Shown piece by piece: positions 1-45,402 of a stretch of DNA of 45,402 bases (its first letter is position 1; each line of letters opens with the position of its first letter). Made by a program: the position numbers and the translations under genes. This DNA comes from a virus. Location: IMG/VR virus record IMGVR_UViG_3300039454_000092; one strand, written 5' to 3'. Under the pieces are notes generated by a model. That model made no database searches. It was given only the letters and a program-made list of their open reading frames with translations, and was not told where the DNA came from.

Positions 1-147
1 GAATAGCACGTCCGGCCGCGGTCAAGGCCGCTTGCATTTCGGCCACCGAGGCCGAGGTAGTGGGGGCCGGCGCGCCGGGCTCGAGGTTCCCGACCGGTAC
101 GTTGACCCCGCACGCTTGCAAGGCTAGCGCGACCATGGCGCCTACAA
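1..147. repeat. Terminal overlap copy 1, identical to 45256-45402. It indicates a circular or terminally redundant genome.
   Basis: Direct reading: the first 147 bases (gaatagcacgtccggccgcgg...gcgaccatggcgcctacaa) recur exactly as the last 147 bases of the window. Confidence 0.95.
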
Positions 148-514
148 GCGCCAAGGCCGTGGGCGCCGATCCGCCTGTGACGTTCCGGACGTCCGGTCCC
201 TCAACCGCACGCGAGGGGGCAAGACGAAGCAGCCCACGGATCGGCGCCGACGACAGCGCCCGCATGAGGTACGCCCCCGCCAGCAGCCCGAGGCCGCCCA
301 CCAGCGCCGAGACCTGATCGTCCCAACCCAGCCCGTAGCGGCTGGACAGCCACGCCACGAGCGCCGCGGCCAGGGTGCCCCATGGCGTGCGGGACGCGGC
401 CAGGCTCTTGCCTTGCAGCTGTTGTGCAAGTTGCGGGTCCGCTTGTTCGAGCCGGCCGATCAAATCAGGCAGCGACTTCGCCGCGGCAATCGCTTCGTCC
501 ACAATGGTGGTCAC
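1..514 (-). CDS. 5' portion of a junction-spanning 241-aa membrane protein (holin-like, with an in-frame lipobox). It continues at 45255 down to 45044.
   Basis: The frame is open from GTG 514-512, with AAGGA 6 nt upstream, to base 1. Through the terminal overlap it continues to the stop at 45044-45046. The product has a soluble N-terminus and two hydrophobic helices (TLAAALVAWLSS and VSALVGGLGLLAGAYLM). These are followed by ALALVGAMVALALQAC. The ORF track omits it because the ORF leaves the window. Confidence 0.55.
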   Translation of the reverse strand, partial: MTTIVDEAIAAAKSLPDLIGRLEQADPQLAQQLQGKSLAASRTPWGTLAAALVAWLSSRYGLGWDDQVSALVGGLGLLAGAYLMRALSSAPIRGLLRLAPSRAVEGPDVRNVTGGSAPTALALVGAMVALALQACGVNVPVGNLEPGAPAPTTSASVAEMQAALTAAGRAI

Positions 515-615
515 GTGAAATCCTTTCTGATGAAAAACAACATCGAGCGGGCGGATCGACGCGTCCGACCGAATCGGCTAAGATGCCGGCGCGCATGCTA
601 AGTCCGAATCCGTAG

Positions 616-650
616 AGGCCGGTCGTTCCGTCGGCAGGGGCGACCGGCCT
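616..650 (-). terminator. Stem-loop immediately after the 649-942 gene
   Basis: A perfect 10-bp inverted repeat, AGGCCGGTCG (616-625) and CGACCGGCCT (641-650), has a 15-nt loop and overlaps the stop codon. No U-tract follows on the minus strand, so it may be an attenuator or stability hairpin rather than a canonical intrinsic terminator. Confidence 0.35.
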
Positions 651-942
651 ACCGCGCCCGCCGATCATCCGCCGCTTGCAACCGCTCTATCGCCGCCTGG
701 CTCGCGGTCATGGTCGCGCGCATCGCCGCCAGATCGACCGCCATTTGCCCGAGCCGATCCGTGATGCTGACCCAGCGGAGATCTCCGGAGGCTTCCATCC
801 GCGCGATCCGCTGTTCATGGTCCGCGAGCGTCGCGGCCATGTGCGACGCATAATAGATGCCGCCCACGACCGTGGTCATGACCGAGATCACTAGCGCCAG
901 CGGCAGGCTCGCAATCAGGTTGCTCCATCCGACCTGACTCAT
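649..942 (-). CDS. Small membrane protein with an N-terminal TM helix and a helical Ala/Arg/Glu-rich tail (holin- or i-spanin-like topology)
   Basis: ATG 942 is preceded by GAAGGGGGG. The TM segment is LIASLPLALVISVMTTVVGGIYYA. The gene lies directly after the tailspike stop at 957. The function is only inferred from topology and position. Confidence 0.6.
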   Translation of the reverse strand: MSQVGWSNLIASLPLALVISVMTTVVGGIYYASHMAATLADHEQRIARMEASGDLRWVSITDRLGQMAVDLAAMRATMTASQAAIERLQAADDRRAR

Positions 943-956
943 GGGACGGCCCCCCT

Positions 957-2726
957 TCAGTGCGGCACGACGTGGCCGAGCAACGTCCCGGTGAACGTGA
1001 CCGTGATACTGTCACCCGGTTCGAGGATCAGCGTTGAGACGTTGGTGCCGATCGCGCCGTTGGCGCCGTTGCGCGTGAACGACAGCGCCGAAATCGACCC
1101 GCCCGAGTCCCAGAGTTGCACCTCCTGCTGCACACCGTTGTTGTTCGAGTTGGTGTACGTGTAGGGCGATGACGTGGTGCTGATCACGGAGATGGCGCCA
1201 AATGAGTTGCCCGTTGCCGCGAACTGGCAACCCCAGAACTTCACCTTGCCGACCGCCGATCCGTTCCCCGTGGACAGCACCGTGCCGGTGCCCGGCAAAT
1301 AGCAGCCATAGAAGTGGTTGAAGTCCTGGTTATTCCGCGCGTCGATGCAATAGGCCGTGGTCAATGACGAGTCGATCAGGAACGCGGTGCCATAGAAGTT
1401 GTTGCCGAACACATCGGTATTCGTGGTGCTGTAGTTCAGCACCATGCACGTCCCCGAGGTGGCGCCGACATCGAGCGCGATGATGCCGCCGATAAATTGG
1501 TTTGTGTCGCACTGGCTGTTGAACGTGACGCACACCGAGCCGGAGGCAAGCCCGGCGAAACTCTGGAAATTGCAGTTGATGAATGTGGTACCCGTGACCC
1601 CGTTCAAATAGAGCGCGCCGTAGTGCATGAGCGCGACGATCACCGTGTCGAAGGTGTTATTGCCGGCGATCGTCCGTGTCTGGCCCGAGCTGCCATCCAT
1701 GGAGATGCCCCAACCCTGGACGGTGCTATTGGTGCGCATCACGAGCAGGTTGCGGAAAATCGAGTTCTGCGGCGCGCCGAGGCCAAGGATTTTGTAAGCC
1801 AGATAAGCACCGTCGAAGACGATGTTTTCCATCCGGCCTTGCCAGTTATTGCCACCCGCGAGCATCTGACCGGTTGTGCCGCCGACCCAGGTTATCGTGG
1901 TGACCTGAAGCACCGAGCCTGGCGTGTAATAGATCGAGGAACCGAAGCCTTGAAGGTTGACGCCACGCGCGAGGTTGATGGTGGACGCGATGGCGTAATT
2001 CTTCGGTGCGAACACCACGGTTCCGCCCGTCCCCGATAGCGAGGAAATCGCGGCGTTGATCGCAGCCGAGTCATCGGTGGTGCCATTGCCGACCGCGCCG
2101 AACAGCTCCGGGGTGGTGTACCCATTGGGCAGCCCGAGCAGGGTCAACGCCGCGGCGCGCGAGGCCGCTTGCACCACCGCCAGCATGGCCGCCGAGATCG
2201 CCGCCGTGGTCGACGCCGGCAGGCCGGCTATGGGATTGCCGTTGGCGTCAAACATGAGCGCCATGTTTGCGCGTTCCGCGGCGGGCACCAGCGGATTGAA
2301 CGGCCCCGCATCGGCCGGGTTGAATTGCAGGGAACGCGCCGCGATCTCCGCGAGCTGCTGTATCTGCATTTCCAGGTTGTCATCCATGCCCTCGACGACC
2401 GAAGGCCAGAAGCCGCTTTGGTTCGCGAGCGAGGTCGGTTGCGTATACGGAATAACACGCTGCAGGGTTAGGGTGGTGCCCGCCGCGATCGGCGATCCGG
2501 TCAACGGATAGGTCACCGTGCCGCCCTGCGTTCCGCCGCCCGTGGTCGAGGTGCCCACCCCGGTGATCGAGTATTGCGCGGCGTTGAGCACGGTCTGATT
2601 GCCGAAGGTATCGGTATAGGTGAGCACCGCCTCTGACGCGATCGGCATCGCGAAACTGTACGAGAACGCGGTGGTTGCTCCGTTGCCTTGCCAGATCACC
2701 TTGGATGTGGTGGTTGAAATTGTCAT
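957..2726 (-). CDS. Tailspike or tail fibre with a pectate-lyase-type beta-helix (probable polysaccharide depolymerase)
   Basis: The 589-aa product carries TPELFGAVGNGTTDDSAAINAAISS, which matches the GxGDGxTDDTxAIQxAI signature of tailspike and pectate-lyase-3 domains. It has an N-terminal fibre-adaptor-like segment. The gene occupies the T7 gp17 position. Confidence 0.8.
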   Translation of the reverse strand: MTISTTTSKVIWQGNGATTAFSYSFAMPIASEAVLTYTDTFGNQTVLNAAQYSITGVGTSTTGGGTQGGTVTYPLTGSPIAAGTTLTLQRVIPYTQPTSLANQSGFWPSVVEGMDDNLEMQIQQLAEIAARSLQFNPADAGPFNPLVPAAERANMALMFDANGNPIAGLPASTTAAISAAMLAVVQAASRAAALTLLGLPNGYTTPELFGAVGNGTTDDSAAINAAISSLSGTGGTVVFAPKNYAIASTINLARGVNLQGFGSSIYYTPGSVLQVTTITWVGGTTGQMLAGGNNWQGRMENIVFDGAYLAYKILGLGAPQNSIFRNLLVMRTNSTVQGWGISMDGSSGQTRTIAGNNTFDTVIVALMHYGALYLNGVTGTTFINCNFQSFAGLASGSVCVTFNSQCDTNQFIGGIIALDVGATSGTCMVLNYSTTNTDVFGNNFYGTAFLIDSSLTTAYCIDARNNQDFNHFYGCYLPGTGTVLSTGNGSAVGKVKFWGCQFAATGNSFGAISVISTTSSPYTYTNSNNNGVQQEVQLWDSGGSISALSFTRNGANGAIGTNVSTLILEPGDSITVTFTGTLLGHVVPH

Positions 2727-2798
2727 ATCGCAATGTCCCTACGCGCGCGTATCCACGCACGGGCTGGATTGCCCGCGCGCGACCCGCAATCAGAAATG

Positions 2799-5700
2799 CT
2801 ATTGACCCTGACGGATCGCTTTCGCAGCCGACGGCAACTGGCCTTGCATGATCGCGGCCTTGGCCGCCGCCGCCTGGCGCAGGATGTTGGCGTTCTCCGG
2901 CCGTGCCATCAGCCAGGTTTCGGCTTGCTGGCGCGCCGTTTCCAGACTCTTCGCCATCGCCTGACGTTGAATGCCAGGAGGCAGAGCGACGAACCCCGGA
3001 CTGTGCACCAGGCCGTCAAGCAGCTGCTTGGCGAGCCGGCCGCCCACGCGCGCGAGATCGTCATATTGCCGATCGTCGAGGGGCACGCCGCGGACATCGC
3101 GCCGCAACTTCGCCGGATAGAACTCCGCCGCTTCCATGGCCGCCATGGTGCGGTCACCGTGCCACACCGAGGGTGACATCATGGTATGGCTGCCGATCGG
3201 TGTTCCGGTCCAGTCGCGTTGCGGATAGAGCCCCTGTGACAGGCCGGGGATTTGATTGCGCGCCGCCGCGATCCAGCCGTGCACCTCGCGCTGGTATTGA
3301 TCGACCATCCGCGCGACCTGGTGCAGCCCCACCGAATACGGAATGAAATTGAGCGCGAGGTTGCGCAGATACTTTTCGCCGTCGCGGTCAAAATGCTCCG
3401 CCGCGTCCACGAATTGCGCAAGGCCAGACATCCAGCTTTCGTCGGCGACGGTATGCGCAAAGCCCAGGATGGCAGAGCCAACCGCGCGGGACAGATCGCC
3501 ATGGGCGATTGCCGCGCCGACCTCATAGATGCTGGCCGCCCCGCCGATCAGCGGCCCGAGCGGCCCGAGATACTTCTTATAGGGGATATAGGTATCGCCG
3601 ATCCGAACGCTGTACGCCTTCCATCCCTGCGCTTCGAGCAACGCGCGCTCGCGCGGATCGGACGGGCCCGCACCCGTGATGATGCCTTGCGCGGCCAGCG
3701 CCATGGTGCCCGCCGCCAGGCCGGAGCCAACCATGATCCGCGCGAATTGCTGCGTCCGCGCGACCTCCCCGTTGCGACCGAACAGGTTATCCCGCACCTC
3801 GCGCGACGCGAGGCCGAGCGGCGTGCTCTTGATCAGCCCTTCGTCGAGGATGTTCATGCCGACTTGCAGGAACGGCATCGCCAGCTTCGCGAGCAGGTTG
3901 TTGTTGACCAGGCTCGCAAGCTTCTGTTGATCGCTGCCCCAGGCCGGCCGCTTCATCAGCACCGCGGCCATAGCCTCATCGTGCGCGCCCTGCACCATGC
4001 CGAGCGAGGGGTTTTGCGTGAGGTCCGCCACCCGGGTGGCGAACGCGTTCCCCGTCAGCCCCTCATTGGTCGCGGCGCGGAAGGCACGGCGCGCGATGTC
4101 GCGTTCATAGTTCATCGCGTAGAACACGGTATGGATCGCGGAGACGCCGCGCCCCGGCGCTTCCAGCGCGTAGCCGACCTTGCCCGGTATCGTTTGCACC
4201 CGTGTTGCCGCTTGCTGCATCCCAGGCAGCGGCGCGCCCTGGTTCGCCTGCAATAGCTTCTGTTCGCCTTCCATGTAGGCGATGCCCGACTTGAAGGCTT
4301 CCCAGCCAGGCACAAAGCCTTTGCGCGTGCCGTGGAACATGCCCCACAGCTGTGCCCCAATTTCGCCATAATAGACCCGATCCGCCGGCGCCGCGCCGAA
4401 CGCCGACCGCGCCGCATCGATCGTCGCTTCCGCAGCCGTCAGGGGAACGGCTTTGAACAGCGCCAACACTTCATTGCCGATGGCGTAGGCGCCATGCGTC
4501 AACGGCCCTGAGATCAGGTTATTGACGACGAGGGATATGATCCACGAGCGGGTTTTTTGCCACATCGTTGGCACCCGCGTTTGCTGCACCATCCGCGCGC
4601 GTTGCGCCGTGGTTTGCATCGCGCCGACCGCGCGCGCCTGTTGCTGGATTTGGTAGAGTGTGAGGCCGGAGTCGCGTTCGATCCGCGCCACCATATCGCC
4701 CACCAGGTTAAGCCCGGCCTTGTCCATGACGCGCAAGGTGCGACCGGCTTCCGCAGTCACCGTGGCGAAGTGATCGGCGATCAGCAGCAGCCGATCCTTG
4801 GCCATAAGGTATGCGTCGATATCCGGCGGAAACCCGGAGTCGCCCGCGATCTTGCCCAGCCGGGATACTTCCGCCGACGCCTGGAACGTCAGCTTTTGGA
4901 CCGCCTCCGCCCAGACCGAAGCGGACACGCCTTGCGGTTTCTGCGGGACGAAGTTGTCGAGGGTGAGGCCGAGCGCATCCGCCATCGCGCGCCGCTCAGC
5001 ATCGGTGATGACGCCGCCGCGCGCGTCCTGGAAATCATCATTCTGCGCCGCAAGCTCGCGCAGAACCTGCTTGACGTCTTCCGTGCTGTTGAGGTTGTCG
5101 AGCCGGATGTTGCCGGCTTTATCGACTAATCCGGTTCCTTCATCCCCGGCGGTAGCGGCCTCGCTCCGCTTTGCGGGATCGGTTTCGGCAGTCCGCCCAG
5201 CTGCCTTTTGAGTCTCGCGTCCAGTATCCCGATCGCTATGTCCAGTTTGTCCTTCGCCTGCTTCGCCCGCCACCGGAGATCCGCCGGCAGCCACTGATCG
5301 CGCATGATCAGCCGCATCCGATGCTGGTTCGCCAACAGCTGGTAGCGAGTCGGAAGCGGTTTCGGCGGGTCCTCCGGAGGATCGTTCGGCTGCATGCTCC
5401 GCCTCTAAATCCGCGAGCGTGCGAGGCTCGCCTATGTTGTGTTCGTCCCACGGAACATCATGATCCGCGAGCCAGTCGCGTACGTCCTCGGACACTTCGT
5501 CACCGACGGCGCCCGCACCATGGATAAGCACATCCTGTTCTGGTTCAGCAACCTTGGCTTCGACCGCTTCCGCGAATTGTGTAGGCGTCATCCCCTTAGG
5601 ATTGATGCCGTGTTCAGCGGCGAGCCGATCGATCTCCGCATTGTGCGCCACAGCCGTGTGATAGCCTTCGACGTCATCGTGCGCCGAGTACTGCGCCACG

Positions 5701-8513
5701 CCGCGAAGGTCCTCATCGAGTTTGCGCAGGAGATCGTTGGCTTCGAGCGTGTGCACCGAGTCGTGCTCGGGGAAGTAGCCCTGTTCCCAGGCGCGGCGCG
5801 CCATATCGTCCAGCTGCAAGCCGCGGCTGTTCACCAAGCCCGGCCGCGTCTTGTAGTCGCCCAGCATCGCACGGATATCGCCGCCGTCATCCTTCACACC
5901 ACCGGCGCGACGGATGAACGTGGCAAGCCGCATCGGCTCGCGCGCCCGCACATACGGTGTCTTAGGCTCCGCCTTGGTCACCAGCTCGCGTTCCGGCGCG
6001 ATCACCGCGCGTTGCGGATCGGTGGTGAGCATGCGGTCAAACGCGGCGCGGATATCATCGCTGATCGGCGCCCGGAGCCGGGTCACGGTCTGGTAGATAT
6101 CGGTGAGCCACGCTTTCAGCTGCGCAAACACTCCCGCCAGCCGCGCCGACGGTGCGTGACCTTCCATCAGGTAGCGCTCAAACCCGCGGGCAAAGCGCTC
6201 GTGCTGCGCCCGCGTCAGTTCGGCCCCTTCCGCGGAGCCGAGCCACTTGCGCACCGCGGCCGCGTCCGCGACCAGATCGGCCGATGCGCCAGGCGCGCGC
6301 GCGTCGTTCAGCAGATCGTTGAGCGTGACGTGGCCGAACTCATGAAAGAAGGTGGACGCATTCGCATCGCCGCGCATCAAGGTGATGACAGGCCGCGTCA
6401 TATCCCCGCCCAGGCGAACCCGGCCGCGGACAACGCTGGTGACGCGCTGGGCGAGCTCGGCGACGCGTGACCGAGGCGACTCGCTCCGGATGGCCGCGCC
6501 TTGGTCCGCGTAGAGCTGTTCCGCGGTGCCCCTGGCGCCGCCCAGCCGGGCCGCGCGGGTTTCATAGTACGCCGCCACCACTTCGGCCGCGGCGTTGGCT
6601 TCCGCCTCGGGCCGGCCCGCCGCGATCAGCTTCGCCGCGACATCGGCCCGGATAGACCGACCAGGAGCGGACGACTCTACCGACGCGGGCGGGACCGCCG
6701 TCTCGGGAATGCCTCGCGGCGCCAGCATGCCGCCTTGCGGACCAATGGGCGCGATGCCGAGGCTTTCCCGCACGGCCCGCACCTCTGCCGCCGACAGTCT
6801 GCCGCCCAGCGCATCGCTGATCTCCCGCGCCGTCTTGCCCGCCCTCGCCAGGTTCGCAACCTGATCGGTGAGGCCCAGGCGCTTGGCGAACGCGACGGCT
6901 TCCGCGTTGTTAGCCGTGAGCCAATCCGGTACCGGACCGTCAACGTCCGTCGGTCCCGTGGGGCGAGGTGACGTTGCGGCCGCCTCGGCAGCCCCAGGGA
7001 CCGCCCCACCAGGGGCCGCCTCAGAACGCCCAGGAGCGGGGGGAGGTTCGGCCCCCTCTGGGACAGCGGCCGCGGCCGCCGCGGGCGCCTGGGCGGGCGC
7101 CACCGGCGCGGCAGGTTCGGCCGCCACCGGTGCCGCAGGCTCGGCCGCGGCTTCCGCCACCGGCGCGGCAGGTTCGGCCGCGGCTTCCGCCACCGGCGCC
7201 GTGGGCTCGGCCCTGGCTTCCGCCACCGCCGCGGCTGGCTCCGCTTCGATCTGCGTTTCCGGGAACCGCTCCGCCGCCTCGCGGTAGGCCGCCGATACCT
7301 GCGGCGCGAGATCCCGCATCTGAGAGTCGGTTTCCATCAGCAGCCGCCGCCAGGACGCTTGCTGTTCCGAGTCCGCCATCAGCGCGGCCATGCGGTTCTC
7401 ATCGGCGAGGAACGCATCACGCTCAGCGACCAGCGGCGCGAGCCTCGCTTGATATTTCTTGGCGAGCCGCGGGGTGGTGTCCGGGTCCGCCAACCGTCCC
7501 TCGAGATATTCAATCTGCGACTGGTGAGGCGCCGAGGCTTCGATGGCGGCGCGTTGCTGTTCCTTCGACTCCAGCAGCCGAGAGCGGATCAGATCGGCTT
7601 GCGCCGACAACGGGTCATATTCGGCGAACACCTCGGGGGCGATGCGCCGCGCCTGCGCATGGATATCGAGCGGAGGCGGTTCGGTTGGAGGCAACCCCTC
7701 GGCTTCACGCTCCGCCGCTTCCTCTTGCAGCCCGGTGATCTGGGCCCGCACTGTGGGCGTGATCGGTGTCCGTTGCGTCGCAGTGACCGGCCCGCCGTAT
7801 TGCGCGAGCTGCGTTTCATCCCACGCCGACCGCCCGCCTGGCCCGATGACATTGAGCGCGGCCGCGTGTTCGACTTCCGCGACCGATAGCGCCCGGTTCA
7901 TCTCGCGGCCCAGCTCGCTGCCCAGCAATCCGCCGCGCGTCGGCACATGCACGCTCAGGCCGCCAAGCTCCGCACCGCCCAGCGGAAACGCTTCCGCCAT
8001 GCCCGCGACATCGCGGCCCAGGCCCGGCATGCCCCACTCGGTTCCTTGCTGAACCGCCGCTTCCTGAAGCCCGGAGATCCCCGCACTGACCGAGCGCCCG
8101 AGTATCCCAGCCAGCCCCAAGGTCGCGGCGACCGCGGGGCGAATCATCGCCTCCTGGAACGCGCGCAGCACGCCGCCCTGGCCCTTGGCCAGATCGGTGT
8201 AGACGCCCGCGCCTTTCAGCCAGTCGTTGACATCATCCGAATAGCCGAGGTTGTGGCCGTGATCCCACGCGACGCCGATGCCATGGCCGAACGCCGCCAG
8301 TACGCGGACGCGCGACGCGGACTGCCGATCGAATTCATCCAGAGCCAAGTCGGATTCTTCTGGACCAGGCGCGAGCCACGACCCGGCGCGGATGGGGGCA
8401 TACTCCGGCCGAGGCCCGAGCAGATCGACCGCCGATGCCGTCGGTTCGGCGGGCCGCGGTCCCAGCAGATCGGTTGTTGTTTGCGCCGCCGCCGGCGGAA
8501 GGGTTTCGCTCAT
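2799..8513 (-). CDS. Giant internal virion / DNA-ejection protein (polyvalent protein with a zincin-like HExxH domain)
   Basis: The product is 1904 aa and its gene has an ATGA overlap with the upstream gene. It sits in the T7 gp16 position. FFHEFGHV is encoded at 6330-6344 and is followed by HERFARGFERYLMEGHAPS. There is a Pro/Ala-rich tandem linker at about 7098-7245. Several hydrophobic helices lie in the C-terminal third. Confidence 0.7.
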   Translation of the reverse strand: MSETLPPAAAQTTTDLLGPRPAEPTASAVDLLGPRPEYAPIRAGSWLAPGPEESDLALDEFDRQSASRVRVLAAFGHGIGVAWDHGHNLGYSDDVNDWLKGAGVYTDLAKGQGGVLRAFQEAMIRPAVAATLGLAGILGRSVSAGISGLQEAAVQQGTEWGMPGLGRDVAGMAEAFPLGGAELGGLSVHVPTRGGLLGSELGREMNRALSVAEVEHAAALNVIGPGGRSAWDETQLAQYGGPVTATQRTPITPTVRAQITGLQEEAAEREAEGLPPTEPPPLDIHAQARRIAPEVFAEYDPLSAQADLIRSRLLESKEQQRAAIEASAPHQSQIEYLEGRLADPDTTPRLAKKYQARLAPLVAERDAFLADENRMAALMADSEQQASWRRLLMETDSQMRDLAPQVSAAYREAAERFPETQIEAEPAAAVAEARAEPTAPVAEAAAEPAAPVAEAAAEPAAPVAAEPAAPVAPAQAPAAAAAAVPEGAEPPPAPGRSEAAPGGAVPGAAEAAATSPRPTGPTDVDGPVPDWLTANNAEAVAFAKRLGLTDQVANLARAGKTAREISDALGGRLSAAEVRAVRESLGIAPIGPQGGMLAPRGIPETAVPPASVESSAPGRSIRADVAAKLIAAGRPEAEANAAAEVVAAYYETRAARLGGARGTAEQLYADQGAAIRSESPRSRVAELAQRVTSVVRGRVRLGGDMTRPVITLMRGDANASTFFHEFGHVTLNDLLNDARAPGASADLVADAAAVRKWLGSAEGAELTRAQHERFARGFERYLMEGHAPSARLAGVFAQLKAWLTDIYQTVTRLRAPISDDIRAAFDRMLTTDPQRAVIAPERELVTKAEPKTPYVRAREPMRLATFIRRAGGVKDDGGDIRAMLGDYKTRPGLVNSRGLQLDDMARRAWEQGYFPEHDSVHTLEANDLLRKLDEDLRGVAQYSAHDDVEGYHTAVAHNAEIDRLAAEHGINPKGMTPTQFAEAVEAKVAEPEQDVLIHGAGAVGDEVSEDVRDWLADHDVPWDEHNIGEPRTLADLEAEHAAERSSGGPAETASDSLPAVGEPASDAADHARSVAAGGSPVAGEAGEGQTGHSDRDTGRETQKAAGRTAETDPAKRSEAATAGDEGTGLVDKAGNIRLDNLNSTEDVKQVLRELAAQNDDFQDARGGVITDAERRAMADALGLTLDNFVPQKPQGVSASVWAEAVQKLTFQASAEVSRLGKIAGDSGFPPDIDAYLMAKDRLLLIADHFATVTAEAGRTLRVMDKAGLNLVGDMVARIERDSGLTLYQIQQQARAVGAMQTTAQRARMVQQTRVPTMWQKTRSWIISLVVNNLISGPLTHGAYAIGNEVLALFKAVPLTAAEATIDAARSAFGAAPADRVYYGEIGAQLWGMFHGTRKGFVPGWEAFKSGIAYMEGEQKLLQANQGAPLPGMQQAATRVQTIPGKVGYALEAPGRGVSAIHTVFYAMNYERDIARRAFRAATNEGLTGNAFATRVADLTQNPSLGMVQGAHDEAMAAVLMKRPAWGSDQQKLASLVNNNLLAKLAMPFLQVGMNILDEGLIKSTPLGLASREVRDNLFGRNGEVARTQQFARIMVGSGLAAGTMALAAQGIITGAGPSDPRERALLEAQGWKAYSVRIGDTYIPYKKYLGPLGPLIGGAASIYEVGAAIAHGDLSRAVGSAILGFAHTVADESWMSGLAQFVDAAEHFDRDGEKYLRNLALNFIPYSVGLHQVARMVDQYQREVHGWIAAARNQIPGLSQGLYPQRDWTGTPIGSHTMMSPSVWHGDRTMAAMEAAEFYPAKLRRDVRGVPLDDRQYDDLARVGGRLAKQLLDGLVHSPGFVALPPGIQRQAMAKSLETARQQAETWLMARPENANILRQAAAAKAAIMQGQLPSAAKAIRQGQ

Positions 8514-10852
8514 GGCGTGGTCGGCGCGGATGGTCCGGACTGGCCGGGCGCCACCATCAGCCCGCGCCTACGCAACTCGGCTTCCGCGCGGTCCCAGGCC
8601 GCCGGTCCATAGCCCCAATACCCGTCTTTGTAGGCCGCCTTGATGCCGGCCGCCGTGGTGAGATCGCGCGTGCCCGCCGCGGCTGGCGCGGGCGTGCCGC
8701 CGCCATCGTCCTGGATTGGGTTGTTGGCCGCCTGGAAATCTTCCCACTGTTGCTTTTGCGTGCGCACGTACTGCGATGACAGCTTTTCCAGCGGGCCGTC
8801 CTTGCCAAGGATGTCCTGCGGACTCTTTCCCGCCTGGCGCAAATTCTCGTACAGGGTCAGCCCCGAGACCATGAATTGCGCAAACCGCTGTTCGCCGATC
8901 GGGTCCTTGCCGCCCAACAGCCCGTGTTGCGAAATCCGCGCGTGCGCCGCATCGAAGAACGCGCGTTTCATCTGGCCTTCCGCCTGGCCTTCCGGGGTGC
9001 GCGTGCCCATGATTTCGGTTGTCAGTTCATGGATACCCGCGAGCGTCAGATCACCGTTCGGGCCGCCACGTGCCCAGAGCTGCGCCGGATCGGTGATGCG
9101 CTTGTCCGGATCGGACGCGTGCACAGCCTGATAGGCCGACCAGAACCCCGGACCATACTCGCGTGCCTCACGTCCGCCCGTGACCTGGTTCAGATGATCT
9201 TGCGCCACCCGCCAGAGGTGGTCCTTTTGCTCCCACGTGAGATCGGTATTCGCGGCCAGTTCATTGGGATCAAACTTGGTCGGATCGGTGAGCAGCTGGT
9301 TGACCACCCGGCTTCCCGCCGCCTCTTGCGCGTCGCGCTTCTGCTTCGCGACATCCGCTTCGTACTTGGCTTGCAGCGTGTTGGCTTGCGCGATTTCCTG
9401 CCACACGCCTTCGATCATCGCATGCTGAAGGTCCGGCCGATCCGGGAACCGCTGGCGTGCCTCCGCGCGCGCCGCTTCCATCCGCGCGAACTCGGCGCCG
9501 AACACCTCGGGGTTATGGCTCGATTGCACCGGCGGGGAGGTCGACCCCGCGGGCCCGGGTGCGGTCGTGGTCGCTGCCGCAGGCTGCACCGGTGAGCCAG
9601 CACCGGCCCCGCCCAGCGCGGCGAGGTGTTCATTGAACTTATCGACGTACTGCGCCACGGTGACGCGCCCGTCGGACCGGTTTTCTTTCCATGGCGTGGG
9701 ACTGCCAGGAGGCGCGATGTTGCCCGGCCCGCTGATCATGCCCACCGCGACCCGCTCCGGATCGCCGTGTGCCTTTTGCCAGAGATCCGCGATCACCCGT
9801 TCCTTGACCGCCGCGCGGTCCGCCGGGTTGTCGAAACTCTCGGCGCCGCGTTTGTATAGATTGAACGTGCCGGGAATGATGCCGTCGCGCGCCTGACCAT
9901 CCGGGCCCAGGCCTTCGGTGACGTTGATCGCTTGCGAGATCACCGGAGGTGCGCCCGCGCCTGCGCCTGCGCCTGCGGCGGGCACATAGCCGCCACCGCC
10001 GGCACCGCCCGACATCACGTGATTGATGCCGTCCGCCACCGAGGCGCGATCCGCGCCGGCGCGGTATTTGCCAAGCAGACTGCTTGCCGTGGCCGCGTCA
10101 AACCGGGTGATGTTGTCCTTGACGAATTGCTCAGCCGCCGCCGGATTGGCGTTGCCGATCCCCTCGGCCCGCGAGGTGAACAGCTTTTGCGCCACCTGAA
10201 ATCGCGTGTTCGCGGCTTCCTCGGGGGACGCGCTGTTCAACGTGTTGATTTTGTCGGCAGCGAGCATCGCGTCTTCCAGGTTGTGCTGGAAATGCTCCGG
10301 ATCGTTGTAGTTGGCCGCGACGTCGCGCGCCTTGACCTCAATCGCCGCGTTCTGTGTGTCCAGCCCATAGCGAAAGCTTTGGGTCTGGTAATGCGCGCCG
10401 ACCCGTTCGAGCATGTAGTTTTCCAGCCGGCGCGACGACTCATCAAACGCCAGCTGTTGCATCGGATTGGCGAGGCTTTGCTTGATCGCCTCACGTTGCG
10501 CTTGGATGGCCGAGATCACGCCCTGTCCGCCATCCACCGCGGCCTGGCCATGCAGCCCGAGGTACCCAGGGGTTGATGGGTTGTTCGGATCGCCGAATAG
10601 CTGCTTGGTGCCGAAGTCCTGAAAGCGGTAATACGCCTGATCGCTGCCGATGTTGTTGATGACGCGTTGCCGCTGCAACACCGCGTCCGCGAGCCGGTCG
10701 CTCGCCTGGCCCAAGGTCGCGCCAAGCCGCTCCGTCGCCTGGCCAACCTGTGCCCCGAAATCCGCCGGATTGGCTTGGACGTTGAGATAGTCCGAGGGAA
10801 CCGACGTTGACGGCAGGACCGAGGGAACTGGCGAGTATGGAACTTCCGGCAT
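8510..10852 (-). CDS. Internal virion protein (gp15-position)
   Basis: The 780-aa product is coupled to both neighbours. It has Gly/Ala linkers and lies between the gp14-like and gp16-like genes. Confidence 0.6.
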   Translation of the reverse strand: MPEVPYSPVPSVLPSTSVPSDYLNVQANPADFGAQVGQATERLGATLGQASDRLADAVLQRQRVINNIGSDQAYYRFQDFGTKQLFGDPNNPSTPGYLGLHGQAAVDGGQGVISAIQAQREAIKQSLANPMQQLAFDESSRRLENYMLERVGAHYQTQSFRYGLDTQNAAIEVKARDVAANYNDPEHFQHNLEDAMLAADKINTLNSASPEEAANTRFQVAQKLFTSRAEGIGNANPAAAEQFVKDNITRFDAATASSLLGKYRAGADRASVADGINHVMSGGAGGGGYVPAAGAGAGAGAPPVISQAINVTEGLGPDGQARDGIIPGTFNLYKRGAESFDNPADRAAVKERVIADLWQKAHGDPERVAVGMISGPGNIAPPGSPTPWKENRSDGRVTVAQYVDKFNEHLAALGGAGAGSPVQPAAATTTAPGPAGSTSPPVQSSHNPEVFGAEFARMEAARAEARQRFPDRPDLQHAMIEGVWQEIAQANTLQAKYEADVAKQKRDAQEAAGSRVVNQLLTDPTKFDPNELAANTDLTWEQKDHLWRVAQDHLNQVTGGREAREYGPGFWSAYQAVHASDPDKRITDPAQLWARGGPNGDLTLAGIHELTTEIMGTRTPEGQAEGQMKRAFFDAAHARISQHGLLGGKDPIGEQRFAQFMVSGLTLYENLRQAGKSPQDILGKDGPLEKLSSQYVRTQKQQWEDFQAANNPIQDDGGGTPAPAAAGTRDLTTAAGIKAAYKDGYWGYGPAAWDRAEAELRRRGLMVAPGQSGPSAPTTP

Positions 10853-11505
10853 CAGACCGCACCACCAGGGTTACCACCAGGACCAAACACGTTCGGTGGT
10901 TTGTTCAGCGCGCCGAGCAGCTGATACTGCGCGTATTGACTGCCGATGCTGGACGCGCCGCCGAGCACCGATGACATGCCGCCGATGGTTCCCGCGGTCA
11001 GTGCTTGCGCCGATTGCGCGGTGTCGAGTTGGCTTTGCGCGGTGGAACTCACCGACTGCGCCTGGTAGCCGTAGGCTTGCAGCGCGGCGTTGTTCCGGAT
11101 GGTATCGGCATTCAGCGCACCGATCGTCTTGGTGCCGGACTGCACATCGAGCGCCGAGCCGGAATTGACATCGAGGCCGTTCGCGGCCTGTGCGGCGCGG
11201 ATCGCGCCTACCTGTTGCGCGGTTTTCAGCTGTTCGGCCTGTGCCTGCGTATTGCCGGCCTGCGTCGCGTACTGGGCGTTTTGCTCGGCGATCGTGGCAT
11301 TGTTCGCCGCCACCTGCGCCTGATAGGACGCCGCCGCCGATTGCGCGTGTCCGGCTTCGATCGCGCCATAGGTGCCGACGACCGCCGCGGCCGCCGACGA
11401 AACCATGGACACGATGGCCGCAGTCGAAAGCGTCACGGTGCCCGGATCGAGCGCCACGCAATCCCAGAACGCGTGCGAAGGCCGGCCGCTGGGTCCCCAC
11501 CTCAT
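10852..11505 (-). CDS. Internal virion protein (gp14-position), Gln/Ala-rich with one TM helix
   Basis: The 217-aa product has an ATGA overlap with the upstream gene. The hydrophobic segment is LSTAAIVSMVSSAAAAVVGTYGAI. It is followed by an AQ-rich repeat-like sequence typical of podovirus core proteins. Confidence 0.6.
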   Translation of the reverse strand: MRWGPSGRPSHAFWDCVALDPGTVTLSTAAIVSMVSSAAAAVVGTYGAIEAGHAQSAAASYQAQVAANNATIAEQNAQYATQAGNTQAQAEQLKTAQQVGAIRAAQAANGLDVNSGSALDVQSGTKTIGALNADTIRNNAALQAYGYQAQSVSSTAQSQLDTAQSAQALTAGTIGGMSSVLGGASSIGSQYAQYQLLGALNKPPNVFGPGGNPGGAV

Positions 11506-11978
11506 GATGCGATCCCCCCGATTTCAACCGGCCGAACAACGACACTGCCGATCCGCGTTTCATCGCCGATCGAGAACCCGAGCCAGCCCAGCCAGCGCAG
11601 CGATTTTGGATAGCGCGCGTCCACGAAATTCCGCAGCACGGGATACATTGCGCGCGCCCGCGCAAGCCCCGCCCGCGACTCGCGGAGGAACCGCTTCTTG
11701 TGCCGTTCCAGGCCGGGTTGAGACACCATCCAGATCAGCCCCTCATCGGACAGCACGCCACCGATCGGGATCACGCCGCCGATGCAGAGCGGCGCGCCGT
11801 CCTCCCGGCCGCACCACGTCATGACGGACCGCGCGATGCCGTCGCGGATCACCGCCGCCGGATCGCCTTCGCCGAGTTCCGCAAACACCGCGAGATCCTT
11901 GGGCGCCATCAGCGCCACCAGCATCGCGGCGTGTTCCGGCCTGGCCGGAACCACATCGACGACGTTACGAGTCGCCAA
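11502..11978 (-). CDS. Internal virion protein A-like / possible GNAT-fold protein (gp13-position)
   Basis: The 158-aa product has a C-terminal motif ARYPKSLRWLGWLGFSIGDE that is reminiscent of small acetyltransferase-like phage proteins. The call is made mainly from position. Confidence 0.45.
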   Translation of the reverse strand: MATRNVVDVVPARPEHAAMLVALMAPKDLAVFAELGEGDPAAVIRDGIARSVMTWCGREDGAPLCIGGVIPIGGVLSDEGLIWMVSQPGLERHKKRFLRESRAGLARARAMYPVLRNFVDARYPKSLRWLGWLGFSIGDETRIGSVVVRPVEIGGIAS

Positions 11979-14427
11979 CGGTGATCTCCGGTATCACGCC
12001 CAGGATCGTTGCGGGGACGGGATCATCCACCTGTAACCAGAGTTGCCCGCCCGTATCAAACTTTGGATCGAGCACGATACGCTCATCCCCGGTGACCAGC
12101 GGCAGCGGTCCGCCCAGCGCGATCGTACTATTCCATTCCTTAACCGGAACTACCGTTTGCGCGGTGCGACCGGCCTTCAACCCGCGCGTGTCGCGCACCC
12201 TGACGGTCACCGCGTTGATCTTCTTCCGCTTGCCCTGAACGGTGCCTTGCGGCCCATCGCCCGCGTCCAGATAGAGCGTTTGCAACTGGCATTGGAACGG
12301 CAGTCCGACCACCACCGACGACGCGGCAAACTGCAACGTCACCGCCCCACCGCTCACCACTTGCTGCGCCATGACGTTGCCGTCCGCGAGGATGCTCACC
12401 GTCTTGCCGTTGAGGTAGGACAGCCCCGAGACCGTGGTTACCGGCGTGGTCATCGTCCACGCACCTTGCGCGGCCGGTAGCGGCGTGGCTGAAGGATCGT
12501 TCGGCAGCGTCGGGAACGCCGCGGTGATAGTGGCCACCACGTGTTGCGTGTTCGTATAGCTGGTGATCGTCGCCTTGCCGGCGAACGCGCGGATGACCGC
12601 GCCCACATTGCCGCTACTGAACACCGCCTGATCGGCATAGAACGTGACGCTTGACCCGACCGTCCCCGCGCCGGTGCCGGGGAACAGATTGGCCGCGGGT
12701 TGCGGTTGCGACAGCGAAAGCCCGCAATCGACGCACCAGGCATTTTCGATGTTGGCGGGCACGCCCAGCGCCGGGTTGCCTTCGATCAGGAAGCGATCCG
12801 CCAGCCGTTCCACGGTGTACGTCCAGGCCCCGTTCAGGTAGCGCTTGACCAGGAAATAGGTCGCGTACACCACCGCAGTGGACACGGTGCCGCCGGAGGT
12901 TGTCGGCACGGTTTCCTTGACCACGCACGTGGATTGGAACAGCCCGTTCGTATCGTGGCGCGACCACGCGTAAACGTCCTGTTCCTTCAGATACGTGAAG
13001 CCCAGAAGGATGCCATCGTCGCGCACGCACCAAACCACCTTGTATGGCTCTTCCGCGTAGGACCATTCGCGGATGGTGCGCCCGCTGAACAGGTGGTTAC
13101 TGAGCACCGTCATATCGGTGCCGGTGTAAATGTTGACATAGAAGTTGTACGACAGATCGCGGATGTAGCCGTACGGATTGGCATACAGCACATCGAAGTT
13201 TGCCGTGATCGGTGGCAGATCGGACGCGCCGTTGAACGCTTGCGGTTGCGCCGTGATCGTGGATGGCGTGACCGCCGCGGGCACGCCGCCGAAGCCTGGC
13301 GAGCCGCCGGATATCAGCCAAGCGCCGTTCGAGGAAAATGCGATCAGCCCCGACGGCATCGGGGTAAAGGATTTGATCGCGTTCACCTGGGTTGACGCGA
13401 GGGTATCGGTGATCGCGTCGGATGGTTGCGTGGGATAGGCCGCGTCCATATTGGTGAACGCGCCGACCTTGGTTGCCCAGAAGGTTTCAGGGTCCGCGGC
13501 TGAACCACCGAACCACTGGCGTTGGCCATAGTACGTGGTGCAGCCTGGATAGTTCGAGCTGGCGAATGGGTTGTAATGCGTCGGCGGGGCGCTGGAAAAA
13601 TCCGGTTGCCCGTTGCGATCCACATAGGTGGTGCCGGTGCACGAGCCGATGAGGCCGAAGATGGAGTCAGCCGGCGCCCCTGCGTTCGGGGTTTCTTGCT
13701 GGCGATAGACGTTATAGCTGGTGGGCGTGGTGCCGGATGGTGCGGTCCATGTCACCGTCATGTAGGCGTTGCCATCGGTGGACATGATGCGCGAGCCGGT
13801 CGCGTTCGAGAAGCTGGCGGACGGAACGCTTTCTTCGCCGCTCGCACTGACCGCGGTCACGACATAGGTGTAGCTTGACGCGGTGGCATCACCCGAGGCC
13901 GCCGACTCCGACCCGTGCGTTGGCGATGCCGAGCCGCTGGTCGGCGGTTGTTGCACCGCAGCATAGGTTACCGTGGTAAGGGTCCAGCTGGTATCGCTGG
14001 TGCGCTTCAATTGCTGCGGTGCGTAGGATGGATGCGTCAGGGTAAGCGTGTCGGCGCTCTGTGTGAATTTCAGCAGCGGCAGATCGGCGAGCGCATACGG
14101 GCTGGAAATCGTGTAGGGCGAGCCGCCCGAGAGCACCTGGGCGCCCTGCTTGTAAACCGCGATGTAGCCGCTGCCGAATTCGAGCACGTAGGATTGCAAC
14201 GTCGAGAACTGGAACGGGATGAGCCGCGGTGGTGCGCTGGTTCCCGATGTGGCGCTGGTGGCGATGTAGCGCGTTCCGGGTCGGGTTGCCGCGCCGCCGC
14301 GGTAATCCACGAAGGTGTTGCGCATCGCCGCGGCGCCGACCTTGTATTTCGCGAGATCGACGCGCGCGAACACCGAAGGCGAGATTTCGCCCGCGGCAAA
14401 GGACGGCTGGATCAGGTTGACGGACAT
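11965..14427 (-). CDS. Tail tubular protein B (gp12-like nozzle)
   Basis: The product is 820 aa. Its N-terminus, MSVNLIQPSFAAGEISPSVFARVDLAKYKVGAAAMRNTFVDYRGGAATRPGTRYI, fits the conserved start of podovirus tail tubular B proteins. Confidence 0.7.
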   Translation of the reverse strand: MSVNLIQPSFAAGEISPSVFARVDLAKYKVGAAAMRNTFVDYRGGAATRPGTRYIATSATSGTSAPPRLIPFQFSTLQSYVLEFGSGYIAVYKQGAQVLSGGSPYTISSPYALADLPLLKFTQSADTLTLTHPSYAPQQLKRTSDTSWTLTTVTYAAVQQPPTSGSASPTHGSESAASGDATASSYTYVVTAVSASGEESVPSASFSNATGSRIMSTDGNAYMTVTWTAPSGTTPTSYNVYRQQETPNAGAPADSIFGLIGSCTGTTYVDRNGQPDFSSAPPTHYNPFASSNYPGCTTYYGQRQWFGGSAADPETFWATKVGAFTNMDAAYPTQPSDAITDTLASTQVNAIKSFTPMPSGLIAFSSNGAWLISGGSPGFGGVPAAVTPSTITAQPQAFNGASDLPPITANFDVLYANPYGYIRDLSYNFYVNIYTGTDMTVLSNHLFSGRTIREWSYAEEPYKVVWCVRDDGILLGFTYLKEQDVYAWSRHDTNGLFQSTCVVKETVPTTSGGTVSTAVVYATYFLVKRYLNGAWTYTVERLADRFLIEGNPALGVPANIENAWCVDCGLSLSQPQPAANLFPGTGAGTVGSSVTFYADQAVFSSGNVGAVIRAFAGKATITSYTNTQHVVATITAAFPTLPNDPSATPLPAAQGAWTMTTPVTTVSGLSYLNGKTVSILADGNVMAQQVVSGGAVTLQFAASSVVVGLPFQCQLQTLYLDAGDGPQGTVQGKRKKINAVTVRVRDTRGLKAGRTAQTVVPVKEWNSTIALGGPLPLVTGDERIVLDPKFDTGGQLWLQVDDPVPATILGVIPEITVGDS

Positions 14428-14502
14428 TCACGATTCCTGGATGCGCGGTCACGGTCGCGCCAAGTGCGGCGAACGAGACGCGGGATTTGCTAACCTTCGC
14501 GC

Positions 14503-14712
14503 ATGAGCACCACATTATCGCTTCCGAGTACGGAGCAGGAGCAGCGCGCGAAGTGGGACCTTCTGTTGCTCGACTTGGAATTGCGCTCCGAACAGCTCAG
14601 GCAACTGAAGCGCTATGAACCGCTGCGCCTGATGATATCCGCGATCACCGCTGCGGCTGCCCTGCTTGGTGCTGGCGCCGCACTTGGCGCGCTGGCCGCG
14701 CGGTTCCTGTAG
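14503..14712 (+). CDS. Opposite-strand tail-anchored small membrane protein (paralogue of 27196-27384)
   Basis: The 69-aa product has a charged coiled-coil-like N-terminus (EQEQRAKWDLLLLDLELRSEQLRQLKRYE). Its C-terminal TM segment is ISAITAAAALLGAGAALGALAARFL. Third-position GC is lower than in neighbouring genes. There is no SD sequence, so it may be leaderless. Confidence 0.6.
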   Translation: MSTTLSLPSTEQEQRAKWDLLLLDLELRSEQLRQLKRYEPLRLMISAITAAAALLGAGAALGALAARFL

Positions 14713-14727
14713 CCGACTCTGCGTAAC

Positions 14728-15252
14728 CTACGCCGCTTCGAGCACGCTCGCGCCGGTCCGCGCCAACGCATGCTGGCCGATGACGCCAGAGCCAGGGAAC
14801 AGATCGTCGAATTGATCGCCCTCCTGGACGTTCAGGAGATCCAATATCCAGACCGCGAACGCGTCCGGCTTGGCGCCCTTGAACCCCTCACCACGCTTCA
14901 TCCGCACGTTGCACGAGAGCCAATCCCGGATGGTCGGTTGCTCGTATGTGCGCTTGCGACCGCCGCGTAGGATCACCGGTTCCCAGGCGTAGGCCACACG
15001 CACGCCCGGCTTGAAGAACGCGAACGGCTTGACCCAGGAGCACACCCGGCAACCGTCAGGCAGCATCGGCAGCAGGGTTTGCAGGCTTGGCACCGATGCC
15101 GACATGGCCCAGCCGTCGGGGTATTCGACGGTGAGCCGTTCGATCAGCCCTCGGTGGGTTTCCGGGTCATCCCAGATCATCGCGTCGGGATGATGTTGCG
15201 CGTAGAAGCGAGCGCAGCCCAAATAGGGCGGGTCCGCGTATGCGAATTTCAA
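14728..15252 (-). CDS. DNA methyltransferase (N6-adenine or N4-cytosine, beta-class motif order)
   Basis: FAYADPPY (motif IV, DPPY) lies near the N-terminus and FDDLFPGSG (motif I, FxGxG) near the C-terminus. The likely start is TTG 15252, with GGAG 8 nt upstream, just after the upstream stop at 15267. The longest ORF extends to 15363. Confidence 0.8.
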   Translation of the reverse strand: MKFAYADPPYLGCARFYAQHHPDAMIWDDPETHRGLIERLTVEYPDGWAMSASVPSLQTLLPMLPDGCRVCSWVKPFAFFKPGVRVAYAWEPVILRGGRKRTYEQPTIRDWLSCNVRMKRGEGFKGAKPDAFAVWILDLLNVQEGDQFDDLFPGSGVIGQHALARTGASVLEAA

Positions 15253-15266
15253 CGTCAAAGCTCCAA

Positions 15267-16064
15267 TCAGAAAGCTGAAAACAGCGGCCCATAGGGGAAC
15301 AGAAATCCGCCGCCCCATTCCACGGTGCCGAACCACCGCGCGCCATGGCCTACCGTGATCCAATCAGGGGTGTGGTCCATGATCGTCAGCCCCTCATTGC
15401 CATCACCCACCCGCGCAATGATAATCTTGTCGTTGGCAATCTTGATGAGATCGTTTGCCCGCGCCCTGTCCCCGGTAAGCGCATAGCAAAGCTTGGCCGC
15501 CAACGCCGCGACCATCGCTTCCTGAAACAGCGGGTCCCACAGCGACTCAATGGTGATATCGCGCGTGTAGGTCAGCAGCGCTTGATCGGTGTTCGCGAGG
15601 ATCACCGTGATCTGCGAATTGTTCCCGTCGAGGTCGGTCCCGATCTGGAACCGCTGCCCCGGTGCGGCCCACCAGCTTTGCGAACCCGCCAGCTGGCCCG
15701 GGAACATCGGCACCGAACCCAAGGTAGCCAGGCTGTAATTCTGCACCAGCTTGCGCGCTTGCAGGCAATCGCTGGGGTACGCGTATTCGTAGAGCCAGCC
15801 TGGTGGCGGGTAGGCTTTGCTCCAAACTCCGGACGATGGAAAGTTCGGGGTTTCGGTGGTGCCCGGTGCCGACTTCAAGAGCGAGAGTTGCGCGGTCGCT
15901 TCTGCGAAGCCCCAATGCGCCGAGCGCACCAAGTGCTGGCGTATCGGGATGTAGTGCAGGCTGACGCTGTTCGACTCGTTGGACCCTTCGGTGAGGCTGG
16001 AAATGGTCGACCGCGTGCCGGCTTCCGACAGCGCGCGGTTTGCAATGGATACCTGATCGGTCAC
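15267..16064 (-). CDS. Tail tubular protein A (gp11-like adaptor)
   Basis: The 265-aa product has a GTG start in a GTGA overlap. Its N-terminus, VSIANRALSEAGTRSTISSLTEGSNESNSVSLHYIPIRQHLVRSAHWGFA, fits the conserved gp11-like opening (I.N.AL..lG...I.sl....s). Confidence 0.65.
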   Translation of the reverse strand: MTDQVSIANRALSEAGTRSTISSLTEGSNESNSVSLHYIPIRQHLVRSAHWGFAEATAQLSLLKSAPGTTETPNFPSSGVWSKAYPPPGWLYEYAYPSDCLQARKLVQNYSLATLGSVPMFPGQLAGSQSWWAAPGQRFQIGTDLDGNNSQITVILANTDQALLTYTRDITIESLWDPLFQEAMVAALAAKLCYALTGDRARANDLIKIANDKIIIARVGDGNEGLTIMDHTPDWITVGHGARWFGTVEWGGGFLFPYGPLFSAF

Positions 16065-16315
16065 TGCCCGAGACCCCAGCCCGCCGGCGCCATGCCGTTG
16101 GCGATGATGAGCACGCGATTAGGATCGCACTCTGTGATGGTCGCCTGAAACGGCGTGCCGGTATGCGTGCCGTCATCGGCGACGTTGACGGTATAGCTGC
16201 ACCCGGATTGCACCCACGTGCGCCCATACTGATCGGTGACGTCGGCGAGCGCCGGCTTGGCCGCGAGCATGTGCGACAGCAAGGACGTGGCGATGACCAA
16301 GGTTCTGGGTCGCAT
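16061..16315 (-). CDS. Small secreted protein (Sec signal peptide, 2 Cys)
   Basis: The 84-aa product begins MRPRTLVIATSLLSHMLAAKPALA|DV, which has n-, h- and c-regions with an AxA site. It is coupled to both neighbours by 1-4 nt overlaps. Confidence 0.65.
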   Translation of the reverse strand: MRPRTLVIATSLLSHMLAAKPALADVTDQYGRTWVQSGCSYTVNVADDGTHTGTPFQATITECDPNRVLIIANGMAPAGWGLGQ

Positions 16316-17610
16316 CAGAGATTGACCTTCAGAGCGCCGCCAGTGCCACCGATACCGCCCGTGGTTCCGGAGGGTGCCGTCGGCGCGCTGCCTGCGACGG
16401 TGTTGAAGCCGCTGGACGTCAGGGTGCCCGTCGAGAAGACGTGGATTTGGTAGGACCCGGAATAGCCGCCGGTGCCCGCCAGGCCGCCGTTGCCGGTGCC
16501 CAGGCCGTTGCCACCATTGGCCCCCGCGCCGCCGGAGACGTCCACGGCGTTGGTTGCCGTGCTGCCGAGCAGCTGGCCCAGGAACAGGTAGACCACGCCG
16601 CCACCGGCGCCCCCAGCCCCGCCACCGCCCGCGGCGTTGCCCGCGCTGGCGCTGGCCCCGGGCCCCGAGGCGCCAGGCCGTGCGGAGATCGCGCTGGCCG
16701 CCGTCGAGGGGCCGCGGTTCAGCGCTCCGCAGGCGAGATCGAGGTGCCCGCCAGGTTCGCCGCTGGCCCCGCCACCGCCGCCGGCATTGGTGCCATCGCC
16801 AGCCCCACCGCCGCCGCCGCCGGCATACATGCCGGGATAGATGACGTTTAGGCCGGTGTTGCGCGTGTAGTAGACCAGTGCTGCGTCCGGACTTGGCAGA
16901 TAGAGCGGGCTCACCGCGTTGCTGTTGGTTTGCGCCGTGGCGCCCGTCCCGCCCGCATTGGCGCCCGCTGCACCACCAGCGCCGCCGACCCCTCCCGAAC
17001 CGCCGTTGCCCGGCTCGGTCTGCCCGCCGGAGTTGCCCGCGTTCGAGCCGGCCGAGGTGCTGCCGTTGCCGCCTGCCCCGGGTGTTGACCCGTTCAGGAA
17101 TCGCGGTGGCAGCGTGTAATTGCTGCCGTCATTGTTCGTCGCGCCACCGGTAGAGCCGGACGCCGATGAGAACACGCCAGCGCCGTCGGCATTGATCGCC
17201 GAGGCGCCCGCTTGCGTGATGTCGCACGTGCCGAGAACGAATACCGGGAAGTTGGCCACCGCCAGCTTGCCGGTCCCCGAGAGCGTCAACGACTGATAGA
17301 ACATCGGTCGCGTCAGCGTGGTTGTACCGCTGGCGATCGTGACCGCGCCGTCGGCACCGCTGCCGAAATAGCCGGTTGCCACCGATCCTTGCGGCAGCCA
17401 GCCGGCACCGGTGTAGGTTTCGCAGTAGCCGGTTGTGAGATTGTAGCCGAGGGTGCCGAAGGGTGGCGCCGTTGGCCGTGCGGTGACAGTCCAGTTCGGG
17501 ACCGAGGCGCCGCTGCATGTTGGGGTTTGCGCCCAGGCTCCGCCGCTCAGCAGCAGGAGCACGAGCGAGGCCGGCGCCAGCGTCCGCCAGCGGTTCATTT
17601 GCACGGTCAT
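16315..17610 (-). CDS. Secreted glycine-rich fibre-like protein (paralogue 1)
   Basis: The product is 431 aa with the signal peptide LAPASLVLLLLSGGAWA|QT. It carries the shared module CSGASVPNWTVTARPTAPPFGTLGYNLTTGYCETY. Long GGxGG arrays follow, for example GNGGSGGVGGAGGAAGANAGGTG and GGGGGGAGDGTNAGGGGGASG. Confidence 0.7.
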   Translation of the reverse strand: MTVQMNRWRTLAPASLVLLLLSGGAWAQTPTCSGASVPNWTVTARPTAPPFGTLGYNLTTGYCETYTGAGWLPQGSVATGYFGSGADGAVTIASGTTTLTRPMFYQSLTLSGTGKLAVANFPVFVLGTCDITQAGASAINADGAGVFSSASGSTGGATNNDGSNYTLPPRFLNGSTPGAGGNGSTSAGSNAGNSGGQTEPGNGGSGGVGGAGGAAGANAGGTGATAQTNSNAVSPLYLPSPDAALVYYTRNTGLNVIYPGMYAGGGGGGAGDGTNAGGGGGASGEPGGHLDLACGALNRGPSTAASAISARPGASGPGASASAGNAAGGGGAGGAGGGVVYLFLGQLLGSTATNAVDVSGGAGANGGNGLGTGNGGLAGTGGYSGSYQIHVFSTGTLTSSGFNTVAGSAPTAPSGTTGGIGGTGGALKVNL

Positions 17611-17619
17611 CGGTCGCGA

Positions 17620-18273
17620 CTAGATCGGAACGACCGTGTAGACGACGGTGACGCGGACCGAGCCGTCCCCGCTGGTATAGGCTTGCTGCGAACTCAGCAA
17701 TTGCCACACCACCGGCAAGTTGGCGATCGACGCCGTCGTTGTCAGCAGCGGCGTTCCGTTCGCAGCGACCGGGTTGGAGTCGAGCGTGATGTTTGGCGTC
17801 GTGCGTGTCCCGATCCCACCGTCCCCGCCATCGGCCGCCAGGCCAGCATTGGTGCCGTAGAACAGGGACCCGCCCGTAGGACTGCCGCCGGGGTTATAGA
17901 GGACGGTGTAGGACAGCAGTTCATAGTTGGCGAAGAAGACGATAATCGCCCGCCCGCTTCCTGGTGCCGGAATGATGGTGACCGGCTTGGTGCTCAGCGT
18001 GAGGATTTGCGCGGAGGGTACCGTCACGGTCGCGACCTGAACCGCGACGGTGCCGAGCGGTTGCCAGATGCCGGCCGATGCCGAGTATTGCTCGCAATAG
18101 CCGACGGATGAGTTGTACCCGACGGTCCCGTCGGGCGGAGTCGTCGGACGGCCCGAGGTGGTCCAGCCTGGCACGGTGATGCCGTTGCACGTGCCCGAGG
18201 TTTGCGCCCGGGCTCCGCAGCCCAGCAACAGCAGCAGCGCCGCCCCAAGGGCGAGCCGAATAACGTGATTCAT
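17620..18273 (-). CDS. Secreted or lipoprotein fibre-like protein (paralogue 2)
   Basis: The 217-aa product starts MNHVIRLALGAALLLLLGCGARA|QT. This contains an LLGC lipobox as well as an AxA site. The shared module is CNGITVPGWTTSGRPTTPPDGTVGYNSSVGYCEQY. Confidence 0.7.
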   Translation of the reverse strand: MNHVIRLALGAALLLLLGCGARAQTSGTCNGITVPGWTTSGRPTTPPDGTVGYNSSVGYCEQYSASAGIWQPLGTVAVQVATVTVPSAQILTLSTKPVTIIPAPGSGRAIIVFFANYELLSYTVLYNPGGSPTGGSLFYGTNAGLAADGGDGGIGTRTTPNITLDSNPVAANGTPLLTTTASIANLPVVWQLLSSQQAYTSGDGSVRVTVVYTVVPI

Positions 18274-18282
18274 TCGATGCCC

Positions 18283-18918
18283 TCAGTTCAGCGGGACGGT
18301 GTTGTAGACGACGGTGATTCGGAGGCCGCCGTCACCGCCGGTGAGCCCGCCGTTCGAGGTGTAAACGACGGCCTGATTTGACAGGTAACCCGTCGCGCCG
18401 CCGACTGGACCCGATGCCGTGAAGGACGCGTTCGAGCCGAGCACGAAGATGTTCGGCGGGTTCTGTGCGAGAACGCCGCCGTCGCCGCCGTCGGCGACGA
18501 CGGCGATACCGCCCCCAAAGTTCACCGATCCATAGTACAGACCGCCGCCGTCGGTGTAGGGCGTAGTGCCGAACAGCGCTTCATAGATTGCGAACAGAAC
18601 GATGATCGCGCGCCCGGTTCCCGGCGCGGGGACGATCGTCACTGGCGTGGCGTTTGCGGCCAGGATTTGCGCCTTGGTCAAGGTGACGATGGCGATTTGC
18701 GCGGCGACGGTACCGAGCGGCAGCCAAATACCCAGCCCCGCCGAGTATTGCTCGCAATAGCCAACCGTGCTGTTGAAACCGACGGTGCTATCGGGCGGGG
18801 TTGTCGGGCGCGCGGAGGTGGTCCAGCTCGGGACCGACACGCCGTTGCAGGATTGCGCCCATCCCGCGCGCGGCAGCGAGGCCGCCAGCAACGCGAGGAA
18901 CGCGATAATCCGCAGCAT
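18283..18918 (-). CDS. Secreted fibre-like protein (paralogue 3)
   Basis: The internal ATG at 18918 overlaps the upstream stop (TGATG). The signal peptide is MLRIIAFLALLAASLPRAGWA|QS. The shared module is CNGVSVPSWTTSARPTTPPDSTVGFNSTVGYCEQY. By eye it is about half identical to paralogue 2 along its length. The longest ORF, to 19104, overlaps the upstream gene. Confidence 0.65.
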   Translation of the reverse strand: MLRIIAFLALLAASLPRAGWAQSCNGVSVPSWTTSARPTTPPDSTVGFNSTVGYCEQYSAGLGIWLPLGTVAAQIAIVTLTKAQILAANATPVTIVPAPGTGRAIIVLFAIYEALFGTTPYTDGGGLYYGSVNFGGGIAVVADGGDGGVLAQNPPNIFVLGSNASFTASGPVGGATGYLSNQAVVYTSNGGLTGGDGGLRITVVYNTVPLN

Positions 18919-19328
18919 CAGCACCACACCCGATGCGCGCCGATCGTGGCCCACACCGGCCCCGTCGCAACCACGCACTGCACCTGGAAAAACGCTGGCG
19001 CATAGTCCTGGGCTTTGGCGTTCGCCGCCGCCGCGATCGCCGGCCCAACTTCGATCAGGGTCAACCCCGTGGCCGAAATCGCCGCGGACGCGAGGATGCT
19101 CCACGTCGCACCACTCGAATTGTCATAGCCGAGCAGGGTGACGGTGAGAGATCCCGCGGTGATCGCACTGACGTTGATCGCGATCCGCAGTGCAGGCGAC
19201 GGATTGTAGAACGGGCCGAAGGTGACGTTCGCGGACTGGTTCGTCAGTGTGGCCAGCAGCTCGTCGGTGTTGTTGACAACCGACGTGACCTTTTCGACGG
19301 TCGCGAGGTCGGAGGTGGGAACAGTCAT
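18918..19328 (-). CDS. Hypothetical virion-module protein
   Basis: The 136-aa product shows coding-like third-position GC. It is coupled to the downstream gene. Confidence 0.55.
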   Translation of the reverse strand: MTVPTSDLATVEKVTSVVNNTDELLATLTNQSANVTFGPFYNPSPALRIAINVSAITAGSLTVTLLGYDNSSGATWSILASAAISATGLTLIEVGPAIAAAANAKAQDYAPAFFQVQCVVATGPVWATIGAHRVWC

Positions 19329-19405
19329 GCGCGCGCCCTCAATCCGGAGCGGCTTGCGCCGCCCCGGTTAAGCTTCAGGATGATCCAGTGTTACGGGTTC
19401 AGAAC

Positions 19406-20044
19406 CTAGTTCCCCGACAACGACTCCTCACTCCACGTGAACCGGATTTCGAACGCAATGCCCGACGGTAGCGCGGTGCCAAGCCCGTTCAGCGCGAACT
19501 GCTGGTTCGCGTTGCGCAGGATCGGTGCCTTGTCGTTCATGCCGGTGAACGTCCAAACCAACGGCGCGATGCCCGAGCCGCCACCGGTCAGGGTGCCGCC
19601 GACGACACGGCCGGCGCGGATCGTGCCGACCAAAGTCCCCGCCGTCGGCGCCGCACTGTACTTCAGGACCGAGCAGCTTGCCGCCACGTCGTTCGGATCG
19701 CAGGGAACCGCGGTCACCGCCGCCGAGGTGCCGCCGGTGTCCGGGGCACTGTTGACGTTCAGCGCCAGTTCGTACGCGCACGCCGCGGTCGCAGCGCACC
19801 AGACTTCCACCGCGAGCAGTCGGCACACCACGAGCGATGAACCGGTGAGGGTGAAAAAGTCCTGCGGTGTGGCCTGTGGCGTGAACGCGGTCACCGCCGC
19901 CGAATAGGTCGGCTTGCGGCCTTCCGAGTTTGACAACTCCTGGCCGTACTGGTTGACCGCGAGTCCCTGGCCGCTGTTGAGGAACGCGTCAACCTGCTTG
20001 AAGAGGCCAGCAACAGCGACCTGTTGCGCAACCGGTAATGCCAT
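19406..20044 (-). CDS. Hypothetical virion-module protein
   Basis: The 212-aa product has a 1-nt overlap with the upstream stop. Its composition is beta-rich. Confidence 0.55.
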   Translation of the reverse strand: MALPVAQQVAVAGLFKQVDAFLNSGQGLAVNQYGQELSNSEGRKPTYSAAVTAFTPQATPQDFFTLTGSSLVVCRLLAVEVWCAATAACAYELALNVNSAPDTGGTSAAVTAVPCDPNDVAASCSVLKYSAAPTAGTLVGTIRAGRVVGGTLTGGGSGIAPLVWTFTGMNDKAPILRNANQQFALNGLGTALPSGIAFEIRFTWSEESLSGN

Positions 20045-20565
20045 CAGACCGCCCTCCCTTTACCGGCATGCGAAGGCGCGGACGCCAGCGCTGCCGCCAT
20101 CACGCGCAACGCGTCCTGCAACGCCACCTGGCCTTGCACGAGCGCATCCAACTGCGCCGCCTGTGCGCCGCCCGCGCGCGCCGCATCGGCACGCTCGCGG
20201 GCCACGCTGGCCTCGCGATCCATGGCTTCCAACAGCCCGGAAACCAGCTGTTCGACGGTCCGCCCGCCAATCGGGTCCCGGCCCAGCGGCAAGTGCCGGG
20301 TCGGGTCCAGCGAGGCATTCGGGTGCGCTTCCCAGTAGGCAGCCATGGCCGCGCGCGCCTCATCGTTCAGCGGTTCGAGGTGCGGGCCCGGGACGCCCAG
20401 GTATTCGATCTCAGCGCCAGCGGAGAGCAGTTCGCACACCGGTGCGCGAATGCCGTAGATGCGCGCCGCCTGGTGATCGGCGCCGAGCTGGAGTAGTTGC
20501 GGTTCCGGCGATCGGGGCAAGTACGCACCCTTCTCGTCGATCACGCGGTAGCGTGGTGTTGCCAT
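20044..20565 (-). CDS. Hypothetical virion-module protein
   Basis: The product is 173 aa. The gene lies between the decoration-like gene and the 212-aa gene. Confidence 0.55.
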   Translation of the reverse strand: MATPRYRVIDEKGAYLPRSPEPQLLQLGADHQAARIYGIRAPVCELLSAGAEIEYLGVPGPHLEPLNDEARAAMAAYWEAHPNASLDPTRHLPLGRDPIGGRTVEQLVSGLLEAMDREASVARERADAARAGGAQAAQLDALVQGQVALQDALRVMAAALASAPSHAGKGRAV

Positions 20566-20577
20566 CTCGCAAACTTT

Positions 20578-20610
20578 CGACGGCCGCGCATCGATGCTGC
20601 CCGGCCGTCG
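20578..20610 (-). terminator. Intergenic stem-loop after the decoration-like gene
   Basis: CGACGGCCG (20578-20586) pairs with CGGCCGTCG (20602-20610) as a perfect 9-bp stem with a 15-nt loop. On the minus strand it is followed by AAAGTTTG. Confidence 0.35.
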
Positions 20611-20646
20611 CCTTTCTTCAGATCAGGTTTTGAGGGGTGACTCCGC

Positions 20647-21336
20647 TTACGCGCCCGACGGCCACGAGAAGCCAGGCGGATAGAGCGCCGGCTGGTCCTC
20701 ATCGAGCACCAGGCCAGCCCAGATCGAGCCCGCGGTCATGGTGGCCGAGCACGTGTACGACAGCCGCAAGAAACGCGGTTTCGGCTGGGGTGCACTGAAC
20801 GCCGTCGTGACCGAGGTCGCGGTGCCCGACGCGTTGGCCGAGAGGGTCAACGTCACACCGGAGATCGTCGAGATCGTGGTGCCCGGGACGATGTTCGGGT
20901 TGCCGTAGATCACCATGCCATCGAGCAGACCGGTTGCCGACGCCACCGTAGCCGAGTTGGACGCAGCGGTGGTCGTCAGGGTGGTAATCACCGGGGTGAG
21001 CGGGAACTCCGAGACCGACGCGAGTTCGACCTTCAGCGGCCGCTGCCCTGCCGTCAGCATGCCGAGCGGCAGTGCCGAGGTGGCTTGCAAGGTCTGATAG
21101 CCGCCCGGAGATCCCGAGCCGTTGTCCGGTGCGCCCTGGACCGCGATGGTGAGGGTTGCGGTTGCGGTTGCGCTGGCGAACGTGGTGATGACGCCGACGA
21201 CGATCGACGGGGCGATATAGCCCGCGCCGCCGAGGTCGCGACCTGCCACGAGGTCCAGCACGTTGGACGATGTTGCGGTCACGGTGATAGCCGTGCCCGT
21301 GATCGGCTCGAATAGGAGCTGACCGTCGATTATCAT
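20647..21336 (-). CDS. Capsid decoration / cement-like protein (Bbp16-like, tentative)
   Basis: The 229-aa product lies immediately downstream of the major capsid gene. It has a Thr/Ala-rich beta composition. The N-terminus MIIDGQLLFEPITGTAITVTATSSNVLDL and the C-terminal RFLRLSYTCSATMTAGSIWAGLVLD resemble decoration proteins of BPP-1-like podoviruses. This is recall only and has not been searched. Confidence 0.45.
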   Translation of the reverse strand: MIIDGQLLFEPITGTAITVTATSSNVLDLVAGRDLGGAGYIAPSIVVGVITTFASATATATLTIAVQGAPDNGSGSPGGYQTLQATSALPLGMLTAGQRPLKVELASVSEFPLTPVITTLTTTAASNSATVASATGLLDGMVIYGNPNIVPGTTISTISGVTLTLSANASGTATSVTTAFSAPQPKPRFLRLSYTCSATMTAGSIWAGLVLDEDQPALYPPGFSWPSGA

Positions 21337-21353
21337 ATGTCAATTTCTCCGAA

Positions 21354-21383
21354 TGTCTGACGAGTCAGACAGGATGTCGGACA
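21354..21383. promoter_or_regulatory. TGTCNGAC motif triplet between the capsid and decoration genes
   Basis: TGTCTGAC-GA-GTCAGACA forms 8-bp perfect inverted arms at 21354-21371, and TGTCGGAC follows at 21375-21382. The same 8-mer family is clustered at 43588-43892. Confidence 0.5.
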
Positions 21384-21397
21384 GGAGCGCGTGTTGA

Positions 21398-21426
21398 TTT
21401 TTCCGACCTCGAATGAGGCGGAAAAA
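21398..21426 (-). terminator. Stem-loop directly after the major capsid gene stop
   Basis: TTTTTCCGACCTC-gaat-GAGGCGGAAAAA forms a stem of about 13 bp with one bulge. Its position is typical of the hairpin that boosts capsid mRNA abundance. No U-tract follows the stem. Confidence 0.4.
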
Positions 21427-21431
21427 ACGCG

Positions 21432-22478
21432 CTACGAGACGGTCGCTTCCGTGCTGAGCAGCTGGTCGACGGTGCGGATCGGCACGCCGCAGTAATTCAT
21501 GACCGGCTTGCCGTCCCAGTTCTCCATGTTCAGGAGCAGGTTCGGCTTGTTGTGCATCTGTATCCGCAGCCACGTCCGGATGACGCGGTTTGCATACAGC
21601 ACGCTCCGATCACCGCTCGCGACCCGACCCGAGGCATCGGTCACCGCCTGCGTAGACGCCGCACGCGCCATCAGCCGTGGCGGACGCTCCAACATGCGGT
21701 CCAGCGCGTTGATCAAGTTCGGGGCGTTGACACCGGCAAGCGTTGTGACGTCGATGTTCGCGGCCCGCACCTGGAAACGCCAGTCAGCAACGAACAGCCC
21801 GGCTTCCCATTTGAAGTGCGAGCGATACGCCTGATAGGTGTTGTTGTTGCTGTCGAGAACCGGCCATTCGCCCATGTCGATGTGCTGAAGCCCGGCCTTC
21901 CTGCCCTTGGGGAAAATCCCGTGACAGGTATCGTCGGACCAGGACACCAGCCAGAGCGAGGTGTTTGTGCTCGCACTGCCGCCCATCGAGATCACGTTGT
22001 TCGCGGTCTGCGCATTGCTCACCGTCGCGGTGGCATAGTACGGCGACAGGCCGGTGAACGTCGCAGGCGAGGTCGGCGCGTAGCCGTAGAACAGCTGCCC
22101 GGCCATGTACTGCGACATGCCTTCGAAGAAGCCACGGTCCTGATTAAGCCGGTACGCCGCGGTGTTGCCGTTGAGGTCCGCGAGGTCCTTGTCGATCACG
22201 CTGTAGGCTTCGAAGTTGCCGCACGTCGCGACGATCGGCGCAGCGGTCGCCTTGGCGTTCGGCACGCCGACGTTGATCGGTCGCGCGGTGGGCGTCGGCA
22301 GCGAGGTGCGCACCGTGCCCTTGTGCCCGGTGACGAGGTTGCCCTCGATCCAAAGCATGTCGTCGAGGATTTCGTTTGCCTGCGACAGCAGATCGATAAT
22401 GACCGCCGTCTTGCCGTCCGGGTCCTGCTCGCGGGCCCAATCCGCAAGCGTGGTTGCCGTTGTACCGAGGGTTGCCAT
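21432..22478 (-). CDS. Major capsid protein
   Basis: The 348-aa product follows the scaffold gene. Its N-terminus, ATLGTTATTLADWAREQDPDGKTAVIIDLLSQANEILDDMLWIEGNLVTGHKGTVRTSLP, resembles the conserved opening of BPP-1-type podovirus coat proteins. Confidence 0.8.
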   Translation of the reverse strand: MATLGTTATTLADWAREQDPDGKTAVIIDLLSQANEILDDMLWIEGNLVTGHKGTVRTSLPTPTARPINVGVPNAKATAAPIVATCGNFEAYSVIDKDLADLNGNTAAYRLNQDRGFFEGMSQYMAGQLFYGYAPTSPATFTGLSPYYATATVSNAQTANNVISMGGSASTNTSLWLVSWSDDTCHGIFPKGRKAGLQHIDMGEWPVLDSNNNTYQAYRSHFKWEAGLFVADWRFQVRAANIDVTTLAGVNAPNLINALDRMLERPPRLMARAASTQAVTDASGRVASGDRSVLYANRVIRTWLRIQMHNKPNLLLNMENWDGKPVMNYCGVPIRTVDQLLSTEATVS

Positions 22479-22487
22479 TCACGTGTC

Positions 22488-23246
22488 CTATCGGGCGCCG
22501 GGCGCCTGATTGTGCGTTGGGTAAAGGAGGTCCGCCGGATTGGTTTGCTGGCGTGCCGGAGCGCCGGCCACGTGGCCGCCTTCCGTGTGTGCCGCAGCAA
22601 GCCGCGCGATGAACCGCACGATGGCAGGGTTATTCCCAGCGCCGGTGAGAAGGAGAGCCTGGTTCAGGGCCTTTCTCTCGGGCGTGTTAGGTGCACCTGC
22701 GTAGTCATCCATGAGCCGCGCGACGTTGAGGCGCATCGGCTCGAAGTGATCGCCGCCGATCTCAGGATCGGCCTTGATTTCCGCTTGCCAACCTTCGTTG
22801 GTTTTGACCCAGGCTTGCGCGGCTGCGTTGGCAGCCTCGGCGATCTGTCCGCCGACTTTGCCGATGATCGCTTGCGCTTGGTCCTGTGTGAGACCGAGCT
22901 TGCCCGCTTCCTCGCAGAAAGCGGCGAGCGTGGCATTGTCTTTCGCCAGCCCCTCGGGCAGCTCGAAATCGGTGTATTCGACCGGCGCTGCCGGTTCTTT
23001 CGGGGCATCTCCTTTCGGGGCATCGCCTTTCGGAGTATCCCCTTTGGTCGCGTCGCCTTCCGGCTGGGCGGGGGCGTCGGTTAAAACCGAGGCCGTGACG
23101 ACGGTATCAGTGCCCGTGTCAGCCGGCGCGCCGCCCGCCGGCTTTTCACCAGCCGGAGCAGCAGCAGGGGCAGCAGGAGCCGGCGCAGCGGGCGCAGCAG
23201 CAGGGGCACCGGCCGCAGGAGCGGCCGGCGTGATCGTTTCACTCAT
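22488..23246 (-). CDS. Scaffolding protein
   Basis: The 252-aa product lies between the portal region and the capsid gene. It has an Ala/Pro-rich acidic N-terminus with KGD(T/A)P repeats and a helical C-terminus. Confidence 0.6.
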   Translation of the reverse strand: MSETITPAAPAAGAPAAAPAAPAPAAPAAAPAGEKPAGGAPADTGTDTVVTASVLTDAPAQPEGDATKGDTPKGDAPKGDAPKEPAAPVEYTDFELPEGLAKDNATLAAFCEEAGKLGLTQDQAQAIIGKVGGQIAEAANAAAQAWVKTNEGWQAEIKADPEIGGDHFEPMRLNVARLMDDYAGAPNTPERKALNQALLLTGAGNNPAIVRFIARLAAAHTEGGHVAGAPARQQTNPADLLYPTHNQAPGAR

Positions 23247-23288
23247 AAAGGTCCCTTAAATTACGAACTCAAACCGACTGGGGGAAAC

Positions 23289-23486
23289 ATGGCGATAGGT
23301 CCGGGCAAATATGACGACCTCGCAACCTACGTGCGGGAACATGCATGCGCCGAAGCCGTGGTGATTGCCGTGTTCAATGGTTACAGAGGGTCCGGATTTA
23401 GCGTGCAGAGGCCGCTTGGCGCCGTTTTGTCGGTTCCGAGACTTCTGCGGACGCTTGCCGATCTCATCGAGCTTGACGGAGGGTAG
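23289..23486 (+). CDS. Opposite-strand small hypothetical protein (moron-like island)
   Basis: The 65-aa product has the RBS GGGGGAAAC directly before its ATG. Third-position GC is visibly lower than in the flanking late genes. Confidence 0.5.
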   Translation: MAIGPGKYDDLATYVREHACAEAVVIAVFNGYRGSGFSVQRPLGAVLSVPRLLRTLADLIELDGG

Positions 23487-23501
23487 GCTACCGCGCCGGT
23501 A

Positions 23502-23756
23502 TCAGTTCACGGTCGCATCACGTGGCCGGCGGTAGCCCGACGCGTTGTGCTCCGCGAGCGATCGGCCGGCTTCAACCCACGCCAGCGCGTTCTGTTGCTG
23601 CGATCCGGGAGGCAGTGCGGCCGGGAAATAGGCCGCGATGTAGCCGCACGCCATCAGCGCAACGCCATCGTCGACGCCATGCGACTTGCACAGATCGCGG
23701 ATTGCATCGACCAAATCGACGCACTGATAGAGCGCATCACCGGGCAGTGCCCTCAT
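23502..23756 (-). CDS. Hypothetical protein
   Basis: The 84-aa product has an ATG start and a coding-like composition. Confidence 0.5.
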   Translation of the reverse strand: MRALPGDALYQCVDLVDAIRDLCKSHGVDDGVALMACGYIAAYFPAALPPGSQQQNALAWVEAGRSLAEHNASGYRRPRDATVN

Positions 23757-24144
23757 GCGTATGTTCCTTCAGCATGGCCAGGTAGGCTTCGGGCGCGCAG
23801 CCCAGGATGTCGGCGATCAGGGATTGCGCGATCTCGCGATGCGCGGCGTTCCGTGCGAGCTGCAGCGGATCGATCGGCACCGTCGGAAAGTCATTCGCGC
23901 GGAACGCGCCGCACGTGACCAGGAGCCGGTACATCCACGCGCGCACCTGCGGTTGCTCCATCATGGCCGCGAGCGTTGCTGCCATCTGGCGCGCATCGAT
24001 GCGCGCGGCGCGTTGCGCCGCCTTGATCTGCTTTGGGTCCGAGGCATCGACCGGCGCCGGCTTCGGCTTATCGAGCGCGGGCAAGCCATGCATCGCCCGC
24101 GCGTCGTTCAGCCAATCCGGGGCAGTGACCTCCGAGTCCGTCAC
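23737..24144 (-). CDS. Hypothetical protein
   Basis: The 135-aa product has an ATGA overlap with the upstream gene. Confidence 0.55.
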   Translation of the reverse strand: MTDSEVTAPDWLNDARAMHGLPALDKPKPAPVDASDPKQIKAAQRAARIDARQMAATLAAMMEQPQVRAWMYRLLVTCGAFRANDFPTVPIDPLQLARNAAHREIAQSLIADILGCAPEAYLAMLKEHTHEGTAR

Positions 24145-24347
24145 GGCGTGACGAAATGGAACGGCCTGACGTGGAACGGATCGCCACCGTCAACGCCATC
24201 GGTCTGTAGCGTGACGTGCACCGGTCCCGCGTGGTGCAGCTTGTTCAGCGCATCGATGAGCGAGGATGCCAGTTCGGCCGGGAGGCCGAGGTTGCCGACG
24301 TGGCCGATCGCGTGGAACCGGTCCAACGCGTGAAAGTCTGCCGTCAT
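24141..24347 (-). CDS. Hypothetical protein
   Basis: The product is 68 aa. GGAG lies 11 nt upstream of the ATG. Confidence 0.5.
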   Translation of the reverse strand: MTADFHALDRFHAIGHVGNLGLPAELASSLIDALNKLHHAGPVHVTLQTDGVDGGDPFHVRPFHFVTP

Positions 24348-24363
24348 AGTTGATGATACTCCG

Positions 24364-24543
24364 TTACGGTAATTCAGTGGCTCGAATTGCCCCGCCCAGC
24401 GCCGCGAGGTGGTTGCGCATCATTTCGTCGATCGCCTCTTGTGCCTCGCCTTGCGTTGGGTACTTCAGCCCCTCGGATGACGATGCCGGCCGCCATCCAC
24501 GTGGCGTGTAGCGCCAGCCCTGCCGTTCGATGACCCATGCCAT
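24364..24543 (-). CDS. Hypothetical protein (59 aa, below the ORF-track cutoff)
   Basis: Hand translation gives MAWVIERQGWRYTPRGWRPASSSEGLKYPTQGEAQEAIDEMMRNHLAALGGAIRATELP, ending in TAA at 24364-24366. Confidence 0.45.
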   Translation of the reverse strand: MAWVIERQGWRYTPRGWRPASSSEGLKYPTQGEAQEAIDEMMRNHLAALGGAIRATELP

Positions 24544-24569
24544 GGAGAGGTCCCTTGCCGCGCTATCCG

Positions 24570-24764
24570 ATGTTCGATGACATCTATCCCGACGATGAGT
24601 CCGAGGCGGTCGGGTTTGATCGGGAGTCCGACGAATGGTTCCTAAAGAACGTGTGCGGCTTCACGCGCGAGGGCGGGTGCCTCCTGGCCGGCCGGGAGGA
24701 ATGCGAGGTCGTGTGTCCCCGGCGGGTCCGCCTCTTGGTTGCGCCATCGCCCAAGCGTCAATGA
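24570..24764 (+). CDS. Opposite-strand small Cys-rich acidic protein
   Basis: The product is MFDDIYPDDESEAVGFDRESDEWFLKNVCGFTREGGCLLAGREECEVVCPRR..., with high third-position GC. The longest ORF starts at 24537 but would overlap the divergent gene. Confidence 0.4.
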   Translation: MFDDIYPDDESEAVGFDRESDEWFLKNVCGFTREGGCLLAGREECEVVCPRRVRLLVAPSPKRQ

Positions 24765-24840
24765 CGCATCGATGGCGCACCGCCGCCACCGTGGAGCGTG
24801 CGTCATTGCGCGTTCGTCAATGGCGCACCAATGACGCAAC
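24757..24840. repeat. Cluster of two 10-mers in shuffled direct and inverted copies
   Basis: CAATGACGCA occurs at 24759-24768 and 24829-24838, with its inverted copy TGCGTCATTG at 24799-24808. ATGGCGCACC occurs at 24772-24781 and 24820-24829. Confidence 0.7.
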
Positions 24841-24971
24841 GCAGGGGCCTCGCCGCTTCGCCGATTGACGTGTAAAAGGGCGCCGTGACCGTCTGGCCCG
24901 TCCTTGTGCACCCAGGTGGCGGGCAGCCGTCGCGGCTTTGCACATGGTCGCGACGGTGGTCACGGGTGCGA

Positions 24972-25124
24972 TCACCACCAGTGCTCGAGCTCGCAAATCA
25001 GCCCCATCGCGACCAGGCCGAACACCGCCAGCCCCGCCGCGATGAAACAGGCAATCGCAAATTCCAGCAGCCGCTTTTGCCGCTCGTGAAAATCCGGGTC
25101 CGGTCCTGGCCCGTCCTCGCTCAT
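24972..25124 (-). CDS. Small membrane protein (50 aa, below the ORF-track cutoff)
   Basis: An ATGA overlap joins it to the portal stop. Hand translation gives MSEDGPGPDPDFHERQKRLLEFAIACFIAAGLAVFGLVAMGLICELEHWW. Confidence 0.5.
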   Translation of the reverse strand: MSEDGPGPDPDFHERQKRLLEFAIACFIAAGLAVFGLVAMGLICELEHWW

Positions 25125-26920
25125 GCCGCCTGTGGCATACCTGGCGCGCCGCCGGGAACGTCCGGACCGTTGCCCAGCATCGCCGCCAACGCGTTCTGGC
25201 CGCCGCCCACCTGGGTTTCCGACAAGGTTTTCGCCGTATCGCCGGCTTGCTGAAGGGCCGCCATCTGTTGCTGCGCCTGCGCCATCCGCCCGCGCTGGGC
25301 CCTGATCTGCGCCACCGCCATCGATGCGCGGATCACGCGCGGCGAGACGTTCAGCATCTCCGCGTACTCATCGACCAGCTCGTCGCGATCGATGTTGTCC
25401 CACGAGGTGCTGGCGCCGCCGGCTTGCGCCGTCGCGATATCGCCCGCCTGGAGGTGACCCACGAACCCGACCAGCTGTTCCAGCGCCGCCGTCGAGGCCG
25501 CGCGCTGGGCAACCGCGAGCATGGACACGTACTGCACTTGCAGCGGCCGACCGTGGATTTCGCGGGGTGCGGGAGGCAGAAGCCCACGCCGTCCCATGAT
25601 CGCGAAGACCCGATCGAGTTCCGGGTCCAGCCCTTCATTCTGGTTCCGTTCGAGCACCGGCCCGAGCAACGTCAGCTTTTCCTCCTGCCGGCGCGCGACT
25701 TCGAACGCGGTCATGTCCTTTTCCGTGTCCGAGATCATTTGCCACAAGCCCGCGAAAAACGTGTCCTTGATGCGGGCTTCGACCTGTTGCCGGCTTTCCT
25801 CCATCGCGGTTAGGTCCGGCTTGACCTCATACACCGGGGCGATCCCCGACCCGGCGTTGCTCATGTCGGGAACGTACGTCACGCCACCAGGCAGCAGCAC
25901 GGCCGGCTGATTCTTCAGGCTGACGTGCGCCTTCAGCGGCGGGTTGACAGACTTGTCGATGGCCTGTGCGGCGCGTCGCTCCATCAGCTGCAATTGCTTG
26001 ATGCTGCCCAGCGCATCCATGCCAGGCGAGCGACCATAGGCATCGTTCCCCGCGAGGTCCCAGCGCGGTGCGGAGAATGGTTGCTCGTGATAGCCGCCGA
26101 TCCGCAGCACGCCTTGCTGGCTGTTGCCGCTTTCCCAGTATGCCTCGCGCCACTTGAACCGCGATGGCACCACCTTGCCGCCGACGCGCGAGTCGTTCGG
26201 TTCGATGACGTGGGCGACCTTGACCTCGCGGCCGAGGCTGGCGCCGCCGCTCTCGAACAGCTTTTGCACCGAAGCGGAGCAGGCACCCTTGCCGAACCGG
26301 GTCACCAGCTGTGACACGCTCATCGTGAACTCGCGAATCATGCCGCCGATCCGGAGCGTATCGTCGTTCCAGAGGTAGTATTCTCCCGCGCACGGATTGG
26401 TGCAGCGGATTACATCGTCGCAGTCTTCGTCGATGATCATCGGTGCCGTGCCGAAAACCACGAGGTCAAAGTACTGTTGCGCCTTGGCACTGTAGTAATT
26501 CGACCCGCCCAGGACACGCAGCATACGCTTTTCGACTTCATCGAGCCACAGCTTGACCGGTGACGTGTCCGCCACGTCCATATCCGGAATGGACAGCTTG
26601 AACCATGGCCTACCGGATGACGTTGTGCCTTCCTTCAGGCCCGCCGCACAGTTCCTTGCCGCCGAGGTGCCGGTGTTGTTGATGATGTGCTGGTTCAGGG
26701 GCACGCCGCGCGAGAGTTCATTCGGCGTAACCAGCCATCGATAGCGACGTGGCAGGATGTACTCCGCGATCTCGCGCCAGTGCACCCACCACGTGTACCG
26801 AAGCGTGCGTTCGCCGATGAGCCGCGACTCGGCATGCTGGACGAACTTCTGGACCTCGGGCCCGCGCAAATTCGGTGCGGTCCATGGCCCCGCGATGACG
26901 TTGCGACGGGTGGTTGCCAT
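25121..26920 (-). CDS. Portal (head-to-tail connector) protein
   Basis: The product is 599 aa. The N-terminal motifs YTWWVHWREIAEYILPRRYRWL and INNTGTSAARNCAAGLKEGTTSSGRPWF are typical of T7 gp8-type connectors. It sits in the terminase-to-scaffold position. Confidence 0.8.
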   Translation of the reverse strand: MATTRRNVIAGPWTAPNLRGPEVQKFVQHAESRLIGERTLRYTWWVHWREIAEYILPRRYRWLVTPNELSRGVPLNQHIINNTGTSAARNCAAGLKEGTTSSGRPWFKLSIPDMDVADTSPVKLWLDEVEKRMLRVLGGSNYYSAKAQQYFDLVVFGTAPMIIDEDCDDVIRCTNPCAGEYYLWNDDTLRIGGMIREFTMSVSQLVTRFGKGACSASVQKLFESGGASLGREVKVAHVIEPNDSRVGGKVVPSRFKWREAYWESGNSQQGVLRIGGYHEQPFSAPRWDLAGNDAYGRSPGMDALGSIKQLQLMERRAAQAIDKSVNPPLKAHVSLKNQPAVLLPGGVTYVPDMSNAGSGIAPVYEVKPDLTAMEESRQQVEARIKDTFFAGLWQMISDTEKDMTAFEVARRQEEKLTLLGPVLERNQNEGLDPELDRVFAIMGRRGLLPPAPREIHGRPLQVQYVSMLAVAQRAASTAALEQLVGFVGHLQAGDIATAQAGGASTSWDNIDRDELVDEYAEMLNVSPRVIRASMAVAQIRAQRGRMAQAQQQMAALQQAGDTAKTLSETQVGGGQNALAAMLGNGPDVPGGAPGMPQAA

Positions 26921-26923
26921 GGC

Positions 26924-27133
26924 TTACTGGCCCGTCAGGCTCTTGCCGGGGTAGCGCACGCCAGCATCCACGCCAGCGGGCCCGGTAAGGATCGTGCTCG
27001 ACAGTCCGGCCATTTGCGCGGCGTTGGTGCGGTATGCGGCGCCCGCCTTCTGCACGTCCGCCGACGATAGGCTCGGAGGCGGAGGCGGAGGCGGGGGCAC
27101 CGGAGGTGCCGCCGGCATCTTGGGCGATCCCAT
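26924..27133 (-). CDS. Small proline-rich protein upstream of the portal
   Basis: The product is MGSPKMPAAPPVPPPPPPPPSLSS...TILTGPAGVDAGVRYPGKSLTGQ. The gene ends 1 nt before the portal RBS region. The longest ORF extends to 27238. Confidence 0.5.
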   Translation of the reverse strand: MGSPKMPAAPPVPPPPPPPPSLSSADVQKAGAAYRTNAAQMAGLSSTILTGPAGVDAGVRYPGKSLTGQ

Positions 27134-27195
27134 GAGCGTGTATCCTAAACCGTTGTTTTGACCGCGCACGCGCCGCATTGCACGATGCGCGCGAG

Positions 27196-27384
27196 ATGAG
27201 CGACGCACAGCAACAGCAAGAAGCCATCGAGAAGGCATGGCGCCTGTTGAACCTTCAGGCCGACAGCATGCTGAAATTTCAGCAGACCCGAACCGAGGTC
27301 TGGAAAGTGGTTGTCGCAGGCATGGCCGCCGGGGGTGCGTTGGTTGCTGGCACCGCCGCGCTGTTCAAGATTTTCAACCCGTAG
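27196..27384 (+). CDS. Opposite-strand tail-anchored small membrane protein (paralogue of 14503-14712)
   Basis: The product is MSDAQQQQEAIEKAWRLLNLQADSMLKFQQTRTEVWKVVVAGMAAGGALVAGTAALFKIFNP. The longest ORF starts at TTG 27178. A TTGACC-N17-CACGAT element lies at 27158-27186, which would make the mRNA nearly leaderless. Confidence 0.6.
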   Translation: MSDAQQQQEAIEKAWRLLNLQADSMLKFQQTRTEVWKVVVAGMAAGGALVAGTAALFKIFNP

Positions 27385-27401
27385 TCGGTTAACCCCACAC
27401 C

Positions 27402-27836
27402 TCAATCGCCCACCAGCCGCGCGACCATCCGTGGCCCGCGTTCGCCGACCTGGTGCCACCACTGCGAGGCACGCAGCTCCGCCGCCGCACCAGCCCAGTC
27501 CTGTTGCTCCATCCGCGCCAGGAACCGGCGGAACGTCGAGAGCGTCGGCCAGCCCATGTTGAACGTCAGGTTGACCATCACCCGTTGCCGTGCTGGTGGC
27601 AGCGTCCGCCACCACGGTATGAAGTGATCGAGGTCCGCGACCGCTTCGTCCACATCGTGCTGAAACATCGCTTCGCACTCGGCGGCCGTGATCCCGTTCG
27701 AGGTCAGGTTCCGGCCGATGCCGATCGAGGCATAGCCGCGCGAGTCGACGTAGAGCCGAAGGTTGCGCCCTTCATCCACCGTCAGTTCCGCCTGGAGCGC
27801 ATCCCAGCCGAACGTGTCGTGTGCGGTCCCGCTCAT
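27402..27836 (-). CDS. Endolysin, T4-lysozyme-like (GH24 muramidase)
   Basis: ELTVDEGRNLRLYVDSRGYASIGIGRNL matches the T4L catalytic region (E-x8-D-x5-S/T, IGIG). The start at 27836 is in an ATGA overlap. There is no N-terminal TM or SAR segment. Confidence 0.9.
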   Translation of the reverse strand: MSGTAHDTFGWDALQAELTVDEGRNLRLYVDSRGYASIGIGRNLTSNGITAAECEAMFQHDVDEAVADLDHFIPWWRTLPPARQRVMVNLTFNMGWPTLSTFRRFLARMEQQDWAGAAAELRASQWWHQVGERGPRMVARLVGD

Positions 27837-28219
27837 GACAGCCTGACCCGGACCTCGGACGTACTCGGACGGTCCCGCAGCTGCGCAGTCCTGATCCGCA
27901 GCCCCGCCAGCATTTGCGCAATCGCGTTGGCATAGCCGGCATGCATCGTGGCCGAGACGCACGTGCCCGCATTGTGCAGCAGCGCGACAACCGCGTTCCA
28001 CCGCACGTCGTACAGCTCCGCCCCGATATCGCCGGCCGACTCCGAGGCCGCGATCATGGCAGCGGACAGCGCCGAGCACGCCAACGGCAGCGCAAACACC
28101 GAGGGACGGCCCAACTCATCAAGCGGTAGCGCGCGCAACCGCGCGACGCGTTCCGCGCATTTCTCCGCCAATGCCAGCCTTGCTTGCAGGGCTTCGAAAT
28201 GCTCACTCGCGCGGCTCAC
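27833..28219 (-). CDS. Hypothetical protein
   Basis: The 128-aa product is coupled on both sides by ATGA overlaps. Confidence 0.55.
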   Translation of the reverse strand: MSRASEHFEALQARLALAEKCAERVARLRALPLDELGRPSVFALPLACSALSAAMIAASESAGDIGAELYDVRWNAVVALLHNAGTCVSATMHAGYANAIAQMLAGLRIRTAQLRDRPSTSEVRVRLS

Positions 28220-28494
28220 GCCGCTCCGCCGGAAACACGCATCGGTGGTTGCGGCCCGATGACATCAAACGCCCCGCCGACGCTCTCGCGGTGCGGAAGG
28301 TCAGTGCCGTGCTCCGCCTTGTGCGTGCGTAGCTCTTGCTCGCGTTTCCAGATGGCGTGATCGCGATCCGCTGCCCAAATGAACATTTCGATCTCGCGGG
28401 CGAACGTCCTGATCTGATCGCGCGGAACGCCCCATTCATTCGCAGCCCGCAAAGCGCGCAGCCGAATTTTCTGCGCTGTCGTCAGCTCCATCAA
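28216..28494 (-). CDS. Hypothetical protein
   Basis: The 92-aa product has an ATGA overlap with the terminase stop. Confidence 0.55.
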   Translation of the reverse strand: MMELTTAQKIRLRALRAANEWGVPRDQIRTFAREIEMFIWAADRDHAIWKREQELRTHKAEHGTDLPHRESVGGAFDVIGPQPPMRVSGGAA

Positions 28495-30095
28495 AACCGT
28501 CCTGTAGGTAAATGCATCGACTCAAACGGGTCATAGTCACCGCGCATGCCGCGGTCCGGCGCGTACCCCGGCCGGCCAGCTTCGGAGAGCGGGCGCGCCG
28601 CGACGGGGTAGGCAAAAGTTAGAGCCAGCGCGTCCACATCGTCGGGCGACGCCAGGCCGCGCACCTTCATGTCCCGCTTGCTTTCGAGCAGGATCGCGTC
28701 GCGACCGTTGCTAATGACGTACGTGTATTGCGTCCCAGTCAGATTGGCGCGGACTTCCGGATCGTCAGGGATGGCGCCACCCGCGAGCCAATCCCGCAGG
28801 TTGCCCCACATCTCGGCCCGCTTGTTGGCGTAGGCAGGCCGTTCCTCGGAAAACGACAGGCGATCCGCTTTCGCCCCGAACTGGACTTCCACCACATCCA
28901 CACCGAGTTGGCGCAGCCGATCGACCACGCCACCGCCGACGCCACCGCCATCGACGAACACCGCGTTCGCGTTCCACTCGCGGGCACAGTCCGCCACGCG
29001 ACCCGCGAGCTGCATCGTATCGACACCGCGCATCCTGATCGGCGGTATCGTCCGCGCGTCGCGTCCCTTGCGCGCCCAGATCACCGATTGATCGCCACCG
29101 TAACGGGCGACGTCGACCCCGATCACCAGAGGATCAGTCAGGATCGCCGCGACCTCGCGCGAGCAGGCATCGTGCACCAACTCGCTTGGGATGAACTGCA
29201 TCGAGCCGGAGCGCGGGAACATCCCGCGCACGCGCACCCTGAAAAAATCGTGGTCCTCGCCATAGAGGCTCAACCACTCGGCAAACAGCGCCTTATTCGT
29301 TCCGGGGACGGTGCGAGCGTCGATTTGACGGCCGTACCAACGATGCTTCTCACGTCCGAAACATTCCGCGAACCGTCCAGTCGGTTCGGTCGGATTGCCC
29401 AGTGCGAGCCAGACGATTTCCGTGTTGGCGTCGGTAAGCGATCCCTCGGACGTTTCCCAGACTTTATCCGCGATGCCGCTTGCCTCATCGAATAGCAGCA
29501 CGAGCCGCCGGCCGACGTTGTGCAAGCCCTGGAACGCGACGAGATTGGTGATCGACCAGGTAACCGCGTCGCAGCGCCAGTTGCGCTCATGACCCGGGAC
29601 CACCGAATGGATCGTGTGGCCCAACACCCTGAACATGTCGCGGTTGATAGCGAGGCCCGCCCACTTCACGACTTCCGGCCACGTCCGCGTTTCGAGCTGC
29701 GCCTTGGTATTCGCGGTGATGAGCGTCCGCGCATCCACCATGGTGGAAAGCGACCACCAGATGAGCCACGACAACACGGCCGATTTGCCGATGCCGTGGC
29801 CTGACGATACCGCCTTCAGGACTGGCATCATGGCCTGGCCAGGTTCGTATCCCCGCGCCAGCCGAGTGCCGATGTCCGCGAGCACATCCGCTTGCCAATC
29901 GCGCGGGCCCGCCTCGCTTTGGAGATCGCCAGCCTCCCCCCACGGGTAGGCGACTTTGACGAAACCAAGCGGATCGAGCTGGTAGCCGGCCAGCAGGCTG
30001 GCCAGCCGATCGAGGTCAGCCGTCGCCGCTTGCTGCACTCGCCTTGCTCCGCCGCGCTTCGAGGGCTTCCACCAAGCGGCCGAAGCCAAGGTCAC
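28491..30095 (-). CDS. terL: Terminase large subunit
   Basis: The product has Walker A VSSGHGIGKSAV and Walker B RRLVLLFDEASGI. The C-terminal nuclease region contains VIGVDVARYGGD. The start is a GTG and its position is uncertain; the gene overlaps the 3' end of the small terminase ORF. Confidence 0.9.
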   Translation of the reverse strand: MTLASAAWWKPSKRGGARRVQQAATADLDRLASLLAGYQLDPLGFVKVAYPWGEAGDLQSEAGPRDWQADVLADIGTRLARGYEPGQAMMPVLKAVSSGHGIGKSAVLSWLIWWSLSTMVDARTLITANTKAQLETRTWPEVVKWAGLAINRDMFRVLGHTIHSVVPGHERNWRCDAVTWSITNLVAFQGLHNVGRRLVLLFDEASGIADKVWETSEGSLTDANTEIVWLALGNPTEPTGRFAECFGREKHRWYGRQIDARTVPGTNKALFAEWLSLYGEDHDFFRVRVRGMFPRSGSMQFIPSELVHDACSREVAAILTDPLVIGVDVARYGGDQSVIWARKGRDARTIPPIRMRGVDTMQLAGRVADCAREWNANAVFVDGGGVGGGVVDRLRQLGVDVVEVQFGAKADRLSFSEERPAYANKRAEMWGNLRDWLAGGAIPDDPEVRANLTGTQYTYVISNGRDAILLESKRDMKVRGLASPDDVDALALTFAYPVAARPLSEAGRPGYAPDRGMRGDYDPFESMHLPTGRF

Positions 30096-30342
30096 CGGTC
30101 ACCGGCAACGCGGGGCGGCCCCAACCGCGATCCAGGATTTCACGCGCGGCCGAGACGACAGCCGCGTCCGGCGCGTGCTTGCTGCGAATCACGCGCACCA
30201 GCGCGGCAAACGCTTCTGGCGTGTGCGCGCGCGCGAGGCTCTGGAGTTCGACGGACGCTTTACTTCGGCCCGTCGGATTGCCCGACTGGCCCTTTTGCCA
30301 GCGGCTAGCGGGCGGGTTCGGCTTCGGTCGCGATGCTGGCAT
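30016..30342 (-). CDS. Small terminase-like protein (DUF5681-type)
   Basis: RWQKGQSGNPTGRSK matches the conserved (F/W)xKGQSGNPxGRPKG opening of DUF5681 proteins, which sit upstream of large terminases. Confidence 0.65.
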   Translation of the reverse strand: MPASRPKPNPPASRWQKGQSGNPTGRSKASVELQSLARAHTPEAFAALVRVIRSKHAPDAAVVSAAREILDRGWGRPALPVTGDLGFGRLVEALEARRSKASAASGDG

Positions 30343-30529
30343 GCTCTTTCCGACGCGCGGTTTCCTCGGCGATGGCTTCGCCGAGCGATCGCAGCGCGCG
30401 TTCCACTGATCCCGGCGACGGGCGGAAATCGTAAAACCCGCCGCTGCGTATCAGCACGCGTTCGATCTCATCCAGGCGACGCTCGCACTCGGCTATGCGC
30501 GCGTTCGCCAGCGTGTTCCCACCATCCAT
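30305..30529 (-). CDS. Hypothetical protein, first gene of the late operon
   Basis: The internal ATG at 30529 has AAAGGG upstream. The 74-aa product is helical. The longest ORF extends to 30670 through the divergent promoter region. Confidence 0.45.
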   Translation of the reverse strand: MDGGNTLANARIAECERRLDEIERVLIRSGGFYDFRPSPGSVERALRSLGEAIAEETARRKEHASIATEAEPAR

Positions 30530-30670
30530 ATTCGCAAGCCCTTTGTGTATGGTGATACCGCACGCACACGCGACGCGGCGGAACATTGTGAGAATATGGG
30601 TTGCGGTAGTGGACGTGCAACGTAAATACCGAGTGTGCGATTGACAGTTCAGCGACGAGAGGAAACACAA
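30530..30670. promoter_or_regulatory. Divergent control region (late operon leftward, early operon rightward)
   Basis: This is a less GC-rich intergenic region. The minus-strand candidate is TTGCAC (30620-30615)-N18-TATTCT (30596-30591). The plus-strand candidate is TTGCGG (30601-30606)-N16-TAAATA (30623-30628). These are hexamer matches only. Confidence 0.3.
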
Positions 30671-31003
30671 ATGACCAAACTAGTTGGCGCGCCCGACGCC
30701 GGACCGAAGACCATCCCACACGTGGCGACGCCTGATCTGATGCTTAGCCTTGCGCGCGTCATCGACGCGGCGTTCAACGGACCGAAGTCCGCCGCAGCGC
30801 TTACCAAGGCGATCGGCCCGCAGCCTCACCAGGCTACGACCGGCTTTATCCTCATCGTCGATTACACACCCACCGGCTTGTGTCAGATGGCGACGACGAT
30901 CGAGCGGGAACGCGCCATCGAGGTCTTACGCCAGCAGATCGCCCAGATCGAGGGCGCGCAAATGGGCCCCGGTATCACCAGCGCGGGGAATAGCGCACAC
31001 TGA
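30671..31003 (+). CDS. Hypothetical protein
   Basis: The ATG is preceded by GAGAGGAAAC. The product is 110 aa. Confidence 0.55.
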   Translation: MTKLVGAPDAGPKTIPHVATPDLMLSLARVIDAAFNGPKSAAALTKAIGPQPHQATTGFILIVDYTPTGLCQMATTIERERAIEVLRQQIAQIEGAQMGPGITSAGNSAH

Positions 31004-31101
31004 TGTAGACGGTCGCGGCAAGCAGCGAGGCCGCGACGACCACGGCCGTGGCGATGACGATCAATCCCATGTCTGCCACCATGTTCGAGGGGGGAAAGAC
31101 G

Positions 31102-31440
31102 ATGACCGCCCTGCGCCAGCGCTTGCTACTGATCCGCGAGCTGTTGGACGTGGTGAGGGGCGGTATGCCGTTCGTTATGGTGATCGACGCCGGCAGCCAC
31201 GGGATGCGTGTCATGTCCGACCAGCCACGCGACTGCGACGTTGTGCTGCTGATTGCGGACCACGATCGGGCGGACAGTGACAAGGTGACGCTCGCAGCGA
31301 CGGTTGATGAACGCGAGACCGTGATGTTGCTGCTTCGCCAGTGTCTCGCAGAGTTGGAAGCAGAGGATCAGCTGGCGTGCCGGCCGGATGGCCGACGCCG
31401 CGACGAACGAAAGCGTAAGACCGAGGAACCGACGGAATGA
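31102..31440 (+). CDS. Hypothetical protein
   Basis: The ATG is preceded by GAGGGGGGAAAG. The 112-aa product has a basic C-terminus. Confidence 0.55.
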   Translation: MTALRQRLLLIRELLDVVRGGMPFVMVIDAGSHGMRVMSDQPRDCDVVLLIADHDRADSDKVTLAATVDERETVMLLLRQCLAELEAEDQLACRPDGRRRDERKRKTEEPTE

Positions 31441-31721
31441 GCGATGAGCCTCCGCTGGCCGACTTCCCCATCCCAAGCAGGCGAGTCAGCTTCGTCTATG
31501 AGGAATTCGCCGGACTCACAAAGCTACAGGTGATCATCCTCAATAAGGAGGACGGTGCGAGCTATCTTTTCGCCGAGCGCGGCGCAGATAGCGTCGATTA
31601 CCACGGCACGATGAACCCAATGCAGGCATTCGACATGCTGACCCTGATCATGCCATCACTCGCGGCCAACTTCCGCAAGCCTAAGCCTCATACCCCACCG
31701 CCGGATAAAGCATCTCCGTAG
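31437..31721 (+). CDS. Hypothetical protein
   Basis: The 94-aa product has an ATGA overlap with the upstream gene. The stretch is noticeably less GC-rich. Confidence 0.55.
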   Translation: MSDEPPLADFPIPSRRVSFVYEEFAGLTKLQVIILNKEDGASYLFAERGADSVDYHGTMNPMQAFDMLTLIMPSLAANFRKPKPHTPPPDKASP

Positions 31722-31953
31722 CCGCATCGATCAGCCCACGCGTCACCGCGAGCGAACGCGGCAGCGATCTGATCTCGACGACCACCGAAGGCTTGCCATC
31801 GCCAGCCTTGTGCGTGACAGCGCGTTCCCAGAGCACCACCACCACCGACGGATTGTCCGCGATCACCTGGCGCGCCAGCTCGTGAATCGCATCGGACATT
31901 GTGAGATCGTCGCCGGCCTCACTCGACTCGACGACCCGCAGCGAGCGCGTCAT
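31681..31953 (-). CDS. Hypothetical protein
   Basis: The 90-aa product starts at an internal ATG in an ATGA overlap with the upstream gene. Its 3' end overlaps the convergent plus-strand gene by 41 nt. Confidence 0.5.
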   Translation of the reverse strand: MTRSLRVVESSEAGDDLTMSDAIHELARQVIADNPSVVVVLWERAVTHKAGDGKPSVVVEIRSLPRSLAVTRGLIDAATEMLYPAVGYEA

Positions 31954-32405
31954 GTCGCGTCCGCCACCAGGTTCGCCGCGAAGGTGTGTGGCGCGCGCGT
32001 CGCGTATGTATGCTCGGCTCGCAGCGTTTCGAGCAGCACGCGGTTGACGCCCTTCGCGGCCAAGGCTTCCACGAACGCGTCCACATCGAGGATGCGACGC
32101 GGTGCATTGACGCCGCACGTGATCTCGACCACATCGCCCGCGTAGACGAGCGCGTGCGTGCCTGGTGGCAGCGGATTTTTCTCGACGTTCGGGATCACGC
32201 CGACTTTGGCCGCATGCTCCATCGCCCGCTTTTTCCTGGCATCCGCGAGCCGCGACAAATGCTGCGCCACATACAGTTCCCACGCAGCCGGTTCGCTATT
32301 CGCCCGCGCGCGTGGCATCGCGGTTTTGCCGGCCGCGCCGATCGCTGCAAACGCGGTGTTGATCGCGATTCCCTTATCGGTGACGCGCGTCAGGGATAAT
32401 GCCAA
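31950..32405 (-). CDS. Hypothetical protein (first gene of a leftward two-gene operon at the switch region)
   Basis: The product is 151 aa. It has a TTG start with GGAG 8 nt upstream. Confidence 0.55.
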   Translation of the reverse strand: MALSLTRVTDKGIAINTAFAAIGAAGKTAMPRARANSEPAAWELYVAQHLSRLADARKKRAMEHAAKVGVIPNVEKNPLPPGTHALVYAGDVVEITCGVNAPRRILDVDAFVEALAAKGVNRVLLETLRAEHTYATRAPHTFAANLVADAT

Positions 32406-32567
32406 TGTAGAGTCTCCAATTGATCGCGGTGCGCGGCACGTCGCGCGGGACGGTTCCCCCCGTCCGCGCGCGACGCGCTCACTCGTGGCAGCACGCCGCG
32501 CGCCGCGATCACCCCGCGGGCCCGCGCGATCGTTGCGTGCATGTGGTTGAATTTCCCACTAGGTGAC

Positions 32568-32590
32568 AAAAAACCGGCCTCTCAGGCCGC
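32568..32590 (-). terminator. Intrinsic-terminator-like hairpin plus T6 on the minus strand, with no upstream ORF
   Basis: The minus strand reads CGGCCT-GAG-AGGCCG-G-TTTTTT. This corresponds to plus-strand A6 at 32568-32573 and a stem at 32575-32580 / 32584-32589. Confidence 0.45.
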
Positions 32591-32694
32591 TCTCAGGGCG
32601 CAAAACCGTCAGCAGCAATCCAAATTGACGGCTGCTCGCAGGGGCGATTTCGTGCCACTTTCGTGATCGTTTAACAGGTACGTGATCGAAATAT

Positions 32695-32727
32695 CGCTTG
32701 ACTCATCAGGGCGAACTGCCCTATAAC
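32695..32727 (+). promoter_or_regulatory. Promoter-like module with an embedded palindrome (copy 1)
   Basis: CGC-TTGACT (32698-32703)-N18-TATAAC (32722-32727) is a sigma70-like match. The spacer contains AGGGC-gaact-GCCCT. It lies 47 nt upstream of the ATG at 32774. Confidence 0.5.
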
Positions 32728-32773
32728 GTTCTTACCGCAGCGAACCCCGCTGCCCTCACTGGAGAACACACCG

Positions 32774-32986
32774 ATGCCCTACAGCGCCGCAGACCTCATC
32801 CTTTGCCGCTCCGATGAATGCGACGGCGGATGGTCGCTCCATGCCCCAGGTTCCACGGATGACGAAATCGCGTGCGGCGATGCGCCGCCCCTGCTCAGCG
32901 GCCCATCCGACTGCGACCCTGTAACCGGTCGCTGGCTGCGACCGAATGCAGAGGATTACTTGCTCGCCGCATGCCAGGAGGATTGA
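32774..32986 (+). CDS. Hypothetical acidic Cys-containing protein
   Basis: The product is 70 aa. GGAG lies 9 nt upstream of the ATG. Confidence 0.55.
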   Translation: MPYSAADLILCRSDECDGGWSLHAPGSTDDEIACGDAPPLLSGPSDCDPVTGRWLRPNAEDYLLAACQED

Positions 32987-32989
32987 GCC

Positions 32990-33478
32990 ATGCCACCCGA
33001 CGCCGCCACCATGCTGGCCACCGTCCGACGCATTGTCGGACGGAGGCACCGCATCACGCGCGACGAAATGCGCACCATCCTGCTGACACTGCAAACCGAC
33101 GGCCTCATTGAACTCGACAATGGCTGGGCGGAAACCGCGTACGTCGCGGCACACCAACGCTGGCAAGCGGAACAGGAAGCGCGTCGCGTCGCGCGCGAGG
33201 AGCGTATGCGCCAGCTGCTACGCGCCGACCCGTTGACCGACGTGCCGCCCGAAGTGTGCGCCGATCCGCTGGCCGACCTGCCGCAGATCGAGGGCCCGGC
33301 GCCAGACCCAACGCTTGACGACTTCGCGGACGCGTGGCTTCGCGCGTGCACGGAATCAATGTGGTCTCACTTCTGGGCGAGGGCGAGTCGGCCGCAGCAC
33401 GTCACGCGAGCAGCAATCCAGGATCAGTGCGCTACGACCAGCCAGGCAGCATGCATCCACAGTTGCGCGCTACCGTGA
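32990..33478 (+). CDS. Hypothetical protein
   Basis: The 162-aa product starts 4 nt after the previous stop. It has a helical, charged middle region. Confidence 0.55.
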   Translation: MPPDAATMLATVRRIVGRRHRITRDEMRTILLTLQTDGLIELDNGWAETAYVAAHQRWQAEQEARRVAREERMRQLLRADPLTDVPPEVCADPLADLPQIEGPAPDPTLDDFADAWLRACTESMWSHFWARASRPQHVTRAAIQDQCATTSQAACIHSCALP

Positions 33479-33594
33479 TGTTCGCGATCGACCACCATGC
33501 TTTGCACGATTACTCGTGGCTCCGCGAGCACGCGCGACGCTTGCTGCTGGTGCCCGACCGAAGCTTTCACGACCTACCGGTGCGGTGGGGATGA
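33478..33594 (+). CDS. Possible 38-aa coupled ORF
   Basis: A TGATG overlap joins it to the upstream stop. The product is MFAIDHHALHDYSWLREHARRLLLVPDRSFHDLPVRWG. The alternative start is ATG 33451. Confidence 0.3.
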   Translation: MFAIDHHALHDYSWLREHARRLLLVPDRSFHDLPVRWG

Positions 33595-33666
33595 GGCCGA
33601 TCACTCCCGCAATTGCGAGAGTGACCGGAGCACCGACCGGTGACGGAAACGAGCGCATTGCTACGC

Positions 33667-33771
33667 CGCTTTTATGAGGCCGACGGTTGGCCGCCGGATA
33701 TGGGATGCGAACCCCTCGACTGCTACGCCAAATCGCACGCTTTTATGAGGCCGACGGTTGCCCGCCGGATA
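33667..33771. repeat. Two 34-bp direct repeats (one mismatch), 71 bp apart
   Basis: CGCTTTTATGAGGCCGACGGTTG(G/C)CCGCCGGATA occurs at 33667-33700 and 33738-33771. Each copy is preceded by CTACGCC. Each contains the imperfect palindrome CCGACGG-ttg(g/c)-CCGCCGG. Confidence 0.85.
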
Positions 33772-33775
33772 GACG

Positions 33776-34135
33776 ATGATGGTCACCTACGCACTATCGA
33801 GTAGTCAAGCCAAGGCCGCCGACCGCGTAGGCGGTATCGACCTCATATTGCCGTGGCCCGACGATCTGCCGCACGGGCCGCCGATGCGCGTCGACGAGGA
33901 ACGCGACGCGACAGACGACGAGCGCGGTGCAGCGGAGGCCATGATCGGCCCATCAGCGCGCGCGCATGGAGTCTTGCCGGTGCGAACGTACGTCGCGTGC
34001 CTGCGACGACCATTTTCCTTGCCCCGTGGCAGCCAGATCGAGCCGCACCTTGTCGTGGTACTCATCGGCTATCGCTGGGTACACGCGACAGGCCAGCGCG
34101 GCCGACCCGTTCACAGACGCTGGTACCGCGCATGA
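33776..34135 (+). CDS. Hypothetical protein
   Basis: The 119-aa product starts 5 nt after the second 34-bp repeat. Its coding signal is moderate. Confidence 0.45.
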   Translation: MMVTYALSSSQAKAADRVGGIDLILPWPDDLPHGPPMRVDEERDATDDERGAAEAMIGPSARAHGVLPVRTYVACLRRPFSLPRGSQIEPHLVVVLIGYRWVHATGQRGRPVHRRWYRA

Positions 34136-34138
34136 TTT

Positions 34139-34171
34139 CGCTTGACCGATGAGGGCGAAATGCCCTATAGG
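34139..34171 (+). promoter_or_regulatory. Promoter-like module with an embedded palindrome (copy 2)
   Basis: CGC-TTGACC (34142-34147)-N18-TATAGG (34166-34171) is the match. The spacer contains AGGGC-gaaat-GCCCT. It is nearly identical in layout to 32695-32727. Confidence 0.5.
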
Positions 34172-34218
34172 AGAACCACCGAAGGCACCCCGCCACGGCA
34201 TCAATGGAGGCCAACAAC

Positions 34219-34578
34219 ATGACGACGATGGTTACCGAGGTATTCGAGGCGCTTCGCAGCGCCGGCGTTGACGAAGACAAGGCGATGCGCGCCGCTGCCG
34301 CGATGGCGTCGCGCGAACCGGAATTGCGCAGCGAGACTGCCGCCCTGGGAACATCCTTACGCAGCGAGATTGGCGCCCTGGACGCGACCTTGCACCGCGA
34401 GATTGCGACGGTGCGCAGCGAGATTGCCGCCCTGGGAACATCCTTGCGCAGCGAGATTGCGGCCGTGCGATCCGACTTGCGTCTCCTGAAGTGGCAGATC
34501 GGACTCGTCTTCGCGATCATCGGACCAACGCTGTTGCTACTGATCCGCGTCGCGGCCAAGACCGGAGCACTCGGCTAA
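34219..34578 (+). CDS. DUF1640-like coiled-coil protein with a C-terminal TM anchor
   Basis: GGAGG lies 8 nt upstream of ATG 34219. The heptad-like repeats are ETAALGTSLRSEI / GALDATLHREI / ATVRSEI / AALGTSLRSEI / AAVRSDL. These are followed by LRLLKWQIGLVFAIIGPTLLLLI, which fits the DUF1640 / CCDC90-like pattern. Confidence 0.7.
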   Translation: MTTMVTEVFEALRSAGVDEDKAMRAAAAMASREPELRSETAALGTSLRSEIGALDATLHREIATVRSEIAALGTSLRSEIAAVRSDLRLLKWQIGLVFAIIGPTLLLLIRVAAKTGALG

Positions 34579-34907
34579 TGACCACGACCTACACCGTTCT
34601 GGCACCTGATGGCCAAGTGCTCGGCCGCCACCTCGCACCAGAAACCGCGATGACCGCGATCCTGCTCTATGACGGTCGCGCGTTCGACATCCGCCAGGAC
34701 GAATGGCGTGGTCAAGTGATCTGGGAACTATGGACCGGCCGAGGCCACGACCTGAGCCGGACCATGATTTGCAGCCTCAAAGCCGACGGGGCCGCCGCGA
34801 CGCGCGATATCGCCGAGCAAGTGATCGTCGCCGACTGGCCCGGAGAGCCGGAGGCATTCGCAGATCAGCAGTACGACGAGATGCAGGCCGAGAGGGACGC
34901 GTCATGA
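34578..34907 (+). CDS. Hypothetical protein
   Basis: The 109-aa product has a TAATG overlap with the upstream stop. Confidence 0.55.
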   Translation: MTTTYTVLAPDGQVLGRHLAPETAMTAILLYDGRAFDIRQDEWRGQVIWELWTGRGHDLSRTMICSLKADGAAATRDIAEQVIVADWPGEPEAFADQQYDEMQAERDAS

Positions 34908-35131
34908 TCACGCAAGGCGATATCGACCGCTTCGTGGACCAGATCGATGCCCAGCAAGCCGCACTGGACATGATGGTCGAGGAAATCTGCCGCCATTCCG
35001 TGGATTGGCGCGCATCCTGGAAACAACTCTATTACCTGCAGGCGTTCAGCAGCCGCCTATCGTCCCTGATCGCGCTAATGGCCCAGGCCGGCTTCCTGGC
35101 CGAGCGGCAAACCGAATGGCCTGGCGCATGA
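34904..35131 (+). CDS. Hypothetical protein
   Basis: The 75-aa product has an ATGA overlap. Confidence 0.5.
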   Translation: MITQGDIDRFVDQIDAQQAALDMMVEEICRHSVDWRASWKQLYYLQAFSSRLSSLIALMAQAGFLAERQTEWPGA

Positions 35132-35331
35132 CCGCCGCGGAGATCCGCCAGCTCCGCGAGGAACTGGGCCTCAGCCAGGCTCACGCGGCGAAGATGCTTG
35201 GCGTTAACGACCGGACATGGCGACGGTGGGAACTGTCCGAGTCGGAGATGCCGGCGCCGGCGGTGCGCTTGCTCCTAGTGATGCACCTGCCCGCGGTACA
35301 GCGGGCCCTGGTCCAGATGACGGACCCATGA
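35128..35331 (+). CDS. XRE-type helix-turn-helix DNA-binding protein
   Basis: AEIRQLREELGLSQAHAAKMLGVNDRTWRRWE is a classic HTH_XRE pattern. The start is in an ATGA overlap, with ATG 35116 as the alternative. Confidence 0.7.
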   Translation: MTAAEIRQLREELGLSQAHAAKMLGVNDRTWRRWELSESEMPAPAVRLLLVMHLPAVQRALVQMTDP

Positions 35332-36043
35332 TCCGCCGCACTTGCGACGCGTGCCACCGGTCCCCGCCCGACGGGGGCCGGATTCCCCGGGCCGTCAGAG
35401 CCTCCGCAATTTCACGCAGTGAAACGGCCCCAGCCTTTTTTGCCGACTCGATGTAGGGCAGCACGTCGGCCGCGTGCTCACGCGACAGCCGAGTCCGCTC
35501 CCGCCGCGCTTCGGCCATCGACTCGGGCGACCCCGGCCGAAGCCGCGGATTGCCCATCTTGACCCCGCGCGCCTTGGCCGCCGCCATCGCCGCGATGGTC
35601 CGTTGGCTGATCAGCCCCGCCTCAAGCTCCGCGACCGCGGCGAACAACGTCAAGACGAACGCCCCGGCCGGGCCGGGCGGAAGCTGCGGCAGATCGCAGA
35701 AGACGATGCCACCCTCACCCGCGCCACGGACCACCGACAGGAGGAACGCGGTATCGCGCGCCAGGCGATCCAATTTGGCGATTATCAAAGTTGCGCGGCG
35801 GGCCCGACAGGCCGCGAGTGCCAGGGCGAGCTCGGGGCGATCCCGGCGCGTGCCCGACTCAACCTCCTGATACTCGCTGACCAGCCGGCCGCCGGCCGAC
35901 TCGATATACCGACCTATGGCCGTCCGCTGGGCATCGAGGCCCAGCCCGGAGCGGCCCTGCTTATCCGTACTGACCCGGACATAGGCCACGTACCCCGGCG
36001 CCACAGGGGCGCCAGGGCGCGGCGCGGCGCGCGCGCGAGGCAT
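35204..36043 (-). CDS. Small serine recombinase (resolvase/invertase family)
   Basis: YVAYVRVSTDKQ carries the catalytic Ser motif. The product also has LIIAKLDRLARD and the E-helix AELEAGLISQRTIAAMAAAK. The C-terminal segment GIRPPSGGDRWHASQVRRIM is HTH/recombinase-like. Only 279 aa are encoded. Confidence 0.85.
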   Translation of the reverse strand: MPRARAAPRPGAPVAPGYVAYVRVSTDKQGRSGLGLDAQRTAIGRYIESAGGRLVSEYQEVESGTRRDRPELALALAACRARRATLIIAKLDRLARDTAFLLSVVRGAGEGGIVFCDLPQLPPGPAGAFVLTLFAAVAELEAGLISQRTIAAMAAAKARGVKMGNPRLRPGSPESMAEARRERTRLSREHAADVLPYIESAKKAGAVSLREIAEALTARGIRPPSGGDRWHASQVRRIMGPSSGPGPAVPRAGASLGASAPPAPASPTRTVPTVAMSGR

Positions 36044-36105
36044 GCTAGAGCCGTAACAATTGGATGGGGACCCTTGTCATATTGACTTGTCGGAAGGATC
36101 ACGGC

Positions 36106-36217
36106 GGAACGCGTTGGAACGCATCACGGAGGGGTTACGCGTTCCATGTCACCGAGGCAGAAGCCTAGGACTTCTGCGGCTTTCAGGCTCATGGAACGCA
36201 TGGAACGCGTGGAACGC
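36106..36217. promoter_or_regulatory. Array of six GGAACGC heptamers upstream of the recombinase gene
   Basis: Direct copies lie at 36106, 36116, 36193, 36202 and 36211. An inverted copy, GCGTTCC, lies at 36139-36145. The hairpin-capable GCAGAAG-cctagga-CTTCTGC sits at 36157-36177, between the two groups. Confidence 0.7.
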
Positions 36218-36311
36218 GTGAGGGGCGACGGTAGAGTCCACTGCCCCGACGCCACGGCCCGCGGACACCGACCCCAGGATGACCCGGACCTACGGGTCCG
36301 AGTAACCGTTG

Positions 36312-36548
36312 TCAAGGTGAATCGGATGGATCCATCTCGGTGGCAATCCGTATCGGCCGCCACTCCCGAGGAAACAGCCCCTCGCGCGCCAGCGGTGCAC
36401 CCCACGAGCAAACCCAGCCGGCCGCACCGACCCAAAGCGCTTGGCCAACCCATGACGTCAGGCCGAACGGCCCACCCTGGCCCCGGACCTCACACAGGCT
36501 GCCGTTGCGCGGCGCCGAGCTGACGTGGCGCCAGCCGTCATCGTCCAT
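36312..36548 (-). CDS. Hypothetical protein (DUF551-like opening)
   Basis: AAGGAG lies upstream of ATG 36548. The N-terminus MDDDGWRHVSSAPRNGSLCEV resembles the W..i..aP.dG opening of small phage DUF551 proteins. Confidence 0.5.
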   Translation of the reverse strand: MDDDGWRHVSSAPRNGSLCEVRGQGGPFGLTSWVGQALWVGAAGWVCSWGAPLAREGLFPREWRPIRIATEMDPSDSP

Positions 36549-36574
36549 CCCCCAGCTCCTTGAGCCAGGACCCC

Positions 36575-36760
36575 TCACCGCCCATTCGCCAACGACTCGA
36601 GTTTTAGCATCGTGCGGACGAGCGCGTTCCAGCCGGTTCGCGTGCCGCCGGTCGCTTCGAGCCACTTCCCGAAATCGCCCGAAAGTGCCCCCGGCACGTG
36701 ATCCCGCAAGGCCGTCAGCACCGCGCGAGCCTCGCTCCGCTTGAGCTCGATCCAGGCCAT
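36575..36760 (-). CDS. Hypothetical protein
   Basis: The 61-aa product has a start that overlaps the upstream stop by 1 nt. Confidence 0.45.
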   Translation of the reverse strand: MAWIELKRSEARAVLTALRDHVPGALSGDFGKWLEATGGTRTGWNALVRTMLKLESLANGR

Positions 36761-37281
36761 CAGCGCCGCCGCCTATCGATCGAGGCATAGAGGCCGGCCA
36801 GGCACATCAGCAGCACCGTCATCCGCCCGGTCATCTCGATCCGGCCGGCCGCGCGGCCCGGTAGGAACGCGTCGGCCATCGCCGAGAAGGAGAGATCCCT
36901 CGCGAGGAAGGCGATCAGCCATCGCTCCATCGCCGGGCCCAGCACCTCGGCGATTTCGCCGCACCGCGTCACCGCCGCCGACCGCGCCAGCTCGCGCGCA
37001 TGCAGATCGGCCGCCGGTGCCGGTCCCGCCCGGTCCGCCTCGGGATCACGACCGCCGAGCACGCCGCACACGTAGTCGCGCAACCACCGTTCGGCCGCCG
37101 TCACCTCGGCATCACCGATCAGGCCGGCCTTGCGCAGGCAGGCCACACCGGAATTGACGGAGGTCGGCATTCGGGGATGCGGCGGGCGGTATTCGTCCTG
37201 CCCGTGGGTCCACCGTTGCGCTGGCGCGCGTTCGATTCTGGCCGCGGCAAGTGCCGCAGCGCGCTTCGCAACCGTGCTCAT
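36760..37281 (-). CDS. Hypothetical protein (possibly DUF6456-like)
   Basis: The product is 173 aa. The segment LRKAGLIGDAEVTAAERWLRDY resembles a motif I recall from alphaproteobacterial DUF6456 proteins. This has not been verified. Confidence 0.5.
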   Translation of the reverse strand: MSTVAKRAAALAAARIERAPAQRWTHGQDEYRPPHPRMPTSVNSGVACLRKAGLIGDAEVTAAERWLRDYVCGVLGGRDPEADRAGPAPAADLHARELARSAAVTRCGEIAEVLGPAMERWLIAFLARDLSFSAMADAFLPGRAAGRIEMTGRMTVLLMCLAGLYASIDRRRR

Positions 37282-37370
37282 TTTGGCGACTCTTTCGCGG
37301 CTATCCGGAGCACATTATCACGCCGCCTCACGAAATCGTGAGCGACCAGGAGGTGCCCGATGGCCGACCG

Positions 37371-37661
37371 TTAAGCCCGCAGCCTGGCCGTCACCACGCT
37401 GCGGCAGGGTATCCGCAGCGAGCGCGGATCGTCCCGCCGCCCCGCCGCGGTGCACGCCAGCCGGAACCCGCATGCCTGGCATTCCACCTGCCACAGGCCG
37501 AGGCCAGGGGCGGGGTACGGCAGCGCGGTATGGCAGGAGGTGGCGCCGAGCGAGACATCGAGGTCGACCCCCCGCGGATAGCTCGGGTTAGCCGGATGGC
37601 GCGCCGGATTGCGAGACCGCCAGACCCATGTCACCCGCAACCGCTCATTGTCATGGCTCAT
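37371..37661 (-). CDS. Hypothetical protein
   Basis: The 96-aa product has an ATGA overlap with the upstream gene. Confidence 0.4.
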   Translation of the reverse strand: MSHDNERLRVTWVWRSRNPARHPANPSYPRGVDLDVSLGATSCHTALPYPAPGLGLWQVECQACGFRLACTAAGRRDDPRSLRIPCRSVVTARLRA

Positions 37662-37927
37662 GCCGCCGCGCGCCCTTCGCGGCGCCGTTCGGCCTCGGCA
37701 CTCAGCACCGCCGCGAGCCGCAGCAGCCCCGCCCCTGGCCCGGACCGGCCGAGCATCACCAGATCCCCCGCCCCTTCGATGAGCGCGTCCGTCACGACCA
37801 GGAGCGCGTGCGTATCCGCCCCACCGGCCAGGAGCCGGGCGATCAGCCGCAGGGTCAGCAGGTCGACCTGGGGCGCTTCTTCGAGCAGCCGCGCCATCCA
37901 GCCTTCGGTTTCGTCCGTCACCTTCAT
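37658..37927 (-). CDS. Hypothetical protein
   Basis: The internal ATG at 37927 is preceded by AAGAGGGGG. The product is 89 aa. Confidence 0.45.
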   Translation of the reverse strand: MKVTDETEGWMARLLEEAPQVDLLTLRLIARLLAGGADTHALLVVTDALIEGAGDLVMLGRSGPGAGLLRLAAVLSAEAERRREGRAAA

Positions 37928-37982
37928 CCCCCTCTTTCCGGCCGCTGCGGAGGCCGCCTGGCCGCCCCAGCCTTGGCCGCCG

Positions 37983-39221
37983 CTACCCACTGGACTGGCG
38001 CACGGCCGCCTCAGACGCCCGCGCAGCCGCCGCCTCCGCCAGGAAGGTGCGGAACTCGGGGGGCCGATCGCCGCGGAAGCCGCGCGCCGCCCAGGCTTCC
38101 ATTGCCGCCAGCCATTCGAGGCCAAGCGCCCCGGCCTTCTTCAGGGTTTCGAACGTCGGAGGCACCGCCATGGAGGGGGCCCGGTCGCGCATCAGCACAC
38201 ACGCATGGACACGGGTTTTCAACGCGCGGTCATCGGCGCTTTCCGCCGGTTTCGCCGCGGTTTCGCCGCCCGGAATGGCGAGGGTCATCGATGTTTGCGC
38301 GCGCGCCACGCCGCGCACGCCTTCCCGGCAAAACTGCTGGAATTTGGCCGACCAGTTCGCGAATGGCTCGCCGCTGGCCCGGTAGACCTCGGTGAACGCC
38401 GCCGCGCACCGGTCCGCCAGCTCCCCCGGATAGCCGTATTTCGCCACCACCACCCGGTCCTGGGGGGACATATGCCAGTCGGCCGGCAGCGAGGATTTCG
38501 ACGCGATCTTTGAGTCAATTGCCCGACTCGGTACGTTGAAATCGCTCGATTTCCGCATACTTTCGTTGCGCGTTCGCATATCCGGAGCGGGATTTTCGTT
38601 GCGCGTTCGCATGCCCGCGGCGGGATTTTCGTTGCCCGTTGCCAGCGAGTCCGCTCTCCCCCCGGACCCCCCTCTCTCTCCTGGGCTCGACTCTGAGTCT
38701 GAGCATGAATCTGAGTCTGGGAGAGAGTGTGTGTCGCGCACGCGCGCGCGCGAGTCGATGCGCTGCGCATGCTCCACAGCATGCTCCACGGCATGCTCCG
38801 CATCACCCTCCGCATATGCGGAGGCATGCGTATCACGATGCGAATCACGCGTTTCGTGAGCGTCCGCGTCAGCCCGTTCGACCACGGTTGCCGCACCCCA
38901 TCGGACCGAGGCCGCATAGGCAGCGGACCGTTGTCGAGCGGTCAGGGGGACGTCAGGTTTTGAAAAGGCGGGCGTGGTCGGTGTCTCGACCACGGTGCCA
39001 ACCAAGCGCCCGTCGTGAACCAGGAACCGGTCAGAGAGCCGAGGCCAGACCTTTTCCTGAAAGAAGCGCGCACCGCACTCGGCCAGCTCATGGGCGAAGC
39101 GCAGAGAGACCGATCCCCATAGGTCGATGTGAGCGCGCAAGCGGACGAAGGCCATCGCGTATCGCGGGCTCAGCCCGCTTGAGCCGATCATGATTTCCGC
39201 CGTGCTGATATAGCCGTTCAT
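37983..39221 (-). CDS. Putative replication initiation / origin-binding protein
   Basis: The start at 39221 is in an ATGA overlap with AAAGGGGGAAG upstream. The 412-aa product has 33-bp tandem iterons in the middle of its gene. A C-terminal LPADWHMSPQDRVVVAKYGYPGELADRCAAAFTEVYRASGEPFANWSAKFQQFCR motif resembles replication-protein C-termini. The function is inferred. Confidence 0.45.
   Translation of the reverse strand: MNGYISTAEIMIGSSGLSPRYAMAFVRLRAHIDLWGSVSLRFAHELAECGARFFQEKVWPRLSDRFLVHDGRLVGTVVETPTTPAFSKPDVPLTARQRSAAYAASVRWGAATVVERADADAHETRDSHRDTHASAYAEGDAEHAVEHAVEHAQRIDSRARVRDTHSLPDSDSCSDSESSPGERGGSGGRADSLATGNENPAAGMRTRNENPAPDMRTRNESMRKSSDFNVPSRAIDSKIASKSSLPADWHMSPQDRVVVAKYGYPGELADRCAAAFTEVYRASGEPFANWSAKFQQFCREGVRGVARAQTSMTLAIPGGETAAKPAESADDRALKTRVHACVLMRDRAPSMAVPPTFETLKKAGALGLEWLAAMEAWAARGFRGDRPPEFRTFLAEAAAARASEAAVRQSSG
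38561..38654. repeat. Three 33-bp-period iterons inside the putative initiator gene
   Basis: TTTCGTTGCGCGTTCGCAT occurs at 38561 and 38594. A degenerate copy, TTTCGTTGCCCGTTGCCA, occurs at 38627. The repeats encode NENPAAGMRTR / NENPAPDMRTR / NESMRKSS on the minus strand. Confidence 0.75.
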
Positions 39222-39694
39222 CGGCTTCCCCCTTTGACCAGTAGTTCCCGTGGTTTGATGGCTCGTGCGTGGTGCACCGCGCACAACGGCTTGCCGGGCA
39301 GGCTTGGGGCGTCGCAGTAGAGCCAGGGCTTGCCCCGGCCCCCCTCGACCATCACCCAGCAGCACGGTTCGGATTTGCCCCGCGGCACCGGCTCGACCGC
39401 AGGCAGTGGCTTGGGCAGGCTTGGACGCTGGTCACGGGCCCGCGGCCATTGTTCGCCCATGACCCGAGCGACCGCCGCGCGCCGCAGACGTTCGCTGGCC
39501 CGCGCCGCTTGCGCCTCGGGACTGCGCTGGATGGGCGAGGGGCGCCCCGGCAAGCCGATCCGGTGCACCTTGGCGACCACAGCACCTCGCGAGACGCCGA
39601 TTTGCTGGGCGATCTCGCGGACCGATTTCCCCTCACCCCAGAGTTTTCGGAGCAGCGCGAGCGCGTGCTCGGTGGCCCATTCGGCGCCGCTCAT
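39218..39694 (-). CDS. gcrA: GcrA-like cell-cycle regulator
   Basis: The N-terminus WATEHALALLRKLWGEGKSVREIAQQIGVSRGAVVAKVHRIGLPGR and the C-terminus CCWVMVEGGRGKPWLYCDAPSLPGKPLCAVHHARA match the two conserved GcrA blocks. Confidence 0.85.
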   Translation of the reverse strand: MSGAEWATEHALALLRKLWGEGKSVREIAQQIGVSRGAVVAKVHRIGLPGRPSPIQRSPEAQAARASERLRRAAVARVMGEQWPRARDQRPSLPKPLPAVEPVPRGKSEPCCWVMVEGGRGKPWLYCDAPSLPGKPLCAVHHARAIKPRELLVKGGSR

Positions 39695-39882
39695 GACCGC
39701 CCTCCCCCAGGAGGCCCGCCCCAGTCGTCGCCGCTATTGCGACGGGCCCGCCGCGCGACCAGGTATCTGCGCACCGCTCCGGAGACCCGCCCGCCGATGC
39801 GATCGGGCAGGAGCGCGAGCGCGATGCAGATCGCGGCAACTGCCCCCAGACTCGCGACCGCAGCCATGCCGAAACGGGTCAT
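39691..39882 (-). CDS. Small membrane protein
   Basis: The 63-aa product has an ATGA overlap with the gcrA-like start. The TM segment is AAVASLGAVAAICIALALL, followed by a basic tail. Confidence 0.5.
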   Translation of the reverse strand: MTRFGMAAVASLGAVAAICIALALLPDRIGGRVSGAVRRYLVARRARRNSGDDWGGPPGGGRS

Positions 39883-39993
39883 GCAGGCCGCCCACGCGCG
39901 ACTCGCGCAAACGTCACGACCAGCACCCGGGGCGGGTCTGGACAGTTACGGGCGGCGCGGGCAGGATATGGATGTGTAACAGAGTACTCCTAA

Positions 39994-40023
39994 TCCCCTC
40001 GGGAACGTCAATTCCCGGGGGGA
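39994..40023. promoter_or_regulatory. 12-bp-arm imperfect palindrome overlapping a leftward -35-like TTGACG
   Basis: TCCCCTCGGGAA-cgtcaa-TTCCCGGGGGGA has one mismatch. It lies in a locally AT-richer intergenic region upstream of the 39882 operon. Confidence 0.45.
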
Positions 40024-40206
40024 ATCCTTGTTAGAGAGATACGGTACTAGGGTACGTAAGCGGTCCGGCGCGGGCAAAGGCCGAGAGAGGAAGGGCGAGG
40101 ATCAGCGATCGCCTATCGAGGCTGACAGGCCGTGACTCGTGTCGCGCGACAAATGGCCGCCGGGGCGGACCCGCAAACGCCAGCCCAGCGAGGGCCGGCC
40201 GACGGG

Positions 40207-40767
40207 TCACCTGGCACGCGCCGTCTTGCGCGGTGGCGACTTGCGCGCTGGTGATTTGCGCGCTGGCGATTTCCGCGAGGGGGATTTGCGCTGCGGCGAT
40301 TTCGCCGGCGACTTTGCAGCTGCCTTTACAGCGGTTCGGACCGTGGCGCGCGTCGCGCGCTTCGCCTTCGCGGGTGCAGCACGCTTTTTCGCGGGGGCCC
40401 GCGCCTTGGGTGCGGGTGGTTCGACCTGTGCCTTCGCCTTCACGCGCCGCGCGGACGTTGGCTTCGGTGCGGACGGTGCGGACGGTGCGGACGGTGCGGA
40501 CGCAGCGAGAGGGGCCGCAGCAGGGGCGGGCGTCGCTTTCATCTCGGCCCCGCCGTTCTCTGGCGGATAGAGGTCGGGGCGCAATTCAGTGCGGGGTATG
40601 CCGGTGATTGCTTCAATCTGGAGGACTCGATGAGGTGGGACGCGATGCCAAGCGTAGATTGAAGGTGGTTTAACGCCCAAGCGCAAGGCCAGGGCTTGCG
40701 AGCCGCCCGCGGCATCGACCGCCCGCTTTATCACCGGGTCAACGGCATCCGTGTGTATGAAGCTCAT
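40207..40767 (-). CDS. Cro/YdaS-type HTH regulator fused to a histone-H1-like basic repeat tail
   Basis: The N-terminus GGSQALALRLGVKPPSIYAWHRVPPHRVLQIEAITGIPRTELRPDLY fits the YdaS/Cro pattern. The C-terminus contains SAPSAPSAPSAP followed by KSPAKSPQRKSPSRKSPARKSPARKSPPRK. Confidence 0.75.
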   Translation of the reverse strand: MSFIHTDAVDPVIKRAVDAAGGSQALALRLGVKPPSIYAWHRVPPHRVLQIEAITGIPRTELRPDLYPPENGGAEMKATPAPAAAPLAASAPSAPSAPSAPKPTSARRVKAKAQVEPPAPKARAPAKKRAAPAKAKRATRATVRTAVKAAAKSPAKSPQRKSPSRKSPARKSPARKSPPRKTARAR

Positions 40768-40879
40768 GGCGCAGCACCATACCAGCGCTGCTCAGTGTTA
40801 GTAGGCCACACCTAAGTTACCACGGGCGGGTCGGTTCGATCACATCTCGAAATCCATGCCAACCTTTAACTAAATTCTA

Positions 40880-40909
40880 TTGACCGATCGCTTAGGTAAT
40901 CCCTAAGTT
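40880..40909 (+). promoter_or_regulatory. Rightward early promoter candidate overlapped by CCTAAG/CTTAGG operator-like sites
   Basis: TTGACC (40880-40885)-N18-TAAGTT (40904-40909) is the promoter match. The inverted pair CTTAGG-taatc-CCTAAG lies at 40891-40907. A further ACCTAAGTTACC lies at 40810-40821. Confidence 0.45.
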
Positions 40910-40952
40910 CCTCCCCGCCGGTCACTGCCGACCGACCCGAGGAACACTGCCG

Positions 40953-41300
40953 ATGTTCATCACGCCCCTGACAACGCCAGCCGAGCAACTTGCGCGGCTA
41001 GCGCTTGATGTTACCGATTTCGCCGACGATCTCTATCGAAACAGTTGCAGTCTAGGACAAGCCGTCGAGAAGGCACTTAGCGCAGCAATTCAGGAGTGGG
41101 AACACGACGGATTCTATCCGTTCTCGCACCTGGAAATGCCCCTCCCCGAGGCCCTGATCGAGGCCGCTCGTTCGTCACTCGCAACCCATGGCGAGAAACT
41201 GATTCAGGAACACGAGTGCGAGATCGCCGCCGTCGCCTACCTGGATGAGGAAGGGGTTACCGCGCCGATGACCTACGAACGCTTCTGGCGGGGTGCGTGA
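40953..41300 (+). CDS. Hypothetical protein
   Basis: The 115-aa product is the first gene of the rightward operon. The gene is less GC-rich than average. Confidence 0.55.
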   Translation: MFITPLTTPAEQLARLALDVTDFADDLYRNSCSLGQAVEKALSAAIQEWEHDGFYPFSHLEMPLPEALIEAARSSLATHGEKLIQEHECEIAAVAYLDEEGVTAPMTYERFWRGA

Positions 41301-41590
41301 TGACCCAAGAGAAATGGAAGGCCGAGGTCAACGCCGCGATTCGCGCGGCGTTCGTCGGCCCCGCGCCGCGCCGCCCGGACCCCGATCCGCTCTACAGCGC
41401 CGTCGCCAAACTGGACGCGGCGATCTCGCGCCTGGTGGCACTGCGCACCCTGATCCGCGGTTCGCTGCCCGACCGCGCCGCCGAGGACCAGATGGTGGGC
41501 GTCGATTACGACCTTGAGTCGGCGGAACAGAAGCTTCGGGCCGCCTATCAGATCATCCAGCGTGCGCTTGCCGCGGACGTGACGCCATGA
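41300..41590 (+). CDS. Hypothetical protein
   Basis: The ATG is in a TGATG overlap. The ORF track starts 3 nt earlier, at a GTG. The product is 96 aa. Confidence 0.5.
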   Translation: MTQEKWKAEVNAAIRAAFVGPAPRRPDPDPLYSAVAKLDAAISRLVALRTLIRGSLPDRAAEDQMVGVDYDLESAEQKLRAAYQIIQRALAADVTP

Positions 41591-42366
41591 ACGCGATCGT
41601 CCCGGTGCCCCCGGCCGCCGCGCCAGCGGTGTCCGAGCCGCTTTCCATGCTCAATTTCATCGCCGCCGCCGTCTCGGACCCGGCCGTCGATGTCCGCAAG
41701 CTGGAAACCCTGCTCCGCATGCAGCGCGAGCTACAGGCCGATGAGGCCAAGCGCGCCTATCACCGCGCCATGACCGCGGCCCAGGCCGCAATGGTGCAGA
41801 TCGTGCGGGACACACCGAACGAACACCTGCACACCAAGTATGCCTCGCTGGAGGCGGTCGATACCGTGATCCGGCCGATCTACACCGGCCACGGCTTTAC
41901 GCTCTCGTTCGACAGCGAGCCGCTGGACGGTGACCGCATCCGCGTATGGTGCGAGGTGACCCACATCGAGGGCCACACCCGTGCCTATTCGCTGGACGCG
42001 CCCCCCGATACCGCAGGACCCAAGGGCGCGGCGAACAAGACGCCGATCCAAGGCATCGCTTCGAGCGTGAGCTACCTCCGCCGCTACCTCACGACGATGA
42101 TTTTCAACATCGTAACGAAGGGCGAGGATCAGGACGGCAACCGAACCCACCTGTTGACATCGGCTCAGAGAACCGAGCTGACCGCCCTGATGCGCGAGAC
42201 CAACACGCCGGAGGGGCGGTTTCTGGCGCACATGTACCCCGATGCCGCCCCGCCGCTGCGGGACCTCGGCGAAGCGCCCGCCCGCGACTTCCCCCGCCTG
42301 CGCAATGCGCTCGTGACCAAGCGAGAGATTTTGGCCAAGCGGGCCCAGCGGAGTGCCGCGCCATGA
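41587..42366 (+). CDS. erf: ERF-family single-strand annealing protein
   Basis: TKYASLEAVDTVIRPIY and QGIASSVSYLRRYLTTMIFNIVTKGEDQDGN match the conserved ERF blocks. Confidence 0.75.
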   Translation: MNAIVPVPPAAAPAVSEPLSMLNFIAAAVSDPAVDVRKLETLLRMQRELQADEAKRAYHRAMTAAQAAMVQIVRDTPNEHLHTKYASLEAVDTVIRPIYTGHGFTLSFDSEPLDGDRIRVWCEVTHIEGHTRAYSLDAPPDTAGPKGAANKTPIQGIASSVSYLRRYLTTMIFNIVTKGEDQDGNRTHLLTSAQRTELTALMRETNTPEGRFLAHMYPDAAPPLRDLGEAPARDFPRLRNALVTKREILAKRAQRSAAP

Positions 42367-43004
42367 AGATTATCGACGTGGAACAGGGATCGCGGGAATG
42401 GGCGATGGCCCGCCTCGGCATCCCGACCGCCTCGGAATTCCATCGGATCGTCACCCCGGTAAAGGGCGATCTATCCAGCCAGGCCCGCCGCTATGCGCAC
42501 CAGCTGGTGGCGGAAACCCTGATGGGCGAACCGCTGGAGTCCATGCTGGGCAACCTGGAATGGATCGCCCGCGGCAAGCTGATGGAGCCGCACGCCGTGC
42601 AGATGTACGAGTTCACCACCGACCTCGCGACGCGGCCCGTGGGCTTCATGACCACGGACGACGGCCGCATCGGCGCCAGCCCGGACCGGCTTGTACTGGA
42701 GATGCCTGGCGCGGTAGAGATCAAATGCACCGCGCCGCAGACCCATGTTGGCTTTCTGATCGATGGCGTCGGCGATGACTACCGGCCCCAGGTACAGGGA
42801 CAGCTTCTCGTGTCCGAACTCGACTGGGTTGACTTCTACGCCTACCACCCGACCCTACCGCCGGTCCAAATCCGCACGCATCGCGATGAGCCGTACATTT
42901 CCAGACTGCGCAGCGCGCTCGATCGGTTCTTGGAGATGCGCGACACGATGCTCGATGAGGCGCGCGAGACCGGGTTTTTCGATCGGCCGCGGAGGGTCGC
43001 CTGA
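42363..43004 (+). CDS. YqaJ-like PD-(D/E)XK recombination exonuclease
   Basis: EQGSREWAMARLGIPTASEFHRI and GASPDRLV....GAVEIKC match the YqaJ / lambda-Exo-type motifs. The start is in an ATGA overlap with erf. Confidence 0.8.
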   Translation: MKIIDVEQGSREWAMARLGIPTASEFHRIVTPVKGDLSSQARRYAHQLVAETLMGEPLESMLGNLEWIARGKLMEPHAVQMYEFTTDLATRPVGFMTTDDGRIGASPDRLVLEMPGAVEIKCTAPQTHVGFLIDGVGDDYRPQVQGQLLVSELDWVDFYAYHPTLPPVQIRTHRDEPYISRLRSALDRFLEMRDTMLDEARETGFFDRPRRVA

Positions 43005-43231
43005 TGTTGGCCGAGCGCATCCGCGCCATCGCGGCCAACCCAACGCCGGCCGCCCTGGCCGACCTCTCCGCCATTGCCGCCGAGGTGGCGCGGGTCGAAC
43101 GCGCGCTTGACGACATGACCGACGACGCGCGCGAGCAGGAGCAGCTTGCGTCCCTGGGCAGCGCCACCGTGGCGCGCGCGCATCGGGCCCGGCGCCATCG
43201 CGCCCGGCTTGCGGTGGTCGAGGGCCCATAA
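43004..43231 (+). CDS. Hypothetical protein
   Basis: The 75-aa product has a TGATG overlap with the upstream gene. Confidence 0.5.
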   Translation: MLAERIRAIAANPTPAALADLSAIAAEVARVERALDDMTDDAREQEQLASLGSATVARAHRARRHRARLAVVEGP

Positions 43232-43239
43232 ATAGAGAA

Positions 43240-43266
43240 GGCCGGTCCGGCGAATACGGAACGGCC
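43240..43266. terminator. Hairpin between convergent genes
   Basis: GGCCGGTCCG-gcgaata-CGGAACGGCC forms a 10-bp stem with one mismatch. No T-tract lies on either side. Confidence 0.35.
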
Positions 43267-43351
43267 CACCCTAAAGATGACGAGCGCGGCTGTATGTCGC
43301 CTGTTGAAGGGCTCGCTACCGACCGCCTCACGCTAGCCGGCGAATCGAATG

Positions 43352-43825
43352 CTACTGCGATGTCGGCTTGTCGTCGATTGCCCCGCCGGGCAGCAACGGC
43401 TGCCCCGGCGGGACACGCGGCGGGGCGCGCCGCACCCGAGGTGGCATTCCCGCCGCCCGGCGCACGTTATCATCCACCAACCCATAGAGCCGTGATGCGA
43501 CCCGCCGGCTCATTGGCCGCCCGCTGGCCGCCGCCGCCGCCGCCGCCGCCTGCATCAGCGGCAGCAGATGCGCGAGCTCCCCCGCATGGTCTGACATGTC
43601 GGGCCGCTTGTCCGACACCACCGCCGGCGCCAGCTTCAGCGGCCGACGCTCCGCCTCTATCTCGTGCTCGATGGCATGGGCGAGCCACGTCCCCACCGGC
43701 ATTTGCCGTCGACCCGCCGCTTCGATCGCCCGCATGCGGGCAGCCCGGGTGATCCCGCGTATTGTCCAGCGATCGTCATCCGACCCATTGTCTGACATGT
43801 CCGACCTCCTTGTCTGACGTGGCAC
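43352..43825 (-). CDS. Ribbon-helix-helix-like DNA-binding protein
   Basis: RWTIRGITRAARMRAIEAAGRRQMPVGTWLAHAI fits a beta-strand plus two helices, as in RHH proteins. The start may be ATG 43798 (MSDNG). The gene body and its upstream region carry the TGTCNGAC motif. Confidence 0.55.
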   Translation of the reverse strand: MPRQTRRSDMSDNGSDDDRWTIRGITRAARMRAIEAAGRRQMPVGTWLAHAIEHEIEAERRPLKLAPAVVSDKRPDMSDHAGELAHLLPLMQAAAAAAAASGRPMSRRVASRLYGLVDDNVRRAAGMPPRVRRAPPRVPPGQPLLPGGAIDDKPTSQ

Positions 43826-43892
43826 CGCGTAGCAGCCCGTGGCCGCCCTGTCAGCCGGAAATGTCAGACATGTCGGACACGATGTCGGACAG
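43588..43892. promoter_or_regulatory. Cluster of at least nine TGTCNGAC-type 8-mers, including three GACATGTC palindromes
   Basis: GGTCTGACATGTCGGGCCGCTTGTCCGACAC lies at 43588-43618. TTGTCTGACATGTCCGAC lies at 43789-43806 and TTGTCTGACGT at 43810-43820. ATGTCAGACATGTCGGACACGATGTCGGACAG lies at 43861-43892. Confidence 0.7.
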
Positions 43893-43912
43893 AAGGAAGG
43901 AGGGACGAAGCT

Positions 43913-44233
43913 TTGACCGCCGAAGGAGAATTCGAGAAGTCATTGAGCGCCACCGTGGGCTGGTTCCGGTCCTGGCACGTCACCGGGTCCAAGCGGCACC
44001 TGGATGCCGCTTTGATCTGCGCCAAGATCACCCGCGAGCGCTTCGTCGCAGTGCAGCAAAAACGCCGGAGCGATGCCGAAAACCGCCAGCTCATCGCCAT
44101 TGAGCGCGAGGCCGAGCGGGAAGCCACCATTACGGAGATCCGCGAGGCCATCGCCTCATGCCGCCTCGCGCTGGCCGACATGATGGGCAAGGCCAGGGGC
44201 GAACCGCCGCCGGACCAGGAGGCCGCGGCGTGA
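43913..44233 (+). CDS. Hypothetical protein
   Basis: The TTG start is preceded by AAGGAAGGAGGGA. The 106-aa product is helical and charged. Confidence 0.55.
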   Translation: MTAEGEFEKSLSATVGWFRSWHVTGSKRHLDAALICAKITRERFVAVQQKRRSDAENRQLIAIEREAEREATITEIREAIASCRLALADMMGKARGEPPPDQEAAA

Positions 44234-44253
44234 TCCTTGGAGCGCATCCCTCT

Positions 44254-44272
44254 CGCGCGCGCGCGCGCGCGC
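44254..44272. repeat. Alternating (CG)9C run
   Basis: Direct reading gives cgcgcgcgcgcgcgcgcgc. It lies in non-coding DNA 21 nt after the stop at 44233. Confidence 0.9.
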
Positions 44273-44320
44273 ATACGGGAATGTCCCCAAGTTCGCCCCG
44301 ACCCGAATTCTGGGACATTT

Positions 44321-44376
44321 GGGGGGAAATCGGGGGGAAAATGGGGGGAAATGGGGGAATGGGGGGGAATGGGGGG
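44321..44376 (+). repeat. Six phased G5-G7 tracts separated by A2-4T(C) linkers
   Basis: The sequence is GGGGGGaaatcGGGGGGaaaatGGGGGGaaatGGGGGaatGGGGGGGaatGGGGGG. The tracts start at 44321, 44332, 44343, 44353, 44361 and 44371. Confidence 0.9.
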
Positions 44377-44471
44377 AATGATTCCGGCCAACGGACCAAA
44401 AATGTCGTTGATACTTCGGAATGCCCAGAGTTCGCCCCGAGTCGGGCCGAGTCGGGCCCGAGTCTTCCGGC

Positions 44472-44765
44472 CTAGGTCTGTTCGTCAGAAGGGGAGGGAA
44501 GGGGGGGCTCGGGGTACTGGCCCGCCGGCCGCCCCGCCGCCAGCCGGGCGAAATAGTCCGCCCGCCGCTGGCACAACGCCGCATAGGCCGCCTGGCCGGC
44601 CGCCGATGCCTGCGAGCCGCGCTGGCCCCACCAGTGCGCGGCGTAAGCGTACCTCACGCTCCTACCCCTCGGGGCAGGGGCGGCCCGCCACCAGGAGCGC
44701 AGCCAATCCAGCACGGACACCGTTGCGCATGATCCGTCAGAAGGAACTGCCGGCCCGCTGGCCAA
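44472..44765 (-). CDS. Possible Trp-rich hypothetical protein
   Basis: The 97-aa product has a TTG start without an obvious SD. Third-position GC looks coding-like. It would be the last ORF of the leftward late transcript. Confidence 0.3.
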   Translation of the reverse strand: MASGPAVPSDGSCATVSVLDWLRSWWRAAPAPRGRSVRYAYAAHWWGQRGSQASAAGQAAYAALCQRRADYFARLAAGRPAGQYPEPPLPSPSDEQT

Positions 44766-44853
44766 GGCCGGCAGTCAAGGGAGGAAACCACGGATAGCCG
44801 CAGGCAAATCCGGGCCGTCGTTACTACTCTCGCGACGTTACGATTGCCAGCGA

Positions 44854-45042
44854 TCAGCTGGCTGTATCGATCGCGGTATGCACCGCGTCCAACTGATCGC
44901 GGATCGCCGCCGCTTGCGCGTCGGTGATCGTGCCACTTTCCAAGACGGATTTCGTGGACTCTACCAGGGTCGAGATCTCGGGCAGCTGCGGCGCGAGCGC
45001 CGCCAGCGCTTCCAGGACTTCCACGGCTATTGCCGCCGGCAT
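44854..45042 (-). CDS. Small hypothetical protein
   Basis: ATG 45042 lies 1 nt after the upstream stop, with AAAGGGGAA upstream. The 62-aa product is acidic and helical. The longest ORF, to 45165, is in overlap. Confidence 0.5.
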   Translation of the reverse strand: MPAAIAVEVLEALAALAPQLPEISTLVESTKSVLESGTITDAQAAAIRDQLDAVHTAIDTAS

Positions 45043-45043
45043 G

Positions 45044-45402
45044 TCAGTTCCCCTTTGGAGGTGGTGCCGGTGCATTGGCCGGCAGCAGTGATTGCAGTTC
45101 AGAAAGCGCGGCCTCAGCGACCGCCAGTGATGGCGAGCCGCCGGCCGCGACCTGCGCTTGCGCATCGGTCACCGCCTGGTAGGCGCGATCGAACGCCGCG
45201 CGGATCGAGGCCCGCGGCACACTGGCCGCACAGTCCGGGGCCGCGTAGCAGGCCAGAATAGCACGTCCGGCCGCGGTCAAGGCCGCTTGCATTTCGGCCA
45301 CCGAGGCCGAGGTAGTGGGGGCCGGCGCGCCGGGCTCGAGGTTCCCGACCGGTACGTTGACCCCGCACGCTTGCAAGGCTAGCGCGACCATGGCGCCTAC
45401 AA
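45044..45402 (-). CDS. 3' portion of the junction-spanning 241-aa membrane protein (the same gene as 1-514)
   Basis: The frame is the same as for 1-514 through the 147-bp overlap. An internal ATG at 45391 would give a 115-aa product starting MVALALQAC, which is lipobox-like. Confidence 0.55.
   Translation of the reverse strand, partial: VGAMVALALQACGVNVPVGNLEPGAPAPTTSASVAEMQAALTAAGRAILACYAAPDCAASVPRASIRAAFDRAYQAVTDAQAQVAAGGSPSLAVAEAALSELQSLLPANAPAPPPKGN
45256..45402. repeat. Terminal overlap copy 2, identical to 1-147
   Basis: Direct reading shows it is identical to 1-147. Confidence 0.95.

Follow-up and report, generated by a model that had tools for sequence, protein, structure and literature searches.

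Gene organization at the head/tail boundary

The window, that is, the whole 45,402-nt stretch of IMG/VR record IMGVR_UViG_3300039454_000092, was considered with its 32 ORFs. Positions 16061-18918 hold four successive minus-strand genes, gA, gB, gC and gD, at the boundary between head and tail genes (Table 1). A public gene call, made independently on a permuted copy of this contig, yields the same four products, so that both sources agree with an earlier sequence-only reading, which had placed four minus-strand genes between the head genes and tail tubular protein A. The same reading had all of them joined by 1-4 nt overlaps, and this stands for three of the five junctions: the stop codon of the 136-aa gene and the gA start overlap by 1 nt, as do gC and gD, and the gD stop overlaps the start of the gp11-like gene by 4 nt. 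The gA/gB and gB/gC junctions are instead 9-nt gaps, the former containing GAGGG. A sigma-70 and terminator scan of 14400-23400 returned nothing above shuffled expectation, with a consensus that may not be that of the host.

Table 1. Features of the head/tail boundary and tailspike gene, with positions in the window
Feature	Position (nt)	Strand	Length or residues (aa)	Remarks
136-aa gene, BPP-1 cementing-protein-like	18918..19328	(-)	136	match 3J4U_H, E 0.002; last head gene
gA	18283..18918	(-)	211	
gA predicted leader	18856-18918	(-)	1-21	
gA module, predicted Cys-bridged	18718-18855		22-67	C24, C55
gA knob domain	18286-18705	(-)	~72-211	
gB	17620..18273	(-)	217	
gB predicted leader	18205-18273		1-23	possible lipobox LLGC at C19
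gB module	18058-18195		27-72	C29, C60
gB knob domain	17623-18048	(-)	76-217	
gC	16315..17610	(-)	431	no knob domain
gC predicted leader	17530-17610	(-)	1-27	
gC module	17392-17523		30-73	C32, C63
gC Gly-rich C-terminal region	16318-17373		80-431	2 further Cys
gD	16061..16315	(-)	84	
gD predicted leader	16244-16315	(-)	1-24	predicted cleaved product 60 aa with 2 Cys
gp11-like adaptor (tail tubular protein A)	15267..16064	(-)		phrog_394, 1.7e-40; first tail gene; GTG start
Canonical tailspike	957..2726	(-)	589	leaderless; gp17-like N-terminal tail-attachment domain and pectate-lyase beta-helix

Since the phage also encodes a leaderless canonical tailspike, gA-gD come in addition to a normal receptor-binding protein. 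PHROG tail-fibre N-terminal matches locate the gp17-like tail-attachment domain only in this tailspike, and a PHROG search found no T7 gp17-type N-terminal tail-attachment domain in gA-gC. The genome further carries temperate-type genes (serine recombinase, ERF and YqaJ) and a spanin-like ORF at 649-942, and relatives have a spanin-type pair after the tailspike. These spanin-type genes point to a host with two membranes, in which Sec export would end in the periplasm. gA-gD were themselves rejected as spanins; neither the transmembrane segment plus coiled coil of an inner-membrane spanin nor the architecture of a small outer-membrane lipoprotein is present in them.

Predicted export leaders

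Leaders were detected with a home-made n-h-c/AxA heuristic, not SignalP; checked on seven textbook E. coli leaders, it returned the correct cleavage site in all seven. It flagged gA, gB, gC and gD and no others among the 32 ORFs, with scores within the range of textbook leaders and predicted cleavage at GWA|QS, ARA|QT, AWA|QT and ALA|DV. The signal-peptide-like N-termini ending in AxA are thus as first described, and unique to these four ORFs. All four display the sequence features of Sec/signal-peptidase-I substrates, namely a positive n-region, an uncharged h-region of ~8-18 residues, and small residues at -3/-1. GC3 of the leader-coding segments (0.88) is like that of coding sequence elsewhere in the genome.

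It had been suggested to check whether homologues keep the hydrophobic N-terminus, and every one of them does: 11/11 leader-plus-module homologues retain an AxA leader, mostly followed by Q. What they conserve is the positive n-region, an uncharged core of 11-14 residues and the small -3/-1 residues rather than a sequence, the hydrophobic core itself having diverged. Inspection by eye found no lipobox of the form [LVI][ASTVI][GAS]C at the h-region end in gA, gC, gD or the homologues; the LLGC of gB is possible but doubtful, being atypical at position -2. Assignment to the bacterial lipoproteins (signal peptidase II) was rejected, this motif being the sole candidate. Together, these N-terminal features give good support to the predicted export of gA-gD via Sec.

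A fibre repeat with a cysteine pair

Right after the leader, gA, gB and gC have in common a 45-residue module, 11 columns of which are invariant among 11 homologues. Paralogy of gA and gB extends over their full length (53% identity), whereas gC shares with them the leader and module only; the three genes taken for paralogues at first sight are therefore related through the module, without full-length kinship of gC. The module aligns to the fibre repeat W-T-x-x-R-P-x-x-P-x-x-G-x-x-G-F/Y-N-x-T-x-x-x-x-E-x-W, which occurs in giant fibre-like proteins and near the C-terminus of the CBA120 tailspike TSP3 (PDB 5W6F/6NW9). TSP3 was matched by the model over 46 columns (Foldseek probability 1.0) and, weakly, by the sequence profile at residues 573-622 (E 1.9), and in the PHROG search gA-gC yielded marginal matches only, to the module. 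The likeness to a phage fibre motif proposed earlier is therefore real, as judged from the repeat alignment and the TSP3 fold match, and the suggested fibre derivation of the proteins is upheld by the presence of this repeat in giant fibre-like proteins and TSP3.

Elsewhere these repeats are internal, often tandem, and devoid of cysteines, whereas the window module is a single copy directly following the leader and carrying two invariant cysteines. Indeed, among 59 module copies both cysteines were found in 15/15 that follow a leader and in 0/44 internal fibre-repeat copies (Fisher p 2.5e-14). The cysteine count after leader removal is even in 14 of the 15 leader-bearing slot proteins (binomial p 0.0005), versus 9/19 other window proteins. 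Within one related phage (L003), which also has a normal tailspike, a leaderless 802-aa tailspike carries a Cys-less module and its leader-bearing neighbour, P0054, the Cys pair; the C-terminal domains of the two are related (29% identity, E 3e-8). These data support a gain of the Cys pair by the leader-linked version of the module, which, by its alignment, is a Cys-bridged version of a common fibre repeat in which the two cysteines would form a disulfide. The restriction of the Cys pair to leader-bearing copies and the even counts once the leader is removed also lend indirect support to translocation and cleavage.

Scans of gA-gD against curated libraries gave nothing convincing; as to defence and exclusion families, there was no PADLOC match at E <= 0.05, and NCBIfam and Pfam were negative too. 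No catalytic or glycan-binding site was identified in gA-gD, no tail- or capsid-docking (virion-attachment) domain is recognisable in them, and no gD homologue was found in any locus fetched. A literature search found no described parallel to this layout and, with the library scans, leaves standing the earlier statement that no described system with this layout is known.

The knob domain is shared with a head-decoration protein

The knob family profile, representing the C-domain of gA and gB, matched PDB 9EG4_H (hmmsearch E 7.4e-20; hhalign probability 97.5%), that is, the head-decoration protein Orf16 of Legionella phage LME-1 (ALK43931.1, PDB 9EG4). Homology is limited to the C-terminal domain of Orf16 (aa 127-268). 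In LME-1, a T7-like podophage, the gene for Orf16 sits between those for capsid and adaptor, the same place as gA-gD. Orf16 is leaderless and has its own N-terminal region of ~125 residues without counterpart in gA/gB, followed by VTxxKL-type repeats (read by eye); gA and gB have the predicted Sec leader and Cys-bridged module in place of this region. A trimeric capsid-binding base has been described for the LME-1 protein, and its distal part as unmodelled (PMC12407071). The base presumably resides in aa 1 to ~125, and 9EG4 was not among the matches in a fold search with the gB model, so the shared domain is probably the distal, unmodelled part of Orf16. Orf16 is a proven virion protein.

The AF2 model of gB (mean pLDDT 78.8) comprises a helix at the N-terminus, a small beta module and a C-domain made up largely of beta strands; its PDB fold matches are weak, to jelly-roll capsid and cement proteins, and it has BFVD matches as well. 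The single-sequence model of gC was unusable (pLDDT 33.6). gC did not match the Orf16 domain (hhalign probability 0.2%), and gC and gD are unrelated to Orf16; gD, with its 84 aa, is shorter than the Orf16-like C-terminal domain. The 136-aa neighbour and the Orf16 N-terminal region are likewise unrelated (hhalign probability 1%). About 15% of sampled knob-family proteins from unrelated lineages have leaders. Such leader-bearing members are also found in a bacterial secreted-protein cluster whose surroundings lack phage genes, and in a siphophage, where the gene sits just upstream of the tail-tube gene.

Variable content of the slot in related phages

The slot at the boundary of the head and tail modules is hypervariable in a clade of uncultured podophages that combine an epsilon15/BPP-1-type head with a T7-type tail. 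In relatives, the 136-aa-type cementing-like gene is normally followed directly by a leader-plus-module gene. L010, whose capsid protein is 80% identical, carries three genes with leaders ahead of gp11; they encode a 290-aa protein, a GH5 cellulase (PF00150, 7.4e-16) and a pectate-lyase-like protein. In L002, the module is followed by shaft motifs of the fibre type. Cargo that is plainly not part of the virion occupies the neighbouring slot, between the gp11-like and gp12-like genes: DPPY methyltransferase-like in the window, lysozyme-like in L003, and toxin-antitoxin-like in L025. In L022 and L023, a 1012-aa leader-plus-module protein is encoded after the gp16-like gene, the tailspike position in the window, L024 and L027; P0061 occupies the tailspike slot. 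The repeats of P0017 resemble, by eye, adhesin head repeats. A search for the leader-plus-module unit in 185,579 species-representative genomes found none, and hence gave no hint of resident prophages or of copies in hosts.

Proposed role and alternative explanations

The explanation that we favour, with moderate confidence, is that gA-gD are late-expressed, Sec-exported, disulfide-bonded, fibre-derived proteins acting on envelope glycans or receptors. Because each protein carries an export signal and paired cysteines, their probable destination is the host cell envelope, and not a particle assembled in the cytoplasm. As cargo of the slot, the four genes would be transcribed and translated with the late structural genes, and the Sec/signal-peptidase-I leader on each product would direct it to the periplasm, where it would be cleaved after AxA and oxidized. 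Cleaved gA and gB would then consist of the 45-residue fibre-repeat module, clamped by one disulfide, and the beta-rich knob. We infer that gA-gD are absent from the virion and work in the envelope of the infected cell, where they would bind a surface glycan or receptor recognised by the phage; with exported glycanases in the same slot of related phages, the likely effect would be a masked or trimmed receptor. Sibling or competing phages would then fail to adsorb to the infected cell or to its debris, and progeny would be released more easily. The sequence-only reading, which had fibre-derived products diverted to the envelope, is thus supported in part; superinfection exclusion, receptor masking and surface remodelling, as named there, are candidate functions. 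Late expression is a poor match for classical superinfection exclusion, however, and proteins in the periplasm do not directly reach the outer surface. Also against this explanation, tight coupling to structural genes with no own promoter or terminator found is what one would expect of genes for virion components, the knob is homologous to a proven virion protein encoded at the same gene position, and the 1012-aa leader-plus-module protein of L022/L023 sits in the tailspike position.

Coupling within the structural operon and homology to a real head-decoration protein, together with P0061 in the tailspike slot, the shaft motifs of L002 and the siphophage gene next to the tail tube, would also be expected of virion fibres or decorations that mature in the periplasm, gain their disulfides there and bind capsids or tails only at lysis, through holin lesions. 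The leaders and the Cys pair fit this reading equally well, yet we consider it unlikely. Its more specific form, slightly less likely still, has Sec-exported, host-Dsb-bonded fibre or decoration subunits docking onto completed capsids or tails only once the compartments have been joined by holin lesions at lysis; export followed by docking would explain why translationally coupled leader genes occur in structural slots, the tailspike slot included. In vitro, already complete capsids can take up Hoc, Soc, gpD and Dec, but we know of no precedent for tailed-phage parts assembled after export. Further counting against such assembly, gA-gD have no recognisable docking domain and the 136-aa neighbour does not resemble the LME-1 N-terminal region, the leader-bearing GH5 cellulase of L010 is an unlikely virion component, and leader-bearing knob proteins occur in a bacterial secreted-protein cluster without phage genes.

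It appears improbable that gA-gD are ordinary parts of the virion that assemble in the cytoplasm and use the hydrophobic N-terminus as a structural or membrane anchor of an accessory head or tail fibre, not as a Sec signal. Operon location, fibre-like domains, the virion homologue of the knob and the occupied tailspike slot of L022/L023 argue for it. However, the N-termini conserve signal-peptide features rather than a sequence, the Cys pair and even cysteine counts accompany the leader only, and leaderless relatives of both domains exist, which are the ones that bear virion anchors. The hydrophobic virion anchor offered as an option by the sequence-only reading is thereby weakened; it retains the relative's leader-plus-module protein in the tailspike slot and the virion homologue, itself leaderless, of the gA/gB C-domain.

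We rate just as low the notion that these are lysogenic-conversion morons, i.e., adhesin-like surface or periplasmic proteins that benefit the host through biofilm or matrix binding or a changed lysogen surface. The temperate-type genes, the tendency of slots around gp11 to collect morons, the bacterial secreted-protein clusters with leader-bearing knob proteins and the adhesin-like P0017 repeats would suit it, but no independent promoter or terminator was found, overlapping stop and start codons tie the genes to the late genes, and the leader-plus-module unit is missing from the 185,579 genomes searched. Least probable are periplasmic factors directed at the tail tip or ejection proteins of other phages, as T4 Spackle is against superinfecting phages, or at superinfection sensing or lysis control, as with T4 RI, which senses superinfection: the predicted periplasmic location and the several diverged paralogues with fast C-terminal-domain turnover, suggestive of an arms race, are countered by the lack of similarity to known exclusion or defence families (PADLOC, NCBIfam, Pfam), by cargo in relatives that is carbohydrate-active rather than protein-binding, and by late expression.

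Phage receptor-binding modules are usually regarded only as particle parts, and here a whole clade keeps a cassette, coupled to structural genes, in which export leaders are joined to fibre, knob and glycanase domains that are apparently re-engineered with disulfides. If the proteins act on the receptor from inside the infected cell, this would be a new route to receptor masking or destruction, and the cassette would newly supply proteins that bind or cut glycans and fold under oxidising conditions. Should they instead join the particle after export, the rule of wholly cytoplasmic virion assembly in tailed phages would be broken. The association of leader and cysteines also provides a simple sequence signature for finding more such proteins.

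Comparison with known exported phage proteins

Cor of phi80, N15 and T1 is a receptor-blocking phage envelope protein; like Llp, it is exported, encoded next to receptor-binding genes, and stops adsorption to infected cells or debris. Llp of T5 is likewise a receptor-blocking envelope protein (PMC9586334). By analogy, we propose that gA-gD may have a similar receptor-blocking function. Llp and Cor differ from them in being small lipoproteins unrelated to fibres, with early or independent expression of their own; gA-gD have no sequence similarity to either, and only gB has a doubtful lipobox.

Lom and Bor of lambda are envelope proteins encoded by late-operon morons; they resemble gA-gD in having signal peptides and in having their genes within the structural block of a temperate-type phage. 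Lambda morons come with a promoter and a terminator of their own and are active in the lysogen, whereas gA-gD overlap structural genes, show no such signals in our scan and consist of fibre parts.

Free, non-virion forms of phage depolymerases are released at lysis and amount to a second, particle-free copy of a receptor-binding or receptor-degrading domain beside the virion spike. P0054 next to the 802-aa spike of L003, and the pectate-lyase-like protein of L010, are parallel cases. Known free forms are products of alternative starts or of overproduction and do not leave the cytoplasm before lysis, whereas the Sec leader and predicted disulfides of gA-gD point to active export before lysis.

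Four candidate export genes at the head/tail boundary of a podophage

The window carries a podophage genome that joins an epsilon15/BPP-1-type head to a T7-type tail and ejection module (portal, gp11-like, gp12-like, gp13/14-like, gp15-like and a 1904-aa gp16-like gene). Its capsid protein matches Pfam GP7 (2.8e-112), and a Bbp16-like cement protein is also encoded. An ENA assembly of the same sequence, a 45,387-bp contig, begins elsewhere and has gB at nt 1599, so that the window is probably a complete genome, circular or terminally redundant, of ~45.4 kb. The four genes under study, gA to gD, proved genuine, as the sequence-only reading had proposed, since ORFs and the public gene call on the permuted contig copy give identical products. 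The 136-aa protein encoded upstream of gA and its six orthologues, combined in a 7-sequence profile, match the BPP-1 cementing protein (3J4U_H, E 0.002). This match puts gA-gD precisely where the head genes end and the tail genes begin, and it suggests that the phage has a pair of Bbp16-like jelly-roll proteins, one of 229 aa (20647-21336) and one of 136 aa (18918-19328). The 1-4-nt overlaps previously said to join all these genes hold at three of the five junctions (1 nt between the 136-aa gene and gA, 1 nt between gC and gD, 4 nt between gD and the gp11-like gene); gA/gB and gB/gC are instead separated by 9-nt gaps, the former with GAGGG. A promoter and terminator scan around gA-gD yielded nothing informative.

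Coordinates of the genes under study and of other features of the window
Feature	Position	Strand	Description
gA	18283-18918	minus	211 aa ORF
gB	17620-18273	minus	217 aa ORF
gC	16315-17610	minus	431 aa ORF
gD	16061-16315	minus	84 aa ORF
DPPY methyltransferase-like ORF	14728-15252	minus	between gp11-like and gp12-like genes
69-aa ORF, C-terminal hydrophobic segment	14503-14712	plus	between gp11-like and gp12-like genes
Leaderless tailspike	957-2726		gp17-like N-terminus and pectate-lyase beta-helix

The closest cultured phages lack the extra genes and have capsid proteins that are only ~45% identical, and a search of the phage collection gave no DNA-level relative and a single marginal protein match to the module. 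By MAG binning, a contig with 80% capsid-protein identity falls in an Acetobacteraceae MAG, and a second, more distant contig in a Telmatospirillum MAG. Spanin-type genes in the window and its relatives indicate a host with two membranes: a 97-aa ORF after the tailspike (649-942), with an N-terminal transmembrane segment and a coiled-coil-like region, is inner-membrane spanin-like, and a similar ORF is accompanied by an outer-membrane spanin-like lipoprotein in a relative (L027, 8403-9049). No such lipoprotein partner was found in the window. The genome also encodes a small serine recombinase, an ERF and YqaJ recombination pair and a phage lysozyme, the last between the terminase and portal genes (35204-36043, 41587-43004 and 27402-28079). 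Of these, the serine recombinase, ERF and YqaJ are suggestive of a temperate-type lifestyle; no integration site was found. The gp16-like internal virion protein (2799-8513) contains an HExxH motif (HEFGH; HETGH in the L022 orthologue), which hints that this ejection protein has a zinc-peptidase-like domain.

Predicted leaders are associated with a cysteine pair

Leaders were detected with our own simple n-h-c/AxA heuristic, not SignalP, which recovered the true cleavage site in 7/7 textbook E. coli leaders. Among 32 window ORFs, it flagged gA, gB, gC and gD alone, with scores within the textbook-leader range and predicted cleavage at GWA↓QS, ARA↓QT, AWA↓QT and ALA↓DV, which agrees with the AxA-ending signal peptides put forward earlier. 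A doubtful lipobox (LLGC) is also present in gB, and a Tat signal was ruled out by eye, the twin-arginine motif being absent. GC3 of the leader-coding segments (0.88) equals that of coding sequence elsewhere in the genome, and the first in-frame start past the leader (V27 in gA, V34 in gB) falls within the conserved module, after the first of its cysteines.

An exhaustive profile search split the proteins into two portable parts, namely leader plus module, and a C-terminal domain. The leader and the 45-residue module recur in some ten further proteins, 98-1012 aa long, whose C-termini are unrelated, the leader always ending in AxA, mostly followed by Q. A Cys-less module forms tandem repeats in giant fibre-like proteins, and the module further matches a small domain close to the C-terminal end of TSP3, a tailspike of CBA120, both of which bear out its suspected likeness to a fibre motif. 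Both cysteines were found in 15/15 module copies behind a leader versus 0/44 internal copies (HMM alignment, n=59; Fisher p 2.5e-14). One relative (L003) provides an internal control for this association within a single genome: its leaderless 802-aa tailspike carries a Cys-less module at aa 146-199, while the neighboring P0054, whose C-terminal domain is 29% identical to that of the spike, has both leader and cysteine pair. Likewise, in a parity test of our own, the cysteine number past the leader was even in 14/15 leader-bearing slot proteins as against 9/19 other window proteins. Together, these three observations make the best indirect case for working leaders and for folding of the proteins in an oxidising compartment, and export of gA-gD is, on sequence grounds, well supported.

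Further searches for relatives returned little: a species-representative genome scan for the module gave no match, a metagenome scan added only duplicates, and a word-indexed search recovered only gB itself when queried with gB, and at least one short protein when queried with the leader plus module alignment.

The C-terminal parts are diverse

The ~140-aa C-terminal domain of gA and gB, hereafter the knob, belongs to a large family. The exhaustive profile search retrieved 1426 representative proteins at E <= 0.001, most of which, like most of the 150 matches listed, match the knob part; family members occur either as small proteins on their own or as the C-terminal end of collagen-like, coiled-coil or long fibre proteins. 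The family profile matches one solved structure, 9EG4 chain H (E 7.4e-20; hhalign probability 97.5%), which is Orf16, the head-decoration protein of Legionella phage LME-1. Orf16 is described as forming trimers that stand out from the capsid and are poorly ordered in their distal part (PMC12407071). Its gene lies between capsid and adaptor genes, like gA-gD, but the protein lacks a leader and has, upstream of the shared domain, an N-terminal region of its own of ~125 residues that ends in repeats (read by eye). A fold search of the predicted gB model (pLDDT 78.8) against the PDB gave no more than weak matches, of capsid, cement and jelly-roll type, and missed 9EG4, so the shared domain is probably the unmodelled distal knob of Orf16; for the same reason, we do not claim homology of the knob to cement proteins. 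Direct comparison also ruled out the 136-aa neighbor as a detached LME-1-type capsid base.

By eye, ~15% of sampled knob-family members also bear a leader. One of these is encoded just upstream of a siphophage tail-tube gene and another inside a bacterial gene cluster for secreted proteins that has no phage genes near it, so the family is not confined to phages. In this cluster (L015/L016; e.g. L016 1137-6368), the knob protein is accompanied by several small proteins with leaders and by a CBM96 protein of 1075 aa. When 45 family members were scanned against PHROGs, two marginal matches resulted, each in a single member.

The idea that gC is a knob interrupted by an insertion was rejected, since profile comparison detected no knob in it; its glycine-rich part gave no usable single-sequence AlphaFold model (pLDDT 33.6), and searches with its C-terminal region found no relatives. 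No gD homologue occurred in any relative locus fetched. Pfam, NCBIfam and PADLOC scans of gA-gD found nothing, and PHROGs only marginal, unconvincing matches to the module.

Relatives carry leader-bearing cargo at the same position

In L002, L004/L005/L020, L025 and L026, a leader plus module gene directly follows the 136-138-aa gene, overlapping it in L025 and L026. In L003, the leaderless spike intervenes after the head gene, followed by P0054. Elsewhere, the leader plus module gene lies between the gp11-like and gp12-like genes (L006) or after the gp16-like gene (L022/L023), at the tailspike position of the window, L024 and L027. A locus from an Acetobacteraceae MAG (L010, 13254-17369) has no module, and three leader-bearing genes precede gp11; they are joined by overlapping stop/start codons and encode a 290-aa protein, a GH5 cellulase (PF00150, 7.4e-16) and a pectate-lyase-like beta-helix, whose cysteine counts past the leader are all even (4, 6 and 12). 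The cargo between the gp11-like and gp12-like genes, which is methyltransferase-like in the window, lysozyme-like in L003 and toxin-antitoxin-like in L025, is non-virion. More distant relatives from Syntrophobacteraceae MAGs carry a conserved ~150-aa lipoprotein and a lysis cassette at the head/tail boundary (L011 13434-13892; L012 12723-13223), which may be a site of long standing for envelope-directed genes.

Candidate function and comparison with known systems

On the reading with the best support, the leader of gA-gD takes the place of a virion-docking domain, and the four genes are part of a cassette, found across the clade, whose exported products would bind or cut carbohydrates. These proteins might mask or trim the glycan receptor of the phage from within the infected cell, a function proposed in analogy to T5 Llp and to the glycanases that relatives carry. 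The canonical tailspike is kept by both the window phage and the L003 phage. Taken whole, the statement that gA-gD are late-expressed, Sec-exported, disulfide-bonded proteins made of fibre parts that mask or trim this receptor has, as judged from sequence, about an even chance of being right.

The main rival, that the exported proteins dock onto particles at lysis, would fit their coupling to the structural operon, the knob homology to the LME-1 decoration protein and the leader plus module protein in the tailspike slot of L022/L023; yet gA-gD have no recognisable docking domain and L010 has a GH5 enzyme in the slot that corresponds to gA-gD, and we consider docking unlikely. A purely cytoplasmic virion role is at odds with the leader/cysteine pattern and appears improbable, as does a role as lysogenic-conversion adhesins; that they are periplasmic anti-phage factors is more doubtful still.

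Literature searches found no described exported fibre paralogues, and these searches together with the Pfam, PHROGs, NCBIfam and PADLOC scans agree with the initial impression that no system with such a layout has been described. Both exported morons and free depolymerases have precedents among phages. What is new is a combination of features: a fibre repeat apparently turned into a disulfide-locked form behind a Sec leader, the fusion of leader and module to interchangeable knob, spike or enzyme domains, the tandem arrangement of paralogues, and their translational coupling to structural genes.
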